Origin: a virus | Strand: one strand, 5' to 3' | Length of the DNA stretch: 64,000 nucleotides | IMG/VR virus record: IMGVR_UViG_3300008117_000079 | Shown here: positions 1-64,000 of the stretch, in pieces | Layout of the letters: each line of letters begins with the position of its first letter | Numbering within the stretch: position 1 is the stretch's first letter | Made by a program: the position numbers and the translations under genes | The notes under the pieces: model-generated | What the model saw: only the letters and a program-made list of their open reading frames with translations | Database searches by the model: none | Told to the model about the DNA's origin: nothing

Positions 1-283
1 CAATAAAAAAACCGACAGCAAGTACATTATGAATTGTGACATAATCCTCAACTGAAAAAACGGTTAAAAGTAAAAGAAGTACTGCTGGTATTCGCCAATG
101 AGGTAAATCAAAAAAGAAATAACTTACAAGTGCGTTTGTAAAAATAAAAAGTGGTTGTAATGGTGTGTTCCAAGATTGTGAAAGTGAAATTAAGTCTCCA
201 CAAGTAAAATAAATAATAAAAGGTTGTAATACTGCGATTAATGCGGTAAACAACCTTTTATATAGTTCAAAATTACTTATCAT
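1..283 (-). CDS. hydrophobic membrane protein, N-terminal part (continues beyond window start)
   Basis: Minus-strand frame open from ATG at 283..281 (overlapping stop of upstream gene as ATGA) to position 1 with no stop; translation MISNFELYKRLFTALIAVLQPFIIYFTCGDL... is strongly hydrophobic. Not in ORF track because truncated by window edge. Confidence 0.3.
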   Translation of the reverse strand, partial: MISNFELYKRLFTALIAVLQPFIIYFTCGDLISLSQSWNTPLQPLFIFTNALVSYFFFDLPHWRIPAVLLLLLTVFSVEDYVTIHNVLAVGFFI

Positions 284-1053
284 CTAATAACCTTTCTCAT
301 TGTCCCATCATCATATATTTCTACATAAACATCAGAAATTTTAAGTTTTTCAGGATCAATTTCCTGACCATTTAAATTAACATATTTAATTATAGTTTTT
401 TTACTTTCTAAATCTATATTATTTATAGTTATTGGTCCAAATGTGTCATAAACACCATTTAAATCATATTGTTGTAATCTATAATAGTTTATGTTTGGGT
501 CAACTTTAAAATCAACAACATCGTAGGTTATTTCTTGTGTTGAATTTCCTGCTGCGTTTAGTGTTGCGATAGTAGTCCATATTTCACCATCTCTACTTTT
601 TTGTAGGTTAAAGTGGCTTGTATTTTGTTCAGATACAGTTGACCAAAATAAATAATTATTTGGACCTTTATTCACACCATTAAAAGTTGATAATTCAACA
701 GGTAATGGGTTTGGATCTGAAAGTGCTATTTTTATATTTGGTCTAAGACTAGATTGTACACCATTTGACGTGGGATATGACGCATCTTGGTGACTATACC
801 CTACCGTATTAGTTTTTGATGTGTAATAAAACCAAGGTTCGTCAAAAGTATATGTACCATTTCTATTTTCCCATTTTATAAGTAAGTTATTTGTGTTATT
901 CCAAGGAAATGGTGTTTGTAGTGCAATTTCGTTCCACCCAATATTCCAAGTAACACTACCATCATAAACCAATGTATAGTTAGATGATACATAATTTGTT
1001 TGTGCGTTTTCACTAACCGGTGAGGGTAATACTGATAGTGTTGTGTGACCCAT
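280..1053 (-). CDS. secreted protein with T9SS C-terminal sorting domain (probably C-terminal half of a frameshifted gene with 1101..1709)
   Basis: C-terminus ...KYVNLNGQEIDPEKLKISDVYVEIYDDGTMRKVIR matches Por_Secre_tail/T9SS CTD pattern (LxGxxV...GxYxxxxxxGxxxK). No signal peptide of its own. The same frame stays open upstream to 1136, overlapping the end of 1101..1709. Confidence 0.5.
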   Translation of the reverse strand: MGHTTLSVLPSPVSENAQTNYVSSNYTLVYDGSVTWNIGWNEIALQTPFPWNNTNNLLIKWENRNGTYTFDEPWFYYTSKTNTVGYSHQDASYPTSNGVQSSLRPNIKIALSDPNPLPVELSTFNGVNKGPNNYLFWSTVSEQNTSHFNLQKSRDGEIWTTIATLNAAGNSTQEITYDVVDFKVDPNINYYRLQQYDLNGVYDTFGPITINNIDLESKKTIIKYVNLNGQEIDPEKLKISDVYVEIYDDGTMRKVIR

Positions 1054-1100
1054 ATATATTTTTTGGTTTGTTGCGGTATAAGGACCTGGTGTGGTTGGGT

Positions 1101-1709
1101 CTACTTGGAAACGTATTTTTGTAATGTTTCCTTCTGTACCGACTGTAAATAAATTATTTCAGACCACCCATATTTGTAGTAATGATTGGCGGGTGCGTTA
1201 TAAACAACACCTTCACCACTACCTATACTTACTATGGTACTTCCTGCCGTACTACCTTTTTGATACTTAACTATTGCACTAGCGTTTATGGTGTTACATG
1301 TACTTGAGGCAGACCAACGAGTTAAAAGTATTGAATAATTACCTGAAGTAGTACAATACCATGTTATTTCTGATTGTGTATTAAAATAATCATCACTCCA
1401 CGCTAAAACTGAACCTCCAGTTGCTGTAGAATATAAACGAAGATATGTATCTACCGTAGTTTGACCTACAGTAGAAAAGGTGTATTCATTACCCGCTTCA
1501 GCATAAAAATTAAACGCTCTACGACCAGCGGCATAAGCTGGCGTATATTGTAAGGTTGTTGTTGGAGTAATTGTCTCATTTGTTGTTGCGGTATTACAAT
1601 ACTGTGACAATCCTGAAAAAGTCATTAATAAAGTAAAAATAAATAATATTAAATTTTTCATAACTACGTTTTTATTATTATAAATATCAAAAATAAATGT
1701 TATAATCAA
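1101..1709 (-). CDS. secreted protein N-terminal part (signal peptide MKNLILFIFTLLMTFSGLSQ); likely 5' half of the gene completed by 280..1053
   Basis: Bacteroidota-type signal peptide ending SQ. The ORF stops at 1101 while the downstream CTD-bearing frame is open from 1136, the classic two-ORF signature of a frameshift. Confidence 0.45.
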   Translation of the reverse strand: MIITFIFDIYNNKNVVMKNLILFIFTLLMTFSGLSQYCNTATTNETITPTTTLQYTPAYAAGRRAFNFYAEAGNEYTFSTVGQTTVDTYLRLYSTATGGSVLAWSDDYFNTQSEITWYCTTSGNYSILLTRWSASSTCNTINASAIVKYQKGSTAGSTIVSIGSGEGVVYNAPANHYYKYGWSEIIYLQSVQKETLQKYVSK

Positions 1710-1728
1710 GTTTTTTGATGTTATTTGT

Positions 1729-2106
1729 TTATACTACCACTTTTAAGTCGGTAAAACTAAGTTCTATATTATCAGAAACAACAAATTCAAATAAATTATT
1801 TGACAATATCTCCAAATCTTTACCTAATTCAAGTAGGTCTTCGTCAGATTCCTCATAAAACCAAATAACATTATTTTGTTTAAGATTGATTAACTTAATT
1901 AAGTGGAGTATAGAATTGGTGTTAATGTGATTTAATTTTACCATAATTGTTTTTATCTCATATTTTTTAATTTGGTTTATTATTAATGACCAAAATAATT
2001 CTGGTTCAAACAATATTGATTTACCCTCAATACTCAAAGTATTGTTGTTATGATTAAAAACAACTTTTGGTGTTGTATTAGTTTTTTCTGATAGTGTTGT
2101 TCTCAT
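1729..2106 (-). CDS. hypothetical protein
   Basis: 125-aa ORF, ATGA overlap with next gene (2103..2426); no recognisable motifs. Confidence 0.4.
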   Translation of the reverse strand: MRTTLSEKTNTTPKVVFNHNNNTLSIEGKSILFEPELFWSLIINQIKKYEIKTIMVKLNHINTNSILHLIKLINLKQNNVIWFYEESDEDLLELGKDLEILSNNLFEFVVSDNIELSFTDLKVVV

Positions 2107-2426
2107 TTTTTTATTTTTATTTCATAACCAAAAAAGGCCGTTAATATTTCTTCTTCATCCTCTTTAACTAAATCATCTTCACAAAGATTTAATATTTCAG
2201 ACAGAGTTGTTTTGTCTTTTATTTCATCAGTTACTTTTTGTTTAAACCTCTGAACCCCCCTAATCATTTCTAAAGTTTCTTCAATATCACTTATGGATTT
2301 TATATTTTTATCGTTAGAACTTTTATTTATCTCATCTAATAGGTCCCGTATAACTTCCCAACAATGGTCATCCACCATATTTATAACCCTAATTTTAGCC
2401 TCTTCAAGAATAAGTTCTATTTTCAT
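2103..2426 (-). CDS. hypothetical acidic protein
   Basis: 107-aa ORF rich in E/D/K, coding-like composition, operon-coupled to neighbour. Confidence 0.4.
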   Translation of the reverse strand: MKIELILEEAKIRVINMVDDHCWEVIRDLLDEINKSSNDKNIKSISDIEETLEMIRGVQRFKQKVTDEIKDKTTLSEILNLCEDDLVKEDEEEILTAFFGYEIKIKK

Positions 2427-2431
2427 TTTTT

Positions 2432-4456
2432 TTAACTTTTATATATTCTTTTTATTACCCCACCCTCAACCATAAAGTAAAAACCAACGGGGGCATTATC
2501 AAATCTAATTTGTTTTCCGTTCATATCTAAAACAATTTCTGGATTTAATTTTTCATTAGTGTTTATTATTTCTCCTATATTTAATATTTCTTCTGTTAAA
2601 TTAGATAAAATTACATTCTCAGAGGACATACATCCATTATCATCTGTAACTAATACCTCATAAAAATCCGATACCACACTATTTAAATCCTCACTAATTT
2701 CACCATGATTCCATTGATAGTTATACGGTTTAGTACCACCAACCACATCTAAATCAATTGATCCAAAGGTATTTTGAGTTGGTTGTACGTAATTTAAACT
2801 TGTAACAAGTAGTTCGGGTTCGTTAATTGTAAAATCTTCCATTACAACACACCCTGATTGGTCTGTTACATTTACCTGATAGTACCCAGGTTTTAAATTT
2901 GTCATAGTACTTAATGTGTTACCATTTGACCATTCATAAGTTAAAGTAGAATCACCACCTTGTGTTGAAACACTTATCCCACCATTTTCAAAACCATAAC
3001 ACGTTACATGATTAATTTCGGATTGTGTTGTTATTTCACTGTAAGATTCAATTTCTCTTTCTGAGTAAAATTTACAACCTTTAACATCTTTAACTTCTAT
3101 ACTATAAAAACCAGTAGAATCTACTTCTATTTTATCATTAGTACTACCATTAGACCATTCAAAAGATAAAGGAACTTGACCTGTAATGTTGTTAAATTTT
3201 GCCTGTCTTTTTGAATCAACACAATTAACATCAGTTATTAGTTCACCCTCAATCGTATTGAATTTTTTTGCCATTAAAACAGCTTTATAAGAATCTAATT
3301 TACCTGAACCTAACATACCAATATAGTTTTGGTTAACTTCATAAATTGAGCTATCAGCAGTTTCTTTAAGAATATACTCAATTTGATCGGGAGTTAAACA
3401 AGGATTAACAGATAACATCAAAGCTACGGTTCCTGAAACAAGTGGTGTGGCGAAAGAAGAACCATTTCCTGTAACATATTGACCCGGTGATGTTGACAAC
3501 ACTATGTCGTATCCAGGAGCCGAAATATCTACTTTATTATTGTGTTGGTGTGTTGAATTTGGGTTGCCGATGAATCTTTCGTGATTGTTGTTCGGTCCAA
3601 CAGATGTAACTGAAATTACGTGTTCGTATGATGCAGGATAAACTTCGTTTACTGACCCACCACAAGTACCACCATTACCAGCTGCAGCAATTATTACAGA
3701 ACCGTTATAATGAACCTCATTTATAACTTCTTGTGCGTAATAGTTAAAATAACAACTAGAAGCCCAACTAGCGTTTATTACTCTTGCTCCTGAATAAGTT
3801 GCTTCAAGTAATTCATTATAATCCATAACTCTTAGTTGTAACTTTGAATTGTAACCAATTGAACTTTTACCGGCGAAATTATTTGTGTTACCTGCAGCTG
3901 TTATAGCTACCGCGGTACCATGAGTATAATCAGTACTATAGTTGTCAATTGTTCTATAAGTAATTTTACCACCAAGATCTTCGTGATTGTGGTAATAGTT
4001 TGCATCTGTAATAGCAATAACTACTGAAGTATCTCCGTGTGTGATATCCCAAGCTTGTTCAGCGTTTATTGAATTAAGTGCGTAATCGTACATAAAAACT
4101 GAGATGTCGTTTGGGGTGTCAAGAGTTTTATATTCAGGACCTAATTCAGGTTTAACAAAATTATTATTTTTAGAAGTTCTTACTAGTAATTCATTAACAT
4201 CACAATTACAATTTATTTGATAAACTTGTTGTAATTCAGAATTATGTGATGATGGAAACGCCTTTTTTATTTCTGTAATACTAAGGTCTGAGATTGAATT
4301 TAAAACCTCAGTTCTTTTTGATTCATAATTTGGGATTTTTACCCATACGTTGTCCTGAGATAAGACACTAATTGTTGTTGTTAAAATTGTTAAAATTGTT
4401 ACTATTAAATTTTTCATAATGTGTATATTTTTTATTGTATACACATAGTTAGTCAT
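2432..4456 (-). CDS. subtilisin-like serine peptidase (S8 family) with N-terminal signal peptide and T9SS C-terminal sorting domain
   Basis: S8 catalytic triad contexts: VVIAITDANYY (Asp), DYTHGTAVAITAAGN (His), GSSFATPLVSGTVALM (Ser; GTSxATP motif). N-terminal hydrophobic signal. C-terminus ...IVLDMNGKQIRFDNAPVGFYFMVEGGVIKRIYKS fits the T9SS CTD consensus. Confidence 0.8.
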   Translation of the reverse strand: MTNYVYTIKNIHIMKNLIVTILTILTTTISVLSQDNVWVKIPNYESKRTEVLNSISDLSITEIKKAFPSSHNSELQQVYQINCNCDVNELLVRTSKNNNFVKPELGPEYKTLDTPNDISVFMYDYALNSINAEQAWDITHGDTSVVIAITDANYYHNHEDLGGKITYRTIDNYSTDYTHGTAVAITAAGNTNNFAGKSSIGYNSKLQLRVMDYNELLEATYSGARVINASWASSCYFNYYAQEVINEVHYNGSVIIAAAGNGGTCGGSVNEVYPASYEHVISVTSVGPNNNHERFIGNPNSTHQHNNKVDISAPGYDIVLSTSPGQYVTGNGSSFATPLVSGTVALMLSVNPCLTPDQIEYILKETADSSIYEVNQNYIGMLGSGKLDSYKAVLMAKKFNTIEGELITDVNCVDSKRQAKFNNITGQVPLSFEWSNGSTNDKIEVDSTGFYSIEVKDVKGCKFYSEREIESYSEITTQSEINHVTCYGFENGGISVSTQGGDSTLTYEWSNGNTLSTMTNLKPGYYQVNVTDQSGCVVMEDFTINEPELLVTSLNYVQPTQNTFGSIDLDVVGGTKPYNYQWNHGEISEDLNSVVSDFYEVLVTDDNGCMSSENVILSNLTEEILNIGEIINTNEKLNPEIVLDMNGKQIRFDNAPVGFYFMVEGGVIKRIYKS

Positions 4457-4588
4457 ATAATGGTATAAAGTCCTTTTGTGGGGGGTATAGTATTTTTAAA
4501 TTAAGGGGTACGCTCTATAGTAGTATAAGTACTACATACGAATGGTTAGGTAAAAATACTTAAATGGGGTAAAATTTTGTATGATAGT

Positions 4589-5590
4589 TTATTTCATAGT
4601 TTTTTCTATAAAACCATCATCATATATAAGTAAATATATTTCACCTTCTTTCATATTTAACACCGCTTGTCCCATTAAATTTGTGATTTTTATAAGTATT
4701 CTATTCTTATGTTCTTTAATGTAGATAATACTAAGATTTTCAAATTTACCATCATAATCTGTTTGTCTTAAAATAAAATATCCAGAACCAATCGTATTTC
4801 TAATTGAATATTTATGTTTACCTTCAGATGGTACATTATATTTTGGTTCAAAATTATACCCATCCATTGAGTGTAATATTGTGTAATAGTCATTATTATA
4901 TTCTGAATATATGTCCCACCATAAACTATCTCTATCTCCTTCAAAAGAGATTAAACTTACCGGTAATGGGGTTGTCATTTGCCACAATTCAAAATTATCT
5001 AACCACCATTCTTCACCTACGGAATTAACTCTAACATAAACTCTTGCGGTAAATTGTGTTACGTTTGTAAATTTTAAACGTATATCAGAATAAGTTCCGT
5101 TTTGTGCTGAATATGTTGTGAGTGTCCCGCTTGCTGTTTTTTGTATTAATGTTGTGTTGTAATTCCATAACGCATTATCATAACCATTAATTTTTATCTC
5201 TTGAACCAAAGTAGTATTATCGGTACTAATATAAAGTAATACGTAATCGGCAATATCAACACCAGCACTTAAAGATGACGATGAACCAAATTTATAAGAC
5301 CCTAATCTAAATCTAAATTCATACTCAAATCCTTGGTCTAATCCTGTGATATTTGGTAAAACATAGACCCCTTCTTCAATGTTTGACGTTCCATTACCGG
5401 TACCGATTAAAGCTGCTGATGATGTACTACTAACAAACGCGTTGGCGTAATAACCGGTATTATTTCCATACCCAACTGACCATCCGCCTAACCAATTGAA
5501 TGATTCAATATAGTCGTATTTTATTAAAGTTTGTGAAAATAAAAATGGTGGGAAAAAAACTATTAAAAAAAATAAAAAAAACTTTTTCAT
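4589..5590 (-). CDS. secreted protein with signal peptide and T9SS C-terminal sorting domain
   Basis: N-terminus MKKFFLFFLIVFFPPFLFSQ (signal peptide). C-terminus ...ITNLMGQAVLNMKEGEIYLLIYDDGFIEKTMK matches the T9SS CTD pattern. Confidence 0.6.
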   Translation of the reverse strand: MKKFFLFFLIVFFPPFLFSQTLIKYDYIESFNWLGGWSVGYGNNTGYYANAFVSSTSSAALIGTGNGTSNIEEGVYVLPNITGLDQGFEYEFRFRLGSYKFGSSSSLSAGVDIADYVLLYISTDNTTLVQEIKINGYDNALWNYNTTLIQKTASGTLTTYSAQNGTYSDIRLKFTNVTQFTARVYVRVNSVGEEWWLDNFELWQMTTPLPVSLISFEGDRDSLWWDIYSEYNNDYYTILHSMDGYNFEPKYNVPSEGKHKYSIRNTIGSGYFILRQTDYDGKFENLSIIYIKEHKNRILIKITNLMGQAVLNMKEGEIYLLIYDDGFIEKTMK

Positions 5591-5683
5591 ATTAACAATA
5601 AATAGATAAAAAGGTTAAAGAATGTAATGATTTATTTAATTATTAACAATAACTTATCATATATGATATTTTATTTAACAAAA

Positions 5684-5714
5684 TAAAAAAAGGTCAGATT
5701 TCTCTGACCTTTTC
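5684..5714 (-). terminator. rho-independent terminator downstream of major capsid gene
   Basis: Minus-strand reading GAAAAGGTCAGAGAAATCTGACCTTTTTTTATTTT: 8-bp GC-containing stem (AGGTCAGA/TCTGACCT), 4-nt loop, followed by a T-tract. Confidence 0.6.
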
Positions 5715-5734
5715 AAGGGTTATTTAAGTTTTGA

Positions 5735-7594
5735 TTATCTCAATTCTCTTAAATCAAATGTACGAACTCCATCAACAGTGATACGAGCGTAGAAACGGTT
5801 GTTAACCATTTTCTTAGCGTATCTTGTCATAATACCTTTGATAGGTGTGAAGTTGAATGGGTTGTACATTGTAGGTGTTAACTGAAGAGGTACGTATGGT
5901 GCGTAGATGTATCCAGTGTCTAACAATGATGTTCCTTTGTGACCCAACAAGATTGTGTTTGGTGGGAAGTAAGGATCACGATAAACTTGGTAACGTCCAG
6001 CAAGAGTACCAACTCTTTCAATACCCATATTGTATTGGTCTTGCTCAGGAGACGCGTTAGATACGTGGAAGTATTCTAAATCGTCAAAGATAGCTGAAAC
6101 TTCAGAAGAAACAACAATCCAGTTAGCACCACCTCTTAATGTAGATTTGTGGATTTGAGCAGACAATTGGTTAATTGCTGTAATCAACGTTTGGTTCCAA
6201 TCTTTTTGAGTGTAAGAAGTTGTTAAACCGTTTACTCTTCTCCAACCATTGTAATCCCAACGTAAGTTCCACGCTGCACCTTTACGTAAATCTCTTAAGA
6301 TTTCACGGTCAATTTCAGCCGCAACTTGTTCAGATAATAAAGCTGTTAATTCAGCTTCAGCGTCAATGTTGTGGAACGCTGCAACGTCTTGAGCTAATTC
6401 TGGAGACCATTGTGCTCTTAATTTTCTTTCAGTAACTGATACTGTAACAGACTCAAGGTCAAAAGAAACCTCTCCGATTTTTTCTTCAAACTCTAGTTCT
6501 TCGTAACGTCTCCAAACAGCAGTAAATGATGTTGCAGATGTGATAGCAGAAAGAGTAGAACCAGTGTACCCATCAAGTGAAGTGTCACCACAAGATGCAC
6601 AAGCAGGACAAGAAAGATCTACTTCAAGAATGATACAACCATTAGCGTTACAGATATTGTTAAAAGAACCACCATTTCCATCAACTGGGAATGTAGTTTG
6701 ATATTGACTACCATAGTCAACAATTCCTTTACCATATTTTTGAGTTACAACTCTAAATAAAAGTGGTGATGCACCAACTGTAGGAACTGGACATACGTTA
6801 GCAGCATCAAATCCTAATCCTGTATTAGTAAGGATTTTAAGGTCAGAAAGGAAAGATTCTGTATCAATTTCATTTCCGTCAGGTCCGATAAGTTTACCAG
6901 CACCTGGGATGTTACTCCACCCACAAAGTTTGATAAGAACTTTTCTTGTGTTACCAACATAAGCAGCGTCGTCATTGTTAGCATCAACTAAGTCACCATT
7001 TGACCATTTTACAACAGTAGCCGCTGCCGTGATAGCAGAAAAACGACCTTTAGAATAATCAAATAGACCAGCAGGATCCAATCCTGGCTCAGCTCCTTCG
7101 TAGAATAAATCATAAAGATTTTTTGAGAAAGGTGCGTTAGCGTTAGGTGCTGTATCAGCTCCTGGGTAACCTTGACCCGGTACGTTATAACCACCATTAA
7201 CCGCTTCAGGAGAACCAATTGGTGGATAGTGAACACTACCAGCTTCATTTGGGTTATATCCTTGGATACGAGGTACAAAGTAGAACAATTTACCAATTGG
7301 TAAGTTCATAGCTTGTACTGATACGATATCGTTAGCTAACAATTTAGAGAAAACTCTTCTAACGATAGGGAAAACAACCGTTTCAAAAGCTCCGTTTGAA
7401 CCTTCTGAAGTTGCTTCGTTAATTAGGTGAGATGCTTGGTTCTCATATAACTGAGCCACGTTCTCTTTTAGATGACCTTTAAGTCCATCAAGGAATCCTA
7501 ATTTATCCCATTTGTTAATTGTATCTTCTTTGATAACTTTAAGGTGCTTAAGACCGATGTTACCAACAAGACCAGATTCTAATAATGCTCCCAT
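5735..7594 (-). CDS. major capsid protein, T4 gp23-like
   Basis: Collinear similarity to T4 gp23 recognised by eye: FPIVRRVFSKLLANDIVSVQAMNLPIGKLFYF vs T4 MGMVRRAIPNLIAFDICGVQPMNSPTGQVFAL. Also IDREILRDL vs INREVVDWI, and a C-terminal ...GxxTRYA...FxARITVDGV tail. Followed by a strong terminator. Confidence 0.9.
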   Translation of the reverse strand: MGALLESGLVGNIGLKHLKVIKEDTINKWDKLGFLDGLKGHLKENVAQLYENQASHLINEATSEGSNGAFETVVFPIVRRVFSKLLANDIVSVQAMNLPIGKLFYFVPRIQGYNPNEAGSVHYPPIGSPEAVNGGYNVPGQGYPGADTAPNANAPFSKNLYDLFYEGAEPGLDPAGLFDYSKGRFSAITAAATVVKWSNGDLVDANNDDAAYVGNTRKVLIKLCGWSNIPGAGKLIGPDGNEIDTESFLSDLKILTNTGLGFDAANVCPVPTVGASPLLFRVVTQKYGKGIVDYGSQYQTTFPVDGNGGSFNNICNANGCIILEVDLSCPACASCGDTSLDGYTGSTLSAITSATSFTAVWRRYEELEFEEKIGEVSFDLESVTVSVTERKLRAQWSPELAQDVAAFHNIDAEAELTALLSEQVAAEIDREILRDLRKGAAWNLRWDYNGWRRVNGLTTSYTQKDWNQTLITAINQLSAQIHKSTLRGGANWIVVSSEVSAIFDDLEYFHVSNASPEQDQYNMGIERVGTLAGRYQVYRDPYFPPNTILLGHKGTSLLDTGYIYAPYVPLQLTPTMYNPFNFTPIKGIMTRYAKKMVNNRFYARITVDGVRTFDLRELR

Positions 7595-7652
7595 TTTCTT
7601 TTTTTTTAATTTATTTTATGTATTTAATAAATACTATGTACTTTTAAAAAGT

Positions 7653-8717
7653 TTATTTTATTTTTCCCATCAAGTCTTTCATTCTCAAAAATTGTGGATT
7701 TTCATACGTTTTAGACTCAATTAAGTTAGCAGCCGAACCAGTACTTGGTGTTTTAGAGACTGTTCTCTCAAATGATTCTGTGATTGTATTTTCCGTAGAT
7801 TTTGGAGATCCTAATTCATCCTTGATAGATTTGTAAAGATTTTTTGATTCTTTTAAAGTATCAACATTGTCAAATCTTCTAAGAATATTAATCTTTTCTT
7901 GTTTTGTTGTTGAATGTTCTGTAAACAATCTAGTTGCATAAGCAAGATTTGAGTTAAATATGGCAACCTCATTTAATTTAGTTCTGAATAGATCAAGAGC
8001 TTTTCTGTATTCTTCATTTTTTGCTCTCAAAACTTCTAATTCTTCAGTACCTTCTTTTCTTAAATGTCTTGGTGCCGCTTTTGGTTTTGGTAAACCTTCT
8101 CTACCCCAATACTTGCCATTAGCCAATGTTCTTGACGCTTCTTTAGTTTCAGTTTTTTTACCTTCAACTTTTTTCATTTTACCATCAAGGTTAGCACCTT
8201 CTTTGTATTCAAATTTTGCTTTACCAGTACCCATAGTTTTGTTAGCAGATTTTTTAACTGTTTTAAATCCACCACCCATATTAGGTTTCTTGTCATATTT
8301 GAATTTAGATGCGTTACCCATTCCGATACCTTTAGGTTTAATTGATTTTTTAGATTCGTAAATTGACTCTTCTACGCCGATTTCGTCTTCTAACTCAGTA
8401 TCGTCTAACTCAAGTTCAAAGATAATTTCATCCTCTTCTTCATCATCAAAAGAAAATTCATCATCCTCTTCTTCATCATCAAAAGAAAATTCATCTTCCT
8501 CTTCTTCATCATCAAAAGAAAATTCATCTTCATCTTTCTCTTCGTCTTTAGAAAAGTAAAAATCAAAATCATCAACTTCTCTTGAATAGAGTTCTTCCAA
8601 TTCTTCATCGGAACCCATTTCAGAAAAATCATTCACTTCAGAAAAATCATCCATTTCAGATTCACCTAATTGTATCAGATATTCGGTATCATTTTCTGTA
8701 TCTGATAGATGTATCAT
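7653..8717 (-). CDS. prohead scaffolding/core protein (gp22-like), highly acidic with tandem DDEEE repeats
   Basis: Sits between the prohead protease and the MCP, as gp22 does in T4. Extremely acidic N-terminal half carries three ~10-aa tandem repeats (FSFDDEEE...), with a K-rich C-terminal half. Confidence 0.55.
   Translation of the reverse strand: MIHLSDTENDTEYLIQLGESEMDDFSEVNDFSEMGSDEELEELYSREVDDFDFYFSKDEEKDEDEFSFDDEEEEDEFSFDDEEEDDEFSFDDEEEDEIIFELELDDTELEDEIGVEESIYESKKSIKPKGIGMGNASKFKYDKKPNMGGGFKTVKKSANKTMGTGKAKFEYKEGANLDGKMKKVEGKKTETKEASRTLANGKYWGREGLPKPKAAPRHLRKEGTEELEVLRAKNEEYRKALDLFRTKLNEVAIFNSNLAYATRLFTEHSTTKQEKINILRRFDNVDTLKESKNLYKSIKDELGSPKSTENTITESFERTVSKTPSTGSAANLIESKTYENPQFLRMKDLMGKIK
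8430..8540. repeat. ~30-33 bp tandem repeat x3 inside scaffold gene
   Basis: ttcatcatcaaaagaaaattcatc(c/t)tcctcttc repeated three times; encodes repeated acidic decapeptides. Confidence 0.7.
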
Positions 8718-8721
8718 TTTG

Positions 8722-9135
8722 TCATCTTTTTTCCATTGCTTTAAACACAGTTAAAACTTCTTCGTCTGAAGCTCCGGTTAAATCAATTGTGTCATCTTCT
8801 GTATCAGTATCAAATTCCATTTCAAAATCATCTTCTGTGTCATCCATGCCAAGCATGTCATCTTCTTCTTCGGAATCATCAACATCTAAATTATCAGTAT
8901 CAATATCTTCCACATCTGTATCAACATCCGTGTCCTCAATATCAACCTCATCGTCTTCAACCTCATCTTGTTCTTTAAGAGATTCTTTTACTAATGAACT
9001 GATTTCTTCCTTCATTGTTGAAGAAAGTATTCCTTCTGCATTCTTGTTAAGAGACTCCTCCAGATTTGAAATCTGAAGTAACGCCTCTTCAATAACATTT
9101 TTATTTTTTGTCATTATTTTGTTTTCTATTAACAA
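8722..9135 (-). CDS. acidic small protein, possible prohead core/internal protein
   Basis: 137 aa, very D/E-rich (DIEDTDVDTDVEDIDTDNLDVDDSEEEDD). Position within the prohead-core gene block. Confidence 0.4.
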   Translation of the reverse strand: MLIENKIMTKNKNVIEEALLQISNLEESLNKNAEGILSSTMKEEISSLVKESLKEQDEVEDDEVDIEDTDVDTDVEDIDTDNLDVDDSEEEDDMLGMDDTEDDFEMEFDTDTEDDTIDLTGASDEEVLTVFKAMEKR

Positions 9136-9234
9136 TAAATACTAACAAAAATGAAAAAATTCGTTTTGCGTGATATAAAACAAAAAAGGATGAACATTTG
9201 TCCATCCTTCAAGTATTTTTAAATAAATTGTATT

Positions 9235-9450
9235 TTATTCAATTACCTCATCAATTTTACTTTCTGTAATTGAAGTGATTCTCCAATCCATTGTGTAGTT
9301 TTCATAAATCTTGGTAACCTTTGCCTCTACATCTGTTGGTGTATATCCCAAAACTAATTTTTCTTCTTTAACTTTTTTAACTCTACCGGATTCACTATCA
9401 AGTAAATCTGAAGTAATTTTTGCTACAAAATATTTTTCTCCTTGTTCCAT
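9235..9450 (-). CDS. hypothetical small protein
   Basis: 71-aa ORF between scaffold-like and protease genes; coding-like but no motif. Confidence 0.3.
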   Translation of the reverse strand: MEQGEKYFVAKITSDLLDSESGRVKKVKEEKLVLGYTPTDVEAKVTKIYENYTMDWRITSITESKIDEVIE

Positions 9451-9485
9451 AATTTTTATTTTAATTAATTATAGAACAACTATTT

Positions 9486-10223
9486 TTATTTATCAAGAAA
9501 AGCGGATAATTTATCCATTAATTTTTTTGATTTATCAATTGCTGAAGCATCATCCATTTCACTACTTCTTGTTGATTGCATTTTCTTTTCCTCATCAAGA
9601 TTCTCCTCATAATTCATTCTATCATCTTTATTTAAGAAAAGATATGCACCAGGAGTTGAGGGAGATGATACAAGGTCAAAACAAATTAATTCAAAATCTT
9701 TTTGTACCTCATTTGTTTCACCAACTTTTTTAAGTGAACCAACTCCACGAGATGAAATACCCAAAGTAACACCTTGTCTTAAGTAGTTTGCTGCCAAATC
9801 ACCTTTTGTGGAACAAACTCCCCTTTCGTGAAATCCTGGACTTGTAAGCAATTTTAATTTACCCATAAGAACATTTCCTTCCCACCATACTTCGGTTATA
9901 ATGTGTGATACCCGGTCAAGATCAATAAGAGAAGATTCTGGGTGATTTAATTCAGAAAGAGAAGTTCCTCTTTCAATCATCTTTTTATAATTTTCAGCTT
10001 CTCTTTTTAAAATATCTTCAGGATATACTCTACCGTTTCTATTTGGCGTATTGTATTTTTGTAATACAGCGTAGAACTCAAATGGTTTTGAGTGATCAAG
10101 GAAACTTTTATTTTCCATTATATAACTATTTTGAGTTACTTTAGGGTTGATATATCCGGCATCGTACTCAATTAGAATACCCTTTCCAGTTTCACTTGGT
10201 GATAAAATTTTATAATTACTCAT
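9486..10223 (-). CDS. prohead core protein/protease, T4 gp21-like
   Basis: Motif series shared with T4 gp21: RNGRVYP (T4 NKRLYP), ELNHPESS (ELNHPQGP), IDLDRVSH (VNLDRVAL), GISSRGVGSL (GVSSRGMGSL), DLVSSPS (DVVADPS). Confidence 0.85.
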   Translation of the reverse strand: MSNYKILSPSETGKGILIEYDAGYINPKVTQNSYIMENKSFLDHSKPFEFYAVLQKYNTPNRNGRVYPEDILKREAENYKKMIERGTSLSELNHPESSLIDLDRVSHIITEVWWEGNVLMGKLKLLTSPGFHERGVCSTKGDLAANYLRQGVTLGISSRGVGSLKKVGETNEVQKDFELICFDLVSSPSTPGAYLFLNKDDRMNYEENLDEEKKMQSTRSSEMDDASAIDKSKKLMDKLSAFLDK

Positions 10224-10244
10224 CTTAAGTTTTAATAATAAATA

Positions 10245-10715
10245 TTAATCAATCTGAGTTTTTATTTTTTCCGGTTTAATATTTCCTTTTTTTGTTAAAT
10301 AGAATTTAAAAAATTTGTTATGTGTGAAAACCTCTGAGTATATATCTTTGGATAATTTTTTAAGTGTTTTTTTAAGAATTGGTGATTTAAAGTCAATAGG
10401 ATTTTCTAGGTTGTATAGATTTATCTCAAGATTCATAAATGATTTTTTCTTTAATTGTATACCACTTGTTCTTAGGTCTAAATCAACTATAAATTTTTCA
10501 TCAAATAAATTTTTATCAATATTATTAAACACAGAATGTTTTATATCTCTTGTCATATTAAGGACAACTCTTTCCCAGTTTAGACTTTCTTTTTTTGGTT
10601 CTACCCAGGTTTGTAAATTTAAATAAAGGGATTTGAATTCTTTTGAGTCTACAGTACCATAACTGACTTTACAAGTTCTAAACCCATTTATTTTGGAAGT
10701 TTTTCCTTTTTTCAT
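10245..10715 (-). CDS. hypothetical protein (position of gp68-like prohead core protein)
   Basis: 156-aa ORF in the T4 gp67/gp68 position between portal and protease; call is from position only, no motif seen. Confidence 0.35.
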   Translation of the reverse strand: MKKGKTSKINGFRTCKVSYGTVDSKEFKSLYLNLQTWVEPKKESLNWERVVLNMTRDIKHSVFNNIDKNLFDEKFIVDLDLRTSGIQLKKKSFMNLEINLYNLENPIDFKSPILKKTLKKLSKDIYSEVFTHNKFFKFYLTKKGNIKPEKIKTQID

Positions 10716-10794
10716 AAAACTTTTTCATAATTATTTAGTTTATTTTTTAGAAGTTTATGTATTTTTGGGATATATATCAATATAATATCAAAAT

Positions 10795-10989
10795 ATGTTA
10801 AAAGTAGAAGTTAAAAGAGGTGATATAGAAAGGGCGTTAAAAGAACTTAAAAGTAAGGTGATTAAAACAAGACAAAATTCCCACCTAAATGATAGACGGG
10901 AATTTAAGAAAAAATCTGTTGTAAAACGTAGCCAGGTTAAAAAAGCAATCTATATTCAGAAACTAAAAATTACTCCTAAAGATTTGTAA
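10795..10989 (+). CDS. rpsU: ribosomal protein bS21 homolog
   Basis: 64-aa basic protein MLKVEVKRGDIERALKELKSKV...REFKKKSVVKRSQVKKAIYIQKLK. Size, charge and motif order (VxV...ERALKxFKxK...REFxEKPS..KR.....A) match bacterial S21. Only plus-strand gene inside the minus-strand head module. Confidence 0.7.
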   Translation: MLKVEVKRGDIERALKELKSKVIKTRQNSHLNDRREFKKKSVVKRSQVKKAIYIQKLKITPKDL

Positions 10990-11695
10990 ATAAATCTTTT
11001 AATTTGTAATAATTTACTCTATTGTAGGTTTCGTTATTTAATTTATTAATTGTCTGATTAATTCTTGATGTTACTTCAGTATCATCGTTTGTTGATTTTA
11101 AATCATTTAATTTATCAAGAGTACTCTCTTTTAATACTTCATATTTAACCAATAATTTATCATTGTCTTCTGACAAGATTTTTTTAACTTCTTCTCTTTC
11201 AGATTCGTTAATACTAGATAAATAATCTGAAATTGTCTTATTAGCAACATCAACAATTTTACTTACTGGTAATTTTACCATATCAGTGTATTCTTCTTTT
11301 TTTGATTTTGATAAAGATTCTAAAATAAACTTTTTACTTTTAATTCTTGATTCAAGATTTAAGTTTTTTGTGTAGACTAGATTGTCAATATTTTCATATA
11401 TGTTTTTAGTCTCTATTTCAGATAACCATAAATCTAATTCATTAATAGAGTTTGAACTTAAATTTTTAATACTTTCCTTTAAAGTGGTTATTGATTCGTT
11501 AAGGAATTCATTTGCAAAATCATCACTATAACCCTTACTTGAAGATAGTTCGTCGTACATATAATACATTTCTTTTAATGTCTTGTTTTTTAATACAAGT
11601 TCACTAAAAATAAAAATGTCTTTTTTAAATGATTCCTTAAGGTATGAATCTGTTAGACATTTCTCTATTTTACTTTTTATAAGTCCAAATTTCAT
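10976..11695 (-). CDS. hypothetical protein (position of gp67-like prohead core protein)
   Basis: 239-aa K/E-rich ORF immediately downstream of the putative portal gene; positional call only, no motif seen. Confidence 0.35.
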   Translation of the reverse strand: MKFGLIKSKIEKCLTDSYLKESFKKDIFIFSELVLKNKTLKEMYYMYDELSSSKGYSDDFANEFLNESITTLKESIKNLSSNSINELDLWLSEIETKNIYENIDNLVYTKNLNLESRIKSKKFILESLSKSKKEEYTDMVKLPVSKIVDVANKTISDYLSSINESEREEVKKILSEDNDKLLVKYEVLKESTLDKLNDLKSTNDDTEVTSRINQTINKLNNETYNRVNYYKLKDLFTNL

Positions 11696-11719
11696 TTTAA
11701 TTGTTTTTTAATAAATATA

Positions 11720-13513
11720 TTACTTATCTAAAATCTTCATAAGTTCTTTTTCTATTTCACCTAGAGAGTTATTACCAATTAATATTTCATTATCAATATT
11801 TTCTAATAATAGATTTTCCATCTTTGCCTTACTTTCTGGTAGACCACCTTCTGGTCCTCCCGGAGGTGGTCCTGGTGGTGGTGGAGGACCTCCTAAGTCA
11901 CCACCCATATCCATTCCGCCACCTTCGGCCGGTGCTGCGGCTGTTGAGTCGGTTACCCCACTTACAGTTTTATACAAATTGTCAATGTTATCAAATAATC
12001 CGGTATGTGTAATAATTGTTGGTGTGTTTACAAGTTCTGCCGCAACCGCTTTCTCCATTCTTTGTCTTTGGATATCTAATTTGATATCCTCGTCTGACCA
12101 ACCAAATATATGTTTCTTAGCCCAAGTCGCCGATGTTGGTGCGATTGTTCCTTGGATATCTGTAACCAAATCTTTATAAAGTAATACTTTTTCTTTCCAA
12201 ACCTCAACCATAAGAAGATCAGCTTGTTTTGACGGGTTTGTAAGACCTAATGTAAAGTTTGTAAGTTCGTCCTCAAATCCTAAAAGAAATAAATGAATAA
12301 TTGCAATTTTGTTTAATTCAGATAGCATATTTTTCTGAATTTTATTAATTGTTCTTGCAAAACGAATATCAAGTAGAGATAAATTTTTACCATCACCAAC
12401 TGGTTCTTCAAAACCAAGGTAAGCTTTTGGTACACGAATAGCGGTTACAAGTTTCTTTTGGATGTACTCAATATCCGCAATTTCAGAAAGGTTCTGAGCA
12501 CCTGCTAATGTCTCAATTGGCATTGTTTGTGTTGCATCACGAACCGGAATAAAATAATCTTGATCCACCGCCATTTGATTAAATCGTAAATCAACATTAC
12601 CTGTTTTATTATCTACAATTTGATCCCTTTTAAATTTATTGGCAACACGTTGTACGTATGGTTCAACATCTTTATCGTCCATATTTCCAACGAATACTTT
12701 GAATACCCTTCTTTCCGGGGCTCTTGATGTACGATAAATTAACATCGCATCTTCAGCAAGTACTAATTGTTTCCAAATTCTTCTTGCCTTTTCAAGCATA
12801 GAAGTTCCATATGGTAATTTTCTATCGTCACCTAGAAGTCTAAAGTGTGCTACCTCCCAAGTGTTAAATTCCATATTTTTTTCTTTCCAATTAAACCTAA
12901 CACCCTTCTCGTCTGGTTTTACTTCAGTGTTAGGTCTTTTTGGGGACATACCCTTTTCTAACCTTTCAATTTCAATATTCGGTAACTGAACACAACCAAT
13001 GATTCCTTTTTCTGGATCTAATTTTAAGTAAACAAAATTATCACCATACTTACAAGTGTTTCTAATCCACATCTGTAAGTTTGTGTTGATATCTAATGTA
13101 TTATTAAATAAATCGGCTAAAATTCCTTTTATTCTTTTTGATTCTGAATATATTTGAAGTATATGTCCGTTTTCATCTGGTGTTGTTGACTCTTCAGCAT
13201 AAATGTCAAGTGCTGTTGATATCTCCGGAGTAAACTCCATTGATTCATAATCATAAAATGCTGCAAGTCTTGTTGGTTCATAATATATTGCTTGAGTATA
13301 TAAATTACTTTCAATCTTTTGCCATTGATTTGCTAAATATAAAGTTTGTTGAGATTGTAGTAACTCTTTTTCGTATTCATTTCTATCTTTAGTTCTTAAA
13401 AGTTCTTTCTTATCAAACTTATACGTTGGGACATCTTGACCCAATAAAGAGTTGGGACCAAAGGCCTGGGTCAGTCGTTGCCAAACAGTTAGTTCATTAT
13501 TTTTATTTTCCAT
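11720..13513 (-). CDS. probable portal vertex protein (gp20-like)
   Basis: 597-aa ORF between large terminase and prohead core/protease genes, as in T4 (17-...-20-67-68-21-22-23); size appropriate. C-terminal Gly/Pro-rich tail. No motif-level confirmation possible by eye. Confidence 0.55.
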   Translation of the reverse strand: MENKNNELTVWQRLTQAFGPNSLLGQDVPTYKFDKKELLRTKDRNEYEKELLQSQQTLYLANQWQKIESNLYTQAIYYEPTRLAAFYDYESMEFTPEISTALDIYAEESTTPDENGHILQIYSESKRIKGILADLFNNTLDINTNLQMWIRNTCKYGDNFVYLKLDPEKGIIGCVQLPNIEIERLEKGMSPKRPNTEVKPDEKGVRFNWKEKNMEFNTWEVAHFRLLGDDRKLPYGTSMLEKARRIWKQLVLAEDAMLIYRTSRAPERRVFKVFVGNMDDKDVEPYVQRVANKFKRDQIVDNKTGNVDLRFNQMAVDQDYFIPVRDATQTMPIETLAGAQNLSEIADIEYIQKKLVTAIRVPKAYLGFEEPVGDGKNLSLLDIRFARTINKIQKNMLSELNKIAIIHLFLLGFEDELTNFTLGLTNPSKQADLLMVEVWKEKVLLYKDLVTDIQGTIAPTSATWAKKHIFGWSDEDIKLDIQRQRMEKAVAAELVNTPTIITHTGLFDNIDNLYKTVSGVTDSTAAAPAEGGGMDMGGDLGGPPPPPGPPPGGPEGGLPESKAKMENLLLENIDNEILIGNNSLGEIEKELMKILDK

Positions 13514-13551
13514 ATTTAAAATTTAAATATTTTTTTATAATATTAAATATT

Positions 13552-13806
13552 TTAACACCAAACCAAGACATAATTATCTTGTGTTGTTATATAATCGTAA
13601 TCTTGTGTTAGAATATAACAAGTTGTTATTTCTTGAGTGGTTGTAGTTGTTGTTACCGGTGTTCCGGGACCACCTTCTGGTAATGGTCTATACTTATACT
13701 GAAAAGTATTTGGAAATTTTTTAACCGAATAAATAGGTTGACCAGTCACAGTAAGTGTTGATCCACCAATTAATCTGCCAGATGTTTTTCTACTTTCTAA
13801 TCCCAT
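13552..13806 (-). CDS. hypothetical small protein (Thr-rich)
   Basis: 84-aa ORF between terminase and portal genes. Confidence 0.3.
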   Translation of the reverse strand: MGLESRKTSGRLIGGSTLTVTGQPIYSVKKFPNTFQYKYRPLPEGGPGTPVTTTTTTQEITTCYILTQDYDYITTQDNYVLVWC

Positions 13807-13810
13807 TTTT

Positions 13811-15586
13811 TTATCTTGTCATTCCACCAAATAACCAGCCGTATTTCATATACTCCTCTCTACTTGGCCCACTATTATTTCTATATCTATCATTCATTGT
13901 ATTCATATTTGGAAGTACCGGGTCAAAATGAAGTTGTCTACTAACTGAATCATTATTTGACACAGTCCAAGATTCAATCATCATTTTTGTTTTTTCAACA
14001 ACCTTTTCAAGTTTTTGGAATGACGATTCCCCAACATAAATTGCCATTGATATCCCCATAATTAAATCATCGTGTTGTCCTTTCTGGTGATCTGGTCTAC
14101 CATTTACATAAATAAATGTGTTCATCTCATTGTACAAACGAGAACTTCTAATTTTAAACTTGTGTCTTACATACTCCTCAAACGCTGCAATAATCTGAAC
14201 CCGTTTATTGTTAAAATTAATCCCGGGGATTTTATCCAAGGCTTTTGCGTTATACGACCAGATATTTGTCGTATCAACCCCATCAATATATAAGTTTTTA
14301 TAACCAAGTTCTTGCATTTTTCTAACTGTTGTAATTCCCATACCTCCGGTAATATCCACAACACAAAAAGCATTGTACATTAATCCCCATTTGTATGCTA
14401 TTTCAGCAAGTGCATCCGGTGGTATTTTCCCAACATATTCAAGAACTTGTTCTCTTTCATCAAAGTCAATAATTTGAATTGATGAAAAGTCTTCACTATC
14501 ACCTCTTGATACATCAACACCCATAATGTATTTATGTCCTTGTTCTGGTTCTTTCCACATCCAAAGAGAATTTCCCATCATTTTATTTGGTGCATCATAG
14601 ATTGTATTTGATTTTAGATATTCTAGTTGTTTTGCGTCAAATACGTTATCTCCAGATCCTAAGAATTCACAATTTAACTCTTGGTTAATTTTTCTTTTAT
14701 CGTATTTTAATTTTTTAACCATTTTCTCATACCAGGATGAGCATGGTTTATATCCTTTAAGGAAATATTCTTTTATGTGGTCATAATCTCTTTCGTATGG
14801 GTCAGAATCCCCAAATGAAATATTTCCAGAATGGTCTCTTTCTTCTTTGTGTAATAAATAATCAACCATATCATCTGTTGGGACAAGATATAAGTCTTTG
14901 GAATATCTTGGGTCTTTCCACCAAAACATTTCAGAGATTTTAAAGTTATTTATACCTTTTGTTGATTGATCGTAGATTTCATAATAAATTGGGTCATATC
15001 CATTTGGTGTTGATACAACAATTACTTTACCACCGGTAGAAAGTGACGCCATACAAGCTGCCCAGAAATCATTGTCAGCTTCAATGAAGGCTGCTTCATC
15101 AAAAACAAGTATTGTTGGTGTGTAACCCCTTAGTGCATCTCGTGATGTTGCAACAGCTTTAACTTCACAACCATTTGTTAACTTATAATGTCTTTGTGAA
15201 TTTTTGTCGGCTGAAAATCCGGTACCAACCCACTTTGGCCATTGGTCAACAAAGGCTCTAATCTTGTTTGCCATTTCCATTGACGTATCAAGTTTGTTTG
15301 CAATAATTAGAATTTTTTCTGGTTTTTCTTTTTTAGCAAACACAAGTCTTTTTGATACCCAAGCGGCGGTTACCGTTGATACACCAGCCTGGCGATACTT
15401 GAGGGCTATATTTTCCTCATAATCTTCATAATCTTTTAGTAGAGATACTTGATCTGGAAATAACTCTAATGGAACATACTTTGAGACTGTATTATCATAT
15501 GTTTGTAAATAAGTTCTTAAAGCATATGGTGTGTCTCTCATACACTTCACATACTCAAGCATTATTTGTTCCTTTGTCAAACTCAT
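13811..15586 (-). CDS. terminase large subunit (gp17-like ATPase/nuclease)
   Basis: N-terminal ATPase region with ILVFDEAAF (Walker B-like DEAAF). C-terminal RNase H-like nuclease region with VDVSRGDSEDFSSIQII and GQHDDLIMGISMAIYV acidic motifs typical of large terminases. Confidence 0.85.
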   Translation of the reverse strand: MSLTKEQIMLEYVKCMRDTPYALRTYLQTYDNTVSKYVPLELFPDQVSLLKDYEDYEENIALKYRQAGVSTVTAAWVSKRLVFAKKEKPEKILIIANKLDTSMEMANKIRAFVDQWPKWVGTGFSADKNSQRHYKLTNGCEVKAVATSRDALRGYTPTILVFDEAAFIEADNDFWAACMASLSTGGKVIVVSTPNGYDPIYYEIYDQSTKGINNFKISEMFWWKDPRYSKDLYLVPTDDMVDYLLHKEERDHSGNISFGDSDPYERDYDHIKEYFLKGYKPCSSWYEKMVKKLKYDKRKINQELNCEFLGSGDNVFDAKQLEYLKSNTIYDAPNKMMGNSLWMWKEPEQGHKYIMGVDVSRGDSEDFSSIQIIDFDEREQVLEYVGKIPPDALAEIAYKWGLMYNAFCVVDITGGMGITTVRKMQELGYKNLYIDGVDTTNIWSYNAKALDKIPGINFNNKRVQIIAAFEEYVRHKFKIRSSRLYNEMNTFIYVNGRPDHQKGQHDDLIMGISMAIYVGESSFQKLEKVVEKTKMMIESWTVSNNDSVSRQLHFDPVLPNMNTMNDRYRNNSGPSREEYMKYGWLFGGMTR

Positions 15587-15609
15587 AAAAGTATTTTTAT
15601 ATAAATATC

Positions 15610-15641
15610 AAACCCCCTTGTTATTTTAAACAAAGGGGTTT
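15610..15641 (-). terminator. intrinsic terminator between fibre gene and terminase gene
   Basis: AAACCCCTTTGTTTAAAATAACAAGGGGGTTT hairpin on the minus strand followed by a T-rich stretch. Confidence 0.5.
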
Positions 15642-15665
15642 ATGTTATTTTTAAAATTTATAATA

Positions 15666-17570
15666 TCACCTAACAAAGTATAATGATATTTCATCATTAA
15701 TATCTTTCATTTTAATCCATCTACTAGGGATTTGTTGGTTTTTTAGAACTCTTATTTGACCAAGTAAACCAACAACATTCCATTCAGGTCTTTTGGCTCT
15801 AGGTGTGTAAGTAATAGTTGGGTCAAAATTTGGTGTTATCTTTGGTCTTTTCCCCGTAATTGTTTTATGAGTTGTAACTCCACTCACAACATTATCAACA
15901 ACGTCATAAGAATAATCCTCCATTACTATTTTACCCCAGATATCTTTTTCATATTTACCAACCCATTCATCTGCTGTACCATCTTCATTGTTACCAACAA
16001 GTGTAGGTGTTGATGATATGACACCAATTGCGTTATTAGCGTCTTGACAAACTTTTATTTTATCCCCGTCTAATTCTACAACGGTGCCAAAAGGAAGTGC
16101 TTCACCTGTTACGGATTCAAAATATTCAGCGTAATCGGCACCAGTATTATAACTGGCACCAGCGCCATAAACATTACCACTTGTGTCAACTCTAAATGCG
16201 TTTGACCTTGCGGAATTTGATGTGCCTTTACCTATAATAAATAATTGATTTGGGTTTGTTGTGTCATTCCACGTACCAGAAACGTGTTGATACCCTTCGT
16301 ATGCAATTGTCCCATTACCTTCAGCGTGTGACCCAATACTTAAACTTAATGTTGTGTTACCTTCAGCGTGTGAATAGGTGCCCCCCTGAAATAAAGTTTG
16401 GTATGGTAGACTTTTTCCCCACATAAAGGCTCCAGGGTTATAAATAGAAAGTGGAACTCCGGCACTAACAAATAACCCCGGTGTTGCTAATGTGACATTT
16501 GTTTTTGTTGTAAACGTTGCTGTAGTTACGGTGTGTATTGACCCATCTAAAATAACTGTAGTTCCACTAGGGAAATAAGCCGTTAAATCCCCAAAAGAAG
16601 CTGGTAAACCAACAACACTACTACTTGTACCGTCTGTTTCCCAACCAGGTAACCCAACTCTATTGTTATAGCCTTCAGCGTGTGACGAGTAACCAATTGT
16701 TATATTACCAACACCCTCAACGTGAGAAACGTAACCTAAACTTAAGTTGTCATCACCTTCTGCGTGTGATCCAACACCTAACGCAACATTATTAAAAAAG
16801 TAACCACCTTCAACGTGAGCCCCAAAACCTAGGGATTGGGATGTATTTTGGTTTACCCCTTGATATGGGTACGTTGTTGCTAATGAGGTTGGGTCATAAA
16901 TTGAAAGTGGTAGCCCTCCGCCTGCATTTAATGTTGTATCAGTTAATTGTATGTTTGTTAAAGTGGTGAATGTTGAGGCACTTACAGTGTAGAACTGACC
17001 ATATAAAACAACTATAGTTCCGGATGGGAAATTGCTAGATAAATCACCGAAACCGCTAGGTAATTGAATTAGGCCATTAAACGTACCATTAGTCGTCCAA
17101 GCAGGTAAACCTGTAACACCATAAGCCCCTTCAGTGTGTGAAGAACCACCATATGTTCTTGTTTGATACCCTTCTGCGTGAGAATACTCACCGTTAGATG
17201 TTGTATCAATACCTTCAGCATGGGAAGTGAGACCTTTTGACGTTGTTTGATAACCTTCGGCGTGAGAATAACTCCCACTAGCTACAACGTTATAACCAAA
17301 AGCCATTGATAAAAAATCATCAGCTATAGACCCATTTGATTGTATGCTATCAAAAAAAGTTATTGGTGAACAACCAACAACATTACAAACGTGTAGTTCG
17401 TTAATTGGACTTCCTGATGTGTTCCCAGTAAATGAAGATACAACACCTGTTAAATTACTACCATCACCATAATATGTAACAGCAGAAAATGTTGTAGCAC
17501 TTACAGCACCATTAATTATCTGTTCTGTTAGTGTATTGTCTAAATTATCTATTATATATTTTACGCTCAT
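15666..17570 (-). CDS. tail fibre-like protein with repeated [GY]xSHAEG motifs
   Basis: At least 10 copies of the short motif YSHAEG / GSHAEG / VSHVEG spaced 12-20 aa apart, Gly/Thr/Ser-rich between; 634 aa. A C-terminal non-repetitive domain contains DYAEYFE. Confidence 0.55.
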   Translation of the reverse strand: MSVKYIIDNLDNTLTEQIINGAVSATTFSAVTYYGDGSNLTGVVSSFTGNTSGSPINELHVCNVVGCSPITFFDSIQSNGSIADDFLSMAFGYNVVASGSYSHAEGYQTTSKGLTSHAEGIDTTSNGEYSHAEGYQTRTYGGSSHTEGAYGVTGLPAWTTNGTFNGLIQLPSGFGDLSSNFPSGTIVVLYGQFYTVSASTFTTLTNIQLTDTTLNAGGGLPLSIYDPTSLATTYPYQGVNQNTSQSLGFGAHVEGGYFFNNVALGVGSHAEGDDNLSLGYVSHVEGVGNITIGYSSHAEGYNNRVGLPGWETDGTSSSVVGLPASFGDLTAYFPSGTTVILDGSIHTVTTATFTTKTNVTLATPGLFVSAGVPLSIYNPGAFMWGKSLPYQTLFQGGTYSHAEGNTTLSLSIGSHAEGNGTIAYEGYQHVSGTWNDTTNPNQLFIIGKGTSNSARSNAFRVDTSGNVYGAGASYNTGADYAEYFESVTGEALPFGTVVELDGDKIKVCQDANNAIGVISSTPTLVGNNEDGTADEWVGKYEKDIWGKIVMEDYSYDVVDNVVSGVTTHKTITGKRPKITPNFDPTITYTPRAKRPEWNVVGLLGQIRVLKNQQIPSRWIKMKDINDEISLYFVR

Positions 17571-17576
17571 TTTATG

Positions 17577-17993
17577 TTATATTTTGTCTATTATTTGTGC
17601 TAAAATTATTTTTGATCCTTCAGCTTTTTTTATTGTATCAACACTTGAGATATTCTCAACACCTAATTGGTATTGACAATCACCACAATTTTTAAATTCT
17701 CCACCTAGTCCGGGGTTAATATAATAGTCATACCCCTCAGTTTGAGTTTGATCAACCACAGTAAAACAACCGGCAATCGTATCATTTGATGAGTTATAAA
17801 CAAATATTGTGACTGGTTTTATTTCACCTTTTTCAGCATTAGCCAAAAAGTTATCCTTTGACTCTAGTGCTACAATATCACCTAATTGTTTTTCATTTTG
17901 AAACACCTCAACACGCCTGTTATCATATTGTGCGATTATTCGTTGTCCTGGATTTTTACAACTTTCTAATATATAAAATTCACTACTTGCCAT
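17577..17993 (-). CDS. hypothetical protein
   Basis: 138-aa ORF between two fibre-like genes; Cys-containing (CGDCQYQ). Confidence 0.35.
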   Translation of the reverse strand: MASSEFYILESCKNPGQRIIAQYDNRRVEVFQNEKQLGDIVALESKDNFLANAEKGEIKPVTIFVYNSSNDTIAGCFTVVDQTQTEGYDYYINPGLGGEFKNCGDCQYQLGVENISSVDTIKKAEGSKIILAQIIDKI

Positions 17994-18003
17994 ATTCTTT
18001 TTT

Positions 18004-21000
18004 TTAAGAGTTAATATTTGTTATGTTTAATACGTCACTACCATCATAATAGCTTAATCTAATAGAATTACTTGAGTTTTCAAATACATTACAATTGTAG
18101 TTGTCATACACAAAAGTTGCTGATGTAAAATCATAACCGCTAACAATACAGTTTATAATATTTTTTTGGAAGTTTGACCCTATATTTGTCGCACTTTGGA
18201 AGGCGTTACTAATGTTATTATAATAAAAATTATTACCTATAATTTCATTGTTATAAAACCCATACCCAATTACATTATTACTAAAGTTGTTTCCGGGTGT
18301 TGGGGACGTGAACATAGAGTTCCAAGTTGTGTTTGTTGGTGAAACTGAACTATTAAATGATCCCTCAACAGCAACATTATATATACCACCACCATTGTCG
18401 TCTCTTTTAATTTCAAGTACTCCAGGAACTATAACATCAATTGTTGATGGACTATAATCTGGTCTTTCAAATGTGATTGTAGGTCCAGATGTTGGGAAGA
18501 CCAATTCTCTAGTATATTTAAATCCACCGCCATTTCCTCCTTGAGTCCATTTGGTAAATACAACTTTATGATATTCATTACTAACTGTATCATACATAAT
18601 AAGTTCTCTACCAATTATATTATTACCAACATTACCATTTAAAGCATCTCTAAAATTATCATACGTTCTAGTTGTAATATCTGAAAAGTCATAGAAACCA
18701 TATCCATCACCAAATCTATTATTACTAAAATCACTCAAAATAGAATTACTATCCATTGAGGACAATCTATTATTCCCAAAATAATTACCAATAAAGTTAT
18801 TGGTGACATCGTAATTAAAAATATTACCATTAACACCATTGCCAAGTTTATTGGTATCAAAATAACTTACTTTGTTGTTATTGAATCCATTACCTATGGT
18901 ATTTTTTAAGAATTCATTACCACAAATGTTATTATTAAATTGATTTCCAATTTCGTTATTTTGGAATTCGTAGTATACAATATTCTCTCTAAAATCATTA
19001 CCAATATCATTTCTATAGAAAGAACTACTTATACTAGGTTCCCCAATAAAGTTATCATAGAAACTATCCCCAATTAAATTATTGTAGAATGGTGAGTATA
19101 TTGTATTTCCACCACTTGTTGGTCCGTCAAAACCAAAATAGTTACCTATTTTATTTGATCTAAATTCACTATATATTGTGTTTTCAGTTCCGGAGCCACC
19201 ATTACCAAAATAGTGTCCTATTTGGTTGTCCTCAAAATCATTATCAATAATGTTAAATGCCATAAAATTACCAACGTTATTTGAAGTAAACACACCATTA
19301 ATTGGATTTGGGAATCCACCAATACCCGCGTTTCCAACAAAGTAATCACCAAAATTATTTAGTATTGATAATGTATTAAATGAATTAAACCAAAATGAAT
19401 TTCCTATTTTATTATTTGTAAAATCGGAATCTATTAGATTATATATGATATCATCACCGACAACATTGTATTGGAAACCGGTATTTATAACATTTCCACC
19501 ATTTCCACCTGGATTTGTTGCACCAGGATAATTTGTGTCATTACCAAAGTAATTTCCAATTTTGTTAAATTTAAAGTCGTTGAAAATTGTGTTTGTTACT
19601 GGTGGTGTGGAATCTGAATTAAAATTACCGAAGTAATCGCCGATTATATTTGACTCAAAATTATTACCAATTGAGTTGTAATAAAAATAATTTTTAATTG
19701 TGTTATTTTCAAAATTATCCCCAATAACATTATCACGGAATTCATTACCAATAACGTTGTTATACATAAATTGACCAATTAGGTTGTCTTGGAATTTATC
19801 ATTAATAACGTTACCCTGTTCGTTACCCCCACCATAACCAAAATCACTACCGATTATGTTGTTTTGGAAAAGGTTACCAATTTTATTATACCCAAATCTT
19901 TCACCACTATTAGGCTCGGTATAAATAGAATTCCATTCAGTATCACTAGGGCTTACAGAACTATTCCAACCACCTTCAGAAAAACTATTATAAATACCAC
20001 CATTGTTACCTCTAGTTATTCCAACTCCAGCAACACCTGGTACAATAACATCAATATCATTAGTGTAATTTCTTTTTGTAAATAATATTGTAGACCCAAT
20101 TGTGTTACCGGCAGAATCAATTTCAGTTCTTTCGTATTGGAACCCACCTCCATTATTATTTTGTGTCCATTGTGTAAATTTAATTATAAAGTATTGTGAT
20201 GTAGAAATAATTCTCATAACAAATTCTTTACCTAATAATCTATTACCTAAATTGCCGTTACCTACAATATTATTAAAGACATCATATGTTCTTGTTGAGA
20301 CCGTAGATAAATCATACCACCCAAATAGAGTTTGATTTTCTGGTACATTACTTTGGAAATAAGTTTGTATATCATTATAAATAAAATCATTACTAATTTT
20401 ATTATTATAGAAATAATAATCTGTAGAGTTATTAAAAAAGTTATCGTTTACAATATTGTTATTAAACCCATTACCGATATTGTTTACTCTAAAATTATAT
20501 CCGGTTTGGTTATTATTAAACCCGTTTAAAATTGTGTTTCCAATAAATTCACCATTTATTTGATTATTTTGGTAATTAGTACCAACTCTATTGTTTTGAA
20601 ACGTTTGTCTAATAGTATTATTTAAAAAGTCATTACTTATATAATTTCTATAAAACTCAAAATTATCTAAGTTTCCAAAATCACCTATTATATTATCTTG
20701 AAATCTATATAAAATATCGTTTTCGTAAAAATCAGAATAAATAGTATTATTACTGAAATTATCCCCAATTATATTATTCCTAAAATTGGTACTATTTTCA
20801 CCTAATATTTTGTTATTGGCAAATTGGTTCCCAACTTTAGAGCTCTCCATATTAGAGTTTATTAAATTATTATTAAAATAATAACCAAAAGTACATTCAT
20901 CTATATCATTGGTTGACACATTTTCATAACAATAATCACCCCAAGTATTATTTTGATTGTCAGTACCAAAAGTATTATTATAGCAGTAATCACCAAATTT

Positions 21001-22020
21001 ATTACTTTCATATTGCCCTTCTAAGAACACATTATTTGCCAATAAGAAAGTTCCTGGTCCTACATTTTGATAATTATTAGCGTAATTACCAATATATGTG
21101 TTCTTAACATAATCGTTTGATATTGCATCTCCGAATGTTGTATATTCTAAATAGTCATATGTTTTAACGTTTGTTTGTTTGTAACTAAAATAACCAGAAC
21201 CATTATTTTCTTCAATTCCCATATAAAAATTACTACAACAACCAAATGAATTTATAGTATCACCGGATACAGCCATTGTTGTGTTATCGGTAATACTTAT
21301 AATTTCGTGGAATCTACTATTACCATCCATATAAATTACATCACCAACAGATAAACTAGTAAAATAAGTATTAGTACCAAGCACAGTACCATCGCTTTGT
21401 AATTCAATAGACCCATTTAATGGTTGTTGTTGTCTAATAGTAAACAACCTATATCTTTTAAATAAAATGTTTCTGTGATCGTAATCAGTCCTATTGTTAA
21501 ACTCATCAATTCTTTCGGAAATTCTACCAAAAGCAGGATTAGTAGTAACTTCAGTTGTACTATAAGTCCAATCATATAGTATTCTATCTTTAGGATATGT
21601 TGGTTGGTAAGCTATTTCACTTATTGTATTTTCACTTGTTGCCAAAACTAAAATAGGTTCAACCGGACCTTGTTTATAGTTACCACTAGTAATTGGGTTA
21701 CCATCATAATCAAAATCTGGTTGGTCATAACAAGTTTGGAAGTCCGTGATTAAATAAAAAGTACTGGCCGTTAAGGTATTAGTACTTATTCTATTGACAA
21801 GGTCAGAATATGTTACTTCTGTAGCCCCAGTTATACCACCTCCACCACCTCCGGCTTCAAGATCTATAATGGTTCCATTTGGATTTAATTTGTCAAATGT
21901 CCCAGTAAGTGAGTCAACACCGACATAATACACATCAGTTTGTGGTGTTAAGGTTGTAAAATCAACACCATTTACAAATTGTGTTTCTAGACCATTATTT
22001 TTTAAAATTAATTTACCCAT
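18004..22020 (-). CDS. giant Asn-rich beta-solenoid structural protein (putative fibre / receptor-binding protein) with internal ~150-aa duplication
   Basis: 1338 aa. Hundreds of degenerate ~9-10-aa repeats of form N-N-x-I-G-x-x-F (NNIIGDNFS, NNTIRQTFQ, NNKIGNSFW...). Two copies of a ~150-aa non-repeat module (residues ~565-715 and ~1095-1245) share ...TRTYDxF...G(K/R)E(F/L)(V/I)M...(F/V)TKWTQxxNGGGFxYxR...IDVIVPGV...GGIYN...EG(G/S)(W/F)NSSVSPxxTxWNS. A T4-type late promoter TATAAATA lies upstream. Confidence 0.6.
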   Translation of the reverse strand: MGKLILKNNGLETQFVNGVDFTTLTPQTDVYYVGVDSLTGTFDKLNPNGTIIDLEAGGGGGGITGATEVTYSDLVNRISTNTLTASTFYLITDFQTCYDQPDFDYDGNPITSGNYKQGPVEPILVLATSENTISEIAYQPTYPKDRILYDWTYSTTEVTTNPAFGRISERIDEFNNRTDYDHRNILFKRYRLFTIRQQQPLNGSIELQSDGTVLGTNTYFTSLSVGDVIYMDGNSRFHEIISITDNTTMAVSGDTINSFGCCSNFYMGIEENNGSGYFSYKQTNVKTYDYLEYTTFGDAISNDYVKNTYIGNYANNYQNVGPGTFLLANNVFLEGQYESNKFGDYCYNNTFGTDNQNNTWGDYCYENVSTNDIDECTFGYYFNNNLINSNMESSKVGNQFANNKILGENSTNFRNNIIGDNFSNNTIYSDFYENDILYRFQDNIIGDFGNLDNFEFYRNYISNDFLNNTIRQTFQNNRVGTNYQNNQINGEFIGNTILNGFNNNQTGYNFRVNNIGNGFNNNIVNDNFFNNSTDYYFYNNKISNDFIYNDIQTYFQSNVPENQTLFGWYDLSTVSTRTYDVFNNIVGNGNLGNRLLGKEFVMRIISTSQYFIIKFTQWTQNNNGGGFQYERTEIDSAGNTIGSTILFTKRNYTNDIDVIVPGVAGVGITRGNNGGIYNSFSEGGWNSSVSPSDTEWNSIYTEPNSGERFGYNKIGNLFQNNIIGSDFGYGGGNEQGNVINDKFQDNLIGQFMYNNVIGNEFRDNVIGDNFENNTIKNYFYYNSIGNNFESNIIGDYFGNFNSDSTPPVTNTIFNDFKFNKIGNYFGNDTNYPGATNPGGNGGNVINTGFQYNVVGDDIIYNLIDSDFTNNKIGNSFWFNSFNTLSILNNFGDYFVGNAGIGGFPNPINGVFTSNNVGNFMAFNIIDNDFEDNQIGHYFGNGGSGTENTIYSEFRSNKIGNYFGFDGPTSGGNTIYSPFYNNLIGDSFYDNFIGEPSISSSFYRNDIGNDFRENIVYYEFQNNEIGNQFNNNICGNEFLKNTIGNGFNNNKVSYFDTNKLGNGVNGNIFNYDVTNNFIGNYFGNNRLSSMDSNSILSDFSNNRFGDGYGFYDFSDITTRTYDNFRDALNGNVGNNIIGRELIMYDTVSNEYHKVVFTKWTQGGNGGGFKYTRELVFPTSGPTITFERPDYSPSTIDVIVPGVLEIKRDDNGGGIYNVAVEGSFNSSVSPTNTTWNSMFTSPTPGNNFSNNVIGYGFYNNEIIGNNFYYNNISNAFQSATNIGSNFQKNIINCIVSGYDFTSATFVYDNYNCNVFENSSNSIRLSYYDGSDVLNITNINS

Positions 22021-22089
22021 TTCGTGTTTTTATTTATAAATATTTTTGTTTATCAAATAAGTTCTAAAAACGTTTACTTTTTTGTAAGT

Positions 22090-22815
22090 TTATAAGCCAA
22101 ATCTACTTTTTGTCATATTATAATTATAATTTATTTGTGGTTGTGTTAAAGCATAATTAAACACCTCAAAACGACTCAAATACATTTTAGAATAAGAACC
22201 ATCACCCATACTCGTAGGACAATTACTGGCAATGGCGTAATATAAATTTGTACCATTATTATATGGGGCTGCTCTATTGAATGTTAGGGTGCCTGCCGAT
22301 GAACCATTAACATATGCAGTTAATGTTGTGCCATTATAGACCATACCTATATAATACCAATTATTTAAAGGGGTTGCTATTGATGAAGTTATAGAACTAA
22401 TAGCACTACCATCCCACATTCCAAATTTTAAAGTACCACTAACCATTTCAATTTGAGAGTCAAACCAAGCTGTATTTGGTGTTGGTGATGTACCTTGTTC
22501 ACTAAGAATAACACCATTATCCATTGGATAAATCCATAAAAATATAGATGTAACTTCTGATTTTGTTGGTGATGTTCCATTAAAAAAACTATCTAATGCA
22601 GTATTAGTTATTAAGTATTCATTAACACCATCAAAATATATTGACCCTGACGTAAATGCCGAATAGGTTGGTGTATTACTTAACGTTCCATCTGAAACAT
22701 CAAATAAATCGGTAACTACAGAACCGGTTGTTGGATATGAATTTTGATTTGTAAAATCATAACACAAAATTGGTTTAGCTGGTATACTAGATAATATCGC
22801 TTTATATTTATTCAT
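22090..22815 (-). CDS. LamG_3 (concanavalin A-like lectin) domain protein, paralog 1 of 6
   Basis: C-terminal ...MYLSRFEVFNYALTQPQINYNYNMTKSRFGL matches the Laminin_G_3 end signature (IxxxRIYNRALSxxEI) and the conserved terminal xKxRFG[LF]. Divergent copy of the array at 24298-28201. Confidence 0.55.
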   Translation of the reverse strand: MNKYKAILSSIPAKPILCYDFTNQNSYPTTGSVVTDLFDVSDGTLSNTPTYSAFTSGSIYFDGVNEYLITNTALDSFFNGTSPTKSEVTSIFLWIYPMDNGVILSEQGTSPTPNTAWFDSQIEMVSGTLKFGMWDGSAISSITSSIATPLNNWYYIGMVYNGTTLTAYVNGSSAGTLTFNRAAPYNNGTNLYYAIASNCPTSMGDGSYSKMYLSRFEVFNYALTQPQINYNYNMTKSRFGL

Positions 22816-22819
22816 AGTC

Positions 22820-24199
22820 TTACCTTACTATCCAATACTCCACTCTTGTCCCTTCAGACCATTCAGCATAAATTATATTAACAGTACTTGTTTGATAAGT
22901 TGTACTACCCAATAATACCCACCCAACTGGAACTGTGGGCGCTGTACCACTATTATGGTATATTTTTTGGGTAACCCCTAATTTAGCATTTGTTAAAGTA
23001 TCTGTTAAATTAGAAGATATCGGTGAAGAGTAAGTACCGAATACTGTGTTACCGGTAAAATGTATTGTTGCTGTAGTACTAGATAATGTGGTTATTGTTG
23101 CTGGTTGCCAAGTTCCATTACCACTAGCATCAGAGGTTAATACATATCCACTTGTTGCTCCCGATGTTACTTGTAATGAGGTCGTTTTTGTTTTACCACT
23201 AACCTCTAATCTTTCTGTTGGGGTAGAGGTTCCAAACCCACTTAAATCACCTATAACATTTACAGTACCATCTTCAGATCTAAAATGAGCAGATGCTTTA
23301 CCATCAACACCACCCCTATCGGCTGAATAAAATTTGAACCCATTTGTAATACCACTAGTAGGTGAGGTACCATTAGGTATGTAAATACAATTTGAATCCG
23401 TAATGTCTTGTTGTAAATCACCTAATAAAAAATTACTAGTACACGTCAATGACGCCTTTTTTAAAATACTAGCACCTGGATTTCCGTCTGTCAACCAAAA
23501 ATTAAATTTACTTCTAGAAATAGACGAAATGATTTCTGTTTCTGTTTGTATTCTACCAGTATCATAACTAACACCAGCACTATAGTCTGTCCTAAATAAA
23601 ATTGAGGCCTTTCTTGTTTGGTTTTGGTTTTGTGAAAATAAAATATGATCAAGTTCGGAACCGTACCCATTACCTGCAAGAGATATGGGGTAATTTCCGT
23701 GAGTTAGACTACCTAAAGTTAATTTACCACTGCTGGAACTTAAACCATTTTCACTTAAAATAATTGCTGGGTTACCAAACTGATTGACTGATAGGTTTGT
23801 ACCATATTGGCCATTTTTTCTCATAGTTAGACCAAAATTAGAGTCACCATATTGTAAAGTATAATTGTCATCCCAAGTGGTGCTCACTGTTGAATTTGTG
23901 ACTGAAAATAAATTACCACTATCTACACTATTTCTAATTCTAAAAGTTGTGTCGGTAAGCGTTGTCCCAGTAGCTATTACTTGTAATATACCATTATTAT
24001 AAGTCAATTGACTACTTCCACTTAGTGATGAAGATGTATCAAATAAAGCAATTTGCCCTGTAAATCCACTTCCTGAAACACCTGAAGGTGGTAGATTATA
24101 ATAAGTTGTTGCTGATATACTTGTTGTGGTTAATGTACCATCAACTAGTCCGTTTCCCTTTGATACGAACCCATTTTTAATTATAAATTCATTTGCCAT
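22820..24199 (-). CDS. tail fibre-like protein with GYVLTSDxSGN..W motif
   Basis: 459 aa, Ser/Thr/Gly-rich. Contains LQVTSGATSGYVLTSDASGNGTWQP, shared with 28203..30323. Confidence 0.5.
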   Translation of the reverse strand: MANEFIIKNGFVSKGNGLVDGTLTTTSISATTYYNLPPSGVSGSGFTGQIALFDTSSSLSGSSQLTYNNGILQVIATGTTLTDTTFRIRNSVDSGNLFSVTNSTVSTTWDDNYTLQYGDSNFGLTMRKNGQYGTNLSVNQFGNPAIILSENGLSSSSGKLTLGSLTHGNYPISLAGNGYGSELDHILFSQNQNQTRKASILFRTDYSAGVSYDTGRIQTETEIISSISRSKFNFWLTDGNPGASILKKASLTCTSNFLLGDLQQDITDSNCIYIPNGTSPTSGITNGFKFYSADRGGVDGKASAHFRSEDGTVNVIGDLSGFGTSTPTERLEVSGKTKTTSLQVTSGATSGYVLTSDASGNGTWQPATITTLSSTTATIHFTGNTVFGTYSSPISSNLTDTLTNAKLGVTQKIYHNSGTAPTVPVGWVLLGSTTYQTSTVNIIYAEWSEGTRVEYWIVR

Positions 24200-24297
24200 T
24201 TAATCTTTTCCCTTTCCAAGATTTATAACAATAAATATATGTGTTAATTAAATCTGGATCTTAATGTATTATAATTTTGTAAAATTTATAAATACAA

Positions 24298-25029
24298 TCA
24301 AAACCCAAATCTTGACTTTGTTGAGTTATAGTTTTGTAATATTTCAGACGATGTAAGAACCCTATTATAAACAATACCCTGCGCAATACTACCAACCATA
24401 TATTGTCCAGCAAAGTTGGCTCCAGCAAACTGAATTGGTGCGCTATGGTCCGAATGTAATGTTGTTGTAGTTAATACTGGTATACCATTCACATAGATAA
24501 CAACATTATTATTTGGTGGTCCGGGTAAAACAACCCCAATGGTCTCACCAAATGTCATAGCAACGTGAGTCCAAGTGTTTGTACCTAAATTGATTCCAGT
24601 ACTTCTTATTCCCGCATTTATATTACAACTAGGACAAGTTGCTAAGTAATTACCCCAATCAAATGCACATAATACATTATCAATTAAAAATAAACCCCAA
24701 GCGTTTTGTTTTGTAATAACACCTCTAAAACTACTATTACCACTTGTTGCTTTAATCCAAGCACTGATTGTCCCTAAAGTTATTTGTAATTGTGGTGTGT
24801 TTCCACAATTAATATATTGGTTAGACCCATTAAAAGTAAACATACCACCGACAGATGTACTAAATATTGGTGTATTAACCAAAGAACCATTATTTATGTT
24901 TCCAGAAATATCTTTTAATGTTGACCCACCCTGTAAACTATAATAAGAATTCGGTGAACTTGGGTCTATATAAATTAATAAACCATCTTCAACAATATTA
25001 GGCCCTCGCCAATTACCTACCGTACTCAT
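24298..25029 (-). CDS. LamG_3 domain protein, paralog 2 of 6
   Basis: ...IVYNRVLTSSEILQNYNSTKSRFGF end signature; 243 aa. 4-nt ATGA overlap with upstream paralog. Confidence 0.65.
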   Translation of the reverse strand: MSTVGNWRGPNIVEDGLLIYIDPSSPNSYYSLQGGSTLKDISGNINNGSLVNTPIFSTSVGGMFTFNGSNQYINCGNTPQLQITLGTISAWIKATSGNSSFRGVITKQNAWGLFLIDNVLCAFDWGNYLATCPSCNINAGIRSTGINLGTNTWTHVAMTFGETIGVVLPGPPNNNVVIYVNGIPVLTTTTLHSDHSAPIQFAGANFAGQYMVGSIAQGIVYNRVLTSSEILQNYNSTKSRFGF

Positions 25030-25745
25030 AACCCAAACCTACGTTTTAATGTATTATAATTTTGTAAAACTTCTGATGATGATAAGGTTTTTGTGTAAAC
25101 CATAAAATTATTTATTCTTGCAGGTAAAAACCAAGTCTTCCCAGGAGTAGAATATGTACCCAAATTAAAATGGGTATTTGTGTTAAAATAACAATTCAAA
25201 CTAGTTGATGTACCTTCTAAAACCCCATTTACATAAAGTGACATTGTACTTGTTAAAATATCATAAGTACAAGTTATATTATACCAATTATTGATAGTCC
25301 AATTATTAGTTGTGGAATATATAATACCAAATGGGTTAAATGTTTGAAAACTAATCCTACCTGAAGCATTACCTAGTAAATGTAAATAATTATCAACACC
25401 ATTAAGTAATGTGTTTTGGGCTTCCATAACCATATAATAATTTGTATTTGCTGGCGTTATATTAATTGTTGGACTAAACCAAATACTAAAAGAATAGTTA
25501 CCAAATGTTTGGTTTGTTGTTATTTGTGGTAATCCTATGTAATCATTAGATCCGTCTAGTAATAAACAACCCTTATTTGTTTCAGAAAATGTTACACCAT
25601 TAATTAATGTTCCACTATTTTTTTGTTGTACACTAATATCTGACCAAGAAGTACTGCCCGAAATATAAGATTTAGGATTTGAGGTATCCAAATAATAAAT
25701 TAAATTTTCTAAAATAATATTTATACCACCCTCTGTTGTACTCAT
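25026..25745 (-). CDS. LamG_3 domain protein, paralog 3 of 6
   Basis: N-terminal LIYYLDTSNPKSY...WSD.S...N.GTLINGVTF....GCLLLDGSNDY and C-terminal MVYTKTLSSSEVLQNYNTLKRRFGL. Confidence 0.65.
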   Translation of the reverse strand: MSTTEGGINIILENLIYYLDTSNPKSYISGSTSWSDISVQQKNSGTLINGVTFSETNKGCLLLDGSNDYIGLPQITTNQTFGNYSFSIWFSPTINITPANTNYYMVMEAQNTLLNGVDNYLHLLGNASGRISFQTFNPFGIIYSTTNNWTINNWYNITCTYDILTSTMSLYVNGVLEGTSTSLNCYFNTNTHFNLGTYSTPGKTWFLPARINNFMVYTKTLSSSEVLQNYNTLKRRFGL

Positions 25746-26035
25746 TATCCATTACCATTAAGTATAGTTTGATTAAATGAAACTGAATATGGATTAACCC
25801 ATTCAGGAGTCTCCAAAATCGTTAAAATTTCTTCATAGGTATAAGGACCTTCTTTTGTTGTTAAAGAATCAACAGATGATGGAATATCACCATCCCACTT
25901 AACAAATGTTTTTGTTTCATCTACTGAGTTCCTGACTGTTTCTTCAGATGTTTCTAGTACCTGAGAAAAATCAATTTGATTTAACTCCGATACATTGAAT
26001 ATCATAAATTGTCTGTTGTTATAAACTGCTCCCAT
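25745..26035 (-). CDS. hypothetical small protein inserted in LamG array
   Basis: 96-aa acidic ORF, start overlaps stop of next gene; unrelated to flanking paralogs. Confidence 0.35.
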   Translation of the reverse strand: MGAVYNNRQFMIFNVSELNQIDFSQVLETSEETVRNSVDETKTFVKWDGDIPSSVDSLTTKEGPYTYEEILTILETPEWVNPYSVSFNQTILNGNG

Positions 26036-26040
26036 AATTT

Positions 26041-26790
26041 TTATAAATTAAATCTACCTTTATGTGCGTTAAAATTCTGTAATACTTCTGATTCAGATAA
26101 CGCTCTATTATATATTCTAGTTATTGCTATTTTTCCTTTATAATTTATAAGATTATTACCAGTACCTCTACCTAGTGTTAATGAACCACCTAAATAAGTA
26201 ATCCAAGAAGGGTTAGATGATATTGTTGCACCTGTTACTGTTGTAACCAAAGTGCCATTAACGTATATTTTAACTGTGGATAAATCTCTAGTTACTGTTG
26301 CCAAATTCCATTTATTTGCTGGTGCTACGTAATTTGGTGAACCTATAAAATTAAATGAACCTGGTGATGGATAAGGATTACCATTGTTTGATCTAAACCA
26401 TAGATACCCTATTGCACCATAATCATAAATATAATTTAGTTGGAATTGACTATCTTCAACTTGACCGGCTCTCATTAAGTGACCCGAACCATCAAATATT
26501 GCGTTTGTTCCACGACCAGTTGAGTAAAACCAAGATTCTAAAGTATGACCACTAGCAACACTTAAAGTTGGATTATATGTAATATTTGCGTAATCATTTA
26601 CACCATCAAATAAAATACTACCACCATTAGAAGTATCATAGGTCGGTCCATTTATTAAAGTAAAATTATTTCTATTACCTGTTAAATCAGACCATAACGT
26701 ACCGCTACTCGGATATGAATAAAGATTAGCACCATCCAAACATACTACTAAACCATTTGTTACCACATTAGGTGCTACATTTCCACTCAT
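26041..26790 (-). CDS. LamG_3 domain protein, paralog 4 of 6
   Basis: NGLVVCLDGANLYSYPSSGTLWSDLTGNRNNFTLINGPTYD...ILFDGVNDY ... IYNRALSESEVLQNFNAHKGRFNL. Confidence 0.65.
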   Translation of the reverse strand: MSGNVAPNVVTNGLVVCLDGANLYSYPSSGTLWSDLTGNRNNFTLINGPTYDTSNGGSILFDGVNDYANITYNPTLSVASGHTLESWFYSTGRGTNAIFDGSGHLMRAGQVEDSQFQLNYIYDYGAIGYLWFRSNNGNPYPSPGSFNFIGSPNYVAPANKWNLATVTRDLSTVKIYVNGTLVTTVTGATISSNPSWITYLGGSLTLGRGTGNNLINYKGKIAITRIYNRALSESEVLQNFNAHKGRFNL

Positions 26791-27488
26791 TGTCCAAATC
26801 TTGTTTTTAATGTGTTATAGTTTTGTAAAACCTCATTAGCTAATAAACCTCTATTGTATATTTTAACGTTTGCTATTTCACAATTACCATTTGTTGTTTG
26901 TCTTCTAGCTATTTGTAGTGTTCCGGTTGTATTTGTAATATTTCCGTCGGCAAAAACACTACTTACAAATACACCATTAATGTAAAATTTTAAATCATTA
27001 CCATCATAAGTAACACAGTAGTGGTTCCAAACATCTATACATTGTGAATTATTTAAAAGTGTAAATACAACTTTTTGACCTGTACCAGCCCAACGTTCAG
27101 AAGCAATTGCAATTACATTTGGGCTATCCCTATAAAACCACAAATTGTACCCATTTCTTGGCGCTCCATATTCACGATTAAGTAATCCGTGAAAAGTACT
27201 ATTTGCTGTGATTATTTTTGCAAATAAACTTAAAGTATAAGGACTTCTATTTAAAAATTGTAAATCTGACAATATAGGGAATGTACCTTCATCATTTAAA
27301 CCATCAAATAAAATACTCCCTTTATTTTTTGAATCAAATGTTGGACCATTAACTAATGTACAGTCATTGTTTCTACCACTTAAATCAGACCATACAGTTG
27401 AACCTGAAACATATGAATTAATGTTAGCAGCATCCAAACACAGAACTAAACCATTTGTTACTATTTTTGGTGAAAAATTATAACTCAT
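26787..27488 (-). CDS. LamG_3 domain protein, paralog 5 of 6
   Basis: NGLVLCLDAANINSYVSGSTVWSDLSGRNNDCTLVNGPTFD...ILFDGLND ... IYNRGLLANEVLQNYNTLKTRFGQ. ATGA overlap with neighbours. Confidence 0.65.
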   Translation of the reverse strand: MSYNFSPKIVTNGLVLCLDAANINSYVSGSTVWSDLSGRNNDCTLVNGPTFDSKNKGSILFDGLNDEGTFPILSDLQFLNRSPYTLSLFAKIITANSTFHGLLNREYGAPRNGYNLWFYRDSPNVIAIASERWAGTGQKVVFTLLNNSQCIDVWNHYCVTYDGNDLKFYINGVFVSSVFADGNITNTTGTLQIARRQTTNGNCEIANVKIYNRGLLANEVLQNYNTLKTRFGQ

Positions 27489-28201
27489 AATCCGAATCTT
27501 GTTTTTAAAGTGTTATAATTTTGTTTTAATTCACTTAAACTAAGGTCCCTATTATAGATATTAACAGTTGCAATGTTACAGTTATTATAATTTATAAACC
27601 CAGGGAACCCTATTAAAAAATTAGATGTTATATTGATTATATTACCTAATGATGTGGTTTGACTTAATAATTCACCATTTAAATACATTTTAAGTGTTGA
27701 CCCATCATAAGTTGATGAAATATATACCCAAGAACCTTGTATAGAACTACGACTTACATTTGCCCCTGTACCACTTGAACCAGCGGTTGAGAATCTCTCT
27801 GTGTAAATATAAACCTGATCTGATGGTTGACCTTCTATTGTGTATAATAAATTATAACCATTTCTAACACCACTAATAAAGTCTTCTCTTCTTATCCAAG
27901 AAGGGTATGTTGATTTAAAATTCACAATTTTAGTAAAAACAGAAAGTGTATACGGACTATTATTTAAAAAAAGAATGGAACTATTCTTACCACAATTTAC
28001 ATAATCGTTTAACCCATCAAACACTATACTACCCATATTATTGGGATTAAAAGTTGGTCCATTAATTAAGGTACCATCGTTTTTATTTTTTGATATGTCA
28101 TTCCATGTTGTACTACCACTAATAAATGATTTAGTATTGGCAGCATCTAAATATAATACTAACCCATCCGTAACAATTTTTGGTGAAAAATTAAAACTCA
28201 T
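27485..28201 (-). CDS. LamG_3 domain protein, paralog 6 of 6
   Basis: DGLVLYLDAANTKSFISGSTTWNDISKNKNDGTLINGPTFN...IVFDGLNDY ... IYNRDLSLSELKQNYNTLKTRFGL. Confidence 0.65.
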   Translation of the reverse strand: MSFNFSPKIVTDGLVLYLDAANTKSFISGSTTWNDISKNKNDGTLINGPTFNPNNMGSIVFDGLNDYVNCGKNSSILFLNNSPYTLSVFTKIVNFKSTYPSWIRREDFISGVRNGYNLLYTIEGQPSDQVYIYTERFSTAGSSGTGANVSRSSIQGSWVYISSTYDGSTLKMYLNGELLSQTTSLGNIINITSNFLIGFPGFINYNNCNIATVNIYNRDLSLSELKQNYNTLKTRFGL

Positions 28202-28202
28202 A

Positions 28203-30323
28203 TTATATACTTCTTATTATTGTTTTAACAACCCAGCTTGATGTTACGGCTGATGTCTCTAATATCGCATTACCACTACTCACAACCATATTAAATGTTA
28301 TACCACTTGTGTTTCCAAAATCGGTTGTTGTTGTTTCTGTAAAATTAACTGAAGTTCCACTCCATATTGACATAATGTTTCCGGCTCTCAAATTGGTACC
28401 ATCATTAACTGTGTAATCAAAGAAAGCTCCGGTGTATGCGCTTGTAGGAATTGAGTATATTGTTGTAGTTCCGGCGTTTGCGGTCTTTTTACTTGTAGTA
28501 TTTAGTGATGGTGCTTGGTAACTACCCATTAATATCGTATTATCACTAAAGGCTTCAAGTACTGGTAGACCAGAAATATCGTTAACACTAAATAATGAAC
28601 CAATTAAACTATCTGTAACACTAAATAACTCACCACTTGATCCTTGAATTGTAAATATTGGTGTTGTCGTTCCGGAGCCATAAATTTTAACAACGTCTGT
28701 TGTTTGACCAGAAAATATTGAGTTCCCATTAACATATAAATTACCATCAACTCTTGTATTTCCACTTACGTGTAGTCTTTGTTGAGGAACTCCTTTAGTC
28801 CCAAGACCTAAATAACCATTACCATCACTAATAACCTCAAGGCGCATCATTTCGGTATTGAGACCTCTAGCTGTTAATACTGGTGCCGCATGCCAAGCAA
28901 AGTGTTTACCACTTAAGGTTCCAGAATAGTGAGAAAGGTCAAAATATAAATTACCATTACCGCCACCGGCATTTTCGTGATATGAAGATAGCATTGAACT
29001 ACCAGCAAAATAAGAACCCCATAAACTTGCGGTATAGTCTGGTGAAAACGTTGAGAAAAATACTGATGTTGAAAACGCCCCATTTTTTCTTTGAGCAATT
29101 TCAAAATAAGTTCTTGACGCTGAAGTATTACCTTCACCATAAAAATTAATTATGTTTGCACCAGAACCATTTGATTGGAAACTTAAATTATTTCCATTCA
29201 TAGTAACAGTTCTACTACCAGTTAATGTGCCATCAGAATTATATAAATTAGTATTAAACGGGGCTTGCCAACTAGCGTTACCACTCACATCTGATGTTAA
29301 AACATATCCACTATTAGCCCCATTTACAATTTGCAAATCTTGTGTGACTACTTTTCCAGATGGTAATTCTATTGATACTTGGTTTGTTGAGCCAAAATTA
29401 ACATTACCTTCGTCGCCTGGATTAATATTTAATGGTGAACAGGCGTGTAAATTTGATACGTATATATCCGCAATACATTCAGATATTGTGTTTCCGGTAA
29501 ATTTAAGTGGTGCTAAATCAACAGAATATGCATTTGTCAAATCATTCCTATTAAACTCAACAATTGTACCATTAAGTGTTGCACCAGTTGTGTAGGTGTT
29601 TGTATCGTCAAGTAATTGACTAACGTCAACAGAAAAGTTAGTCACCAAATCATTACCAACAAAATCAATACTTTCACTTAATGAATTATATGTTCCGGCA
29701 GTTAAATAAAAATTATCTGTTGATAACGAACTTAAATCAACATTAAATGGAACAAATCCAGTATTTCCAGAAAAAGTAATTAATTTTGTTCCGGGATTAA
29801 AAGTTCCTGAAGTTACATAAATATCATTCTCTGGTAAATCAATTAAATATGTTGTTCCGGAACCTATAATGGACCCGCCACTTAAAATTATATTACCATT
29901 TAATACAATTAGTTGGCCTTCAGGTTCTAAGTCCAATGTACCCTCAACGATTAAATCACCATATATAAAACTTTGGAAATTATTTTCAATTATATATGTT
30001 TGTCCCGATGGAATAAACCATCTATTATATCTTGGAATATCGGCAGATAAACTTGTTCCGTTGTTTAAAGATAATGTTAGATTATCCTCTAAAGTATTAT
30101 ATGTTACCCCGGTTAAAAAAGTATCGCTTGAATCAAAGTAATTGGCTAACTCACCAATAGTTACTTTGTTTGTTACATCTGCTTCAACATTAACTATTGG
30201 TAGAACATCAAGTGATGAAATATCATTTGCTAAAATTAATGGTAAGTCAACTATTCTTTTATTTAAGTTGGGCATAGTTTTTATTTGATAAATATACTTT
30301 AAGTTATGTTTTTGATTCCCCAA
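28203..30323 (-). CDS. tail fibre-like protein with GYVLTSDxSGN..W motif
   Basis: 706 aa with LQIVNGANSGYVLTSDVSGNASWQAPF. The ORF-track start at 30323 is a TTG codon; first ATG gives MPNLNKRIVDL at ~30275. Confidence 0.5.
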   Translation of the reverse strand: MGNQKHNLKYIYQIKTMPNLNKRIVDLPLILANDISSLDVLPIVNVEADVTNKVTIGELANYFDSSDTFLTGVTYNTLEDNLTLSLNNGTSLSADIPRYNRWFIPSGQTYIIENNFQSFIYGDLIVEGTLDLEPEGQLIVLNGNIILSGGSIIGSGTTYLIDLPENDIYVTSGTFNPGTKLITFSGNTGFVPFNVDLSSLSTDNFYLTAGTYNSLSESIDFVGNDLVTNFSVDVSQLLDDTNTYTTGATLNGTIVEFNRNDLTNAYSVDLAPLKFTGNTISECIADIYVSNLHACSPLNINPGDEGNVNFGSTNQVSIELPSGKVVTQDLQIVNGANSGYVLTSDVSGNASWQAPFNTNLYNSDGTLTGSRTVTMNGNNLSFQSNGSGANIINFYGEGNTSASRTYFEIAQRKNGAFSTSVFFSTFSPDYTASLWGSYFAGSSMLSSYHENAGGGNGNLYFDLSHYSGTLSGKHFAWHAAPVLTARGLNTEMMRLEVISDGNGYLGLGTKGVPQQRLHVSGNTRVDGNLYVNGNSIFSGQTTDVVKIYGSGTTTPIFTIQGSSGELFSVTDSLIGSLFSVNDISGLPVLEAFSDNTILMGSYQAPSLNTTSKKTANAGTTTIYSIPTSAYTGAFFDYTVNDGTNLRAGNIMSIWSGTSVNFTETTTTDFGNTSGITFNMVVSSGNAILETSAVTSSWVVKTIIRSI

Positions 30324-30332
30324 AAAACAAAA

Positions 30333-30365
30333 CCCCCAATTTTTTTATAAAAGGGGGTTTTTAAA
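30333..30365 (-). terminator. intrinsic terminator / hairpin upstream of fibre gene
   Basis: AACCCCCTTTTATAAAAAAATTGGGGGTT inverted repeat on the minus strand followed by TTGTTTTTT; lies between the 30382 gene end and the fibre gene start. Confidence 0.5.
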
Positions 30366-30381
30366 TTAAATAGACATTATT

Positions 30382-31656
30382 TTATAATCCTAATTGTGAA
30401 AGAATATCATCTTCATCTTCGTCCTCATCTTCCTCATCATCGTTTTGTTCTAATTCTGCGACAAGTTCATTAACCATTCTTTGTATCTTATCCATACCAG
30501 CTTGTTTTTCCGCTAAAACATCTTTGAATAGTTGGAAAAATTCTTGTGCTGACATAGTACTAATTTTACTAAAAAGATATAATTGAATGTGTCTTTGGTC
30601 CTCATCACTTAAAAGATCAATTGGGTATGCTCTTTGAAGTAACTCCCAAAATACTGGCCCTAATCTTAAATCCCAGGCTTCAGCTGGAACTGTATCTTCG
30701 GATGCCATAACCATTTCAGCTTGTCTTGGGTCGTCAGGTAATCCTTGAGTCCCAAGAACTTCATAAACACCTTTAACAAGTTCGTGAACAAGTGTTGGGA
30801 AATTAATTCCTCTTGCAATTACTGTTGGTGGATTTGTTGATGCGTCAATTTCAGAAGTACCGGCTTCACTACCTCCTTCTCCAGACATAGCCTCTATTGT
30901 TTCTTCCGGATACAACCAGTATAAGTGGTCAATAATTGCTGTTGATAAACTATAGTACTCAATTAAATCTGGATCTATTTCATCTAGTTTTTCAGAAACT
31001 AAATGATACATATATTGACCTTTTTTTGCTGCACCACCAATAAGAGCATTAATCATTCGTCTCTTATTTTTTTCCATATCAAAATTATCCATAGCATCCA
31101 AAAACGCCTCAACATCATTTTGATTCTCTTGAGCATTTTTAAAAGCTTGTGTCATTTCTTCTCTTGATGGTTTTTCAGATTCTCTTCTCATTTTTTGAGC
31201 CGACTCACTTTGACCCATACCAACAAGTTTTGCATCAAATTGTAACTGACCTTCAGGAACCCCTAATTGTTTTTTAACTAAATCAACAGCCATTTTCTCA
31301 AGGTCCGCTTTGTGTCTAGACTCCATTCTTGATGTTTGACTAATTGCTTGTGAAACAAGCATTAATAAATTCATTAGTGGATTTCCAGTTGTTAACTGAG
31401 TTGTTTTACCAGTTGTTCTTTGGAGTATTGTTTTTAATTTTGTAACAGTATCCTTAAATCTTCTTGAGGCAACAAGTTCAATAAAATCTCTATCCATTCT
31501 TGGCATACCGGGATGAGAAGAATATGGTGTTTCTTTACCTAATATTTTTCTTTCAATACTTGGGTCCATTCTTTCTGGTCCTTCGTAATCAATTGGAGCT
31601 TCATTTAAATTTCTTCTTATTAGATTTTTAATTTGTCTGTCGTTTAACTTTGCCAT
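30382..31656 (-). CDS. hypothetical virion-module protein with poly-acidic C-terminus
   Basis: 424-aa ORF ending ...NDDEEDEDEDEDDILSQLGL; coding-like, no motif. Confidence 0.45.
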   Translation of the reverse strand: MAKLNDRQIKNLIRRNLNEAPIDYEGPERMDPSIERKILGKETPYSSHPGMPRMDRDFIELVASRRFKDTVTKLKTILQRTTGKTTQLTTGNPLMNLLMLVSQAISQTSRMESRHKADLEKMAVDLVKKQLGVPEGQLQFDAKLVGMGQSESAQKMRRESEKPSREEMTQAFKNAQENQNDVEAFLDAMDNFDMEKNKRRMINALIGGAAKKGQYMYHLVSEKLDEIDPDLIEYYSLSTAIIDHLYWLYPEETIEAMSGEGGSEAGTSEIDASTNPPTVIARGINFPTLVHELVKGVYEVLGTQGLPDDPRQAEMVMASEDTVPAEAWDLRLGPVFWELLQRAYPIDLLSDEDQRHIQLYLFSKISTMSAQEFFQLFKDVLAEKQAGMDKIQRMVNELVAELEQNDDEEDEDEDEDDILSQLGL

Positions 31657-31661
31657 TTTAT

Positions 31662-32831
31662 TTATTTTAATTTAACTCCAAGTTTATTCCAAGATAACCA
31701 AGATGGTATATTTGATTTACCGGCTTTTGGTTTTGGATTATGTTTTGGTTGGAAAGGGGTTCCCTTTCCTGGTGACTTTTCTTTAGTTCCGGGTTTTTTA
31801 ACTGGAGTCGGAGCTGTTTCTGTCCCATACATTTCTTTTAACTCATCAGATTTTGCTTTTGGTTTTGGGTTGTGTTTTGGTTCAAAAGGATTTTTTCTTT
31901 CTCTACCTTTATCCTTTTCTTTTTTGTCTGTATCTGTATCTGGTTTTGTTCTTTCTTTTTCTTTTGTATCACCAGCTTTCGGTTTTGGATTATGTTTTGG
32001 CTCAAAAGGATTCTTTCTTTCTCTACCTTTATCTTTCTCTTTTTTGTCAGTGTCAGGTCTTGTTTTTGTTCTTTCCTTTTCTTTTGTGTCTTCTTTCATT
32101 TCACCAGAAATTGAATATAAATTACCAATTGGTTTTGTCATTTTACCTTTTGGTTGAAACATAGTATTCTTTTTTGGGTTTCTCAACACGAAGTTTTCTG
32201 ACTTATTAACTTTTTCCATAATTGTTTGGATAAGTTCCCCTTTTGTCATTTCTGGATCTGTGTGTCTTTCAATTAAACTAACAATTCTATTTTCAAGGAA
32301 CTTTTCATATTCCTCTTCTTTAATACTTTTTCTTTTTTTAACTGGAACAGTTTTTTCTGGGTGTAATTTTTCTGACATTTTTTTGTAGTCTTTTTTTGTT
32401 GTAGAACTTGCAAATTCATCTCTTAATTTACACCATTTTTTTTGTTCTTTTGTTTTACCATTACCACATTTAACAAAAAACAATTTTTGTTGCGCCTTTG
32501 ATGCAAATTTTTCATCAAGTTCTTGTGATTCTTCACTCATCTCACCTTCTTTTGTTATTGCAGTTACAAGACCTGTTGAAGGGTCAATGCTAACCTCACC
32601 ATCAACCTTTAAACCTGTTTTCTTTAAATCTTCAACAGTACCTGTTACTTTTTTCATTGCCGGAACATTTGTGACTTGGAACGCTTCAGTCGGTTCATCT
32701 TTCTTTGTAAACTTCTCAACCAAAACCTTAACTTGGTTTGGTGTTAGATTTTTAATTGTTGAAAATGTAAGCCCATTTTCAAATAAAATTTTAATATCCT
32801 TTTTAGTTTTCATACACCATTTTTTTTTCAA
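31662..32831 (-). CDS. basic K/E-rich protein with three NPFEPKHNPKPKA-containing repeats
   Basis: 389 aa. C-terminal half has three ~40-aa repeats (...KEKERTKxxxDTDKKEKDKGRERKNPFEPKHNPKPKA...). Strongly charged, as in internal/DNA-associated head proteins. Confidence 0.45.
   Translation of the reverse strand: MKKKWCMKTKKDIKILFENGLTFSTIKNLTPNQVKVLVEKFTKKDEPTEAFQVTNVPAMKKVTGTVEDLKKTGLKVDGEVSIDPSTGLVTAITKEGEMSEESQELDEKFASKAQQKLFFVKCGNGKTKEQKKWCKLRDEFASSTTKKDYKKMSEKLHPEKTVPVKKRKSIKEEEYEKFLENRIVSLIERHTDPEMTKGELIQTIMEKVNKSENFVLRNPKKNTMFQPKGKMTKPIGNLYSISGEMKEDTKEKERTKTRPDTDKKEKDKGRERKNPFEPKHNPKPKAGDTKEKERTKPDTDTDKKEKDKGRERKNPFEPKHNPKPKAKSDELKEMYGTETAPTPVKKPGTKEKSPGKGTPFQPKHNPKPKAGKSNIPSWLSWNKLGVKLK
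31690..32100. repeat. ~120-bp tandem repeats (2 full + 1 diverged) within coding sequence
   Basis: ggttttgg(a/g)tt(a/g)tgttttgg(c/t)tcaaaaggatt(c/t)tttctttctctacctttatc... repeated at ~31860 and ~31980 with a diverged copy at ~31730. Confidence 0.65.
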
Positions 32832-33210
32832 ACTCTAATACAAGATCTCTCTCATATAATTTATCTTTAACTATTTGTTCTTGGTCACCATATCTAAAAA
32901 CAAGACGTTTAACCAAAGAAAAATCAATTTCATCTTCCTTCTCCCATCCAAGAGCAATAACATCATCAATTGAGTCTTGAACGGAAAAAACATCAGATTG
33001 TTGTACTAGCTCAAGTGTTACATCACCATTTGTTAAAACACCAACCTTTTTTACATGCTCAATATCCGGAGGACTTGGATAACCGTTTGCAGGTCTTGCT
33101 TCCCAGTTTTCACCCCAGATATCTTCTGTGGTGTCAGAAAAAATAAATTCATAAATGTTCTCACCTTTGTAATTTGATCCTAAACCATTTATGTAAATTA
33201 AATAACTCAC
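32803..33210 (-). CDS. hypothetical protein
   Basis: 135-aa ORF overlapping neighbours at both ends (operon-style). Confidence 0.35.
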   Translation of the reverse strand: MSYLIYINGLGSNYKGENIYEFIFSDTTEDIWGENWEARPANGYPSPPDIEHVKKVGVLTNGDVTLELVQQSDVFSVQDSIDDVIALGWEKEDEIDFSLVKRLVFRYGDQEQIVKDKLYERDLVLEFEKKMVYEN

Positions 33211-34706
33211 AGAGGCTTACCATTTAAGTTTATTTTAGTTTCAACAATACCATTTTTGAATACTAAATTACCTTTGTTTGTTTTACCAATTAATTTATAA
33301 TTTGGGTGGTTTTCAAGGAATTTAAGAGCCCCTCTTTCTTGAGCTACAGATTCCGATAAGTTACGCACATTTTTTTTGTTTAACTCTCTTTGTTTTTCAA
33401 GTTTTTCTAATTTTGTAATTCTTTGTTTTTCTTCTTTGATAATTTCATCCTCATTAACATTAAAATATTGTGAAATAATCTTGTCAACTTCAGACTCGCC
33501 AAATGTTCCGTGTGTAAAATGTTTGAACTCACCAGTATCGCCATAAGTGTGTCTTGGTTTTCTAGCTCCGTGCATTCCGTATTCTGTCATATCACCTTTA
33601 GGTAATTCGTTTTTCATCGCACTCGTATATTGTGATGCAACAGATTTATTAATACCTTGTGCAAGATTCATAGTTTCACTCATTTCACCACCAAAATATT
33701 CGGCAACTTCACCACCTTCTGGCGCTTCTGGTGGTGTTGGTAATTCCTCCTCATCTGATGGCATTTGTGGTTCTTCCATATCTTCATCTTCCATATCCAT
33801 ATCTTCATCACCATCCTCGTCTTCTTCGTAGTTACCCTCAAGACGATCAATTATTTCCTCAAGATCGTCATCATCTAATACATCAACATCAATTGCAGAT
33901 AAAATGGAATTCACAATGTATTTCACATCATTTGAATCCATTTCATCTTTTGTGTTGTAACTTCTGATTTTTTGAGCTAGTTTACCTGTAAGTTTTTGGA
34001 TTGTTTTAAGTGAAGGTCCTTTTTTATCTCCTTCATCTTCTGGCATATCTTCATCGGCCGGTAAGTCCATTTCATCTTCTGGCATATCCTCATCTGTTGG
34101 TGGTTCCATCTCATCTGTTGGTGGTTCCATCTCATCTGTTGGTGGAGCAGGTAATTCACCACCCATTTCGTCTCCTGCTGGTGGTGGAGGAAGCTCACCC
34201 CCCATTTCATCTCCCATTGGTGGTGTTGCGGCCATATCTGGAGCTGGAGCAGGTGCCGGTATTGGTTCTGCGGCAGGTGGTGGTGGTAACTCAGGGGCTG
34301 GAGTTTCTTCTGTTTTTTTACCTCCAGGTAACCTTAGTTTAAACTTTTTTTTTTGCTCAGTAAAGAGCGACATACCTTCATCGTTACCGTAAAGGGAATT
34401 AAATTCTTTTGCCATTAAATTTAATTTTTTAAGGGCTTCAGAATACGAAGAAAAGTATTTTCTATTCTGAATAGGTTCAATATAATCGTTTACAGATTCT
34501 GAAATTGTTCTTTTGATTATATATCCTTGTCTTTCTTTTACAATTGAATATTCATTTCCATCAGCTAATTCTGCTGTATAATCTGTTCTTGTATTTTCAT
34601 TTACTGGAGTTGGAATACTTTCATTATATCTGGCAATTTCCATAATTCTACGGATTTTATCCATTCCTTGTAATTTTTCACTTCCAATAGGTCTAAGTCC
34701 TCCCAT
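33207..34706 (-). CDS. Pro/Asp/Glu-rich repeat protein
   Basis: 499 aa with tandem peptide repeats GDEMGGELPPPPA x2, TDEMEPP x3, DEDMPEDE x2 (DNA tandem repeats ~34085-34245), flanked by non-repetitive domains. Confidence 0.45.
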   Translation of the reverse strand: MGGLRPIGSEKLQGMDKIRRIMEIARYNESIPTPVNENTRTDYTAELADGNEYSIVKERQGYIIKRTISESVNDYIEPIQNRKYFSSYSEALKKLNLMAKEFNSLYGNDEGMSLFTEQKKKFKLRLPGGKKTEETPAPELPPPPAAEPIPAPAPAPDMAATPPMGDEMGGELPPPPAGDEMGGELPAPPTDEMEPPTDEMEPPTDEDMPEDEMDLPADEDMPEDEGDKKGPSLKTIQKLTGKLAQKIRSYNTKDEMDSNDVKYIVNSILSAIDVDVLDDDDLEEIIDRLEGNYEEDEDGDEDMDMEDEDMEEPQMPSDEEELPTPPEAPEGGEVAEYFGGEMSETMNLAQGINKSVASQYTSAMKNELPKGDMTEYGMHGARKPRHTYGDTGEFKHFTHGTFGESEVDKIISQYFNVNEDEIIKEEKQRITKLEKLEKQRELNKKNVRNLSESVAQERGALKFLENHPNYKLIGKTNKGNLVFKNGIVETKINLNGKPL

Positions 34707-34781
34707 AGTATTTTGTTTTGAATAAATTATTTTTTCTTAATAAATATATCAAATATTAAGATTATTTTGTTTTTTACTAAA

Positions 34782-35519
34782 TTATTGGTTCATAGATAAT
34801 TTCTTATCTATGATTTCAGTTGGTAAGTTGTAAAGTTTTTCTATATACCCATTTCTTCTGAGTAATTTGAAGACTAGATTTTCAAGCGACATCTCACCCC
34901 CTTTTTGTAATCCGCAGTTTCTAAACTTCTTAAGTTTTTCTTTATATGTTTTAACAATTGTTTTTATTTCATCCGGAGTTTCATCTTTGATATTGTCAAC
35001 AACACCATCAATTATTCTCATCCATTGTTTTGCTTTTTCTTTAATTAATTCCTTGTCAATGTTTTTCATATCTTCTTTTTTAGGTTCGTTAACCCACATA
35101 TCATAAAGTACTGAATAAACACCGGAACTAAAGGTGACTTCATTCTCATCCTGGACAAAACATTCAACGTCATATCCAAACATTTTAAGATTATGTTTTT
35201 GATTAAAGATTATTTTTTTAAGATCAAAAAACTCAACATATAAATCTTTTGTATTTTCTGGGAATTGGGAATAATTTACAACAACGTGTAAATCAATGTC
35301 GGAAAATTTTGACCAATTATAATTTGTTAATGAACCAATCATAATTATGTCAGTTACAAGAATATCAACACCTAAAAAATCAATAAATAGGTTTGAAATC
35401 TCAAGTAGTTTTTCTCTTACTTCTTGATTCATTTCGTATTTCTTACCTTTCTTTTCCCAAATTTTTGGGTTTAATTCTTTTTGGGTTTCAAAACTTTTTA
35501 AAATTTCCGAATTATCCAT
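34782..35519 (-). CDS. Pol-beta-superfamily nucleotidyltransferase-fold protein
   Basis: IGSLTNYNWSKFSDIDLHVVV fits the minimal NTase signature hG[GS]-x(9-13)-Dh[DE]h. 245 aa; no CCA-adding or CD-NTase-specific motifs recognised. Confidence 0.55.
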   Translation of the reverse strand: MDNSEILKSFETQKELNPKIWEKKGKKYEMNQEVREKLLEISNLFIDFLGVDILVTDIIMIGSLTNYNWSKFSDIDLHVVVNYSQFPENTKDLYVEFFDLKKIIFNQKHNLKMFGYDVECFVQDENEVTFSSGVYSVLYDMWVNEPKKEDMKNIDKELIKEKAKQWMRIIDGVVDNIKDETPDEIKTIVKTYKEKLKKFRNCGLQKGGEMSLENLVFKLLRRNGYIEKLYNLPTEIIDKKLSMNQ

Positions 35520-35544
35520 ATGATATAAATATATGAAATTCTAA

Positions 35545-35790
35545 TTAACTTAATTTTCTATATTTAAAAGCTTTTGAGATACTTGTGTTAAAGAAATTTC
35601 CTTGTGATTTTGCAGATCTAAAAGATGTGTAGGTTTGGTGTGGAACATCTTCATATTCATACTTCATCCCATTTTTAAATTCTGCAATTAATTTCTTTGT
35701 CTCAACGTCATATTCTGTTCTTACCAGATTTGACGATTCAACCTCATTTAAAATTTTTGTTCCTTCAATTTTTTCACTTGTGATTGCCAT
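35545..35790 (-). CDS. KTSC-domain small protein
   Basis: 81 aa; YDVETKKLIAEFKNGMKYEYEDVPHQTYTSFRSAKSQGNFFNTSI matches the KTSC pattern (Y...L.I.F.NG..Y.Y..VP...Y..F..A.S.G.YFN..I). Confidence 0.5.
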   Translation of the reverse strand: MAITSEKIEGTKILNEVESSNLVRTEYDVETKKLIAEFKNGMKYEYEDVPHQTYTSFRSAKSQGNFFNTSISKAFKYRKLS

Positions 35791-35802
35791 AATTTTTTAT
35801 TT

Positions 35803-37176
35803 TTATATTTTACCATCTTTAATTTTTCTAATACCAGTTTGATTACCTTCTTTATCATAATCATAAAAATCACCATTCTGTAGTATTGGTCCTTGTGAAC
35901 CCTTTCTAAAAATACCTTTAGCGTATATTTTTAATGTTCCTGATGGGTCTTGTTTGTCATAGTAATTACCCTTAAGGTCCGTATAGAAAGTATACTCTTT
36001 ACTGGGGTCCAAAGTAGCGTTTAAATTGGGCCAAGTTACTGGTTTAATTGTTATTATTGATTTTTCTGGTTCTTTTTTACCACAAATAATACTAGCAACC
36101 CATTTTGTACCACCAATAGGTGCGACAACGTCAACAAAATATTCTTTGTTTGGTTCTGCTTTAAATGTGATTGTACCTGTGTCCATTGTTTTTATAGTTT
36201 GACCACCACCGAATAAATAATTAAGTTCACTACTAATTAAACCTAAATTTCTATCATCAGGAACTGTTGTAACAAACCCAGTATCACCTTTTGTTGTAAA
36301 TTGGTTTGTTGTTGGGTCATACTCTTTTATTATAAACCTATCTGGAATTGCAAATGAGTTGTAATTTATTGTTACATCACCATTATAATTTTCTAAATCA
36401 ATTTTTAATCTATCCGCAATATATTCTGGCGCCCTTCCAGAATTACCTGTCGCGTCGGCTCTAGAGTTACATTTTGATCTTATGGACGGTTTTTTTGGGT
36501 CTGGAATGTATGTTTTATTTGTTTTAACATAATCATCTTTAAAGATTTTGTTTGTTTCAAAGTTAGTCATAACACTAGTTGGTATTTGAACTATTACTTT
36601 TTTTTCTGGTAGGTTTGTGACTACCTCAATATTAACATCCTTTAGTTTAGGAATTAAGCTTTTTAAAATCCAGGACATAAAATTTGCTCTATTTATTGCT
36701 AGAACCTTATTACTAATAGTTACTTTAATTTGTTGATTAAAAGCAGTTGCTGTTTGATTACCAGTCGTTGAGTTATATGAATAATTAACAATTGACTGGT
36801 TGTATCCTTCTGGGACATTCGCTGTCGCCCTAACATCTGAAGCACCACTACTAATCCTAATTGTACCTATCTTTATATTGTTTTCAAGACGAGTCTTTAA
36901 TCTAGTGATAAATTCAACCAAGTCTTGATTTAAATTACTTAAGTTTAAAACATCTTGAACACTGTTTATTGTTGAATTTGGTCTTATTGGAAAAGCAATG
37001 TTATCCGGATAAGAATTTGAAAAGTCAAACGTTTCAAAAGTTTCTTCTTGTTCCATTATTAAATCACCATATTTAAAATCTACAAGTGATTTAATTCTTT
37101 TTATTTCTTCTAGTAAATTAATTTTTTTGTTGTCCATAGAAAATATTATATATACTATAAATAAAACAAAAAACAA
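35803..37176 (-). CDS. hypothetical membrane-anchored protein
   Basis: 457-aa ORF with N-terminal hydrophobic segment MFFVLFIVYIIFS; no motif. Confidence 0.45.
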   Translation of the reverse strand: MFFVLFIVYIIFSMDNKKINLLEEIKRIKSLVDFKYGDLIMEQEETFETFDFSNSYPDNIAFPIRPNSTINSVQDVLNLSNLNQDLVEFITRLKTRLENNIKIGTIRISSGASDVRATANVPEGYNQSIVNYSYNSTTGNQTATAFNQQIKVTISNKVLAINRANFMSWILKSLIPKLKDVNIEVVTNLPEKKVIVQIPTSVMTNFETNKIFKDDYVKTNKTYIPDPKKPSIRSKCNSRADATGNSGRAPEYIADRLKIDLENYNGDVTINYNSFAIPDRFIIKEYDPTTNQFTTKGDTGFVTTVPDDRNLGLISSELNYLFGGGQTIKTMDTGTITFKAEPNKEYFVDVVAPIGGTKWVASIICGKKEPEKSIITIKPVTWPNLNATLDPSKEYTFYTDLKGNYYDKQDPSGTLKIYAKGIFRKGSQGPILQNGDFYDYDKEGNQTGIRKIKDGKI

Positions 37177-37250
37177 AAAAAGTATATTTCTTTTTGTAAA
37201 TTAAATAATTTGTTTATATTTGTAGAAATAATCATTTAATAAAACTCGTT

Positions 37251-37649
37251 ATGAAAAATATTATTATTTCTTTTGTCTTTACGTTTTGTTCTTTTGTTGG
37301 ATTTTCCCAAAAGGATACAAATATAATTGACTTGTCTGTTGTTTCACCAGCTTTATTTTCGTATTGTGATAGCTCAATTAACTTAGATTATAAAAACTTT
37401 AAAATACCACAATCTAACGATAAAAATGGAATTGAGTTGTTTGAAGCTGCAATCCAAAAGGAATTTAGTTTGGATAAGTATAAGGCTTATGTAATTACTT
37501 ATAATGGTAACACCGAATACATTTCTGATATCTGGTTGGAGGTTGGTAATGGTGATGATAGTGTAATTATACCTTTTTGTTCTATCATTAAAATTAAAAA
37601 TAAAAAGACTTTAACTGAGGAGTACACTAAAGTCTTTTCAGTTCTTTAA
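37251..37649 (+). CDS. small secreted protein (signal peptide ending FSQ)
   Basis: 132-aa ORF with N-terminus MKNIIISFVFTFCSFVGFSQ; one of few plus-strand genes. Confidence 0.4.
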   Translation: MKNIIISFVFTFCSFVGFSQKDTNIIDLSVVSPALFSYCDSSINLDYKNFKIPQSNDKNGIELFEAAIQKEFSLDKYKAYVITYNGNTEYISDIWLEVGNGDDSVIIPFCSIIKIKNKKTLTEEYTKVFSVL

Positions 37650-37652
37650 TAA

Positions 37653-38264
37653 TTACTTATCAGTTACGTCAGGTTCTAAGGTAATAAATCTAATAACACC
37701 AACTGGGGATGTAACATTTGTATTTTTAGTTTTATTATTAACGTGATACTCAACCTTTCCATTTGGGAAAACCGCTAAATAAGGTTTCTCATACGGATTA
37801 GGTTCATTTGGTGCCGCTGATAGTAAATATAATTTAACGTCACTTGTTTGAACATTTGCTTTACCGGGTTGTATATTATTGATTGTAAATGTAAGGTTGT
37901 CAACTAAATTTGATTTTGAAAATGGGTAGTTAATATTGTTAAACAAATAAGCCTTTTTACCAACTGCATTATAGTATGTTAAATCTCCATTTGAAACTCT
38001 TTCACCTGTGTGGTAATATTCTAAAAATCTATCATAATTTTCAGCGCTTAATTGCTCCTCATAGCTTCTCTGTTGTGGATCTTCATTTCTTGTTTTTGCA
38101 GACCACCCAGTGTCCTCAGCCCAATTCGTAAAATCACTTCCAGTTTGCTCAACTAAGTACTGTCTATTTGTTGCGGATTGGTGCATCTCAAGAATTCTTT
38201 GTCTTTCAGAATCATCTATAGTAAATAAGTTCTTATTCATAGTTTTTTTATTATAAATATACAC
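37653..38264 (-). CDS. hypothetical protein
   Basis: 203-aa ORF, convergent with 37251..37649. Confidence 0.4.
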   Translation of the reverse strand: MYIYNKKTMNKNLFTIDDSERQRILEMHQSATNRQYLVEQTGSDFTNWAEDTGWSAKTRNEDPQQRSYEEQLSAENYDRFLEYYHTGERVSNGDLTYYNAVGKKAYLFNNINYPFSKSNLVDNLTFTINNIQPGKANVQTSDVKLYLLSAAPNEPNPYEKPYLAVFPNGKVEYHVNNKTKNTNVTSPVGVIRFITLEPDVTDK

Positions 38265-38266
38265 AT

Positions 38267-38290
38267 AAAAAAAAACCTCCGAAGAGGTCC
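38267..38290 (-). terminator. rho-independent terminator after UVR-protein gene
   Basis: Minus strand: GGACCTCTTCGGAGGTT followed by nine T residues. Confidence 0.6.
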
Positions 38291-38293
38291 TTA

Positions 38294-38677
38294 TTATTTT
38301 AACGATTTTATTTTGTCTCGGAGTTCAATACACTTTTCAAAGTCTTGGTTTTGAATGTGACTTTTTAACTCGTCGTTTAACTTTTTAATTTCTTCTTGGT
38401 TTTGTTCAAGATTTTTAATCTTATCCCTTAACTCAACCGCAAGTTCAAACTCTTGATTCTCAATTACCATATCAAGTTTTTGTTTTAATTCATCAATCTC
38501 ATTTCTATTTTTTCCATTTTTAATGTAGACAACGTTTACTGACCCATCTTCGTTTGTGTAAACCCTTTTCTCAAGGTTATTATCACCAGTTAAAAACTGA
38601 TCAAAGTTAAAGGACTCATTTCTAGAAAAAAAGTCGTCAAATAATCTGTTAAATTTGTTAAAATTAAATCTATCCAT
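38294..38677 (-). CDS. small protein with two UVR (UvrB/UvrC-type) motifs
   Basis: Two copies of a UVR-like helix: ENQEFELAVELRDKIKNLE and QNQDFEKCIELRDKIKSLK (cf. the EFExAAxLRDxI consensus). Divergently oriented to the ClpC-like gene. Confidence 0.5.
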   Translation of the reverse strand: MDRFNFNKFNRLFDDFFSRNESFNFDQFLTGDNNLEKRVYTNEDGSVNVVYIKNGKNRNEIDELKQKLDMVIENQEFELAVELRDKIKNLEQNQEEIKKLNDELKSHIQNQDFEKCIELRDKIKSLK

Positions 38678-38836
38678 TTTTTATTTTTTTATTTGGTTTA
38701 TTTTGGTTAATATTTATACTAAAAGGATACCAAAATTTATAAACCTGACATTTTGTCATATAACACAAGACATTATGACATTGTGTCAATACTTTACTAA
38801 AAAAATAAAAATTACTAAATTTAAATAAAAAACATT

Positions 38837-40882
38837 ATGGCAATAGAATTCATTGATGACAACGACAAGAACAAGAAAAAAAGTGATAGTGGAACTCCGG
38901 TTCTAGACAACTTTAGTAAAGACTTAAATAAGTTAGCTCAAGAAGGTAAATTAGACCCTGTAATAGGTAGAGAAGATGAAATTATTAGAATTGCACAAAT
39001 TTTATCTAGAAGAAAGAAAAACAACCCTATTATTATCGGTGAACCAGGTTGTGGTAAAACAGCAATTGTAGAAGGGTTGGCAATGATGATTCATAGTGGT
39101 GAATGTCCTAAAAATCTTTCAGAGAAAAGAATTGTTTCCCTTGAGATGAATTCAATTGTTGCCGGTACAAAATATCGTGGACAATTTGAGGAAAGAATGA
39201 AAGTAATAATTGAGGAACTTCAAAGTAATCCAAACATTATTCTTTTTATTGATGAGATTCATACAATGGTTGGTGCTGGTAATAGTTCTGGTTCACTTGA
39301 TGCCTCAAACATCTTTAAACCGGCCCTTTCTAGGGGTGAAATCCAATGTATTGGTGCTACAACCCTTGATGAATATAGAAAGCATTTTGAGAAGGATGGA
39401 GCTCTTGAGAGAAGATTCCAGAAAGTAATTGTAGAACCATCAACAAAGGCTGAAACTTTTCAAATTTTAAAAAATAGTAAAGAAAAGTATGAAGAACATC
39501 ACAAGGTAACATATTCAGACGAATCACTTCTTTTATGTGTAGAACTTGCCGATAGATATATTACAGATCGTGAGTTTCCGGATAAAGCTTTTGATATTAT
39601 TGATGAGGTTGGGTCAAGAATGCAAATTGATATTAAACTTCCTGAAAGTATTGAAAATCTAAAACAAGAACTTCTTGAAATTAAAAAGGAGAAGTCTGAC
39701 GTTATAAAAAAACAGAAATACGAAATGGCTGCTGAGTTAAGGGACCGGGAAAAATCAGTAATGTCATCACTTGATGCCGAAAGATTAAAATTTGAGGAAG
39801 AACTTAGAAATAGTAAAAGAGTAATTCCGGAAGATTTAATTTATGAGGTTGTTTCTAAAATGACTAAAATCCCGGTAAGCAAAATTAATGTTGACGAGAA
39901 AAACTCTCTTGTTAATTTAGAGAACGCACTAAATAGCTATGTAATTGGTCAGGCTGAAGCGGTAACAAAAATATCAAAATCCATTAGAAGAAATAGAATT
40001 GGAATTAAGGACCCAAATAGACCAATTGGTTCATTTATCTTCCTTGGGTCAACCGGTGTTGGTAAAACATATCTTGCAAAGAAACTAGCAAAAGAAATTT
40101 TTGGTAGTGAAGATAGTTTGATTCGTGTTGATATGTCTGAATATCAGGAAAAACATACTATATCAAGGCTTATCGGTTCTCCTCCAGGATATGTTGGTCA
40201 CGAAGAGGGTGGACAGCTTACAGAACAGGTTAAAAATAAACCATACTCTGTTATCTTATTTGATGAGATTGAAAAGGCAAATAAAGATATCTTCTCAACA
40301 CTTCTTCAAATGCTTGATGACGGGCATATGACCGACGGACTTGGAAGAAAAATTAACTTCAAAAATTGTTTAATTATTATGACATCAAATATTGGTGTTA
40401 GAAAATTACAGGATTTTGGAACTGGAGTTGGGTTTAAATCAAATAGTAGTGAAGCAGTAAGAGAAGAAGAAAAAAGAGATATCCTCAAAAAAGAATTAAG
40501 TAAGTTCTTCGCTCCAGAATTCCTAAATAGAATTGATGACGTTATTGTCTTTAACTCGCTTAAAAAAGAGCACGTTGACCGGATTGTTAAAATTGAAATT
40601 GAGAAGTTAGTTAACAGAATTGAGTCAATGAAATATAAAATTACATACGATGAGTCAGTTGTTGAATTGATATCTGAGGTTGGGTTTGATGAACAATTTG
40701 GTGCAAGACCAATTAAAAGGGCAATCCAGGATAAAATTGAAGACCTTATCTCTGAGAAAATATTACTAAATGAAGTTCTAGAAGATGTTGATTATAAATT
40801 GACAGTTGTAGATAAGGAAATTAAGATTGATGTTCTTATTGAGAATAAACCTAAAAGGGGTAGAAAGAAAAAGGAGGGTTAA
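38837..40882 (+). CDS. ClpC/ClpA-family AAA+ chaperone ATPase (two nucleotide-binding domains, no Clp_N domain)
   Basis: D1 Walker [30 protein letters not shown] Walker B. Internal UVR-like linker motif [15 protein letters not shown] as in ClpC. D2 Walker [25 protein letters not shown]. Starts directly at D1, so the N-terminal double Clp_N repeat is absent. Confidence 0.85.
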
Positions 40883-40898
40883 AAACCCTCCTTTTTTA
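40872..40898 (+). terminator. rho-independent terminator after ClpC-like gene
   Basis: GGAGGGTTAAAAACCCTCC hairpin followed by TTTTTT. Confidence 0.6.
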
Positions 40899-41681
40899 AT
40901 GTTTGGTATAACCAAGTTCCTCAATCATTAACTTACCTACCTTTATTCCGTTGTATGTATCATCAATAACAACGTACTCATTTCTTGTGTGGTAGTTGTA
41001 ATAACCAATTGAGATATTAAAACAAGATATCTTATATCTTTGATTTAAAGGATAAATATCCGTATATGGATGTCTATGGTATTTTGTGTCCTTTGGGAAA
41101 TGTTCTGTAATCAACCTTCCACCAACCTTAAAGAAATCACTATCCCGGGTAAACATTGGCGCACTCATAAGAAACTCAGAAATCATATTATTTTCTGGTG
41201 CATCAAACTGAATAACATAACCCACGTTTTCAAAGAAAGCCGAATCTGAGTTAAATGACCCTTTACATCCAGTTTCTTCAGCAACAAAGAACGCAGCTTT
41301 TAGGTTTGGCATTTCCTCAAGAAGTTCAAGACAGGCAAATACGCCACATTTATCATCACCACCAATACCGGTTGGTTCTCCTTTATCGTTATAAGCTTTA
41401 AGTGCTAGTTTTATCTCTTTCTGTGCGTTTGGAAGCATCTCCTCAACGACATTTATTGTATCAATATTGTGAACAGTGTCTGTGTGGGCTACAACACAAG
41501 GAAAATACTCAATATTGGTATCTGTTTGTTTTGTAGCATATACATTATAGTATTGGTCCAGATAAAATGGAATATTCTTTGACTCAAGCCAGTCAACAAT
41601 AAACTCAATCATTAAATCTTCCTGGTAGGTCTTAGTCGGAACCGAAAGGACCTTTTTTAGTAATTCAAAATTTCTTTCCAT
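40896..41681 (-). CDS. clan MH metallopeptidase-like protein (M20/M42-type motifs), short form
   Basis: Motif order CVVAHTDTVH ... GIGGDDKCGV ... VAEETGCKGS ... YNYHTRNE fits the His / Asp-Asp / Glu-Glu / His metal-ligand arrangement of M20/M28/M42 peptidases; 261 aa is shorter than typical. Confidence 0.5.
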   Translation of the reverse strand: MERNFELLKKVLSVPTKTYQEDLMIEFIVDWLESKNIPFYLDQYYNVYATKQTDTNIEYFPCVVAHTDTVHNIDTINVVEEMLPNAQKEIKLALKAYNDKGEPTGIGGDDKCGVFACLELLEEMPNLKAAFFVAEETGCKGSFNSDSAFFENVGYVIQFDAPENNMISEFLMSAPMFTRDSDFFKVGGRLITEHFPKDTKYHRHPYTDIYPLNQRYKISCFNISIGYYNYHTRNEYVVIDDTYNGIKVGKLMIEELGYTKH

Positions 41682-41709
41682 AGCCCAAATATAATAAACT
41701 TATTTGATA

Positions 41710-42744
41710 CTACAAAATTCTATTTAAAATATCTTTAACACTTTCAAATAATTCTGGGTGGTATAAATTTAAATAAAGATCCTCAAGATTGTCAACACTT
41801 CTTTTTTCCATCTTACCACCTTTTTTATATAATTTAAAAACTAGTTGTCCGGTATGTGGATCAATACTATCAAATATAACAGATATTTCCTTTTCTTTTA
41901 AATCAAGCATTTTATTGAACCCTCCAAGTTTTACAACAACATCATATATTTTTTGAAACTCGTCGTGAACCCCTTCTTCTTCAATTATCTCAATTATTTT
42001 GTCAAGTTCGTGACTAATCTCCATTTGGACTCCTTCTGAATCATAGTCATCACAAAATGAGTTATATCTAATCTCTTCCCAACCACCAATATCACTTTTT
42101 GGGTTATATTTTTCAAATAAAGATTTAAGAAGATGTTTAATATCATCATCTTCCATTTTTAACATTCTATACCAATTAAGTAAAATACCAACTGTTGTTT
42201 TAAATCTGGATCCGTGCCATACTTCAATAATTCCAAATCTATCAAATGGTTTTTCTGTTTCTCGTCTTATAATTTCTTTAGCCCCATCAATTTGACATCT
42301 TTCATTTTCATTTGCATATGCCGAAATGATATTTTCTACTTGATCTTCATAAATCCCAAGTATTCCATTTAAAATATCACTTCTTACTGAAGTTTTTGGT
42401 GAAAGTGATAGTCTTACAATTTTTTCAAATTTTTCTTTATTCTCATTGTTAAAACCATCTAAAATGTATCCTTCTTTCCATTCATCTCTATAGGTATACC
42501 AATCCCAGTCACTAGAGTCGCCATACATTATATAGTTATATGTCCAGGCGTCATTTTCATCAACACCTAATATCTCTAGGAAGTCACTGTCCTTATCAAA
42601 ATCTAAAGTAATTTGTGATGCCAATGGGTTTTTTTCGTTAATACGAATATCGTGGATTAAGTCATCCGGGTAATTCCATCTATTATACCCTGAGTCCTCA
42701 CCTTTTGCAATTTGTTTTAAAAATTCGTATGTATTTGTTGGCAT
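41710..42744 (-). CDS. hypothetical protein
   Basis: 344-aa acidic ORF; no motif. Confidence 0.45.
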   Translation of the reverse strand: MPTNTYEFLKQIAKGEDSGYNRWNYPDDLIHDIRINEKNPLASQITLDFDKDSDFLEILGVDENDAWTYNYIMYGDSSDWDWYTYRDEWKEGYILDGFNNENKEKFEKIVRLSLSPKTSVRSDILNGILGIYEDQVENIISAYANENERCQIDGAKEIIRRETEKPFDRFGIIEVWHGSRFKTTVGILLNWYRMLKMEDDDIKHLLKSLFEKYNPKSDIGGWEEIRYNSFCDDYDSEGVQMEISHELDKIIEIIEEEGVHDEFQKIYDVVVKLGGFNKMLDLKEKEISVIFDSIDPHTGQLVFKLYKKGGKMEKRSVDNLEDLYLNLYHPELFESVKDILNRIL

Positions 42745-42810
42745 ATAGTATAAATATGTTTATATTTGTATTTATATATAGTTCTTTGATAATAGTCATT
42801 TACAATATAC

Positions 42811-43201
42811 GGGGATGTATTGGATTTGACAGGCGTTGGTTGAATAAAAGGAGCATGTCGGGACTGAATTAATCTCGTTAAAAACTGATTCACTTTTTAA
42901 ATGGCAATGTGCTAAACAAAATGGAAGCTGTTGGGTTAATCCGCACTTCTGAGGTTGCTGTAGCGTAATCGCAACAAAAACCGGGGGCCGGCAGACATAT
43001 AGCCTAGCAACAGAAGTCGTAGTTTTATAGAGCAACCTGGTCGGCTCTCTAAATCCGGATTAGAAACCATTGGTTGTTGATTTACGATGGAAAAGAACAA
43101 ATCAACTATTTTGGGGTATTAGAAAATACCAACCTAAGCATGTAGTGGTCTTTTAAACAAGACGAGCTGGACCGGGGAGTCGGAGCCCCGCATCTCCACC
43201 A
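42811..43201 (+). ncRNA. ssrA: tmRNA (SsrA-like transfer-messenger RNA), CCA encoded
   Basis: 5' end GGGGATGTATTGGATTTGACAGGCG parallels the canonical tmRNA 5' end GGGGCTGATTCTGGATTCGACGGG. 3' end ...CGGGGAGTCGGAGCCCCGCATCTCCACCA gives a T-arm plus 7-bp acceptor pairing with the 5' GGGGATG and an encoded CCA. An internal ORF AAT GTG ... GTT GCT GTA GCG TAA (NVLNKMEAVGLIRTSEVAVA*) has its stop inside a hairpin (GTTGC TGTAGCGTAATC GCAAC), as helix 5 does in tmRNAs. ~390 nt length typical. Confidence 0.6.
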
Positions 43202-43208
43202 ATTAATA

Positions 43209-43235
43209 ACCTCATCATACGATGGGGTTTTTTTA
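43209..43235 (+). terminator. rho-independent terminator after tmRNA
   Basis: CCTCATCATACGATGGGG hairpin followed by TTTTTTT. Confidence 0.55.
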
Positions 43236-44316
43236 TGTCTTAAAATTATATATTATTGCTGTACGATTTCTATATTTTTGTGTAAACAAAAAAAGGGATC
43301 AGTTTCCTGTCCCTACTAATTTTTTTTGTCTTATAAGATTAAACCTAAAAAGAACGTTGAGATTACACGTTTTATTGAGAACCTTTAGAGTCATTATTTA
43401 TTCTACTCCTATCCACTTCCTTTTGAGAAGTATTTCTCAGTGACGGTCACTTAGGGGAACCACTCCTTGAGATTTGGACTACTCTCACCTTACTTGACTC
43501 TTTCCGAGGATGCCTCCCCAGTTCGTCCTTGCGGGACTAAAGGTTTTTCGGATAATTACACTTAGACTTGGGATCCTTGTGTGCAATGAACGGCTCATTA
43601 CTATGTAGTCACCTTTCATCCAAACCTGACGGACACTTTTCCTTTCTGATTAAATTAATTTCATAATTTTTTCTTAGGTTTTTGTGTCGTGGATTATGAA
43701 AGTAGTGGTCCGCCACCAGAGCCAGCTCATCTTTTGAACGAGCCGATACTCAACTACTCTCTGAAATGTCCCCATCTCAATATTTTAAGATTACTTCGTG
43801 ACTTATGCCTTGGTAGGCAAGGGTCAAGGATAATGTCAGCACCACCTGTTTGTTATCATACCTTTCGGTTTTAAGTATCCTCTGATATTGGGACACGCAA
43901 TAATAAAATTGGATAATCTTATTTTTTGCAATATCCCTACGAGTTATTCCTATTGGTGTTCCCACCTCAACCGGACGACCCACATCGCCCAATCATCTAA
44001 CCACTTTCCCTACAGCGTTGCCCTCGGTACTAAAGGTTAAACGGTATCCCGCTTGTATACTTAAGTTCGGTTACCCAAACCGCAGATCAGTTACACTACT
44101 GACCCACTTTATCCTGGTTTCCCAGTTTATTTATTGACTATATACGGCCAAATATCTTTATCAGTTTGTTACTCAGAATCAACCGCAAGGATTTCATCAT
44201 CAAACATTCTGAATGGATATTCTAATTTTTCAAAGAACGATTTCGGACGTTTCCGAATTTGTTTTACAAAGTTACGACACTTTTTTCAGTTTGTCAAGTA
44301 CTTTATGAACTTTTTT

Positions 44317-44475
44317 TTAATTTTTTTCTGTGTAGACATCATAAGTCCCAAAATGGTATGCTCTAAGTTTCGCAAATTCCTGGTTGGGAGTCCAAAGTAG
44401 GTTCCCAGCAGAATCACGATACCCAAACATTTGGGGTTCCTTATTTTCTACTTCATTAAAATTATCTTCTGACAT
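44317..44475 (-). CDS. small hypothetical protein (52 aa)
   Basis: ATG-initiated minus-strand ORF MSEDNFNEVENKEPQMFGYRDSAGNLLWTPNQEFAKLRAYHFGTYDVYTEKN with protein-like composition; below the ORF-track size cutoff. Confidence 0.25.
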   Translation of the reverse strand: MSEDNFNEVENKEPQMFGYRDSAGNLLWTPNQEFAKLRAYHFGTYDVYTEKN

Positions 44476-44566
44476 CTTAATGTGGTTTTAAGGGTTAATA
44501 AATTAAAGAACTATCTGTTTTAAATACATTACAAAGTTATGATAAATATTTTGATTTGACAAGAAG

Positions 44567-45250
44567 TTAGAGAATTTTTTTAATAATTTTTTTTAATCTC
44601 TCATTTTGTTCCCACATTCCCTTATCGGATGCTTCGTATTCCTTCTCAACATCGGCAGCCATTTTTTTGAATAACTTGATTGTTTCTGATTTGTCCAACA
44701 AATCCCCAACTGGTTTAAGGACATAATCATTAGCGATACTCATTAGTGTTGCCGCTAAACCATCATCACTCAAATCTTTTTTATTTTCCTTACCACCAAA
44801 ACCTTTTGTGATTGGTGCTCCATTAATGTATGGTTCTGGATTTACCCAACCACCAGTAACTGATTTTCTTATCTCAAAATGTAAATGTGGTCCTGTTGAC
44901 ATACCCCCACCACCAGAAATACCCTGACCTCCACCGGATTCGGCAATTTTCTCTCCTTTTTTAACCTTATCACCAACATCAACAAGTCTTTTTGTTAAAT
45001 GTGCATAACAAGAAAAAAAGGTTTCACCATCAACATTATGTTTTACAATAATAAAATTTCCATACCCATTTTTGTCTTTCATATCTGATCTAACAACCTC
45101 ACCGTTAGCGACTGATATAACACTTGTTCCGTCTGGAATACCAATATCAATACCATTATGGTGAATAGTGCTACCTTTAACCGGGTGCTTTCTATTCCCA
45201 AATCCAGATGTTTTAACTCCTTTTTTTTCTAATGGATAGACTAAATTCAT
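44567..45250 (-). CDS. M23 (LytM-type) peptidoglycan endopeptidase
   Basis: HNGIDIGIPDGTSVISVANGEVV ... GYGNFIIVKHN ... SGGGGMSTGPHLHFEIR shows the HxxxD and HxH zinc motifs of peptidase M23. Confidence 0.8.
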   Translation of the reverse strand: MNLVYPLEKKGVKTSGFGNRKHPVKGSTIHHNGIDIGIPDGTSVISVANGEVVRSDMKDKNGYGNFIIVKHNVDGETFFSCYAHLTKRLVDVGDKVKKGEKIAESGGGQGISGGGGMSTGPHLHFEIRKSVTGGWVNPEPYINGAPITKGFGGKENKKDLSDDGLAATLMSIANDYVLKPVGDLLDKSETIKLFKKMAADVEKEYEASDKGMWEQNERLKKIIKKIL

Positions 45251-45280
45251 ACTACAATAAATATACTAAGATTGTAAAAA

Positions 45281-45892
45281 TTATTGATTTAAATGGTTCA
45301 TTAAAACACCACCCAAAGATGATGCGTGAACCTGAAGATGATTTATTGATTCAATATTAAGTTTTGTTTTCTTTTTTGTGTAATCAAGACCTAATGTACC
45401 AATAAATTTTTCATCAATTGTTTTAATTGCAAATAAATAACCAGATTTACAGCCAGTGTCTTCGGCAATATACTTAAGACCGAAAGTTGCAATTGTTTCA
45501 TCTTTATAATCTGTAATTTCAATAACGTCATTTACAAGTAATTCATTGATTGATTTTGAAAATAGATTAACTGGTATATTATGAAAGTTTGACTGCACTG
45601 AGGATATTCCAGGGTTTACAGCTTCATATATTATTGAGAATTTTGCCATTGATTTTCCAGTTGGGTAAAAGTTGCCTCCATTATGAAATTGAGTAACCCA
45701 AACACGATCAGCATTAAACTCTTCTTTAATATGTTCTATTTTTTGATTTACAAGTTCAGAAACTTTAAGTGTTTCTCTAACCATATCCGGTTTCTTTTTT
45801 TTCTTATCAAAATAGTTTTTAATAAGTAGGATTGAAATCGGTCCCAAGACTCCAGTTATAAAAGCAATAATTATTCCAGATAAATTCTCCAT
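45281..45892 (-). CDS. membrane-anchored protein in lysis cassette (N-terminal TM helix)
   Basis: N-terminus MENLSGIIIAFITGVLGPISILLIKNYF followed by a soluble domain; lies between the M23 peptidase and the muramidase-like gene. Confidence 0.4.
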   Translation of the reverse strand: MENLSGIIIAFITGVLGPISILLIKNYFDKKKKKPDMVRETLKVSELVNQKIEHIKEEFNADRVWVTQFHNGGNFYPTGKSMAKFSIIYEAVNPGISSVQSNFHNIPVNLFSKSINELLVNDVIEITDYKDETIATFGLKYIAEDTGCKSGYLFAIKTIDEKFIGTLGLDYTKKKTKLNIESINHLQVHASSLGGVLMNHLNQ

Positions 45893-45895
45893 ACT

Positions 45896-46717
45896 TTATT
45901 TAATATCAAAATTTTCAGACGCTTTAACCGCATTTGATCTGTGAGTACTTGTACCACCACCAGCATTTATATCAGCAAAATATTCTGCTGCTTCTTTTTT
46001 ACTATCAAATTTAGGAAAATCTGTTTTTCCTTTTGTTAAAAATTGTAACGCAACTTTTACCGCAACTTCTCTATCATTTAATTTATCTGGATTACTTACC
46101 AAATCAATACCGGCAAGTGAACCATATTTTCTATAGTTACCCTTCCCTGTTAACTGATTAAACCCTCTCCCACGATACTTATATCCATCACCACTTTCTA
46201 CATCACCATTTCCAATTATATTTGCATAAACAACATTAAAAAATCTCTTTGGGTTTGCTTTTAATTTATTTAGTTGTTCATCGGAATATTTTCGTACTCT
46301 TTTACCGAATGTGTTTCGTATTCTTGAGTTTGCGGTATCTGAATAGTCAACTTCACTTTTTTGAATGAAGTTAGTTTCTTTCATAATTACAGATAAAATC
46401 CCTATTTGAGTGTAAGGGTCCTTAATCCCCTTTTTCTCCATTTCAGATAAAAGGTATTCAATATTTTCCTTTTGTTCACTACTAAACCCTCCACGACTAA
46501 AGTCAACTTTTCCTTTATAATTGGTGTTAGATGATTTGCCACCAATATTGACCTTTGATTCAAGATCAATTCCTGTAACTTCCTTAAATTTTTTTTTGAT
46601 ATTTTCAAAATCCGGTAAATCTTTTATTTTGTCAACAACATCAGAAAGTAATGACTCATTAATTGAGTACATATTTTTAATGTTTTTAACTTCAGACTCT
46701 GTAAGTATTTTTTTCAT
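45896..46717 (-). CDS. GH19-like glycoside hydrolase (putative endolysin / muramidase)
   Basis: YKYRGRGFNQLTGKGNYRKYG resembles the GH19 motif [FY]xGRGxxQ[IL][ST]xxxNY. 273 aa. Confidence 0.55.
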   Translation of the reverse strand: MKKILTESEVKNIKNMYSINESLLSDVVDKIKDLPDFENIKKKFKEVTGIDLESKVNIGGKSSNTNYKGKVDFSRGGFSSEQKENIEYLLSEMEKKGIKDPYTQIGILSVIMKETNFIQKSEVDYSDTANSRIRNTFGKRVRKYSDEQLNKLKANPKRFFNVVYANIIGNGDVESGDGYKYRGRGFNQLTGKGNYRKYGSLAGIDLVSNPDKLNDREVAVKVALQFLTKGKTDFPKFDSKKEAAEYFADINAGGGTSTHRSNAVKASENFDIK

Positions 46718-46746
46718 AATTATAATATAAATATATTATTAAATAA

Positions 46747-46773
46747 AAAACCCCACCGTTTAAGTGGGGTTAA
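46747..46773 (-). terminator. intrinsic terminator after holin-like ORF
   Basis: Minus strand AACCCCACTTAAACGGTGGGGTTTTTTTATT: GC stem plus T-tract. Confidence 0.55.
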
Positions 46774-46795
46774 GTAAGAAATGTTATCAAATAAA

Positions 46796-46963
46796 TTACT
46801 TTTTGTCAATTATAGACCAAACAGCACCTGCTAATGTCATAACACCACCAATAATTTCAACCACTGCTGCGTTATCAACGTAACCTTTAGCAACAACGAT
46901 ACCTCCGGCAAACGTTAATACGTGTCTAAGAATACCTAGTGCTTGTTCTTTTGTTAACTTCAT
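46796..46963 (-). CDS. small holin-like membrane protein (55 aa)
   Basis: MKLTKEQALGILRHVLTFAGGIVVAKGYVDNAAVVEIIGGVMTLAGAVWSIIDKK: two short Gly/Ala-rich hydrophobic stretches and a charged C-terminus. Adjacent to the muramidase gene, followed by a terminator. Below the ORF-track cutoff. Confidence 0.45.
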   Translation of the reverse strand: MKLTKEQALGILRHVLTFAGGIVVAKGYVDNAAVVEIIGGVMTLAGAVWSIIDKK

Positions 46964-47011
46964 AATTTTTGTTTTTTAAAGTTTATTTATTATGATAAAT
47001 ATTTAAAAATC

Positions 47012-47404
47012 TTACAAAGTACTGTTTTTCTTAATTAGCTTTTCGTTATAGTGTTCCGGACAAAGTGTTAAATACCAACCCAAATCATTCCTTAATTCAC
47101 CATCCTTACCACATTTTTCACAGATTTTATAACTATCCCTTTCAGCTTTTATTATTCTATCAAAAATCTCATCAGACCCTTCATTTATATAAAATCTAAG
47201 TCCGCCAAATTTTTCCTTAACTTGACATACTTGTTTATTCCACCCAAGACTTATTAAGTCTTCAATAAGTTCTTTGAGTAATTCATTCCATCCGGAATCA
47301 CAATTAAAATAATACGCATTTTTAATTGGTGGTTTATCCGGGTAATATCCATTTTTAAGTCCACCAATTGATTCTAGATACTCACTTAATTCTTCTGTTG
47401 TCAT
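47012..47404 (-). CDS. hypothetical Cys-containing protein
   Basis: 130-aa ORF with CEKCGKDG...CPEHY (possible zinc ribbon). Confidence 0.4.
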   Translation of the reverse strand: MTTEELSEYLESIGGLKNGYYPDKPPIKNAYYFNCDSGWNELLKELIEDLISLGWNKQVCQVKEKFGGLRFYINEGSDEIFDRIIKAERDSYKICEKCGKDGELRNDLGWYLTLCPEHYNEKLIKKNSTL

Positions 47405-47654
47405 TTTTTCTTATTTTATATTTTGTTACTAATTGTTTTATAACCAATGTATCTTTACAATTAATTTGAACTGTGTCAGCCTCAAGCTCAACACAATGCC
47501 AAATATTATCATTATCACAAAAATGCCAGTGATCCTCCTTATAAATTATTGTATCATCCCAGGTTACCGGGTATTTTTCAATGTTATAAATTTCAACATA
47601 TGTTGTTGTGCAACCAACAAATAAAAATCCAATTAAAAACAAAAAGTAGTTCAT
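47382..47654 (-). CDS. putative small lipoprotein
   Basis: MNYFLFLIGFLFVGCTTT: signal peptide with lipobox-like Cys. Confidence 0.4.
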   Translation of the reverse strand: MNYFLFLIGFLFVGCTTTYVEIYNIEKYPVTWDDTIIYKEDHWHFCDNDNIWHCVELEADTVQINCKDTLVIKQLVTKYKIRKNDNRRIK

Positions 47655-47899
47655 TATCTATTTTTTTCAAGTTGCTCAATACGATGATTTAAATACCAAA
47701 GAGCTTTTTTCAAATCCTGGAGTTCTTTATCGGATTCTTTCTTTCCGGCTCTTGAGATGTATTTAACTGTATTTCCCAGAGAAAATCCAAGGTCCCAGGC
47801 ATCAATAACCTTAATTGCTTCATAAACATTATCAGATCCTCCGTAATGTTCTGGATGGTTTACTTGTTCTTTATTCATTTTATTTAATTTAAATCCCAA
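47654..47899 (-). CDS. DUF3310-like phage protein
   Basis: HPEHYGG...YEAIKVIDAW...GFSLGNTVKYISRAGKK...DLKKALWYL matches the DUF3310 pattern (HP.HY...E.I......F.LGN..KY..R...K...DL.KA..YL). Confidence 0.5.
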   Translation of the reverse strand: MGFKLNKMNKEQVNHPEHYGGSDNVYEAIKVIDAWDLGFSLGNTVKYISRAGKKESDKELQDLKKALWYLNHRIEQLEKNR

Positions 47900-48258
47900 T
47901 ATGGTCCAACAATAAATTTAACATCGTTTCTTAATGAAGAAATAATTTCTTTTTTAAACTCTTCATTTAGTGTTGTAAGTTCTTCGGTAATTCCGTCAAA
48001 TCCCGGTTGATCCGGATGGTTAAGTTTTACAAGTCTAGTCATTTCGGAATAATCCTCATCATCAATTTGATTTTTTAGTCTAATCAAATTAATTAAACAA
48101 CTAAATAAGTACAATTCTTTACCATCAAATAAAAGATAATAATAATCATATTCATCTTCAACCATTCCAATAAGTCTATATACAGAAAAATCACAAATGA
48201 CAAGTTCACCTTTTAGGTTGTCAAAGATTTCCTGGAATATTTTAAGGTTTGTGTCCAT
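47884..48258 (-). CDS. hypothetical protein
   Basis: 124-aa ORF overlapping the downstream gene start. Confidence 0.4.
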   Translation of the reverse strand: MDTNLKIFQEIFDNLKGELVICDFSVYRLIGMVEDEYDYYYLLFDGKELYLFSCLINLIRLKNQIDDEDYSEMTRLVKLNHPDQPGFDGITEELTTLNEEFKKEIISSLRNDVKFIVGPYWDLN

Positions 48259-48259
48259 A

Positions 48260-48436
48260 TTATACTAATTGCTCCATTGTCCAGACATTATTACATACCC
48301 TACATTTGTATGTTACTTTTGTGGTTGTATCCTCTGTAGAATCACCATAATACATCCCAACAATTCTTCCTTCTCTGTTACAATTGTGTTTTAACATTTT
48401 TTTTAACTTTCTTTTAATTAATCTAATTCTTCTCAT
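48260..48436 (-). CDS. small Cys-rich protein (58 aa)
   Basis: ATG ORF MRRIRLIKRKLKKMLKHNCNREGRIVGMYYGDSTEDTTTKVTYKCRVCNNVWTMEQLV; basic N-terminus and CxxC pair. Confidence 0.25.
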   Translation of the reverse strand: MRRIRLIKRKLKKMLKHNCNREGRIVGMYYGDSTEDTTTKVTYKCRVCNNVWTMEQLV

Positions 48437-48532
48437 TTAATATTTTTTCATTTTTTATTTATTACATATAGGAAAATAAAAAACAACCACACAATATTTC
48501 TATTAATGTGGTTGTTTGCATCTTAAGCGGTG

Positions 48533-48606
48533 TGGACCTTGTAGGGTTTGAACCTACGACTCCTTGATTATGAGTCAAGCACTCTGACCAACTGAGTTAA
48601 AGGTCC
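48533..48606 (-). tRNA. tRNA-Met (anticodon CAT)
   Basis: Cloverleaf GGACCTT-TA-ACTC/AGTTGGTC/AGAGT-G-CTTGA/CTCATAA/TCAAG-GAGTC-GTAGG/TTCAAAC/CCTAC-AAGGTCC-A; all stems pair; CCA not encoded. Confidence 0.75.
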
Positions 48607-48709
48607 GGTTGAGGATGAGAAGTCCTCTGTGTTGTGATTCATACTAGGTTAAATCCAAATCAAGACCATATCCCACCGTAATTCCTTTCTCAAGGGAATA
48701 ACACAACAG

Positions 48710-48789
48710 TACTCCGAGAGGGATTTGAACCCTCACCCCGTAGGAATGCGGCTTAAACGCATCGTGTATACCAATTTCACCATCGGAGC
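48710..48789 (-). tRNA. tRNA-Leu (anticodon TAA)
   Basis: GCTCCGA acceptor pairs with TCGGAGT; anticodon arm ATGCG/TTTAAGC/CGCAT; 11-nt variable region; T-arm GAGGG/TTCAAAT/CCCTC. Confidence 0.6.
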
Positions 48790-48969
48790 ATATTTTAGAA
48801 AATATTTCTTCAGCATTCTACTCCCAGCCCCGAGGAATCGTATCTTACTTAGCCCGTCTCACCGCTGTATGGGTACTGAAGTTAATATTTTCTTTTTTTT
48901 CTACCTATTAAAAGTATAAACAAAACAAATGATACAAACAATAACATATTCATCTTTTAATTGTATTTG

Positions 48970-49069
48970 TAGACAAGAAAGGATTTGAACCTATACGACA
49001 ACTTTTACATTGTCTCGGTACAATCTTAGTTAGATCTACCTTAGCGTCTGCCGATTTCGCCACTTGCCT
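48970..49069 (-). tRNA. tRNA-like gene, ~100 nt, type II-like D-arm, anticodon arm not resolvable
   Basis: Acceptor AGGCAAG/CTTGTCT, D-arm TGGCGAAATCGGCAGACGC, T-arm ATAGG/TTCAAAT/CCTTT. The internal 48 nt (TAAGGTAGATCTAACTAAGATTGTACC + hairpin GACAA-TGTAAAAG-TTGTC) do not fold into a canonical 5-bp/7-nt anticodon arm. Confidence 0.35.
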
Positions 49070-49331
49070 TTGTTAACACCCTAATTTATTCAGCTTACAG
49101 GTGCTCCGGTTGTCCCCACCAAAAAGGTAGGTTAGAAATAGTTTCTTTCGTCCTCAACCCAGGTCGGGCAAACTTTCAGTCCACCTCTGTTGAGATGTGC
49201 GTTTCCACTGTATCTAATACAACTTACTTTCCCAGTCGTTCTCCCTATACGACAATGTACGTTCCCCTACGGATATCACTCCGTTTCTCATTATGTGGGG
49301 CACACTAGGGGGTGATGAACCCTACCACGTG

Positions 49332-49435
49332 TAGTCAGGACAGGATTTGAACCTATAAGAGACCCATTGTTAACCCTCATTTAATGTCTCAACCCCAGGG
49401 TGTTGAGGTGCGTCTACCAATTCCGCCACCTGACT
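49332..49435 (-). tRNA. tRNA-like gene, ~104 nt, type II-like D-arm, 6-bp stem with 8-nt loop (ACCCTGGG) at anticodon position
   Basis: Acceptor AGTCAGG/CCTGACT, D-arm TGGCGGAATTGGTAGACGC (Leu/Ser/Tyr-like), T-arm ATAGG/TTCAAAT/CCTGT. The middle has CTCAAC-ACCCTGGG-GTTGAG followed by a long hairpin GAGAC...(22 nt)...GTCTC. Paralogous in layout to 48970..49069. Confidence 0.35.
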
Positions 49436-49581
49436 ATTTTTTACTGTTCACGTAGAACACACAATCTTTTTTTCGTTTGCTCTTAAAGACTATCTCTTTA
49501 TCTTCCTTAACTTGCCACCATATTCCTATCCAAGCATGACATTTCTTTTCTATTGTATAATTCATAACTTTTAATTTTTTG

Positions 49582-49655
49582 TAGTCCCGACAGGATTCAA
49601 ACCTGTGACCTTCGCCTTAGAAGGGCGTTGCTCTATTCAGCTGAGCTACGGGACC
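49582..49655 (-). tRNA. tRNA-Arg (anticodon TCT)
   Basis: GGTCCCG-TA-GCTC/AGCTGAATA/GAGC-A-ACGCC/CTTCTAA/GGCGA-AGGTC-ACAGG/TTTGAAT/CCTGT-CGGGACT-A; only mismatch A27:A43. Confidence 0.7.
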
Positions 49656-49665
49656 ATATTTTTTG

Positions 49666-49740
49666 TATTCCGTATGGGATTTGAACCCATGATCTCTTCC
49701 GTGAAAGGGAAGTGTCCTAAACCAGCTAGACGAACGGAAC
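49666..49740 (-). tRNA. tRNA-Glu (anticodon TTC)
   Basis: GTTCCGT acceptor; anticodon arm CTTCC/CTTTCAC/GGAAG perfect; T-arm ATGGG/TTCAAAT/CCCAT. Confidence 0.75.
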
Positions 49741-50200
49741 ATAAAACCACATTACAAAACCATAAAGGTACAACTCCTGCGGTCGCGTTGTTCATTACAA
49801 TATTTTAAATCACTTTCGCCCCCTGTATAGACATGCGTCAGATGCTTAAGGTCAGCCTTAACTATTAAGGGAGCCACCCGTGATTTAGATTTTTAAAAAA
49901 TGGTAAGACCTTAAGATTTACTTATTCGTGGGTTACCCCATCCTTACTACCCACACCTCGCCTTTAACATCCGTTCTACCCAAACCATCGTTTATTACCA
50001 GTTAACCTCCCGGAAAACTTTGAGTACCTCCTCAACACGTTAGTCTGATAGGGGCTCCGTTTTACTCATCATTTCTGATTCTCTATGAGAGTCTGCTGAC
50101 GTAGGTCTATCTGCTATCTTACCAATCTATTATTTCAAAGAACTTCTTTCCTTATTTGTTTTACAAAGATAAGGAGAATTTTTCAATCCTCCAAATCTTT

Positions 50201-51103
50201 TTATTTAATATTCAAAAACGTTCCAGAACTGCCTGCCATTGTTGTTGGAAGTTTACCATCCCAAGCATTTGCCTTCAAATACTCAATATACATCGGTGTT
50301 AGTTTTTGTTGTTTCAACTCAATTGCAAGTGATGCCGCTTTTGCGTTGATAATTGTTTCTGCCGAGTCGGCTCTTGCGACAGCCACCTTACGTTTTCCTT
50401 CTGCAATTGCAGCAATTGCTTGTTGCTCGGAGGCTTCAGCTTGTTGGATAGCTTTTGTTTTTGCAATAATTGATTCCTGGAGCGCCTCCGGTGGTGTAAT
50501 GTTTGTTCTAAGTTGTGACACATCAAACCACTTTGTTAATCGTTTATTACACTCAACAACAATTGCCGCTTCAAACTGTTGACGATTAGAAAAAATACTA
50601 TCAACTTCCCATTTATTTGCTTCATCATTAACCGCCCCAACAATTGCGTTTTTAAGCCACCCTTGTTCAATTTCTTTAACACCCAATCGTAGGTTTTCAA
50701 ACATATCACCAATTGCTTCCGGTTTCAACGAGTAGTTAAACGATGGTTTAATAGTTGCTGAGAACCCACCCTTTGTAATTACAACCTGATCATCATACTC
50801 AATATGTTGTTGAAAGGTTGGGAACTCAAGAACTTGCGTGAACCAGGTGTTATAAACAACCCACCCAGTTTTGTACTGATATGAAGCAACCCCTCTTTCA
50901 GATCCGGACAAGTTAACCACAATACCTTTGTGACCGGCGTCAATTCTCTCAAGTGAGTATGGTTGGAATACGCCAATCAATACACCCACAACACCAACAA
51001 CAACTCCTTTTAGAATACTTGAGGACTCATCGTTAATTTTACCTTTTACAATCATCACCCCTGCGATAATCAAAAACACTAATGTTACAATCAAACTAAT
51101 CAT
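50201..51103 (-). CDS. SPFH/band-7 (prohibitin/HflC-like) domain membrane protein
   Basis: N-terminal TM helix (ISLIVTLVFLIIAGVMIV), then an SPFH-type domain and a C-terminal Ala/Glu/Gln-rich coiled coil (AIQQAEASEQQAIAAIAEGKRKVAVARADSAE...) typical of band-7 proteins. GC content noticeably above the phage average. Confidence 0.7.
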   Translation of the reverse strand: MISLIVTLVFLIIAGVMIVKGKINDESSSILKGVVVGVVGVLIGVFQPYSLERIDAGHKGIVVNLSGSERGVASYQYKTGWVVYNTWFTQVLEFPTFQQHIEYDDQVVITKGGFSATIKPSFNYSLKPEAIGDMFENLRLGVKEIEQGWLKNAIVGAVNDEANKWEVDSIFSNRQQFEAAIVVECNKRLTKWFDVSQLRTNITPPEALQESIIAKTKAIQQAEASEQQAIAAIAEGKRKVAVARADSAETIINAKAASLAIELKQQKLTPMYIEYLKANAWDGKLPTTMAGSSGTFLNIK

Positions 51104-51317
51104 TTTCTTTTTCTTTTTTGTTAAATAAATTTGTTATTTCTTTTACTATTAGCTTTATTTGAAAAACGGTGTAGAATAAAGCTATAAAACTAGCACCGAT
51201 TTGTAGGATTTCATCAACCTCCCGGTTGATTACATAACTGAAAAATAAATTCATTATGTAGATGTAAATCATTGTGGTACCTACAACACCCCACAACCCC
51301 AGTTTAAACTTTAACAT
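51096..51317 (-). CDS. small membrane protein upstream of SPFH gene (possible partner protein)
   Basis: The ORF-track ORF 51096..51473 runs through tRNA-Asp. The plausible CDS starts at the internal Met MLKFKLGLWGVVGTTMIYIYIMNLFFSYVINREVDEILQIGASFIALFYTVFQIKLIV... (two hydrophobic helices) and overlaps the SPFH gene start by 8 nt. Confidence 0.3.
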   Translation of the reverse strand: MLKFKLGLWGVVGTTMIYIYIMNLFFSYVINREVDEILQIGASFIALFYTVFQIKLIVKEITNLFNKKEKEND

Positions 51318-51346
51318 TTCATTTTGTTTAGTTTTTAATTGTTTAG

Positions 51347-51418
51347 CGGTCCATCCGGGAATTGAACCCGGAGCACATCCGTGACAGGGATGTATGTTAG
51401 CCACTACACCAATGGACC
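51347..51418 (-). tRNA. tRNA-Asp (anticodon GTC)
   Basis: GGTCCAT acceptor; anticodon arm CATCC/CTGTCAC/GGATG (loop identical to bacterial tRNA-Asp); T-arm CCGGG/TTCAATT/CCCGG. Confidence 0.75.
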
Positions 51419-51927
51419 ATTTTAAGGGTGAACACGGGCCTAGCGTGCCGTCTTTTAGGAAAGGCCCTCCCACCTATCCACCCTTTTTGTTGTAGCAACG
51501 CCTTGGAATCGCACCAAGTTAAACCGGCTTATGAGACCGGTGAGATCCTCTACCTCCCGCCTGCTATATCTGTGATACAGTAGTTGACAACCACACTCGT
51601 TTCACCATCTTTTGTCAACAGGTCTATGAACTTAACGAGTTCACCTTTTCTTACCACCACAATATTTTAAAAAGTTGTGATTTATATGTATCAGCATCAT
51701 TACTCCATTATTAAATGCTTCACGGCGGATTAGACCGTGCTAGTCGGAGCAAGCTAGTTCAACACATACTACCTAAAGTTTTCCCCCTCGCTTTAGTGTA
51801 ATAAATCACAATGTTTTCAAAGAACTTTTTTCCCTTTATCTGGGGGTAGGATACCAATTTCTAAACTTCCTACCCCCATCGTTTGTCTTACAAAGATATG
51901 TCAAATTTTTTAATCTACCAAATCTTT

Positions 51928-52221
51928 TTAATGTAATCTTATAAGATATCTCATAATTTTTTCAATATCTTCTTTTGTTTGGTATCCCAAAACATCATTT
52001 GTTAAAATTGTATCATAACAAAGTTCCCAGTTGTTTTCATCACCTTTTAGGATTGCAACTTCCCACTCATCTTCGTTACTTGTATAAGACATATATCTAT
52101 CACCAAAAGGAGATTTAAATCTAACACAAGAAATTCCATATCCTCCCGGAAAGAAAATAGTACCCTGAAGACCAACACCCATGCTATGGGGTTTAAACTT
52201 TATATCACTAAATTTTACCAT
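51928..52221 (-). CDS. hypothetical protein
   Basis: 97-aa ORF inside the tRNA/RNA island. Confidence 0.35.
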   Translation of the reverse strand: MVKFSDIKFKPHSMGVGLQGTIFFPGGYGISCVRFKSPFGDRYMSYTSNEDEWEVAILKGDENNWELCYDTILTNDVLGYQTKEDIEKIMRYLIRLH

Positions 52222-52633
52222 ACAACAAAGGTATATTTAATTTTTTATATTTCCAATATGTCAAAGAACAAAAAACCCATCTTTTTTGAAGATGGGTTTC
52301 TAATATTTTATGTATTAATTTATCACACCATCTTCACATAGATAGAATCCTCAGCTTCTGCTAACCCTCTCAAAGATATGATATGTAAATTTTTCATTTG
52401 CAGTTTTATTATTTTTGTTATAAATATATAATACTTTTAAAAAGTGTAAATATTAAACAAAAAATTGTTTTTTATGTTTAATCTTTCGTGTGTAAGTATT
52501 TTTTGACTCCTCAACCCGGGAAACAAATCTACCGTCAAAGAATCCGGCTTTTACCTGGTCTTCCCTGATCTGAGTTCTTTTCATCTTATGTTGGTCATAC
52601 GTTTTCATAATCGTTTATTTTTTTAAAGTTTTG

Positions 52634-52707
52634 TACCCCTAGCAGGACTTGAACCTGCAAAATTCAGATCCTAAATCTGACGCGTATACCTATTCCGCCA
52701 TAGGGGC
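52634..52707 (-). tRNA. tRNA with anticodon TAG in a class I (short variable arm) body
   Basis: GCCCCTA-TG-GCGG/AATAGGTATA/CGC-G-TCAGA/TTTAGGA/TCTGA-ATTTT-GCAGG/TTCAAGT/CCTGC-TAGGGGT-A. UAG anticodon would read Leu CUA/CUG but lacks the long variable arm of Leu tRNAs. Confidence 0.5.
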
Positions 52708-52716
52708 ATTTTGTTG

Positions 52717-52789
52717 AGAGAGGTGAGGGACTTGAACCCCCGTACTGTGGGTTGCAACCACAGACCTAACGCCGCTCGGACAACCTCTC
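52717..52789 (-). tRNA. tRNA-Cys (anticodon GCA)
   Basis: GAGAGGT acceptor with U73 discriminator (Cys identity element); anticodon arm CTGTGG/TTGCAAC/CCACAG; T-arm GGGGG/TTCAAGT/CCCTC; weak D-stem. Confidence 0.55.
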
Positions 52790-52793
52790 ATAA

Positions 52794-53249
52794 TTAGCGG
52801 CAGTGGTGGTCTGCCGCCCTTGTTGCAATTTGGTTGTGGGGTTTAATGTTTGTCTTGTACCCCAGTGAAGTCGCCCAACCAACAGCCGGTTGGACTAATT
52901 TTGAGCTGAAGTGTTTTAAGTCGCTGTTGTAATCTAAATCTATTTCCACCTTTACATTCACTTTTGTGGTTAACCACTCTGCAACCTCAATTGAATAATC
53001 GGCCTCATTCCATAATCTGGTCCATTTATCTTTAATCTTTTTTGTCTTTTGTTTGTGATAGATATAATGAACCCCCCTATTCCCAAATCTATAAGCAATT
53101 GCTGTAACATATATAGTGCTTCTTCTATGATTCTGAGAGTCAGTACCAATGTGTACCTCAACCCAGGGACATTCCTTTAATATATCAACAGTATGTTTTA
53201 CAATGTCAGGAACAGATTCTCCGGTTACTTTTCTGAATACTCTGTTCAT
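52794..53249 (-). CDS. YkuK/DUF458-like RNase H-fold protein
   Basis: 151 aa with the HIGTDSQ motif characteristic of the YkuK family of RNase H-like proteins; located between tRNA genes. Confidence 0.45.
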   Translation of the reverse strand: MNRVFRKVTGESVPDIVKHTVDILKECPWVEVHIGTDSQNHRRSTIYVTAIAYRFGNRGVHYIYHKQKTKKIKDKWTRLWNEADYSIEVAEWLTTKVNVKVEIDLDYNSDLKHFSSKLVQPAVGWATSLGYKTNIKPHNQIATRAADHHCR

Positions 53250-53272
53250 AATTTCCTTAATTTATTTGTTTG

Positions 53273-53348
53273 TGGAACCATAGGGAGTTGAACCCCAACC
53301 TTTGGATTTTCAGTCCAACGTGACACACCACACTTACACCATAGTTCC
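53273..53348 (-). tRNA. tRNA-Phe-like (anticodon GAA), atypical D-arm
   Basis: Acceptor GGAACTA/TGGTTCC, anticodon arm TTGGA/CTGAAAA/TCCAA, T-arm TGGGG/TTCAACT/CCCTA are canonical. The D region (GTGTAAGTGTGGTGTGTCAC, 20 nt) is over-long and poorly paired. Confidence 0.5.
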
Positions 53349-53350
53349 TT

Positions 53351-53848
53351 TTATTTAATTTCAAATGCACAACGCATCGGTCTTTTCAATTTTTGAGAAT
53401 CCTCAAAGTTTCCAACAACAACACCATCTTTAATTGTAAAAGCGTGACCTTTAACAAGTACAAAAAAAGTTCCCTTTGGATTTTTCTTAACAAAGGTACC
53501 AACAGTCATTTTTCTTGTAACCACTTCACCTTTAACCTTAACGGGGTAATCCAAAGATCTTAACATATAGTCGTTCTTTCTTTCACCAACAATATGAACT
53601 TTTTTTCCGTTTATCATAACTCTGTTATCGGACATTTTAACAAATTTTAATGGAGTCCCAAATGTCCCTCTTCTTGGTTGTCTATTAAACTCTTCAGCGA
53701 CATACTTGTGTGCATAGTCATATGAAACCTCAAATGAGGACGCAAATGCTCTTACAACACAATCGTTTGTTTCACCTTTTGCAATTTTAGAGTCACTATA
53801 CCCTTTGATTGCCTTTCCTGTTGCTTCGTATGGTAGTCTGTTTTTCAT
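53351..53848 (-). CDS. hypothetical protein with possible Cys/His hydrolase dyad
   Basis: 165 aa; conserved-looking NDCVVRAFA (Cys) and KGHAFTIKDGVVVGN (His) segments suggest a papain-like/permuted thiol hydrolase, but this is speculative. Confidence 0.35.
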   Translation of the reverse strand: MKNRLPYEATGKAIKGYSDSKIAKGETNDCVVRAFASSFEVSYDYAHKYVAEEFNRQPRRGTFGTPLKFVKMSDNRVMINGKKVHIVGERKNDYMLRSLDYPVKVKGEVVTRKMTVGTFVKKNPKGTFFVLVKGHAFTIKDGVVVGNFEDSQKLKRPMRCAFEIK

Positions 53849-53884
53849 ATCTCAAAGATACAAAAAGTTTTTTAACCACCAAAA

Positions 53885-53955
53885 TTATTTTTAGCGCGTG
53901 GTGTAGGAATTGAACCCACCCAGTGAGGTTTTGGAGACCTACCCGACACCTTGTC
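53885..53955 (-). tRNA. tRNA-Trp-like (anticodon CCA), compact D-arm
   Basis: Acceptor GCGTGGT/ACCACGC, loop CTCCAAA with anticodon CCA, T-arm GTGGG/TTCAATT/CCTAC. D-arm reduced (GACA-AGGTG-TGTC); 71 nt. Confidence 0.45.
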
Positions 53956-54160
53956 TGTACCACGCAAATGCCCGACCTAGCTCGGGACCGACATCGGATA
54001 TTTAAATAGTTCTGGTCAACCACTCGCCACCCACCAATCTCTTGTATCAAACTTTTTGTAGTCCAAACGATTCCTTTATTGAACTTAATCATTTTGGTAA
54101 TATCTCCTACGACTCATTCTCAACTCACTTGCCTAAGCCTTGTCCGTTGTGAACTATTTG

Positions 54161-54234
54161 TGTGTATGATGGGTTACGATCCCATTACCTTTGGTTCCAC
54201 AAACCAACGCTCTACCGATTGAGCTACATACACC
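54161..54234 (-). tRNA. tRNA-His (anticodon GTG) with encoded G-1
   Basis: (G)GTGTATG-TA-GCTC/AATCGGTA/GAGC-G-TTGGT/TTGTGGA/ACCAA-AGGTA-ATGGG/ATCGTAA/CCCAT-CATACAC-A; extra 5' G as expected for His; unusual T-loop ATCGTAA. Confidence 0.7.
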
Positions 54235-54389
54235 ATATGTTGAGGAAAGCAGTGGTAACGATCCACAATCGGATTCTCACCGATCGCAATGCTTAGCAGG
54301 CATGCCCCGTCGCCTTCAGGGATTACTTTCCATAGAGCGTAGTAGGACTGCAGTTCCTTGAGGCACCTACGCAAGTTATTCCTCTTTTG

Positions 54390-54462
54390 TGTTCACGACG
54401 GGTTACGATCCCATTACCTCCGACATATCAGATCGGCACTCTACCAATTGAGCTACGTGAAC
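54390..54462 (-). tRNA. tRNA-Ile (anticodon GAT)
   Basis: GTTCACG acceptor; anticodon arm CCGAT/CTGATAT/GTCGG; T-arm ATGGG/ATCGTAA/CCCGT (same atypical T-loop). Confidence 0.7.
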
Positions 54463-54468
54463 TTATTG

Positions 54469-54541
54469 CGGACAAGGAAGGGTACGATCCTACAACCTAT
54501 CGGTTAACAGCCGATTGCTCTACCAATTGAGCTACTTGTCC
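54469..54541 (-). tRNA. tRNA-Asn (anticodon GTT)
   Basis: GGACAAG acceptor; anticodon arm ATCGG/CTGTTAA/CCGAT perfect; T-loop ATCGTAC. Confidence 0.7.
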
Positions 54542-54550
54542 ATTTTGTTG

Positions 54551-54631
54551 TGGGAGAGGAGGGACTTGAACCCCCAAGGCTTTCGCGACAGATTTACAGT
54601 CTGCTGAGCCAACCAATTGCTCAACTCTCCC
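54551..54631 (-). tRNA. tRNA-Tyr (anticodon GTA), long variable arm
   Basis: GGGAGAG acceptor; D-arm GAGC/AATTGGTTG/GCTC; anticodon arm GCAGA/CTGTAAA/TCTGT; variable CGCGAAAGCCTT; T-arm GGGGG/TTCAAGT/CCCTC. Confidence 0.65.
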
Positions 54632-54794
54632 AAGTTTAGGAAATCAGAAGATGGTTCTGTGGACATCTGATTTTACGATTAGCTTTACTATGACAGTTAA
54701 AACTCCCACATAACTACGAACTACTGACACGTTAACGTTATGTACTTCCCTAATCAACCTATTGTACACCCTATAGGACTTGAACCTATGACCT

Positions 54795-54868
54795 GTTGTA
54801 TCGACCGGTTACGATCCGATTCTCCCCATATTAAAAGTATGGTGCTTTCCCGATTAAGCTACGAGGGG
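54795..54868 (-). tRNA. tRNA-Lys-like (anticodon TTT), acceptor stem disrupted; possible pseudo-tRNA
   Basis: D-arm GCTT/AATCGGGA/AAGC, anticodon arm CCATA/CTTTTAA/TATGG and T-arm ATCGG/ATCGTAA/CCGGT are intact, but the 5' strand CCCCTCG pairs only 3 bp with the 3' strand CGATACA. A second orphan T-arm (ATAGG/TTCAAGT/CCTAT) follows at ~54765-54790. Confidence 0.3.
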
Positions 54869-54886
54869 TTTCGTTTGTCATACTTG

Positions 54887-55075
54887 TCACTTTTCATAAG
54901 ACATTAGTTTTTGATTGTTTATTTTTATTTCTGTTTCCACTCTTTTAAGTTCTTCACTTAAATCCCCACGATATGATGGGTCCTTACTAATTTTAACAAG
55001 GCTAATATAGTAATTATTTAAACCACTCAACTTACCTTTGATAGAAATTTTTTCACATTCTTCGTTTGTTATCAT
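54887..55075 (-). CDS. hypothetical small protein
   Basis: 62-aa ORF between tRNA genes; weak. Confidence 0.2.
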   Translation of the reverse strand: MITNEECEKISIKGKLSGLNNYYISLVKISKDPSYRGDLSEELKRVETEIKINNQKLMSYEK

Positions 55076-55092
55076 AACTTATAGTTTTTTAG

Positions 55093-55166
55093 TAGGGTAG
55101 ACAGGACTTGAACCTGCATCTTCCTCGTCCCAAACGAGGCGGCTTAGCCAATTAGCCAACTACCCT
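55093..55166 (-). tRNA. tRNA-Pro (anticodon TGG)
   Basis: AGGGTAG-TT-GGCT/AATTGGCTA/AGCC-G-CCTCG/TTTGGGA/CGAGG-AAGAT-GCAGG/TTCAAGT/CCTGT-CTACCCT-A. Confidence 0.7.
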
Positions 55167-55179
55167 ATGTTTATTATTG

Positions 55180-55253
55180 TTGTCCCGGAAGGGGTTGAAC
55201 CTCCATACTCCTCGTTCAAAGTGAGGTGACTCTGCCAATTCGTCTACAGGACA
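55180..55253 (-). tRNA. tRNA-Gln (anticodon TTG)
   Basis: TGTCCTG acceptor (one G-U); 3-bp D-stem; anticodon arm CCTCA/CTTTGAA/CGAGG (A31:C39 mismatch); T-arm GGAGG/TTCAACC/CCTTC. Confidence 0.6.
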
Positions 55254-55464
55254 TTATAAAAGAGGAGAGATGAGGTGCCGACCCCCATACCTTTCGGTAC
55301 TCACCGTTTTCAAGACGGGATCACAGGCCGCTGTGATTACCTCTCCTTTTAAGGCCGATATGTCAAAGAACATTTTCTTTTTTGAGGTCCCTGTCGGAAC
55401 TGACCCGACAACTCAACTTTACAAGAGTCGTATTTTTCCAGTTAAACTAAGAGACCAATTTAAA

Positions 55465-55497
55465 ACAAAAAACCCGGGTCTTTTGGATCCGGGTCTT
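55465..55497 (-). terminator. intrinsic terminator-like hairpin
   Basis: Minus strand GACCCGGATCCAAAAGACCCGGG followed by TTTTTTG. Confidence 0.4.
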
Positions 55498-55719
55498 TCA
55501 CTTTTATATTTGATGATACGTTACATTGTACTATTAAATGAAAGACACGGAAATTTATGAAGCGTAATATACGACTTGACCCAGCTCTGACACGGGTTAT
55601 TAAAGTTCATATTTATCTGTGTTGTTTTCATTTCGTTATAAATATATGTGTTTTACAAAAAGTTTAATTTTCTTTTACAAATATAGGTTATTTTTTTTAA
55701 TTGACAAATGTTTTTTTAA

Positions 55720-56163
55720 TTATCCTCTATATTCCCAAGGATTTTCATACTCCTGGTCATAAAAATCACAAGAAATTGGCCGATCACTTACGTCCCATCT
55801 TGAACTCTCAATTGACTCCATAAGGGTTTCTTCCTCTCCTTGGAATAGCTCATCGTACTCAGCTTTTACCTGTTCTATGTTTTGACAAATACGTTGGTTA
55901 ACCTCTTCTTCAGTTTTTCCAAAAACCGTTAATTCACCAACAACAAATAAATTGCCGGTATCATTAACATCACATAATACAACAGCCCCATATTCACGAC
56001 CAGGCATATTTGTTCGTTTTTTTCTTGCTGCCCGGATAATACAATCCTTACCGTAAACTTCATTTGGAAATGTCAAATCTTCCTCTGAATACTTTTCTTC
56101 CTCAACAATTCGTTGTATCAAAGAAACTAATTGACTTTCCGTTAATCTTATTCTTCTTTTCAT
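55720..56163 (-). CDS. hypothetical protein
   Basis: 147-aa acidic ORF; no motif. Confidence 0.4.
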   Translation of the reverse strand: MKRRIRLTESQLVSLIQRIVEEEKYSEEDLTFPNEVYGKDCIIRAARKKRTNMPGREYGAVVLCDVNDTGNLFVVGELTVFGKTEEEVNQRICQNIEQVKAEYDELFQGEEETLMESIESSRWDVSDRPISCDFYDQEYENPWEYRG

Positions 56164-56285
56164 ACTTTATAAATATCACTATTCTTGTGATTCTTCATAA
56201 TTGTATTCCATCATTTCTTTTATGAAATAATAATAATCTTCGGAGTTTACAAATTCATTATGAATTTCTTCAAATACATCATCCA

Positions 56286-56471
56286 TTATTGACCAATTTT
56301 TTTGACATCATAAATGTAACCAGAATCAGAATTTTTTTCAAAAACATCTTTTATTTGATCGGCCTCACTTTTTGTTTTAAACTCCCAAATCTCACTTTGA
56401 GTATTTAAAAGGATAACCGGAAGGTGTTTATTTGTTTTTTTGTTTTTAATAAATTTTACAATAACATACAT
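56286..56471 (-). CDS. hypothetical small protein
   Basis: 61-aa ORF upstream of the glycosyltransferase cluster. Confidence 0.25.
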   Translation of the reverse strand: MYVIVKFIKNKKTNKHLPVILLNTQSEIWEFKTKSEADQIKDVFEKNSDSGYIYDVKKIGQ

Positions 56472-56513
56472 AGGTTTAATTTTAGATAAAAATATAAATA
56501 AAATTAATAACTA

Positions 56514-58166
56514 TCAAATCCTTCTTGACTCTCTAGTAATACCTCCTTTAATATTTTCAAAAAGTTTTTTCTTAATATTAAGTGTTTTTGCAGATTGATT
56601 GTTTACCCCTTGACCCTGGTTTTTCTTATTTGTTTGTTTGTTGTAAATTACTTTATTTACTTCTTCGTAATTTATTTCTTTAGCTTCTTTTTGTGGTGTA
56701 GCAACCTGCGGTCTGTCTAGTATTTTTAATACAGAATTTTTTTCTTTTGGTGGTTCTGGTGTTGGAATTATGTTGTCAACATCTGATGTTTGGAATATGT
56801 AGTCCCCATTTGGAGTTATTTCAATGTAACCCCTAACATTTAGTTTATCTGGATTTCCGTGTCCTTTTTTGTTTTTACTTATGTTTGCATAATAAGCTCT
56901 TAGCGGAGAACTCATTCCAGTGTCCTTTCTATTTGTTAAACTACTTGAGTGAACTCTTCTTCTAAACAAAACTTGTTCAGTGTGTAGAATTCTTGGTTTT
57001 GTTTTATATAGTCTCCCCATAAAATCTGAGTCTGCTGCCATCATCCAAGGTTCAAACCCATTCATTTGTAAAAAAGTTTCTTTACCAATACCAAAAACAC
57101 CCTCACCAAACTTACGTATTTTATTTCTGTCACCAAATTCTTCATATTTTGGTTTAACACAAATATAGTTATTGAGTTCTTTTATTGTTAGACCAATCAT
57201 ATTTTGGTTCATAATGTCATCAGAATCAAAAAATAATAGTTTATCTGACTTTGACATATTAGCCAAAGTGTTTTTTATTGAGTATGGACCCTTGTTTTCT
57301 GTAAAATAAAAATATTTAACGTTGTGGTAATTTTTATTCTTAATATGATTTAACGTATCAATACATCCATCAACACCAACCAAAATTTCAATATCATTAT
57401 CTCTACCTGATTTAATAATTGACATAATACAATCATCAATATGGTTTTTACAGTTATATGCTGGAATCACCACAGATAATTCTGGTTTTTTTGTAAAACC
57501 AAACATTTCATTAACAATTTTAGTTTGTAAAGTGTCTTTATTTATTTCGGAATTATATATGGTTGTTTTTTGTGATGTGTAAGTTATAAAACCAGAATTA
57601 TGTGCCACACAAATTATTTCAATTTTATTTTCTTTAGCAAATTTACCAATCCAAACGTCAGCCATATTAGGGTATATGAAATCATCTATTGATTTTTTTA
57701 AAATAGATGTATGAAAACACATAACCCCGGTTCCACCGAATTGGACTACAACGTCTTTTTTAACTTCCTTTAAACAATGGTATACTTCTGATGCCGAATT
57801 ATAATAACTTGGTATTGGGAATTTATTAAAATTTCTTCCGTGTAGTGTTATGATTTTTTTGTTATCATTTTCTTTACACTTTGTAACCATAAATTCAACA
57901 TAGCCTTGAGGGTAAACTAGATCATCATCTATTGTAATAAAATATCCGTTAGAATCATTTAACTTTAAAAACTTGAATGCGTCACCTTTTGAGTTGTCAG
58001 TCATTGTTAAATTAATTTTTGGTTGTTGTAAAAAATCTGGGATAACACCCTTATGGTCGTTCAAACAAACATTAATCTCATCACACTGGTCGTAAATTGA
58101 CTTTAATGAAATTATTAAAGAATCAACCCTATTATATGACGCAACATTTACAATTCTCCTATCCAT
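56514..58166 (-). CDS. glycosyltransferase family 2 protein (two GT-A-like halves)
   Basis: Second half has LSVVIPAYNCKNHIDDCIMSI ... LLFFDSDDIM (GT2 N-terminal signature and DxD). First half also GT-like (IVNVASYNRVDSLIISLKSI); 550 aa. Confidence 0.65.
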   Translation of the reverse strand: MDRRIVNVASYNRVDSLIISLKSIYDQCDEINVCLNDHKGVIPDFLQQPKINLTMTDNSKGDAFKFLKLNDSNGYFITIDDDLVYPQGYVEFMVTKCKENDNKKIITLHGRNFNKFPIPSYYNSASEVYHCLKEVKKDVVVQFGGTGVMCFHTSILKKSIDDFIYPNMADVWIGKFAKENKIEIICVAHNSGFITYTSQKTTIYNSEINKDTLQTKIVNEMFGFTKKPELSVVIPAYNCKNHIDDCIMSIIKSGRDNDIEILVGVDGCIDTLNHIKNKNYHNVKYFYFTENKGPYSIKNTLANMSKSDKLLFFDSDDIMNQNMIGLTIKELNNYICVKPKYEEFGDRNKIRKFGEGVFGIGKETFLQMNGFEPWMMAADSDFMGRLYKTKPRILHTEQVLFRRRVHSSSLTNRKDTGMSSPLRAYYANISKNKKGHGNPDKLNVRGYIEITPNGDYIFQTSDVDNIIPTPEPPKEKNSVLKILDRPQVATPQKEAKEINYEEVNKVIYNKQTNKKNQGQGVNNQSAKTLNIKKKLFENIKGGITRESRRI

Positions 58167-58167
58167 A

Positions 58168-58740
58168 TCACATTAAATGTATATTGTTTGTTATTTTATT
58201 TTCAATATCACTAAACCCCTCTCTTTGCCACGCTATCACTGGGTTACATATAAAACATTTACCAGTTTCTAAAATTTCACTTATTAAAACATCAACTTTC
58301 CAATCTCTAGAATTTATATTATTTATTATTGTGTCAAAAAATTTGTTTTTAACTATAAATGCGTGAGTTGTATATACTTTATGTGCAATATCTAAAGATT
58401 CCGAATATTTTACCTTTTCCCCAATATTCCAACCACCTAAGTAAAGTAAATCCCAATCTTCCGGAAGTTCACTCATAACCTTGTTTAATTTTGAAATAAA
58501 GTTTTCGTCAACAACAACATCATCCTCAAGTACCATAAGTGTATTTATTTTACTTTCTTTAGCAAAAGAAAATAATCTTCTATGACTATCTAGACAACCC
58601 ATAAACCCCTGTTCGTTTTCTGGGTGGGTAGAATATTTTGTTTTACCATCCGTAGCCTCAAATAGGGTATATTCAAATGGTAGATTAAGTAATTTTAATC
58701 TATCGTTTCTTCTTTTTAAGTTTATTAAAAATTTTTGCAT
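58168..58740 (-). CDS. glycosyltransferase family 25-like (LPS-biosynthesis type)
   Basis: N-terminus MQKFLINLKRRNDRLKLL matches the GT25 opening motif (hhINLxRxxDR); 190 aa. Confidence 0.55.
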   Translation of the reverse strand: MQKFLINLKRRNDRLKLLNLPFEYTLFEATDGKTKYSTHPENEQGFMGCLDSHRRLFSFAKESKINTLMVLEDDVVVDENFISKLNKVMSELPEDWDLLYLGGWNIGEKVKYSESLDIAHKVYTTHAFIVKNKFFDTIINNINSRDWKVDVLISEILETGKCFICNPVIAWQREGFSDIENKITNNIHLM

Positions 58741-58742
58741 TT

Positions 58743-59558
58743 TTAATTATCAATAAAAAAATCTTTATACCAGTTACTAAATTGTGTTATTTTATCAAAA
58801 TTAACACTTCTCTGTTTTATTTCTGGATTTGTTTTATAGAAAAAAATATCCCATATTGATCCGGCGTCAATAAAAAAATTAGTATTACCATATTCAGCAA
58901 ACAGCACATTAATAAATGAATTTGTTGCCATAGAAGATGAAAATAACACTATTTGATTTTCTTTTAATTTATTTCTTATCTCATGCAGAATTCTATCTTT
59001 GTGTAAATAACAATTTTTAGTTGGTACCTGAATAAAATCGGTAATATTTAATAATTTAAACTTATTTAAATATTCTGGACCAACAATCATAATTTGATTT
59101 TGATTTAAAATATCAATAAACTTTTTAAACTCTTCAGGTTTGTACCTTAACATAATTTGTAGAAAATCACTACTAACGTATTGACCATTTAATTTGTTAT
59201 TTTTTAATAACGTTTCAGTGTACTCAATATATTTTGAGTTGTTTATAAATGCCGATAAGTATTGTATGAAATAATTTTTATTATCGGCGTTATTTAAAGA
59301 TTGTATTAAATCTAACCCTAAATCTGGGAAATACTCGTGTTTATCACAATTGTGTGTTGACCCAACTTCTGTAAAATTTTTAATGGCGCATATTAATTCA
59401 CCATCATTAAATCGTGAATACGAAAAAAAGTCTTTATTTTTAATTCGGTCTAAAAAATAGTCAATTTCTAAATCCACAATTTGATTTTTTTTAAAGTTTT
59501 CAACTAATATCATTATGTATAATATATAAAATAAATATTTATATTGTATATTTTCCAA
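58743..59558 (-). CDS. hypothetical protein, possibly GT-D/DUF1792-like glycosyltransferase
   Basis: Contains SRFNDGELICAIKN resembling the RFGDGE motif of DUF1792 glycosyltransferases; weak. Confidence 0.35.
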   Translation of the reverse strand: MENIQYKYLFYILYIMILVENFKKNQIVDLEIDYFLDRIKNKDFFSYSRFNDGELICAIKNFTEVGSTHNCDKHEYFPDLGLDLIQSLNNADNKNYFIQYLSAFINNSKYIEYTETLLKNNKLNGQYVSSDFLQIMLRYKPEEFKKFIDILNQNQIMIVGPEYLNKFKLLNITDFIQVPTKNCYLHKDRILHEIRNKLKENQIVLFSSSMATNSFINVLFAEYGNTNFFIDAGSIWDIFFYKTNPEIKQRSVNFDKITQFSNWYKDFFIDN

Positions 59559-59561
59559 TGA

Positions 59562-60260
59562 ATGAAGTTTTACATTTTAACATCAGATAGATTAGTCAAC
59601 GAAACCTGTAAAATGATTGACTATAGTTTTAAAAAATATTGGCCTGAAATTGAAGTTGTGATTTTAGGTTATAAGTCCCCGGACAAGCTGCCAGTACATG
59701 CTAAATTTGTTTCTATAGGAATAGATTTAGGTGTGGATACTATTTGTTCTCAAGTTTCTGAATATTTTGAATCGGTGTCAGATAAGTTTTTTGTTTTTGA
59801 GGTTGATGATAAGCCATTAGTTGATAGAGTTAATCATAATTTATTTAATACTCTTGTTGATGTAATAAAAAACAATGATAAAATTGGTAGGATTGGTCTG
59901 ACCAAAGATAATTTCAGAAGATTACATAAAAATATAGAACATAAAAACGGTTTAGATATTTTTGAAAACGAACATAATACCGAATATAGAATTTCTTGTA
60001 CCTCATCAATATGGAATAAAGATTTTTTTGTTAATTATGCAAAAAAATGTACAACACTTTGGGATTTTGAAATACGCGGATCTGAGTTAAGTAAAACTAG
60101 TGACTGGAAAATTTTTGGGTCAAGTCCTTGGATTTTAGATACTGGACATTTATATAGAAAAGGTGGTAAACTAATTGAGAAATGGTATTATGGGATTTAC
60201 ACCGGAAAAAAATTACCTATTGAAGATATTGAATATATAAAAAAAATATATCTTTTATAA
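59562..60260 (+). CDS. hypothetical protein in glycosyltransferase cluster
   Basis: 232-aa plus-strand ORF divergent from 58743..59558; no motif. Confidence 0.4.
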   Translation: MKFYILTSDRLVNETCKMIDYSFKKYWPEIEVVILGYKSPDKLPVHAKFVSIGIDLGVDTICSQVSEYFESVSDKFFVFEVDDKPLVDRVNHNLFNTLVDVIKNNDKIGRIGLTKDNFRRLHKNIEHKNGLDIFENEHNTEYRISCTSSIWNKDFFVNYAKKCTTLWDFEIRGSELSKTSDWKIFGSSPWILDTGHLYRKGGKLIEKWYYGIYTGKKLPIEDIEYIKKIYLL

Positions 60261-60360
60261 AAACAAAATAGGAACCTAAGTTCCTATTTTGCTAGATAAT
60301 GAACACCTCCTTCTTTTAGATGGTTTATACATACCAGACAACTACATCCGGTAAGTTTCA

Positions 60361-62421
60361 TTAATAACCTTTAATCATTCTAATTAAATCTTCGGCTATT
60401 ACATCTCTTGTCTTTTCTTTTCTTTTTGCAACTACCGCTTCAGAAATTAAAGAACTAATTTTTGATTTATTATTTCTTTTTTCAGTTAGTAGGTTATTAA
60501 CCTGGTTACTAACAATACTTTCAGTTTTAAGTTCAATTTGATTTTTAACATCATACAAACAGTATTCGTTACGCCCTTTTTGTAATTTTCTATTCTTTTC
60601 AGTTCTACATTTAATCAATTCCTGAAGTTCATCTTTAGCGCCAAATACTTTTCCAAATGGGTATTCTCTTGCGCACCAGATTATCTCTTTTTTAGCTAAT
60701 GGAATATCTTTAATATCTGACTCATCAGCACGAAGTCTAGGTGGGAACGCGGCCAAATGAAGTTCTTTAATTTTATTTCTACATGCGTCTCTTGATAAGT
60801 CAAACTCTTGTATCGGTTCTTCAGATCCTGTCATTTTATTTTGTTGTGTTGTTTGATTAGTTTGTGATGTTGTTGTCACACTACCTTGTTGATTAGGTTG
60901 TGTTGTGGTTTGTGTACCAGTCATTGTATTAGGTTGTGTCACTTGTTGTTGACTAATTTTAGATTTTGATACAGCCTCATTTTCTAGTCTCTGGCATTCA
61001 GATTTAACTTTTTCTAAATTGGTTCTTACTTGTTTTGCTAAATCAACAATGTCTTTTTTACCAAAACCACCTTCATTAGCCTTAATCATTTGATTTAAAA
61101 ATGTTAAATTTTCATCAATTAGAGTGATATTATCACAAGCTTTAGAAGAATCAAAATTCTTAAGTAAAGTTATTGCATCATCTAAATTTTTTCTATCTTC
61201 TGGTGATGCCGCAGCCTTAAATTTAAGATTTTCTTTAATTTGGTTTAATAATCCAATTGTTTCAAGTCTTATTGGTTCAATAACCTTTTTAACATCATTA
61301 GGATTTGGTTTTACATTTGTAACCCCAGAACCGCCAGTCTGTTGCACTCCGGATGCCCCAGAACCACCAGTCTGTTGTACTCCGGATGTTTGACTTGTTG
61401 ATGGACTACCTCCAGATTGGTCAGAACTTCTTCTATCTGCCGGACCACCATAATGTTTTTGTTCGGATAAAATATTATTTAATAGTTTCTTTATACTACC
61501 TTCCATAACATCAAATGACTCAATGTTTTCTTCAGCTTCCCATTTCCAGTTTTGATTCTTATCAACCTTTACTTTTCTTTCACCATTTGGTGTTGTATAG
61601 AAAATTAATTTACCATAATTACCTCTTGTTTGTCCTTGAGGAATTGGGAAATAGACAAAGTAATCAAACTTTTCTGGATCAGCTCCGGATAGTGTATCTA
61701 ATGGTAATTTTTTATCTGTGTTAAGTTCTCTTTTTATGATGTAAACTTCAGTTCCGTCTTTTATTTTGTATTTAAGACCACTATTATAAATTTGCTCATT
61801 CTCAATTAAAGTATCCCAACTAAATGTTGTTGTACCTGCTCCAGATTCACCATCTGGTGTTAATTTTCCAGAACAAATTGCATCAACTTGATCCGTTGTA
61901 AAATATTCTTTACCAGTTTTTAGTTTTAATTGTTCTTCGGTTTTTGGACCAAAGAAATTATCTTGTTTCACACCAAGACATCCTTGTACTCTATTGATTA
62001 TACCATCGGTATCTTTACACCCATTGAACCTGATTTTCTTACCAGTACAATCTTGGTATTTACTTGAAATAGGTCCTGGTGTTGGGTTAGGGTCTGGGTT
62101 AGGGTCTGGGTTAGGGTCTGGGTTTGGTGCTCCTTTTCTTTTTACGTGATAACTTGTTGTGTTATTATATTTACACAAATAAGTTTTTTTATCGTAATTC
62201 GTAGTACTTAAAGTGTCATAATATTCTTTCTTTACTCTAGTGTATCCATCGGATTTTATAGCGTCAAGATCTGTCTTACATTTTTCAATAGTATCCACAT
62301 TAGCAGGTTTTTTTCTAATATCATAACCCTTCTTTTTCCAAGCAACAGCTTGTGATTTAGTACAATCAACCCAATTACCAGTTGATTTATTTTTATATTG
62401 CCAATCTTTAATTTCTGCCAT
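60361..62421 (-). CDS. repeat-containing protein with (PNPD)n tract, possible peptidoglycan-binding-like segment, and Q/T-rich region
   Basis: 686 aa. GAPNPDPNPDPNPDPNPTPGP encoded by 12-bp tandem repeats at ~62085-62135. VQGCLGVKQDNFFGPKTEEQLKLKTGKEYFT resembles a PG_binding_1-type motif. Duplicated GVQQTGGSGASGVQQTGGSG. Confidence 0.45.
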   Translation of the reverse strand: MAEIKDWQYKNKSTGNWVDCTKSQAVAWKKKGYDIRKKPANVDTIEKCKTDLDAIKSDGYTRVKKEYYDTLSTTNYDKKTYLCKYNNTTSYHVKRKGAPNPDPNPDPNPDPNPTPGPISSKYQDCTGKKIRFNGCKDTDGIINRVQGCLGVKQDNFFGPKTEEQLKLKTGKEYFTTDQVDAICSGKLTPDGESGAGTTTFSWDTLIENEQIYNSGLKYKIKDGTEVYIIKRELNTDKKLPLDTLSGADPEKFDYFVYFPIPQGQTRGNYGKLIFYTTPNGERKVKVDKNQNWKWEAEENIESFDVMEGSIKKLLNNILSEQKHYGGPADRRSSDQSGGSPSTSQTSGVQQTGGSGASGVQQTGGSGVTNVKPNPNDVKKVIEPIRLETIGLLNQIKENLKFKAAASPEDRKNLDDAITLLKNFDSSKACDNITLIDENLTFLNQMIKANEGGFGKKDIVDLAKQVRTNLEKVKSECQRLENEAVSKSKISQQQVTQPNTMTGTQTTTQPNQQGSVTTTSQTNQTTQQNKMTGSEEPIQEFDLSRDACRNKIKELHLAAFPPRLRADESDIKDIPLAKKEIIWCAREYPFGKVFGAKDELQELIKCRTEKNRKLQKGRNEYCLYDVKNQIELKTESIVSNQVNNLLTEKRNNKSKISSLISEAVVAKRKEKTRDVIAEDLIRMIKGY

Positions 62422-62448
62422 TTTAATTCTATGTTAAATTTTTAAAGA

Positions 62449-63975
62449 TTAAACCGGTTTAAAAGTTCCATCTTTGTATTGATATAATGTATCTTCCCCA
62501 TTAATAACAACAATAGGATAACCATCATCGTCCCAAGTACCACTTAATCCGTTATCTCCAAGCCACTTAGTGAATCCTTCGCTAGTATTCTCATATTCAC
62601 CAGTAACCTCTTCTCTACCACAGGCTTTACTAATGAAATCAGGTTCATAATGTGAAAGCATTTTAGGTATATCACATAAATAATCACCCACTGTTACGTC
62701 ACCACCACTAACAATTGAGTGTAAGATACCCCAAACCATATAACCAGTAAATGCGCAAATACCAATTTTACCCGCAGTAGATAGTTTACCACCTTGCCCA
62801 CCACCAGCTTTTTTACCAACACAAAAACCAAGTACATCACCGGCAATATTTTTTGCACGCTCAATATTCCTAGCTCGTCTAGTTAATTGGTCTGCCTCTT
62901 CAGTACGACCTTCAGTTCTAAGTCTGTCCGCTTCCCTCTGAAGTCCGTTTATTTGGTCGTCACACATATCATTTAATTCTCTACGAATCATAGGTAATTG
63001 TTCGTTAAACTCTTCTGGTGTTAGACTACCAAATCTGTTACGAATATTATTGGCAATCAAATCTTTCTGTTCACGAGCAACTCTACCATAGATAGGGTTG
63101 TTAGTTATTAAATCAATTTGGTCATCTAATGCTTGTCTAACATTAAATGCTGGTGGCTGACCACCACCTTGGTTTCCTCCACCACCTTGGTTTCCTCCAC
63201 CACCTTGGTTTCCTCCGCCACCTTGTTGACCTCCGCCACCTTGTTGACCTCCGCCACCTTGTTGACCTCCGCCACCTTGTTGACCTCCACCGCCGGCTCC
63301 AGTACGTGTCGTTGGGGTTGTTGACACATAAGCAGAATTTGTTGCGGTATCTATCATATCAATTTGATCGTCAATTAGTTTAACTAATCTATCTTTTGTT
63401 GCTTGATCAATATCGGATAACGAAGCATTAATAATATTATTTTTTAAACGGGTTAAATTTGCCGCATGTGATGTTGCTGTTGCATCACTAACAGCGCCAG
63501 TCTCAATATCTCTACCGATTGTACGATTAAATGTATTCATCTGATTTTGTAAACTACCGGCTAAAGTGTTGTTGGTAATGTTCGTTGCTTGTCTATTGAA
63601 ATTTGACATATTAACATCACTAATTCTTCTGACAATATTACTAAAATTGTCCCTGCCTGATGTTGCCGCTAACCAGTATAATGCCTCAGCATCAGTTGTT
63701 ATTTGTTCACCAGCAGCCCTAGCTTCAGCTCTAGCTAAAGTTGTTAACTCATCAAAATTTCTAACGGTTCTTGATAGTGTATTTGTTGTATTTGCCCAAT
63801 CAACCATTTGAGTTTCAATCTCATTTCTGATTGCCGGATTTAAGTTTACGTCAAAAGCCTTAATTCTAGTTGGGTTTCCTATTGTTACCGCTTCATTAAC
63901 CGCATTTGAGTTTAATCTAACACCCATAATTTCTTTTATTCTTACTAGTTCTTCAATTAAAAGAGTATTTCTCAT
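62449..63975 (-). CDS. protein with (GGGGQQ/GGGGNQ)8 linker and C-terminal hydrophobic segment
   Basis: 508 aa. Central TGAGGGGQQGGGGQQ...GGGGNQGGGQPP encoded by 18-bp tandem repeats (63160-63300). C-terminal LSTAGKIGICAFTGYMVWGILHSIV hydrophobic segment. Confidence 0.45.
   Translation of the reverse strand: MRNTLLIEELVRIKEIMGVRLNSNAVNEAVTIGNPTRIKAFDVNLNPAIRNEIETQMVDWANTTNTLSRTVRNFDELTTLARAEARAAGEQITTDAEALYWLAATSGRDNFSNIVRRISDVNMSNFNRQATNITNNTLAGSLQNQMNTFNRTIGRDIETGAVSDATATSHAANLTRLKNNIINASLSDIDQATKDRLVKLIDDQIDMIDTATNSAYVSTTPTTRTGAGGGGQQGGGGQQGGGGQQGGGGQQGGGGNQGGGGNQGGGGNQGGGQPPAFNVRQALDDQIDLITNNPIYGRVAREQKDLIANNIRNRFGSLTPEEFNEQLPMIRRELNDMCDDQINGLQREADRLRTEGRTEEADQLTRRARNIERAKNIAGDVLGFCVGKKAGGGQGGKLSTAGKIGICAFTGYMVWGILHSIVSGGDVTVGDYLCDIPKMLSHYEPDFISKACGREEVTGEYENTSEGFTKWLGDNGLSGTWDDDGYPIVVINGEDTLYQYKDGTFKPV
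63160..63300. repeat. 18-bp tandem repeat x8 within coding sequence
   Basis: ggtttcctccaccaccttg / gttgacctccgccaccttg units repeated in tandem; encodes the Gly4-Gln2 / Gly4-Asn-Gln repeats. Confidence 0.75.
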
Positions 63976-64000
63976 AATATAATTTTATATATAAATATGT

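Follow-up and report, generated by a model that had tools for sequence, protein, structure and literature searches.

Two earlier reports, both sequence-based, describe Bacteroidota phages carrying proteins with type IX secretion system (T9SS) sorting domains, and we found no experiment on such proteins in the literature, in keeping with the remark in a sequence-only reading of the present DNA that the function is rarely documented. Cryophage, a 76-kb phage, carries an endoglucanase, a GH39 protein and a PA14 protein with standard type A sorting domains (Bellas et al., 2020; PMC7468147), and crAss-like phages carry T9SS sorting-domain proteins beside their head genes (de Jonge et al., 2019; PMC6949934). 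The locus described here resembles Cryophage in that a Bacteroidota phage has several secreted-type genes ending in a putative T9SS sorting signal, read in both cases as hijacking of host secretion, and in cargo genes that vary between variants, and it resembles the crAss-like phages in that sorting-type proteins adjoin the head module. It differs from Cryophage in belonging to a large T4-like phage, in having an S8 protease fixed beside the capsid gene across a clade, and in bearing short C-terminal tails that standard models miss. The crAss-like phages form another group, their BACON-repeat proteins have standard sorting domains, and neither a protease nor a short tail was described for them. 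We propose that the segment is an export island whose position directly after the capsid gene is fixed in a clade of uncultured, large T4-like phages that infect Bacteroidota. By this reading its three cargo genes code for a binding protein of MAM-like/FN3-like type, a pre-pro-subtilase and a further multi-domain protein, the last of which is disrupted here. To the explanation as a whole, in which three pre-proteins with tails derived from T9SS C-terminal domains (CTDs) are handed over to the host T9SS, we assign a probability of roughly 0.55.

The window, a stretch of 64,000 nucleotides, belongs to an uncultured large T4-like phage of Bacteroidota with 15 tRNAs. Its T4-like module, whose genes flank the cargo, comprises a Gp23-type capsid protein, a T4-type portal, an S77 prohead protease and a large terminase (HMM and PHROG matches plus precomputed Pfam annotation on contig L006), and the closest cultured relatives of its capsid protein reach only about 37–40% identity. 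The major capsid gene of the T4 Gp23 family (5735..7594, minus strand; PF07068, E=8.2e-73; phrog_138) is followed by a 333-aa ORF (4589..5590, minus strand), so that the cargo does lie downstream of the capsid gene as first noted; the minus strand carries all ORFs of the segment. The capsid gene is the anchor of a conserved gene order: an S8 gene lies <1.2 kb downstream of it in 29/29 related IMG/VR loci that contain it, which shows the same gene in homologous phages, and the capsid-then-S8 order recurs in two phage-like contigs, 283 and 301 kb long. Cellular homologues of the cargo genes and the segment's place at the window edge might suggest 5.6 kb of host chromosome misassembled onto a phage. 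Against this, independent JGI and ENA assemblies share an identical order from capsid gene through cargo to downstream genes, the capsid-then-S8 order recurs as just listed, contigs ~99.4% identical to the window span the region, and the G+C of the segment (~0.30, as in much of the window) shows no compositional break. We find misassembly scarcely credible, and the segment stands as phage-borne.

The 333-aa ORF encodes protein A, whose features come from the ORF list, its homologues, AlphaFold2 (pLDDT 83.7) and Foldseek. A signal peptide (MKKFFLFFLIVFFPPFLFS, cut before Q) precedes a jelly-roll domain at residues 21–205 that resembles MAM and ephrin-receptor ligand-binding domains, the Foldseek matches being the MAM-Ig module 2c9a, meprin, ephrin receptors and the Epf adhesin. 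An FN3/Ig-like domain with the pattern 'LPV.L...YYRL.Q.D.DG' follows at about residues 207–291, and the protein ends in a 40-aa tail (HKNRILIKITNLMGQAVLNMKEGEIYLLIYDDGFIEKTMK, 4592..4711, minus strand).

The pre-pro-subtilase gene (2432..4456, minus strand) encodes 674 aa from its first ATG, although the true start is likely Met14 at 4417, which is invariant in alignment A6 and would begin the signal peptide MKNLIVTILTILTTTISVLS, cut before Q. An N-terminal pro-region is followed by the catalytic domain (about 114–396), SprB-type repeats (about 405–620; PF13573, E=3.4e-10) and a short tail. The PF00082 match (E=3.5e-29) scores 102.5 bits against a cut-off of 21.8, and the catalytic triad Asp151/His179/Ser334 is intact, invariant in 24 homologues and aligned to that of thermitase and AK.1 protease (PDB 1dbi). 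With the HMM above threshold and the Asp/His/Ser triad in place, the predicted protein is an S8 family member, and its description as a complete subtilisin-type protease is borne out. Cellular Bacteroidota proteases of the S8-SprB repeat-CTD type have the same domain order at 46–49% identity; unlike the window gene, they are chromosomal, lie in bacterial contexts unlinked to phage genes and carry canonical CTDs. The existence of these homologues is consistent with capture of the S8 cargo from hosts.

Each of the three cargo proteins opens with a hydrophobic signal peptide and then Gln, and an N-terminal hydrophobic run plus x-Gln recurs in 49/54 A-family, 115/118 S8-family and 50/53 tail-bearing ORFs of related loci, signal peptides having been judged by inspection and a crude pattern. 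Cleavage by signal peptidase before Gln (the Q-rule) is specific to Bacteroidota (PMC5837995), and the prediction that the cargo bears Bacteroidota-type export signals is supported. By pattern and inspection, the N-terminal Sec signal peptide expected of T9SS cargo is present in all three proteins and in >90% of homologues.

These signals also bear on whether the proteins might instead be virion-associated, for decoration or host binding, with N-terminal hydrophobic segments that are not functional signal peptides. Such an arrangement would suit cargo that adjoins the head module, where T9SS-sorting-domain proteins are also found in crAss-like phages (PMC6949934), and the Ig/FN3-like and MAM-like binding domains are of kinds common on phage particles. 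It accords poorly with a signal-peptide-plus-Gln pattern in nearly every homologue, with an S8 protein built as a secreted zymogen with a pro-region, with close cellular homologues that are ordinary secreted proteases, and with the dedicated S77 prohead protease that the phage already encodes. Between the capsid gene and the cargo, moreover, lies a terminator-like hairpin (5687..5714, minus strand; a 12-bp stem and T run found by consensus scan just after the capsid gene), which as a pattern match suggests that the cargo genes form a separate transcription unit. We regard virion association as improbable.

The three proteins had been said to end in Por_Secre_tail-like CTDs. Taken literally this claim fails, since the outcome that the sequence-only reading named as its refutation came true: searches with PF18962 and TIGR04183 gave no significant match at any of the three C-termini, and the sole TIGR04183 match (E=0.53) falls inside an SprB repeat, away from the C-terminus. 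Among 27 related tails compared with curated CTD models, the best E was 0.21, reached by one. Whereas a type A CTD (PF18962/TIGR04183) has ~60–100 aa and seven strands in an Ig-like sandwich, the tails have 35–40 aa, about half that length, and three or four strands, and a unit of this kind cannot form the seven-stranded sandwich. AlphaFold2 predicts the protein A tail alone as three strands with pLDDT 94.5.

The A and C tails nevertheless group together, and all three tails modestly resemble part of the CTD. A leave-family-out profile, for which only remote relatives of protein A were used, was searched against 516 window ORFs and scored the protein C tail (KKTIIKYVNLNGQEIDPEKLKISDVYVEIYDDGTMRKVIR, 283..402, minus strand) at 47.5 bits (E=3e-14) and the protein A tail at 36.7 bits, with nothing else significant; by this measure the likeness of the A and C tails is not a chance resemblance. 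The S8 tail (EIVLDMNGKQIRFDNAPVGFYFMVEGGVIKRIYKS, 2435..2539, minus strand) was not recovered by this A-type profile among the same ORFs and is, by profile, a variant separate from the A/C tail. In hhalign comparisons the tails map to the C-terminal two thirds of the CTD and leave an internal gap of 11–12 aa, at an overall probability of 60–80% and P=1e-5 to 8e-5, modest statistics that come from pairwise tests: 60% (P=8e-5) for the A tail and 64% (P=6.6e-5) for the S8 tail against canonical CTDs, and 85% (P=6.5e-6) for the S8 tail against the A/C tail. Missing from the tails are the N-terminal CTD strands (the first two, with 'YPNP') and one inner strand. What is left was placed, by hhalign and by motif assignment by inspection against reviews, on the CTD beta3–beta4 loop (motif B), the G-x-Y strand (D) and the terminal Lys (E); on this placement tail and type A CTD would share 'x-D/N-x-x-G-x-x-V', 'G-x-Y' and a terminal Lys, and both stand at the extreme C-terminus of Sec-exported proteins.

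P. gingivalis secretes GFP that carries just the 22 C-terminal residues of the HBP35 CTD, comprising motifs D and E (Shoji et al., 2011, summarised in PMC10202324), and motifs B, D and E have been modelled in contact with PorV (PMC10202324). The short tail would keep D and E as well; the HBP35 signal is an engineered truncation with reporter secretion, whereas the short tail is natural and conserved across thousands of proteins. Other P. gingivalis work argued that an intact CTD sandwich is necessary (PMC11285876).

Among orthologues, either a tail or a canonical CTD can stand at the same position. Six of the 64 protein A homologues have PF18962 exactly in the tail's place, and the closest of 1214 S8 homologues, at 77–78% identity, carry canonical PF18962. 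The capsid gene of the sister phage L009 is followed by S8, SprB and A-like proteins, each with PF18962, and L003, a phage-like contig, has PF18962 both in its A homologue and in its S8 protein, the two lying 1.5 kb apart. A recognised T9SS sorting domain is absent from the phage genes of the window but present in orthologues on L003, L009, L039–L043, L055, L067, L068, L078 and L079. Because S8 and 333-aa orthologues carry genuine Por_Secre_tail domains, in the same slot in L009 and also in L003, this phage lineage does, on orthologue evidence, carry T9SS cargo downstream of the capsid gene. The interpretation that the phage carries T9SS substrates therefore holds as to the phage itself, the Bacteroidota-type export signals and the orthologues, but no Por_Secre_tail domain is recognisable in the three C-termini of the window.

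The short tail is also widespread. A 41-position profile matches 2715 cluster representatives at E<=1e-3, and of the best 150 almost all cover the full profile and run into the final residues of the protein; the tail-bearing proteins combine signal peptides with domains of extracellular type (GEVED, CUB, fn3, PATR). Gly14 and Asp32 are invariant in sequences that are only 30–40% identical overall. The S8-type tail occurs also in P0080, P0086, P0090 and about 27 IMG/VR phage S8 genes, and in many S8 relatives a Gly/Asn-rich linker precedes it, so that it stands alone. Judged by its distribution, the tail is a conserved, autonomous C-terminal module.

Such a module might have nothing to do with the T9SS. 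It could bind outer membrane, LPS or peptidoglycan or mediate oligomerisation, the Sec-exported proteins being periplasmic or freed at lysis, and its CTD likeness would be convergent or too remote to matter. The failure of CTD models to match the tails, the confident prediction of the isolated tail as a small three-strand sheet and the reported need for an intact seven-strand sandwich in P. gingivalis all agree with this. Canonical and short tails also occur together in the phage contigs L039, L040, L043 and L003, so that the two may not be functionally equivalent, and the short tail lies beside a canonical CTD protein in a cellular Bacteroidota-type context (L014), an occurrence that also speaks for the T9SS reading; their coexistence, within a phage genome as within a cellular contig, would fit two destinations. 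It is less easily reconciled with the exchange of tail and canonical CTD at the same position in two unrelated families, among S8 orthologues as much as 77% identical, with the register that both tail types keep with the same part of the CTD, secretion-tied motifs included, or with carriers that are the usual kinds of T9SS cargo. We consider a separate module rather unlikely, though still a serious competitor. From the modest profile similarity, the positional replacement of CTDs and the retained secretion-linked motifs, we infer that the tail is homologous to the CTD and engages the T9SS.

Another possibility is that the tails are decaying CTD remnants on genes that are losing their function in this phage. 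The tails are shorter than every curated CTD, and gene C (280..1709, minus strand) is frameshifted in the window, where it is split into 1101–1709 and 280–1053. Relative to contigs L006 and L007, which are ~99.4% identical to the window and encode an intact third exported protein of 462 aa, 7 bp (AAATTAA on the coding strand) are deleted between 1139 and 1138 (alignment A2), shifting the frame; in the other frame, the first stop met on reading back is a TGA at about 1155, only a few codons before the deletion. Protein C likely starts at 1661 with the signal peptide MKNLILFIFTLLMTFSGLS, cut before Q, and has an FN3/Ig-like domain (705–403, minus strand) before its tail; its N-terminal domains found no match in Pfam, NCBIfam or PDB. 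The intact copies speak against decay, as do the intact protease triad, the roughly 2,700 clusters defined by the tail, and the strong conservation of the tail at low overall identity, with G307, D325 and G326 nearly invariant in the A family (n=49). Decay seems to us very improbable.

Under the proposed handover to the T9SS, host Sec would export the pre-proteins and signal peptidase I would cleave them before glutamine. The 35–40-aa tail on each would be an evolutionary derivative of a type A CTD that retained motifs B (strand-loop-strand 'D/N-x-x-G'), D (the 'G-x-Y' strand) and E (a last strand with Lys) and dropped the first two strands and one inner strand. This half-domain would then pass the proteins to the host T9SS, and the phage's protease and binding proteins would appear on infected cells or be released from them. 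Our favoured guess for their role is that surface proteins used by phages as receptors are remodelled or shaved off; nutrient release is an alternative. More tentatively, and at clearly less than even odds, the tail may be a natural minimal T9SS sorting signal, an unannotated class on thousands of exported proteins that would be especially common in large T4-like Bacteroidota phages and used there with standard CTDs to export a subtilase and variable binding proteins.

If the short tail does work as a secretion signal, it would be the smallest natural T9SS signal and would bear on which CTD parts are read by the translocon and PorV; current annotation would have a blind spot, with about 2,700 protein clusters that Pfam and NCBIfam miss. 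A whole clade of large phages would devote a fixed capsid-adjacent slot to proteins exported by the host during infection, suggesting that phages control the surface of the infected cell, for instance to shave off receptors, keep other phages out or release nutrients, in a bacterial phylum that matters ecologically. Should the tail have no such function, it would still be a widespread uncharacterised C-terminal module worth naming.

The secreted proteins were first described as three in succession. Three with signal peptides are indeed there, but two small ORFs without signal peptides lie between S8 and the third. An acidic 107-aa ORF of unknown function (2103..2426, minus strand; ORF list) had no family match in Pfam, NCBIfam or PHROG profile searches, and its homologues come after the S8 gene in L064 and L077. 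A 125-aa SiaC-family (DUF1987) ORF (1729..2106, minus strand; PF09345, E=2.8e-14) has a homologue after the S8 gene in L008. Beyond gene C, the 5' part of a gene for a 159-aa multi-pass membrane protein (1..283, minus strand; ORF reading), for which a family search gave no match, runs off the window, and its ATG shares bases with the gene C stop codon (ATGA).

On the minus strand, which holds every gene in positions 1-9000 of the window, a Gp23-family major capsid gene (5735-7594; PF07068, E=8e-73) and a terminator-like hairpin with a 12-bp stem found by pattern scan (5714-5687, minus strand) are followed by open reading frames for a 333-aa protein, protein A (4589-5590), a 674-aa S8 subtilase (2432-4456; PF00082, E=3.5e-29; SprB repeats, E=3.4e-10), an acidic 107-aa product (2103-2426), a SiaC-family product (1729-2106; PF09345, E=2.8e-14), a third exported protein, protein C, in two pieces (1101-1709 and 280-1053), and the 5′ part of a membrane protein (1-283). 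The two pieces of gene C are one gene: in L006 and L007, two contigs with about 99.4% identity to the window, the 462-aa protein is encoded intact, and the window is short by 7 bp (AAATTAA) between 1139 and 1138 relative to both. This deletion, which breaks the gene, may be either genuine variation in the population or a fault of the assembly. The sequence-only reading had described three consecutive exported proteins, one a subtilisin-type protease, downstream of the capsid gene: the protease and the count of three hold up, but the genes are not strictly consecutive, since two ORFs lie between those for S8 and C, and the third is broken here.

Those two ORFs, SiaC-family (DUF1987) and acidic (together 1729-2426, minus strand), both encode proteins without a signal peptide. 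Relatives of one or the other come after the S8 gene in the related contigs L008, L064 and L077, an arrangement that may point to a functional connection with the protease. The membrane protein (1-283, minus strand; 14181-14660 in L006) is a 159-aa multi-pass protein of no known family, and the overlap of its ATG with the gene C stop codon suggests that its translation is coupled to that of gene C.

The cargo segment belongs to the phage. That host chromosomal DNA had been misassembled onto a phage, one of the circumstances in which the original proposal would fail, is very unlikely: the window encodes a T4-type portal, large terminase, S77 prohead protease and 15 tRNA genes; the order terminase/portal, capsid gene, A, S8, C and downstream genes is repeated on an independent JGI contig and, from just upstream of A onwards, on an ENA contig; P0065, a near-identical S8 protein differing from ours at three residues, is present on seven contigs, the longest of 170 kb; and the G+C content, about 0.30 throughout the segment, is inside the range seen over the rest of the window. 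An exact database look-up found no identical copy of the S8 protein itself. By these comparisons the phage has no close cultured relative: megablast with 9 kb of the window found no DNA relative among GenBank phages, the best capsid protein identities were 37-46% (Flavobacterium phage 'immuto', a Microcystis phage and an uncultured phage), and tblastn of S8 and A against cultured phages gave nothing beyond remote Bacillus-phage subtilases and a single weak metagenomic match.

The S8 protein consists of an N-terminal pro-region, a catalytic domain that aligns to thermitase and AK.1 protease with Asp151, His179 and Ser334 conserved, SprB-type repeats and a short C-terminal tail. Protein A is modeled as a jelly-roll followed by an Ig/FN3-like domain (pLDDT 83.7), and its nearest solved folds, the RPTP-mu MAM-Ig module, meprin MAM, ephrin-receptor ligand-binding domains and a streptococcal adhesin, indicate the architecture of a binding protein. 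The N-terminal two thirds of protein C matched no family and no PDB entry in sequence searches. We rejected its assignment as a GEVED-domain protein: C itself has no GEVED match, and such matches sit in other proteins that share only its FN3-like domain and tail.

The N-terminus of each of the three proteins is a short basic, hydrophobic stretch that leads into a small residue and Gln, with predicted signal-peptide ends at ...FLFS|Q for A, ...SVLS|Q for S8 (read from Met14, which is invariant among homologues) and ...SGLS|Q for C. Signal peptides were called by inspection and with a crude pattern, which finds a signal peptide plus Gln in 49 of 54 A-family members, 115 of 118 S8-family members and 50 of 53 ORFs with tails in related loci. 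This 'Q-rule', in which signal peptidase I exposes an N-terminal Gln, is specific to Bacteroidota (PMC5837995) and has already served as an argument that phages of P. gingivalis make use of host secretion (PMC10367356).

At the other end, the claim that the three proteins carry type IX secretion system (T9SS) C-terminal domains (CTDs) fails as literally put: neither PF18962 (Pfam) nor TIGR04183 (NCBIfam) matches any of the three C-termini, and 27 related C-terminal regions, each scanned separately, gave one match, to PF18962 at E=0.21. Searches for relatives give a different picture of these ends. Most of the 64 relatives of protein A end as it does, in a stretch of about 40 residues whose consensus is 'kkvvKiiNllGQEVde.ykGvvieiYsDGs.kKiik'. 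Six others are about 60 residues longer, and in them PF18962 begins at exactly the position expected for the short tail, right behind the shared FN3-like domain. Nearly all of the best 120 among 1214 S8 relatives are S8-SprB-PF18962 proteins, including orthologues 77-78% identical to ours; a 35-aa tail, 'IVLDlNGKQvnlDqA..GyYlvV.nG....KIYKn', occurs in those 120 only in the window protein and three others. Two unrelated protein families thus show the short tail and the canonical CTD in exchange for one another at one junction. A tail HMM built only from distant A-family members found, among 516 window ORFs, the tails of C (47.5 bits, E=3e-14) and A (36.7 bits) and nothing else; A and C therefore have one tail module in common, whereas the S8 tail, which this HMM does not find, is a second variant.

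Profile-profile comparison is consistent, if modestly so, with a relationship between tails and CTD. Aligned to the CTD, both tail types correspond to its C-terminal two thirds and leave an internal gap of 11-12 residues, at a probability of 80% (P=1.4e-5) for all tails together and 60-64% (P about 7e-5) for each type alone; the A/C and S8 tails match one another at 85% (P=6.5e-6). The CTD consists of a four-strand sheet (beta4-beta3-beta6-beta7) and a three-strand sheet (beta5-beta2-beta1) (PMC11285876), and the tail looks like the four-strand half: we infer that it keeps the beta3-beta4 loop, the G-x-Y strand and the terminal Lys strand, and would dispense with beta1, beta2 and one inner strand.

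Related genes occur in other phages, a point that the sequence-only reading had proposed to check. An alignment-based scan found S8 relatives on 42 IMG/VR viral contigs, where a single protein as query gave no match. Wherever the locus includes the capsid gene (29/29), S8 follows it downstream on the same strand at a distance below 1.2 kb, usually 170-230 bp, and 25 loci have more tail-bearing or CTD-bearing genes after S8. Of the 42 S8 proteins, about 27 have the short S8-type tail, in many cases preceded by a Gly/Asn-rich linker instead of SprB repeats, ten have the canonical CTD and five run off the contig. Similar arrangements occur on phage-like contigs of 283, 301 and 390 kb. In L009 the capsid gene is followed by S8, SprB and A-like domains, each with a CTD, and in L080 by a 228-aa ORF and a short-tailed GEVED protein of 931 aa. 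Four contigs initially agreed with the idea that each genome has a uniform tail type that tracks its host; we rejected it because the two types occur together in L039, L040, L043 and L003. L003 encodes A and S8 with CTDs plus a further A homologue with a short tail. Cellular S8-SprB-CTD homologues (46-49% identity), with two-component regulators, a proton pyrophosphatase and a sulfatase as neighbours, are consistent with capture of the S8 gene from Bacteroidota hosts.

The A/C-type tail profile (41 positions) matched 2715 proteins at E<=1e-3, 128 of them at E<=1e-10, among 1.84 billion cluster representatives. In the best 150 of the 2715 (40-1778 aa), nearly all matches cover the whole profile and end at the last residues, the exceptions being a few repetitive giants; sampled tail proteins have signal peptides and GEVED, CUB, fn3 or PATR domains. 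The tail is a large, strictly C-terminal module missing from curated libraries. The giants (P0329, P0330, P0333, P0335, P0438 and P0475) match only profile positions of about 22-39, 6-13 times each, in what looks like a different repeat that has the 'Y-x-D-G' turn in common with the tail.

The tail is not exclusive to phages. An intact tail-bearing protein lies 2 kb from a CUB-PF18962 protein on L014, a cellular-looking contig (Na+/H+ antiporter, reductases), and a fragmented one is found on L015, a bacterial MAG contig. Genomes of Saprospiraceae, Chitinophagaceae, Hymenobacter, Pedobacter and Flavobacteriales commonly encode a canonical CTD right after the FN3-like domain; in 21 Bacteroidota loci from species-representative genomes (narrowed alignment), the CTD follows that domain in 21/21 and the short tail in 0/21. 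Chain A of PDB 7jvi, a GH10/CBM89 xylanase from a capybara-gut Bacteroidaceae, contains 'KVYNLQGQRVATNYHGIIIT' at residues 812-837 of 847, ten residues before its end; it may be a cellular example of the short tail, at a non-significant E=0.32 against the profile.

The most economical reading is that the pre-proteins would undergo Sec export and signal-peptide cleavage before Gln, after which the host T9SS would recognise the tail as half a CTD. In favour of this, GFP is reported to be secreted with no more than the final 22 residues of the HBP35 CTD (motifs D and E), and motifs B, D and E are modeled in contact with PorV (PMC10202324); against it, work in P. gingivalis finds that the integrity of the CTD sandwich is important and that CTDs of one species cannot be freely swapped for those of another (PMC11285876). 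Two tail types in one genome could reflect a single pathway with two outcomes, one including PorU cleavage and LPS anchoring and the other not, for instance, or could point to two different pathways, and any biological role for the exported phage proteins is speculation. Phage genes with T9SS sorting domains have been reported in the 76-kb 'Cryophage', a 'unique occurrence' according to its authors (PMC7468147), and beside head genes in some crAss-like phages (PMC6949934), both from sequence alone. Three things are new here: the short tail class, how large that class is, and a T4-like clade in which an S8 gene next to the capsid gene is a constant feature.

Across the whole window there are 27 copies of the T4 late-promoter-like octamer TATAAATA, compared with 13.7 expected from shuffles, but none directly upstream of the three cargo genes; a sigma-70-type promoter scan gave a count below shuffle expectation. 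Just upstream of the capsid gene, a position that suggests a scaffold protein, is a gene for a 354-aa protein (7653-8717, minus strand) with no family match and an extremely acidic N-terminal half of repeated 'DEFSFDDEEE' units. The tRNA cluster (15 genes; 48532-55456, minus strand) has a raised G+C of about 0.36-0.41. The minus strand also encodes a Laminin_G_3 (concanavalin-like) protein (22090-22815), an M23 peptidase (44567-45250), an SPFH/Band 7 protein (50201-51103) and a family 2 glycosyltransferase (56514-58166). On the opposite strand are a 681-aa Clp/AAA+-type protein (38837-40882, plus strand; phrog_4871 phage 'ATP-dependent protease', E=6e-239) and, within the head module, a 64-aa ORF (10795-10989, plus strand) that matches ribosomal protein bS21 at 30.2 bits (Pfam threshold 27) and has a counterpart at the equivalent position in L006, L009 and L080.

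What the first reader, a model, noticed from the sequence alone, without database searches (positions are those of the whole stretch)
10795..10989. Phage-encoded ribosomal protein bS21 embedded on the opposite strand of the head module
A 64-aa highly basic protein with the S21 motif layout lies on the plus strand, wedged between the probable portal and prohead-core genes that all run on the minus strand. Virus-encoded S21 is a known way for phages to bias host ribosomes toward their own mRNAs. An orientation-inverted insertion into the conserved T4 head operon is unusual.
Basis: partly seen in the sequence, partly recalled or inferred. Interest (0 to 1): 0.65.

Follow-up and report, generated by a model that had tools for sequence, protein, structure and literature searches.

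The report
Phage ribosomal protein bS21, already described
A large phage of Bacteroidota-type bacteria carries a real, conserved copy of ribosomal protein bS21, placed backwards inside its head-assembly genes, but this arrangement was published in 2022, so the finding is correct and not new.

Summary
The ORF at 10795..10989 (+) is real. It encodes a 64-aa, highly basic protein (pI 10.6). It passes the Pfam Ribosomal_S21 gathering threshold, and its only PDB matches are two bS21 chains, one from Flavobacterium johnsoniae. It lies alone on the plus strand between two uncharacterised minus-strand genes, hyp156 and hyp239, inside a T4-like MCP, protease, portal and TerL module. In 79 of 80 related IMG/VR loci the gene order and the inverted orientation are the same. 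All 45 distinct coding sequences are intact, with median dN/dS about 0.13. The Bacteroidota signature tyrosine (Tyr54 in F. johnsoniae) is kept. However, Chen et al. 2022 (ISME Commun, PMC9723584) describe this same arrangement in freshwater Bacteroidetes jumbo phages, so it is already known. Ribosome takeover remains a hypothesis, not a demonstrated mechanism. I add three small points. Phage bS21 leaders lack a Shine-Dalgarno sequence in all 42 distinct cases, whereas all 40 distinct Flavobacterium rpsU leaders carry the extended SD used for host autoregulation. A rigid, conserved roughly 65-nt control module fills the divergent intergenic region. The published expression evidence is not strand-resolved. 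In passing, the window also carries a tmRNA and a GOLLD RNA.

The parts
10795..10989 (+). bS21 (rpsU-like) coding sequence, 64 aa plus stop. It has a 3-aa C-terminal extension relative to the 61-aa form usual in relatives.
   Evidence: ORF. PF01165 30.2 bits, above GA 27. Aligns over residues 1-59 to F. johnsoniae bS21 7JIL_z, E = 1.4e-8. Conserved in 80 IMG/VR loci. dN/dS 0.13. Tyr53 corresponds to F. johnsoniae Tyr54.
10716..10794 (.). 79-nt divergent intergenic region between the hyp156 and bS21 start codons, 14% GC. It holds a rigid conserved module followed by the variable, SD-less bS21 leader.
   Evidence: The layout is hyp156 ATG, then 22 nt (36 of 42 distinct regions), then GTTTATTT (42 of 42), then a 33-nt spacing (39 of 42) to TATnTATCAA, then a 14-37 nt variable leader to the bS21 ATG.
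10738..10745 (+). GTTTATTT block, a possible -33-like promoter element for bS21 (inferred).
   Evidence: Present in all 42 distinct upstream regions, at fixed spacing to the other blocks.
10760..10767 (+). TATTTTTG, a match to the Bacteroidota -7 promoter consensus TAnnTTTG, 35 nt upstream of the ATG (function inferred).
   Evidence: The exact consensus occurs at the aligned position in most relatives (35 of 42 contain it). The motif is NOT enriched in non-coding DNA of the window, so the only evidence is its positional conservation.
10770..10785 (+). ATATATATCAATATAA block, the most conserved intergenic element. It overlaps the predicted transcription start. Read on the minus strand it gives TTGATA-N17-TAAACT, so it may serve hyp156.
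   Evidence: ATATATCAA is present in 39 of 42 distinct relatives, against a chance rate of 0.6% per composition-matched 100-mer. It is unique in the window at 0 mismatches. The sigma-70-like minus-strand match was flagged.
10976..10989 (.). 14-bp overlap of the convergent 3' ends of bS21 (+) and hyp239 (-). No plus-strand intrinsic terminator is predicted downstream.
   Evidence: ORF coordinates. Terminator scan of 10200-11800. In relatives with the 61-aa bS21 the two genes are separated by roughly 0-45 nt.
10976..11695 (-). hyp239, an all-helical two-domain protein of unknown function. It corresponds to 'bS21_CN' (fam498) of Chen et al. 2022 and sits between bS21 and the portal gene.
10245..10715 (-). 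hyp156, a conserved alpha/beta protein of unknown function (fam656 position), transcribed divergently from bS21.
11720..13513 (-). T4 gp20-type portal protein (context).
   Evidence: PF07230 252.8 bits; phrog_213.
9486..10223 (-). T4 gp21-type prohead protease (context).
   Evidence: PF03420 80.2 bits; phrog_207.

Best explanation
This is a functional, phage-encoded copy of small-subunit ribosomal protein bS21. It belongs to the published group of freshwater jumbo myophages of Bacteroidota in which bS21 sits on the reverse strand of the T4-like head module. SHOWN HERE: the gene is intact and under purifying selection. It is fixed in place and orientation across relatives. It is of the Bacteroidota bS21 type, keeping the tyrosine that in F. 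johnsoniae stacks on 16S A1534 and holds the anti-SD tail in the platform pocket. It differs from host bS21 mainly in the N-terminal helix and loop. It has no same-strand gene upstream, so it needs its own promoter. Its leader is A/T-rich and SD-less, unlike host rpsU. INFERRED: it is transcribed as a monocistronic message from the conserved intergenic module and translated by ordinary, bS21-replete host ribosomes. The protein then enters host 30S subunits in place of, or alongside, host bS21. Because it keeps the anti-SD sequestered, ribosomes stay efficient on SD-less mRNAs, which describes most genes in this window. Filling vacant bS21 sites would also keep host rpsU translation repressed, since that translation needs bS21-free ribosomes and a free anti-SD. 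The phage copy has no SD and so would escape that feedback loop. Whether the altered N-terminal helix also favours phage mRNAs, as Chen et al. propose, is untested.
For: Identity: PF01165 above GA. The only PDB hits at E <= 1 are two bS21 chains, one being F. johnsoniae 7JIL. There are 406 homologues, nearly all carrying PF01165 and many named S21 by JGI. Function: all 45 distinct CDS are intact and median dN/dS is 0.13. Fixed locus and orientation: 79 of 80 loci. Bacteroidota type: the Tyr54-equivalent column is Y in 41 and F in 1 of 42 distinct phage proteins, and Y in all 49 Flavobacterium proteins. The consensus differs in KSKVIKTRQNS against KRKFDKTGTVR, matching the divergent N-terminal positions reported in PMC9723584. 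SD-less leader: predicted pairing energy with the 16S 3' tail is -5.1 to +1.5 kcal/mol in 42 of 42 phage leaders and -14 to -26 in 40 of 40 Flavobacterium rpsU leaders. Host autoregulation through the extended SD and bS21-free ribosomes is published (PMC9976891, PMC13000457). The same work reports that ribosomes lacking bS21, or its C-terminal region, initiate less well on SD-less mRNAs. Own control region: a rigid conserved module lies in the divergent intergenic region. Prior description of the same arrangement, with transcripts detected in lake metatranscriptomes: PMC9723584. Phage bS21 can enter ribosomes: HTVC008M bS21 in E. coli, as cited in PMC9976891.
Against: There is no direct evidence that this protein, or any protein of this clade, is incorporated into Bacteroidota ribosomes, or that it changes mRNA selection. 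The score is below the NCBIfam S21 equivalog cutoff, and identity to Flavobacterium bS21 is only about 43%, so altered or lost ribosome binding cannot be excluded. The TAnnTTTG box is not enriched in non-coding DNA of this AT-rich window. The conserved module is locked to the hyp156 start rather than the bS21 start, so it may mainly serve hyp156. The published transcription data were not counted by strand, so sense expression of bS21 is not strictly demonstrated. The SD comparison used an assumed canonical 16S 3' tail and only Flavobacterium-like hosts. In class Bacteroidia rpsU usually lacks an SD, so if the host is not a Flavobacteriales-type organism the feedback-bypass argument does not apply. 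I did not predict the bS21 fold itself.
Confidence: 0.75

Rival explanations
1. Ribosome maintenance without selectivity. The phage copy simply replaces host bS21 supply when host transcription or translation is shut down late in infection. bS21 is the last, loosely bound 30S protein. This would keep ribosomes replete and active on all SD-less mRNAs, with no preference for phage messages.
For: Ribosomes lacking bS21 or its C-terminal region initiate less well on SD-less mRNAs (PMC9976891). Most genes in the window are SD-less. Tyr54 and the C-terminal anchoring helix are conserved. The window also carries other general translation cargo: 15-16 tRNAs and a tmRNA.
Against: The N-terminal helix and loop differ consistently from host bS21 while being almost invariant among phages (KELKSKVIKTRQNS). 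That pattern suggests selection for a phage-specific property and not mere replacement.
Confidence: 0.3
2. Extraribosomal or structural role. A small, very basic protein encoded in the middle of the prohead-core region could be a packaged internal or DNA- or RNA-binding head protein that merely descends from S21.
For: It lies between the portal and the protease, where T4 encodes prohead-core proteins. Net charge is +14. S21 genes recur next to prohead proteases in unrelated phages: Mel-JY01, and 310 of 900 genomes in PMC9723584.
Against: It is on the opposite strand with its own control region, unlike the co-oriented core genes. The residues that are conserved are those shared with ribosomal bS21, including the rRNA-stacking Tyr. 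Another phage bS21 does enter ribosomes. I saw no prohead-protease cleavage motif, although I did not test for one systematically.
Confidence: 0.05
3. Spurious ORF. On this reading it is a chance open frame antisense to, or between, head genes, and the conservation reflects a non-coding element such as a terminator for the portal/hyp239 transcript.
For: A terminator-like hairpin followed by a T-run is predicted on the minus strand inside the ORF, at 10905..10875. The published expression data are not strand-resolved.
Against: dN/dS is 0.13 with saturated synonymous sites, and all 45 variants keep the frame, start and stop. The Pfam hit is above threshold. The hairpin is strong in only a few relatives and weak or absent in most, and it arises because the QNS and EF codons are complementary.
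Confidence: 0.01

Closest known systems
bS21-encoding freshwater Bacteroidetes jumbo myophages, clades a-e (Chen et al. 2022, ISME Commun 2:31, PMC9723584)
   Same: bS21 lies on the reverse strand between two hypothetical-protein families (fam656 and fam498), inside a TerL, portal, prohead protease and MCP region. GC is about 31-34% and there are many tRNA genes. bS21 is Bacteroidetes-like, keeps an aromatic residue at Tyr54, and diverges in the N-terminal helix (searches compared). Related contigs reach 290-332 kb.
   Different: Nothing essential differs. This window's bS21 is 64 aa, with a 3-residue C-terminal extension that makes its 3' end overlap hyp239 by 14 bp. I could not determine whether this exact genome is among the paper's 47 + 14 genomes. 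The two IMG/VR sample ids with 100% identical fragments were not found in the supplementary text held, and one of those files was cut when stored.
Host bS21 / rpsU of Flavobacterium johnsoniae and other Flavobacteriales (PDB 7JIL; Jha et al. 2021, PMC7797042; McNutt et al. 2023, PMC9976891; Arpin et al. 2026, PMC13000457)
   Same: Same protein family and length. It aligns end to end. The signature Tyr54 and the KAxYxQ motif are conserved.
   Different: Identity is only about 43%. The N-terminal helix and loop are different. The gene lacks the extended Shine-Dalgarno sequence on which host autoregulation depends, in 42 of 42 phage leaders against 0 of 40 host leaders. It also falls below the NCBIfam equivalog cutoff.
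Other phage-encoded S21 genes: Pelagibacter phage HTVC008M (Mizuno et al. 2019, PMC6375957) and Microcystis phage Mel-JY01 RpsU (PP395634.1)
   Same: These are S21 homologues carried by T4-like-head myophages. In Mel-JY01 the gene is also inside the head module, near the prohead protease.
   Different: The Mel-JY01 S21 is on the same strand as the head genes and downstream of the protease. It is only distantly related (BLASTP E = 5.9; profile E = 1e-6) and has a basic C-terminus without the Bacteroidota Tyr signature. That points to an independent capture from a different host lineage.
T4 head-gene order: gp20 portal, gp67, gp68 (prohead core), gp21 protease, gp22, gp23 (order recalled from my own knowledge)
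   Same: The portal, protease, scaffold-like and MCP genes are in the T4 order with clear Pfam hits. Two small genes lie between the portal and the protease.
   Different: T4 has no S21 gene and no inverted gene here. hyp239 and hyp156 show no detectable sequence or fold similarity to any characterised protein. The nearest cultured Flavobacterium phage (immuto) has three co-oriented hypothetical genes in this interval and no S21.

Membership tests
Ribosomal protein bS21 (Pfam PF01165 / TIGR00030) | Scores above the curated Pfam gathering threshold across most of the model | tested here: met
   30.2 bits against GA 27, model positions 1-52 of 55.
Ribosomal protein bS21 (Pfam PF01165 / TIGR00030) | Scores above the NCBIfam equivalog cutoff, i.e. 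is a same-function orthologue | tested here: not met
   24.3 bits against cutoff 28.95. This fits a divergent viral paralogue rather than a cellular rpsU orthologue.
Ribosomal protein bS21 (Pfam PF01165 / TIGR00030) | Small (about 55-70 aa), highly basic protein | tested here: met
   64 aa, pI 10.6, net charge +14.
Ribosomal protein bS21 (Pfam PF01165 / TIGR00030) | Two-helix fold | not tested
The only support is an almost gap-free end-to-end sequence alignment to 7JIL chain z.
Ribosomal protein bS21 (Pfam PF01165 / TIGR00030) | Physically incorporated into the 30S subunit | not testable with these tools
   Requires ribosome proteomics or cryo-EM from infected cells.
Bacteroidota-type bS21 (anti-SD-sequestering) | Signature aromatic residue at F. 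johnsoniae Tyr54, which stacks on 16S A1534 | tested here: met
   Window Tyr53 aligns to Tyr54. The column is Y in 41 and F in 1 of 42 phage proteins, and Y in 49 of 49 Flavobacterium proteins. The role of the residue is from PMC7797042.
Bacteroidota-type bS21 (anti-SD-sequestering) | Closest solved relatives are Bacteroidota bS21 and not other phyla | tested here: met
   At E <= 1 only 7JIL_z (F. johnsoniae) and 9i5v_9 are matched among all PDB chains. I did not determine the organism of 9i5v.
Flavobacteriales rpsU autoregulatory unit | Extended Shine-Dalgarno sequence upstream of the start codon (pairing energy below -13 kcal/mol) | tested here: not met
   Window leader -1.1 kcal/mol. All 42 distinct phage leaders are at -5.1 kcal/mol or weaker, while all 40 distinct Flavobacterium rpsU leaders are between -14 and -26.
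bS21-encoding Bacteroidetes jumbo phages (Chen et al. 2022) | bS21 on the reverse strand between fam656-like and fam498-like genes, within the TerL, portal, protease and MCP region | tested here: met
   Window layout. Same layout in 79 of 80 related loci. Family order taken from the paper's supplement.
bS21-encoding Bacteroidetes jumbo phages (Chen et al. 2022) | GC 31.0-33.7% and 5-25 tRNA genes | tested here: met
   Window GC 32.4%. 15 tRNAs by ARAGORN and 16 by Rfam.
bS21-encoding Bacteroidetes jumbo phages (Chen et al. 2022) | Genome of about 293-331 kb; TerL falls in clades a-e | not testable with these tools
   Only a 64-kb window is available. Related contigs of 290,887 and 332,109 bp exist.

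The most novel reading that the evidence does not exclude
The phage bS21 may act as a feedback-proof mimic. Because it keeps Tyr54, it re-sequesters the anti-SD on any ribosome it enters, and that holds translation of host rpsU off, since that translation needs bS21-free ribosomes and a free anti-SD. Because its own leader has no SD, its synthesis is not limited by the same loop. Through normal bS21 exchange the ribosome pool would then convert to the phage form, whose altered N-terminal helix could tune initiation toward phage late leaders. In addition, with no plus-strand terminator predicted, the bS21 transcript may run antisense through hyp239 (the paper's 'bS21_CN'). That would explain their matched RNA levels as convergent overlapping transcription and not as co-function.
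Probability: 0.2. Interest if true: 0.6.

Novelty: already known. Interest (0 to 1): 0.25.

Why it matters
Phage-encoded bS21 is the most common ribosomal protein in viruses. It is a leading candidate for direct viral reprogramming of bacterial ribosomes, yet no one has shown what it does. This window adds no new kind of element, because the arrangement is published. What it offers is a clean, well-conserved example whose features line up with the recently solved Flavobacterium bS21 and anti-SD autoregulation system. The phage copy keeps the anti-SD-clamping tyrosine and has dropped the SD that throttles the host gene. That makes a concrete experiment possible with existing F. johnsoniae tools: reconstitute bS21-depleted ribosomes with the phage protein, then measure translation from rpsU, SD-less host and phage leaders.

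Tried and rejected
1. PHROGs gave no family for bS21, hyp156 or hyp239.
2. Megablast of 9000-14000 against GenBank phages found nothing. tblastn with bS21 found only three unannotated huge-phage records at about 50% identity.
3. A terminator-like hairpin on the minus strand inside the bS21 CDS looked like a possible dual-use element. I rejected it because it is strong in only a few relatives and follows from complementary QNS and EF codons.
4. I tested TAnnTTTG as window-wide promoter evidence and rejected it. 25 of 134 copies fall in the 17% of the window that is non-coding, so there is no enrichment. The 16-mer ATATATATCAATATAA does not recur elsewhere in the window, so it is not a general late-promoter motif.
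6. tblastn of hyp156 and hyp239 against the head regions of Flavobacterium phage immuto and Microcystis phage Mel-JY01 found no homologues.
7. I searched the Chen et al. supplements for the IMG sample ids of the two 100% identical contigs and found neither, so identity with a published genome is unresolved.
8. ARAGORN failed to find the tmRNA that Rfam detects, even at relaxed settings.
9. A literature search found no paper in the library reporting the SD-less phage bS21 leader. This is absence in the held library only.

Full report
OBSERVATION. The window holds an ATG-initiated ORF at 10795..10989 on the plus strand, encoding 64 aa. It is the only open frame of the six over that stretch. The protein is very basic, with pI 10.6 and net charge +14. 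Every neighbouring gene runs on the minus strand. Pfam and PHROGs identify a T4-type head module: MCP gp23 (5735-7594), an acidic scaffold-like protein (7653-8717), prohead protease gp21 (9486-10223), portal gp20 (11720-13513) and large terminase (13811-15586). The immediate neighbours of the ORF are two uncharacterised genes. hyp156 (10245-10715) is transcribed divergently across a 79-nt intergenic region. hyp239 (10976-11695) is convergent, and its 3' end overlaps the ORF by 14 bp. The window has 32.4% GC, almost all genes on the minus strand, and 15 tRNA genes.

IDENTITY. The protein matches Pfam Ribosomal_S21 (PF01165) at 30.2 bits, above the gathering cutoff of 27, across nearly the whole model. 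It is below the stricter NCBIfam equivalog cutoff (24.3 against 28.95 bits), as expected for a divergent viral paralogue. Against all PDB sequences, the only hits at E <= 1 are two bS21 chains, 7JIL_z and 9i5v_9. Both align end to end at E = 1.4e-8. 7JIL is the Flavobacterium johnsoniae ribosome. The large protein database returns 406 relatives. Almost all carry PF01165, and JGI names many of them S21.

CONSERVATION. IMG/VR holds at least 262 related loci, and I fetched the best 80. In 79 of the 80, tblastn with the window's proteins recovers the same order and orientation: MCP(-), scaffold(-), DUF4494(-), protease(-), hyp156(-), bS21(+), hyp239(-), portal(-), TerL(-). The exception, L063, looks like an assembly inversion. 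All 45 distinct bS21 coding sequences are intact at 60-64 aa. Nei-Gojobori median dN/dS is 0.13, with dS near saturation. Both were tested and neither is met.

PRIOR KNOWLEDGE. Chen et al. 2022 (ISME Commun 2:31, PMC9723584) report 47 phage genomes in five clades. [quoted passage not shown] The complete genomes are 293-331 kb with 31.0-33.7% GC and 5-25 tRNAs, and the predicted hosts are Bacteroidetes. Their supplement gives the order fam656, fam334 (bS21), fam498, portal. The window's hyp156 therefore corresponds to fam656, and hyp239 corresponds to fam498, the paper's 'bS21_CN'. The window fits this description on every testable point. Related contigs reach 290,887 and 332,109 bp. It is unusual only relative to T4 and the nearest cultured phages. 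Flavobacterium phage immuto (portal 38.5% identical) has three co-oriented hypothetical genes and no S21 in the interval. Microcystis phage Mel-JY01 (portal 39%) has an annotated RpsU on the same strand, downstream of the protease. That S21 is only distantly related and lacks the Bacteroidota C-terminal signature, which suggests a separate capture.

COMPARISON WITH HOST bS21. I fetched 80 Flavobacterium-type rpsU loci. Phage bS21 proteins average 75% identity to each other and 41% to Flavobacterium bS21. The window's protein averages 43%, with a maximum of 48%. The residue aligned to F. johnsoniae Tyr54 is Tyr in 41 of the 42 distinct phage proteins and Phe in the other. In F. johnsoniae, Tyr54 stacks on 16S A1534 and helps sequester the anti-SD tail (PMC7797042). 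The consensus differs mostly in the N-terminal helix and loop, with KELKSKVIKTRQNS in phages and KRYKRKFDKTGTVR in Flavobacterium. This agrees with the divergent positions the paper mapped.

TRANSLATION-INITIATION REGION. Host rpsU in Flavobacteriales carries an exceptionally strong extended SD. bS21-free ribosomes translate it preferentially, which forms an autoregulatory loop (PMC9976891, PMC13000457). Using an assumed canonical 16S 3' tail, all 40 distinct Flavobacterium rpsU leaders pair at -14 to -26 kcal/mol. All 42 distinct phage bS21 leaders pair at -5.1 to +1.5, and the window's at -1.1. The phage leaders are A/T-rich with almost no G. Only 4 of 53 genes in the window have an SD-like motif. 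The phage copy therefore uses ordinary Bacteroidota-style SD-less initiation and lacks the element on which host feedback depends. I found no paper in the held library reporting this. From this I infer, but have not shown, that a Tyr54-bearing phage bS21 filling vacant sites would keep host rpsU translation repressed while its own synthesis is unrestrained.

CONTROL REGION. bS21 has no same-strand gene upstream, so it needs its own promoter. The divergent intergenic region contains a rigid conserved module:
- hyp156 ATG, then 22 nt (36 of 42 distinct regions);
- GTTTATTT (42 of 42);
- a fixed 33-nt spacing (39 of 42) to TATnTATCAA, with a TAnnTTTG-type box in between (35 of 42 contain the exact consensus; the window has TATTTTTG at 10760-10767);
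- a leader of variable length, 14-37 nt, to the bS21 ATG.

TAnnTTTG matches the Bacteroidota -7 promoter consensus (papers listed), and here it is oriented toward bS21. Two caveats apply. The motif is not enriched in non-coding DNA of this AT-rich window. The module is also locked to the hyp156 start, and on the minus strand it reads as TTGATA-N17-TAAACT. I therefore call it a compact bidirectional control region, and assigning individual blocks to either gene is inference.

3' END AND EXPRESSION CAVEAT. No plus-strand intrinsic terminator is predicted after bS21, and the gene abuts or overlaps the 3' end of hyp239. The paper's metatranscriptome analysis maps reads to genes without any stated strand-specific counting. 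The reported bS21 expression, and its match to 'bS21_CN' levels, could therefore include antisense read-through in either direction. A minus-strand terminator-like hairpin inside the bS21 CDS is not conserved as a strong structure, and I regard it as incidental.

VERDICT. The feature is already known. The mechanism, substitution into host ribosomes, remains a hypothesis. The only experimental support cited in the papers I read is that another phage's bS21 enters E. coli ribosomes. My additions are incremental: the contrast between SD-less phage leaders and extended-SD host leaders, the rigid intergenic module, and the strandedness caveat.

IN PASSING. Rfam finds a full-length GOLLD RNA (43354-43761, minus strand, 319 bits) and a tmRNA (42811-43201, plus strand, 86.7 bits) that ARAGORN missed, plus a 16th tRNA-like hit. 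The paper's main text mentions neither tmRNA nor GOLLD.

Noticed in passing
window 43354-43761 (-): Full-length GOLLD RNA (Rfam RF02032, 319 bits against gathering 150, model positions 1-416). It lies next to the tmRNA and about 5 kb from the tRNA cluster. The main text of Chen et al. 2022 does not mention GOLLD.
   Followed up: partly
window 42811-43201 (+): Phage-encoded tmRNA (RF00023, 86.7 bits, full model) with canonical GGGG...CCACCA ends. ARAGORN misses it even at relaxed settings. An internal frame ending ...EVAVA-stop could be the tag. It is one of the few plus-strand features in the window.
   Followed up: partly
window 48532-55456 (-) and 54765-54868 (-): A cluster of 15 tRNA genes found by ARAGORN. 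Rfam adds a 104-nt tRNA-like hit (37.6 bits) that ARAGORN does not report. It could be an intron-containing or long-arm tRNA, or a pseudogene.
   Followed up: no
window 10875-10905 (-): A terminator-like hairpin plus T-run lies antisense inside the bS21 coding sequence (-13.3 kcal/mol here). It is strong in only a few relatives and weak or absent in most. It arises from complementary QNS (AAATTC) and EF (GAATTT) codons and is probably incidental.
   Followed up: yes
window 9235-9450 (-): A 71-aa DUF4494 protein between the scaffold-like genes and the protease is the most conserved protein of the module, at 83-100% identity in relatives where MCP and portal are about 71-89%. Its function is unknown.
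   Followed up: no
L162:11557-11784 (Microcystis phage Mel-JY01, PP395634.1): A distantly related T4-like-head phage also carries an S21 gene in its head module, on the same strand and downstream of the protease. Its C-terminus is basic and not of the Bacteroidota type. This suggests repeated independent capture of host-type S21 next to prohead protease genes.
   Followed up: partly
L063 (IMGVR_UViG_3300008259_003108) 139-5489: This is the only one of the 80 loci where hyp156, protease and MCP are on the same strand as bS21, directly after a truncated hyp239. It looks like an assembly chimera or a local inversion at the bS21/hyp239 junction.
   Followed up: no
window 37215-37222 (+), upstream of 37251-37649 (+): Another of the rare plus-strand genes also has a TAnnTTTG box 36 nt upstream of its ATG, the same distance as for bS21 (35 nt). 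This may hint that counter-oriented genes use host-type promoters.
   Followed up: no
window 7653-8717 (-): The scaffold-like protein contains tandem acidic repeats (EFSFDDEEEEDEFSFDDEEEDDEFSFDDEEEDE). The portal C-terminus (within 11720-13513) has a Gly/Pro-rich low-complexity tail (GGPPPPPGPPPGGPEGG).
   Followed up: no

Follow-up and report, generated by a model that had tools for sequence, protein, structure and literature searches.

What are six small, lectin-like genes doing side by side among the structural genes of a phage? The question is raised by a 64,000-nucleotide stretch of viral DNA (IMG/VR record IMGVR_UViG_3300008117_000079; hereafter the window), in which six minus-strand ORFs of 233–249 aa each occupy positions 22090–28201. 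A preliminary description, made from the sequence alone, took them for diversified lectin-type adhesins presenting a common attachment tail. The reading favored here, with a probability of roughly 0.55, is that each of the six genes codes for a separate jelly-roll subunit of the LamG/concanavalin type and that these stand-alone subunits belong to the adsorption (tail-fibre) apparatus of a large (~170 kb) freshwater phage. The earlier interpretation is thereby kept in part: the fold, the paralogy, the fibre-like context, the tight packing and some plasticity are supported, but the attachment tail and the hypervariable middles are not.

Arrangement of the array

The observations behind that description also hold in part. 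All six ORFs lie where they were reported to be (Table 1), and the tight packing is real, with ATGA start/stop overlaps at P6/P5, P5/P4 and P3/P2. However, these three overlaps are the only ones, so the longest ATGA-linked chain comprises three genes and not four. Phage operons often contain such overlaps, which are no proof of translational coupling. The o96 and P3 genes overlap by 1 nt, and the stop of fib706 is 1 nt from the start of P6. The array was also said to be bracketed by two fibre genes, but fib459 sits inside it, between P2 and P1, with P1 starting 4 nt past the fib459 stop. The small ORF o96 and a relic LamG tail in the gap after P2 had both been overlooked. The length of fib706 in Table 1 follows from a mechanical TTG start; with the ATG at 30275 chosen in other gene calls, the protein has 690 aa.

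Table 1. Coordinates of the array and its neighbours in the window
Feature	Position	Strand	Description
fib706	28203-30323	-	Long fibre-like protein, 706 aa; ORF with GYVLTSDVSGNASW motif
F706C	28206-28736	-	Conserved C-terminal domain of fib706, ~residues 530-706
P6	27485-28201	-	LamG_3 unit, 238 aa; PF13385 E 6.7e-13
P5	26787-27488	-	LamG_3 unit, 233 aa; PF13385 E 6.9e-17
P4	26041-26790	-	LamG_3 unit, 249 aa; PF13385 E 2.9e-18
o96	25745-26035	-	96-aa ORF between P4 and P3
P3	25026-25745	-	LamG_3 unit, 239 aa; PF13385 E 6e-18
P2	24298-25029	-	LamG_3 unit, 243 aa; PF13385 E 8.4e-16
Relic LamG tail ILQNYNTLRSRFN*	24247-24285	-	13 codons, in 98-nt gap after P2
fib459	22820-24199	-	Fibre-like protein, 459 aa; ORF with GYVLTSDASGNGTW motif
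P1	22090-22815	-	LamG_3 unit, 241 aa; PF13385 E 3.9e-14
Asn-rich repeat protein	18004-22020	-	1338-aa ORF directly downstream of array

Fold and paralogy of the units

The proposed LamG/concanavalin-like fold is borne out by profile and model alike. In an hmmsearch with PF13385 (Laminin_G_3), all six units scored 49.5–66.9 bits against a gathering score of 27.6 bits (E 6.7e-13 to 3e-18), far beyond chance. The AlphaFold (AF2) model of P6 is a confident jelly roll (pLDDT 92.5), a β-sandwich with a C-terminal helix at residues 222–236. Its Foldseek matches are lectin-like jelly rolls, the nearest solved folds being the lectin-like domains of clostridial neurotoxins and trans-sialidases.

The six units are true paralogues. 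The alignment contains the N-terminal core and the C-terminal IYNRxLSxSEVLQNYNxxKxRFG motif as previously described, and the other units are 25–49% identical to P6. P5 and P6 are reciprocal best hits with 48% identity, P5 being a local duplicate of P6. The most divergent unit is P1, which is paired with fib459.

Conserved ends and variable middle

The C-terminal motif is the supposed attachment tail. In the AF2 model, it forms the last β-strand and the C-terminal helix (pLDDT ~88–98), and roughly half of the motif is covered by the Pfam model, PF13385 matches ending at residues 220–236. The motif is just as well conserved among 113 homologues of other phages and is kept internally where two or more units are fused, as in the related viral locus L010 (where the junction reads ...KSRYGI/PDIVTDGLVLNLDAGN...), S-PM2 p176 and S-SKS1 gp5. 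A motif that is internal in fused proteins is not a free docking tail; as modelled, it is no more than the part of the fold with which the domain ends. A single C-terminal LamG unit also terminates some long fibre-like proteins.

The alignment does show conserved ends around a variable middle, which corresponds to residues 70–157 and 184–206 of P6. However, the pattern is the same across the 113 homologues and the fused proteins, and it is thus a property of the family and not of this array. The N-terminal strands and the C-terminal strand and helix form the invariant frame of the fold, which in fused proteins doubles as the junction between beads, while the variable middle gives each unit its own surface.

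The middles were described as highly divergent. This is true between paralogues, with P6 and P5 being 35% identical there vs. 66–68% at the ends, but not between orthologues, whose middles retain 79–96% identity for P4, P3 and P2 and 67% for P1, with dN/dS ratios of 0.09–0.24, no higher than in the N-terminal part. Whole-unit dN/dS of 0.08–0.22 indicates purifying selection on each unit. The P6/P5 contrast is what might be expected of a cassette whose middles are actively hypermutated, by a DGR-like or other targeted mechanism, to generate receptor-binding diversity within a population. However, the conservation of orthologous middles argues against this, as do the family-wide pattern and an identical P6 protein found on 24 contigs from several metagenomes. 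Moreover, no template/variable repeat pair was found in 8.4 kb, where the sole repeats are the paralogous ends (60–84% identity). Active hypermutation is accordingly very hard to credit.

In viromics, PF13385 matches are often read as glycoside hydrolases or “auxiliary metabolic genes” (AMGs). By this token, the units might act as enzymes or as soluble proteins that are not part of the virion, their jelly rolls resembling those of glucanases or lyases and degrading polysaccharide of the host or the environment. Glycoside hydrolases and lyases of comparable size occur in the concanavalin-like superfamily, AMGs tied to glycoside hydrolase activity have been reported on the basis of PF13385 matches in viral contigs (PMC8290583), and there are weak sub-threshold matches to 3-keto-disaccharide hydrolase and sialidase N-terminal families. 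However, the latter do not reach the Pfam cut-offs, and the domains matched are lectin-like and non-catalytic. The GH16-type ExDxxE motif is absent from all six units, and the middle region has no conserved acidic pair; the conserved acidic columns, at positions 12, 19, 35, 62, 66 and 224, are all in the frame. The strict embedding among fibre-like genes and the fusion to long fibre proteins also point to a structural role, which makes an enzymatic function quite unlikely.

The cassette in other viruses

The same gene order is found in the majority of 68 distinct viral contigs: an F706C protein, one to three LamG genes, o96 and one to four further LamG genes, with intergenic distances of −4 to ~15 nt. 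As to the earlier suggestion of an undescribed system, automatic annotation has already assigned the gene family in thousands of uncultured phages; it is the cassette architecture that has not been described.

F706C contains a GSxGELFSVTDSLxGSLFSVNDISGLP motif and is 45–63% identical over its last 215 residues in 20 viral contigs. In viral contigs, it ends proteins of ~360–2400 aa, directly before the first LamG gene. At least 971 proteins in a large protein database carry it, none of them with a Pfam domain or a meaningful name, and it has no PDB or PHROG relative. One JGI record of an F706C protein is labelled “tricorn protease-like protein”. The most conserved gene of the cassette is o96, embedded in the array: at the same loci, o96 (71%) and F706C (52%), together with the first LamG units, exceed the capsid protein (30–45%).

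P6 belongs to these first units (class A), its best matches elsewhere also being the first unit of an array. Class A units match each other with a median of 136 bits and units of classes B or C with 94–97 bits, which marks the first unit after F706C as a position-specific orthologue. Position-B units score 83 bits between loci, vs. 80–97 bits for units in different positions.

Turnover of units is visible. As had been proposed, copy number was compared across related contigs, and it varies from one to eight, usually three. Per-unit identity to a single relative, L008, is a mosaic of 43, 40, 84, 96 and 68%: P4 is 84% identical to the L008 unit preceding o96 (dN/dS 0.125), P2 96% identical to an L008 unit (dN/dS 0.08) and P1 68% identical to its L008 orthologue but otherwise at most 34%. 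P3 finds its match in another locus, L021, where the unit after o96 is 82% identical (dN/dS 0.16). The relic tail, found by motif scan with no ORF upstream, belongs to direct-repeat family D4, its DNA being 74–84% identical to the tail-coding ends of P2, P3, P5 and P6. A similar relic lies at the same place in L008, and the one here records a lost LamG unit. Some evolutionary plasticity is thus evident from the copy number, the L008 mosaic, the P6/P5 duplication and the relic, and LamG units are swapped between relatives and gained or lost.

These patterns bear on a different reading, in which the LamG units are connectors or scaffolds of the fibre network or the baseplate periphery, engaged in protein–protein interactions without directly recognizing a receptor. 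It would then be the long fibres that determine host specificity, namely the N-terminal part of fib706, fib459, the 1338-aa protein and the tailspike-like protein p634. That o96, F706C and the class-A LamG unit are better conserved than the capsid is a better match to assembly interfaces than to receptor binding; all units are under purifying selection, and the N-terminal parts of the F706C proteins range from ~100 to 2400 aa, so there is variability elsewhere, too. However, the content and number of units shift fast between close relatives, which is unusual for pure scaffolds, position-B units differ between loci as much as units in different positions do, and the nearest solved relatives of the fold are ligand-binding, lectin-like domains. 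A connector role is considered possible, at perhaps one chance in four.

Fibre-like neighbours and genome context

The GYVLTSDxSGNxxW motif attributed to both fibre-like proteins was recovered in a region that fib706 and fib459 share with 41% identity over 71 aa (E 8e-10). Against sequence collections, fib706 has no Pfam, PHROG, NCBIfam or PDB match, fib459 has no Pfam, PHROG or PDB match, and the 1338-aa Asn-rich protein has no family match. The positional equivalent of fib706 in Flavobacterium phage immuto bears the annotation “putative tail fiber-like protein”, and we call fib706 and fib459 fibre-like on the strength of composition, context and this one annotated homologue. The N-terminal 30–50 residues of fib459 resemble the N-termini of post-array proteins in L075 and L021, and over its C-terminal 87 aa it matches the ORF before the P1 orthologue in L008 with 80% identity. 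The protein that follows that orthologue shares 50% identity over ~790 aa with the 1338-aa protein, which is probably another fibre of the same apparatus.

The paralogs sit in a structural, fibre-like part of the genome: the array belongs to a one-strand structural operon, upstream of the tailspike-like p634, which has a Peptidase_G2 domain and is followed by the head genes at 5.7–15.6 kb (terminase, portal, protease and major capsid protein). Genes for a tail sheath, tube or baseplate were not recognised in the window, which makes placement on the tail an inference. The units could instead be Hoc-like or head-fibre-like decoration proteins of the capsid or neck. Besides the adjoining head genes and the lack of recognised tail genes, this idea draws on the units’ match to PHROG 8510, a virion structural protein filed under “head and packaging”. 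However, that category labels the whole family and not a location. The immuto cassette lies between annotated tail fibres, shortly before lysozyme, tail sheath and baseplate hub genes, and that of S-SKS1 adjoins genes annotated as tail fibre and baseplate wedge. A place on the head is thus unlikely.

Proposed role

The favored role in adsorption can be followed along the cassette. The cassette begins with the F706C fibre-like protein, followed by the first LamG unit (here P6 and its duplicate P5), one or more variable LamG units (P4), o96 and further LamG units (P3 and P2); in this window a second fibre-plus-LamG pair (fib459 and P1) comes next. Tight spacing and start/stop overlaps suggest that these genes are co-expressed. 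The units would assemble on or beside the fibres and bind glycans on the host surface, and the cassette probably helps the virus to attach to its host. Recombination in the conserved end-coding sequences would allow whole units to be swapped, duplicated or deleted. Host-range tuning by the LamG units is plausible; it would come about through such unit exchange over evolutionary time and not through hypermutation of the middles.

Comparison with known systems

Separate adhesin or accessory carbohydrate-binding subunits are known from the fibres and baseplates of other phages, such as gp38 on gp37 in T2/T6-type phages, BppA of Tuc2009 and branched multi-receptor-binding-protein systems. As is proposed for the units described here, gp38- and BppA-type subunits are small, separate binding proteins encoded right after a fibre gene, with modular exchange linked to host range. 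However, gp38 has no sequence or fold relationship to the LamG units, which match PF13385 only. The present system also has up to eight paralogous units and a conserved small protein, and attachment to a fibre tip is putative.

The best solved matches to the fold, the lectin-like jelly-roll (HCN) domain of clostridial neurotoxins and trans-sialidase lectin domains (Foldseek E 9e-12, TM ~0.7 by query), resemble it at the fold level only, with 13–19% sequence identity and unrelated biology. HCN shares the helix that follows the last strand and that, in the toxins, connects to the next domain. Giant-virus (AaV) proteins, at 30% identity, are also among the structural matches. In one account, prasinovirus hypervariable regions of variable gene content combine concanavalin-like lectin genes with tail-fibre-like and YadA-like genes, read as host-interaction genes (PMC12906663). 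However, prasinoviruses are eukaryotic viruses, and a cassette with o96 or F706C is not known from them.

The closest cultured relative of the cassette is found in Flavobacterium phage vB_FspM_immuto (Immutovirus, 160 kb), genes 218–223: a tail-fibre-like protein, two stand-alone LamG genes (37% identical to P6), a 458-aa LamG-domain protein, an o96 homologue and a tail fibre protein whose N-terminus has part of the F706C motif. Immuto differs in having two stand-alone units instead of six and an o96 of weak similarity (43% over 46 aa). Its cassette proteins are annotated just “structural protein” or “hypothetical”, and no experimental study of them was found in the literature.

Multi-LamG proteins of cyanophages, namely S-PM2 p176 (1058 aa) and S-SKS1 gp5 (960 aa), gp7 and gp8, belong to the same domain subfamily, with 33–35% identity over the full unit, the N-terminal core and a QNFNALxxRFGL end. 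In S-SKS1, gp5 is followed by an o96 homologue with 58% identity. RefSeq annotates S-PM2 p176 as a “virion structural protein”; labels of this kind go back to orthology and to the virion proteomics of S-PM2, Syn9 and S-SM1 (PMC3037559), although the S-PM2 and immuto labels could not be traced to primary data for these exact genes. The S-PM2 p175–177 block is regarded as encoding potential adhesin components, and one p175 allele went to fixation in a sweep in every chemostat (PMC9910659). F706C was not seen upstream in the fetched cyanophage loci, and the cyanophage units are beads of one polypeptide, whereas here there are six genes, some with 4-nt overlaps. The six units are the split-gene form of these cyanophage proteins annotated as virion structural.

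Gene content and setting of the array

The array at 22090-28201 encodes six single-domain proteins, P1 to P6, of 233-249 aa, listed with their surroundings in the table. All six match the Pfam family PF13385 (Laminin_G_3) at 49.5-66.9 bits (E 4e-14 to 3e-18), above the gathering cut-off of 27.6 bits for the whole-protein score, which bears out the six LamG_3 paralogs of the preliminary description. P1-P5 align with P6 over their full length at 25-49% identity, and the alignment of the six units displays the shared N-terminal core and the C-terminal IYNRxLSxSEVLQNYNxxKxRFG that had been described. Beyond PF13385, the Pfam scan of the units gave only lectin-like families below threshold, with no homology to gp38 of the T2/T6 type, and their PHROG matches are multi-LamG families of unknown function. 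PADLOC models had no match at E<=0.01 among the LamG units, the 96-aa ORF o96 and the two fibre-like proteins, fib706 and fib459.

The gene order differs somewhat from what had been described. The stop of fib706 lies 1 nt before the start of P6; fib459, supposed to close the bracket, sits inside, between P2 and P1. The GYVLTSDxSGNxxW segment is indeed common to both (41% identity over 71 aa, E 8e-10). Four genes had been thought to be chained by ATGA; only three ATGA overlaps exist (P6/P5, P5/P4 and P3/P2). Between P4 and P3 lies o96, which overlaps P3 by one base.

Features of the array, its surroundings and related loci (positions refer to the window unless another locus is named)
Feature	Coordinates	Strand	Description	Identity to orthologue	Whole-gene dN/dS
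Major capsid protein	5735-7594	minus	619 aa
634-aa protein	15666-17570	minus	Peptidase_G2 C-terminus
1338-aa protein	18004-22020	minus	Asn-rich
P1	22090-22815	minus	LamG_3 ORF	68%	0.219
fib459	22820-24199	minus	fibre-like, 459 aa
Relic	24247-24285	minus	LamG tail, 13 codons
P2	24298-25029	minus	LamG_3 ORF	96%	0.080
P3	25026-25745	minus	LamG_3 ORF	82%	0.161
o96	25745-26035	minus	96-aa ORF
P4	26041-26790	minus	LamG_3 ORF	84%	0.125
P5	26787-27488	minus	LamG_3 ORF
P6	27485-28201	minus	LamG_3 ORF
F706C	28206-28736	minus	C-terminal domain of fib706
fib706	28203-30323	minus	fibre-like, 706 aa
389-aa protein	31662-32831	minus	Lys-rich
681-aa ORF	38837-40882	plus	protease match
Tail fibre, immuto (L001)	13079-14851		partial F706C motif
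Relic, L008	~13240-13285		LamG tail
Fused ORF, L010	10653-12056		>=2 LamG units
Fused ORF, L017	2572-3966		>=2 LamG units
Fused ORF, S-SKS1 (L089)	3313-6195		>=2 LamG units

The window is a structural region of Caudoviricetes with ~31% G+C. The array is placed between fibre-like ORFs without family match and ahead of a Peptidase_G2 tailspike-like protein; downstream on the same strand follow, in order, a 1338-aa protein, a 634-aa protein, the large terminase, portal, prohead protease and major capsid protein. No sheath or baseplate genes were recognised in the window. A promoter and terminator scan of 17.5-31.8 kb gave counts equal to the shuffled expectation, with no terminator in the gaps. 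A megablast search of 50,697 phage records found no nucleotide relatives of the 8.4-kb region. The P6 protein recurs unchanged on 24 contigs, the longest of 170 kb, that come from several metagenome samples, JGI, ENA and Logan assemblies among them. In cultured phages, the LamG units have their closest relatives in Flavobacterium phage immuto (37%) and in the cyanophages S-PM2 and S-SKS1 (33-35%).

Several neighbouring proteins have features of their own. The 1338-aa protein, which has no match in Pfam, PHROG, NCBIfam or PADLOC and shares 50% identity with its positional counterpart in the related contig L008, is very Asn-rich, with many short IGNxFxNN-like repeats and two copies of a ~130-aa module (TRTYD...FTKWTQ..NGGGF.Y.R...DVIVPGV...GGIYN...NSSVSP..T.WNS). 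The C-terminus of the 634-aa protein matches the intramolecular-chaperone autoproteolytic domain Peptidase_G2 (E 1e-35), and there is also a match to the PHROG "pre-neck appendage protein"; this is probably a tailspike or fibre that cleaves itself. Its middle is similar to stretches of the F706C-carrying proteins in L008 and in a second related contig, L021. The 389-aa Lys-rich protein, without family match, contains a ~40-aa repeat (DTKEKERTK..PDTDKKEKDKGRERKNPFEPKHNPKPKA) twice in full and once in part. A very strong PHROG match, to the "ATP-dependent protease" family (E 6e-239), marks the 681-aa ORF of the opposite strand, an unusual neighbour for a structural region. In the major capsid protein, the PHROG major head protein model covers only the C-terminal ~250 residues, and the N-terminal ~340 residues form an extension outside it.

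Fold of the units and nature of the conserved tail

AlphaFold (AF2) modelling of P6 from 113 sequences predicts a two-sheet β-sandwich (jelly-roll) of ~14 strands with a pLDDT of 92.5 and a pTM of 0.90. Foldseek searches with this model returned 446 PDB matches at E<=1e-3 with lectin-like jelly rolls on top, the best solved matches being those of clostridial neurotoxins and trans-sialidases. The LamG profile, compared with solved sequences, matched an S-layer protein LamG domain, sialidase lectin domains and pentraxins.

The C-terminal motif had been taken for a common attachment tail, a description that does not survive comparison with the model and with fused homologues. In the P6 model, it consists of the last strand (207-216) and a C-terminal helix (222-236) of the domain; the Pfam model stops matching at residue 225 of P6, and at residues 220-236 across the units, and thus takes in about half of the motif. 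In a 467-aa fused protein of the relative locus L010, the motif is internal and runs straight into the next N-core (QNFNAYKSRYGI followed directly by PDIVTDGLVLNLDAGN), and it is likewise internal and joined to the N-core of the next unit in S-PM2 p176 and S-SKS1 gp5. One LamG unit closes several proteins of more than 1000 aa. These fused homologues are decisive: since they keep the motif internally, the units are beads, which may either be strung along a single polypeptide or each have a gene of their own. The conserved ends form the frame of the bead and are no free docking peptide. ORFs with at least two LamG units, natural fusions, lie beside single-unit arrays in L010, L017 and S-SKS1, so gene fission and fusion at unit boundaries are apparently frequent in the family.

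Among the 113 homologues, the majority-residue frequency is 0.69 in the N core (residues 13-69 of P6) and 0.70 in the C helix (217-238), against 0.32 in the middle (70-157) and 0.36 in a loop (184-206), and the profile is alike in the six paralogues and these homologues from other phages. In viromes, stand-alone PF13385 proteins are frequently labelled auxiliary metabolic genes or concanavalin-like "glucanases" (PMC8290583). For the present units, the reading as enzymes is opposed by the absence of the catalytic motif: a glycoside hydrolase assignment was rejected because GH16 ExDxxE is absent in six out of six, and no acidic pair is conserved in the variable middle of the 113 homologues, whose conserved acidic residues are located in the N-terminal frame.

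Evolution of the units

Comparison of orthologue pairs between the window and L008 and L021 shows that the orthologous units are under purifying selection (table). In the middle region, dN/dS is 0.09-0.24, not above that of the N-terminal 70 residues; each orthologous lineage thus conserves its middle, and the middles are not hypervariable. The special hypervariability that had been proposed for them is accordingly not upheld, the pattern of conserved ends and variable middles being the same in the 113 homologues. That the array might be a hypermutation cassette is contradicted by the identical P6 protein on 24 contigs. A diversity-generating (DGR) mechanism was also rejected, given the conserved orthologous middles and the lack of a template/variable repeat pair: the direct repeats in 22000-30400 are paralogous end-coding segments only (60-84% identity), and no reverse transcriptase family was found among the scanned window ORFs, which are part of all ORFs.

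Synonymous sites are saturated between paralogues, so most duplications are old. The exception is P6 and P5, which are reciprocal best hits with 48% identity. Against the single contig L008, the units have identities of 43, 40, 84, 96 and 68%, the P3 orthologue being in a different contig. In the 98-nt gap after the P2 stop lies an in-frame relic of a LamG tail (ILQNYNTLRSRFN*) with no ORF upstream. At the DNA level, the relic shares 74-84% identity with the ends of P2, P3, P5 and P6 that encode the tail; L008 has a similar relic in the same place. Unit number (1-8) and identity to L008 (40-96%) differ among relatives. These patterns fit a turnover in which whole units are gained and lost by recombination in the conserved end-coding segments.

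A common cassette with two conserved companions

Searching with a profile built from the six units brought up more than 4597 protein clusters, and in IMG/VR 444 relatives. Stand-alone PF13385 proteins are very common in aquatic viromes, even counting this subfamily alone. Eighty viral loci were fetched, 68 of them distinct. Most share one order: a protein ending in F706C, 1-3 LamG units, an o96 homologue and 1-4 further LamG units. The F706C-ending protein is highly variable in size (~100-2400 aa). The 85 LamG-to-LamG junctions include 27 overlaps of 4 nt, nine of 1 nt and 44 gaps of 0-15 nt. Three stand-alone units are found in 32 of the 68 distinct loci, two in 16, one in eight, four in seven and six in two, while none, seven and eight occur in one locus each. 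Six copies are therefore high but not unique, and the array, which had been put forward as a candidate for an undescribed system, is a copy-rich example of a common cassette and not a singular case.

In 15 loci with the canonical order A-B-o96-C, where A is the first unit after F706C and B and C stand before and after o96, A units match each other across loci with a median of 136 bits, compared with 94-97 against other positions. Position B, at 83 bits, is as divergent as unrelated positions. Both P6 and P5 are of the A type.

The most conserved part of the cassette is o96. It matches 7308 protein clusters, and the best 120 matches, of 83-98 aa and 71-98% identical to it, include none with a Pfam domain or a name. 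Across the fetched loci, median identity to the window is 71% for o96, 52% for F706C and 38% for the best LamG unit; major capsid proteins in the same loci are 30-45% identical. The predicted fold of o96 is small and α/β, with no significant structural neighbour. In bacterial genomes, o96 turned up on only four MAG contigs, none with a prophage context, that give weak host hints of Flavobacterium/Bacteroidetes.

F706C comprises the last ~175 residues of fib706 and is always found directly ahead of the first LamG gene in other phages (~170-215 aa, 45-63% identity, alignment A3). It is present in at least 971 database proteins, and since these carry no Pfam domain or useful name, a fibre identity is not confirmed. 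F706C has no Pfam, PHROG or PDB relative, fib706, fib459 and o96 are without match in Pfam, PHROG, NCBIfam and PADLOC, and fib706 and the F706C profile have no meaningful match among PDB sequences. Part of the F706C motif, GELFSVTDSLxGSLFSVNDISGLP (GELFSVTDSL.GSLFSVNDISGLP), recurs near the N-termini of fibre proteins downstream of the array, the annotated tail fibre of immuto being one of them.

The conservation of o96 and F706C suggests that they may form assembly interfaces. Together with that of the class-A units, it also lends support to a plausible alternative, in which the LamG units are purely architectural connectors.

Function and significance

In the best-supported interpretation, the six proteins serve the phage adsorption apparatus as stand-alone subunits with a lectin fold and correspond, split into separate genes, to the multi-LamG virion proteins of cyanophages. 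As such, they would be incorporated into the virion, might bind glycans, could dock on F706C or o96 and may affect host range. The earlier view of an adhesin cassette was thus half right: fold, paralogy, a probable fibre context and evolutionary modularity stand, whereas the attachment tail and special hypervariability do not.

A more far-reaching model can be proposed, to which, with all its parts taken jointly, roughly one chance in four is given. F706C-LamG-o96-LamG would be a self-contained, horizontally mobile adsorption module of very different aquatic phages, including the myovirus immuto and the cyanophage S-SKS1. In it, o96 would act as a universal assembly hub or chaperone for the invariant LamG frame and F706C as a docking platform at the fibre tip, while lectin units would be added and lost by unequal recombination in the conserved end-coding sequences. 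If so, each phage would carry a customisable, multi-specific fibre tip.

The cassette exposes o96 and F706C as abundant, conserved families without family assignment, structure or name, and these are the most valuable leads. Next comes the corrected reading of PF13385 genes: placed in a conserved fibre cassette, the members of this subfamily look like parts of the host-attachment machinery and not like carbon-cycling enzymes. The cassette also lends itself, as a natural system, to work on the gain and loss of binding modules by phages.

Comparison with known systems

Support from the literature for the adsorption reading is indirect. The homologues of the units are annotated as "virion structural protein" (S-PM2 p176) and "structural protein" (immuto gp219/220). 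In records of T4-like cyanophages, the former label goes back to orthology and to the proteomics of S-PM2, Syn9 and S-SM1 virions (PMC3037559); primary proteomic data for p176 and gp219/220 were not found in the literature. The S-PM2 p175-177 block has been called potential adhesin components, and a p175 allele became fixed in all replicate chemostats (PMC9910659). One account of a prasinovirus hypervariable region mentions concanavalin-like lectin genes alongside fibre-like genes (PMC12906663).

Immuto has the same cassette order as the window but only two units, flanked by annotated tail-fibre genes, with lysozyme, tail sheath and baseplate hub following a few genes further on. In S-SKS1, a multi-LamG protein is followed by an o96 homologue (58% identity to o96), beside annotated tail fibre and baseplate genes. 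Both contexts make it unlikely that the units serve as head decoration. The cassette belongs to an already known kind, that of modular phage adsorption genes built from lectin-like domains, and the existence of a cultured phage with the same cassette, Flavobacterium phage immuto, makes the questions it raises experimentally tractable.
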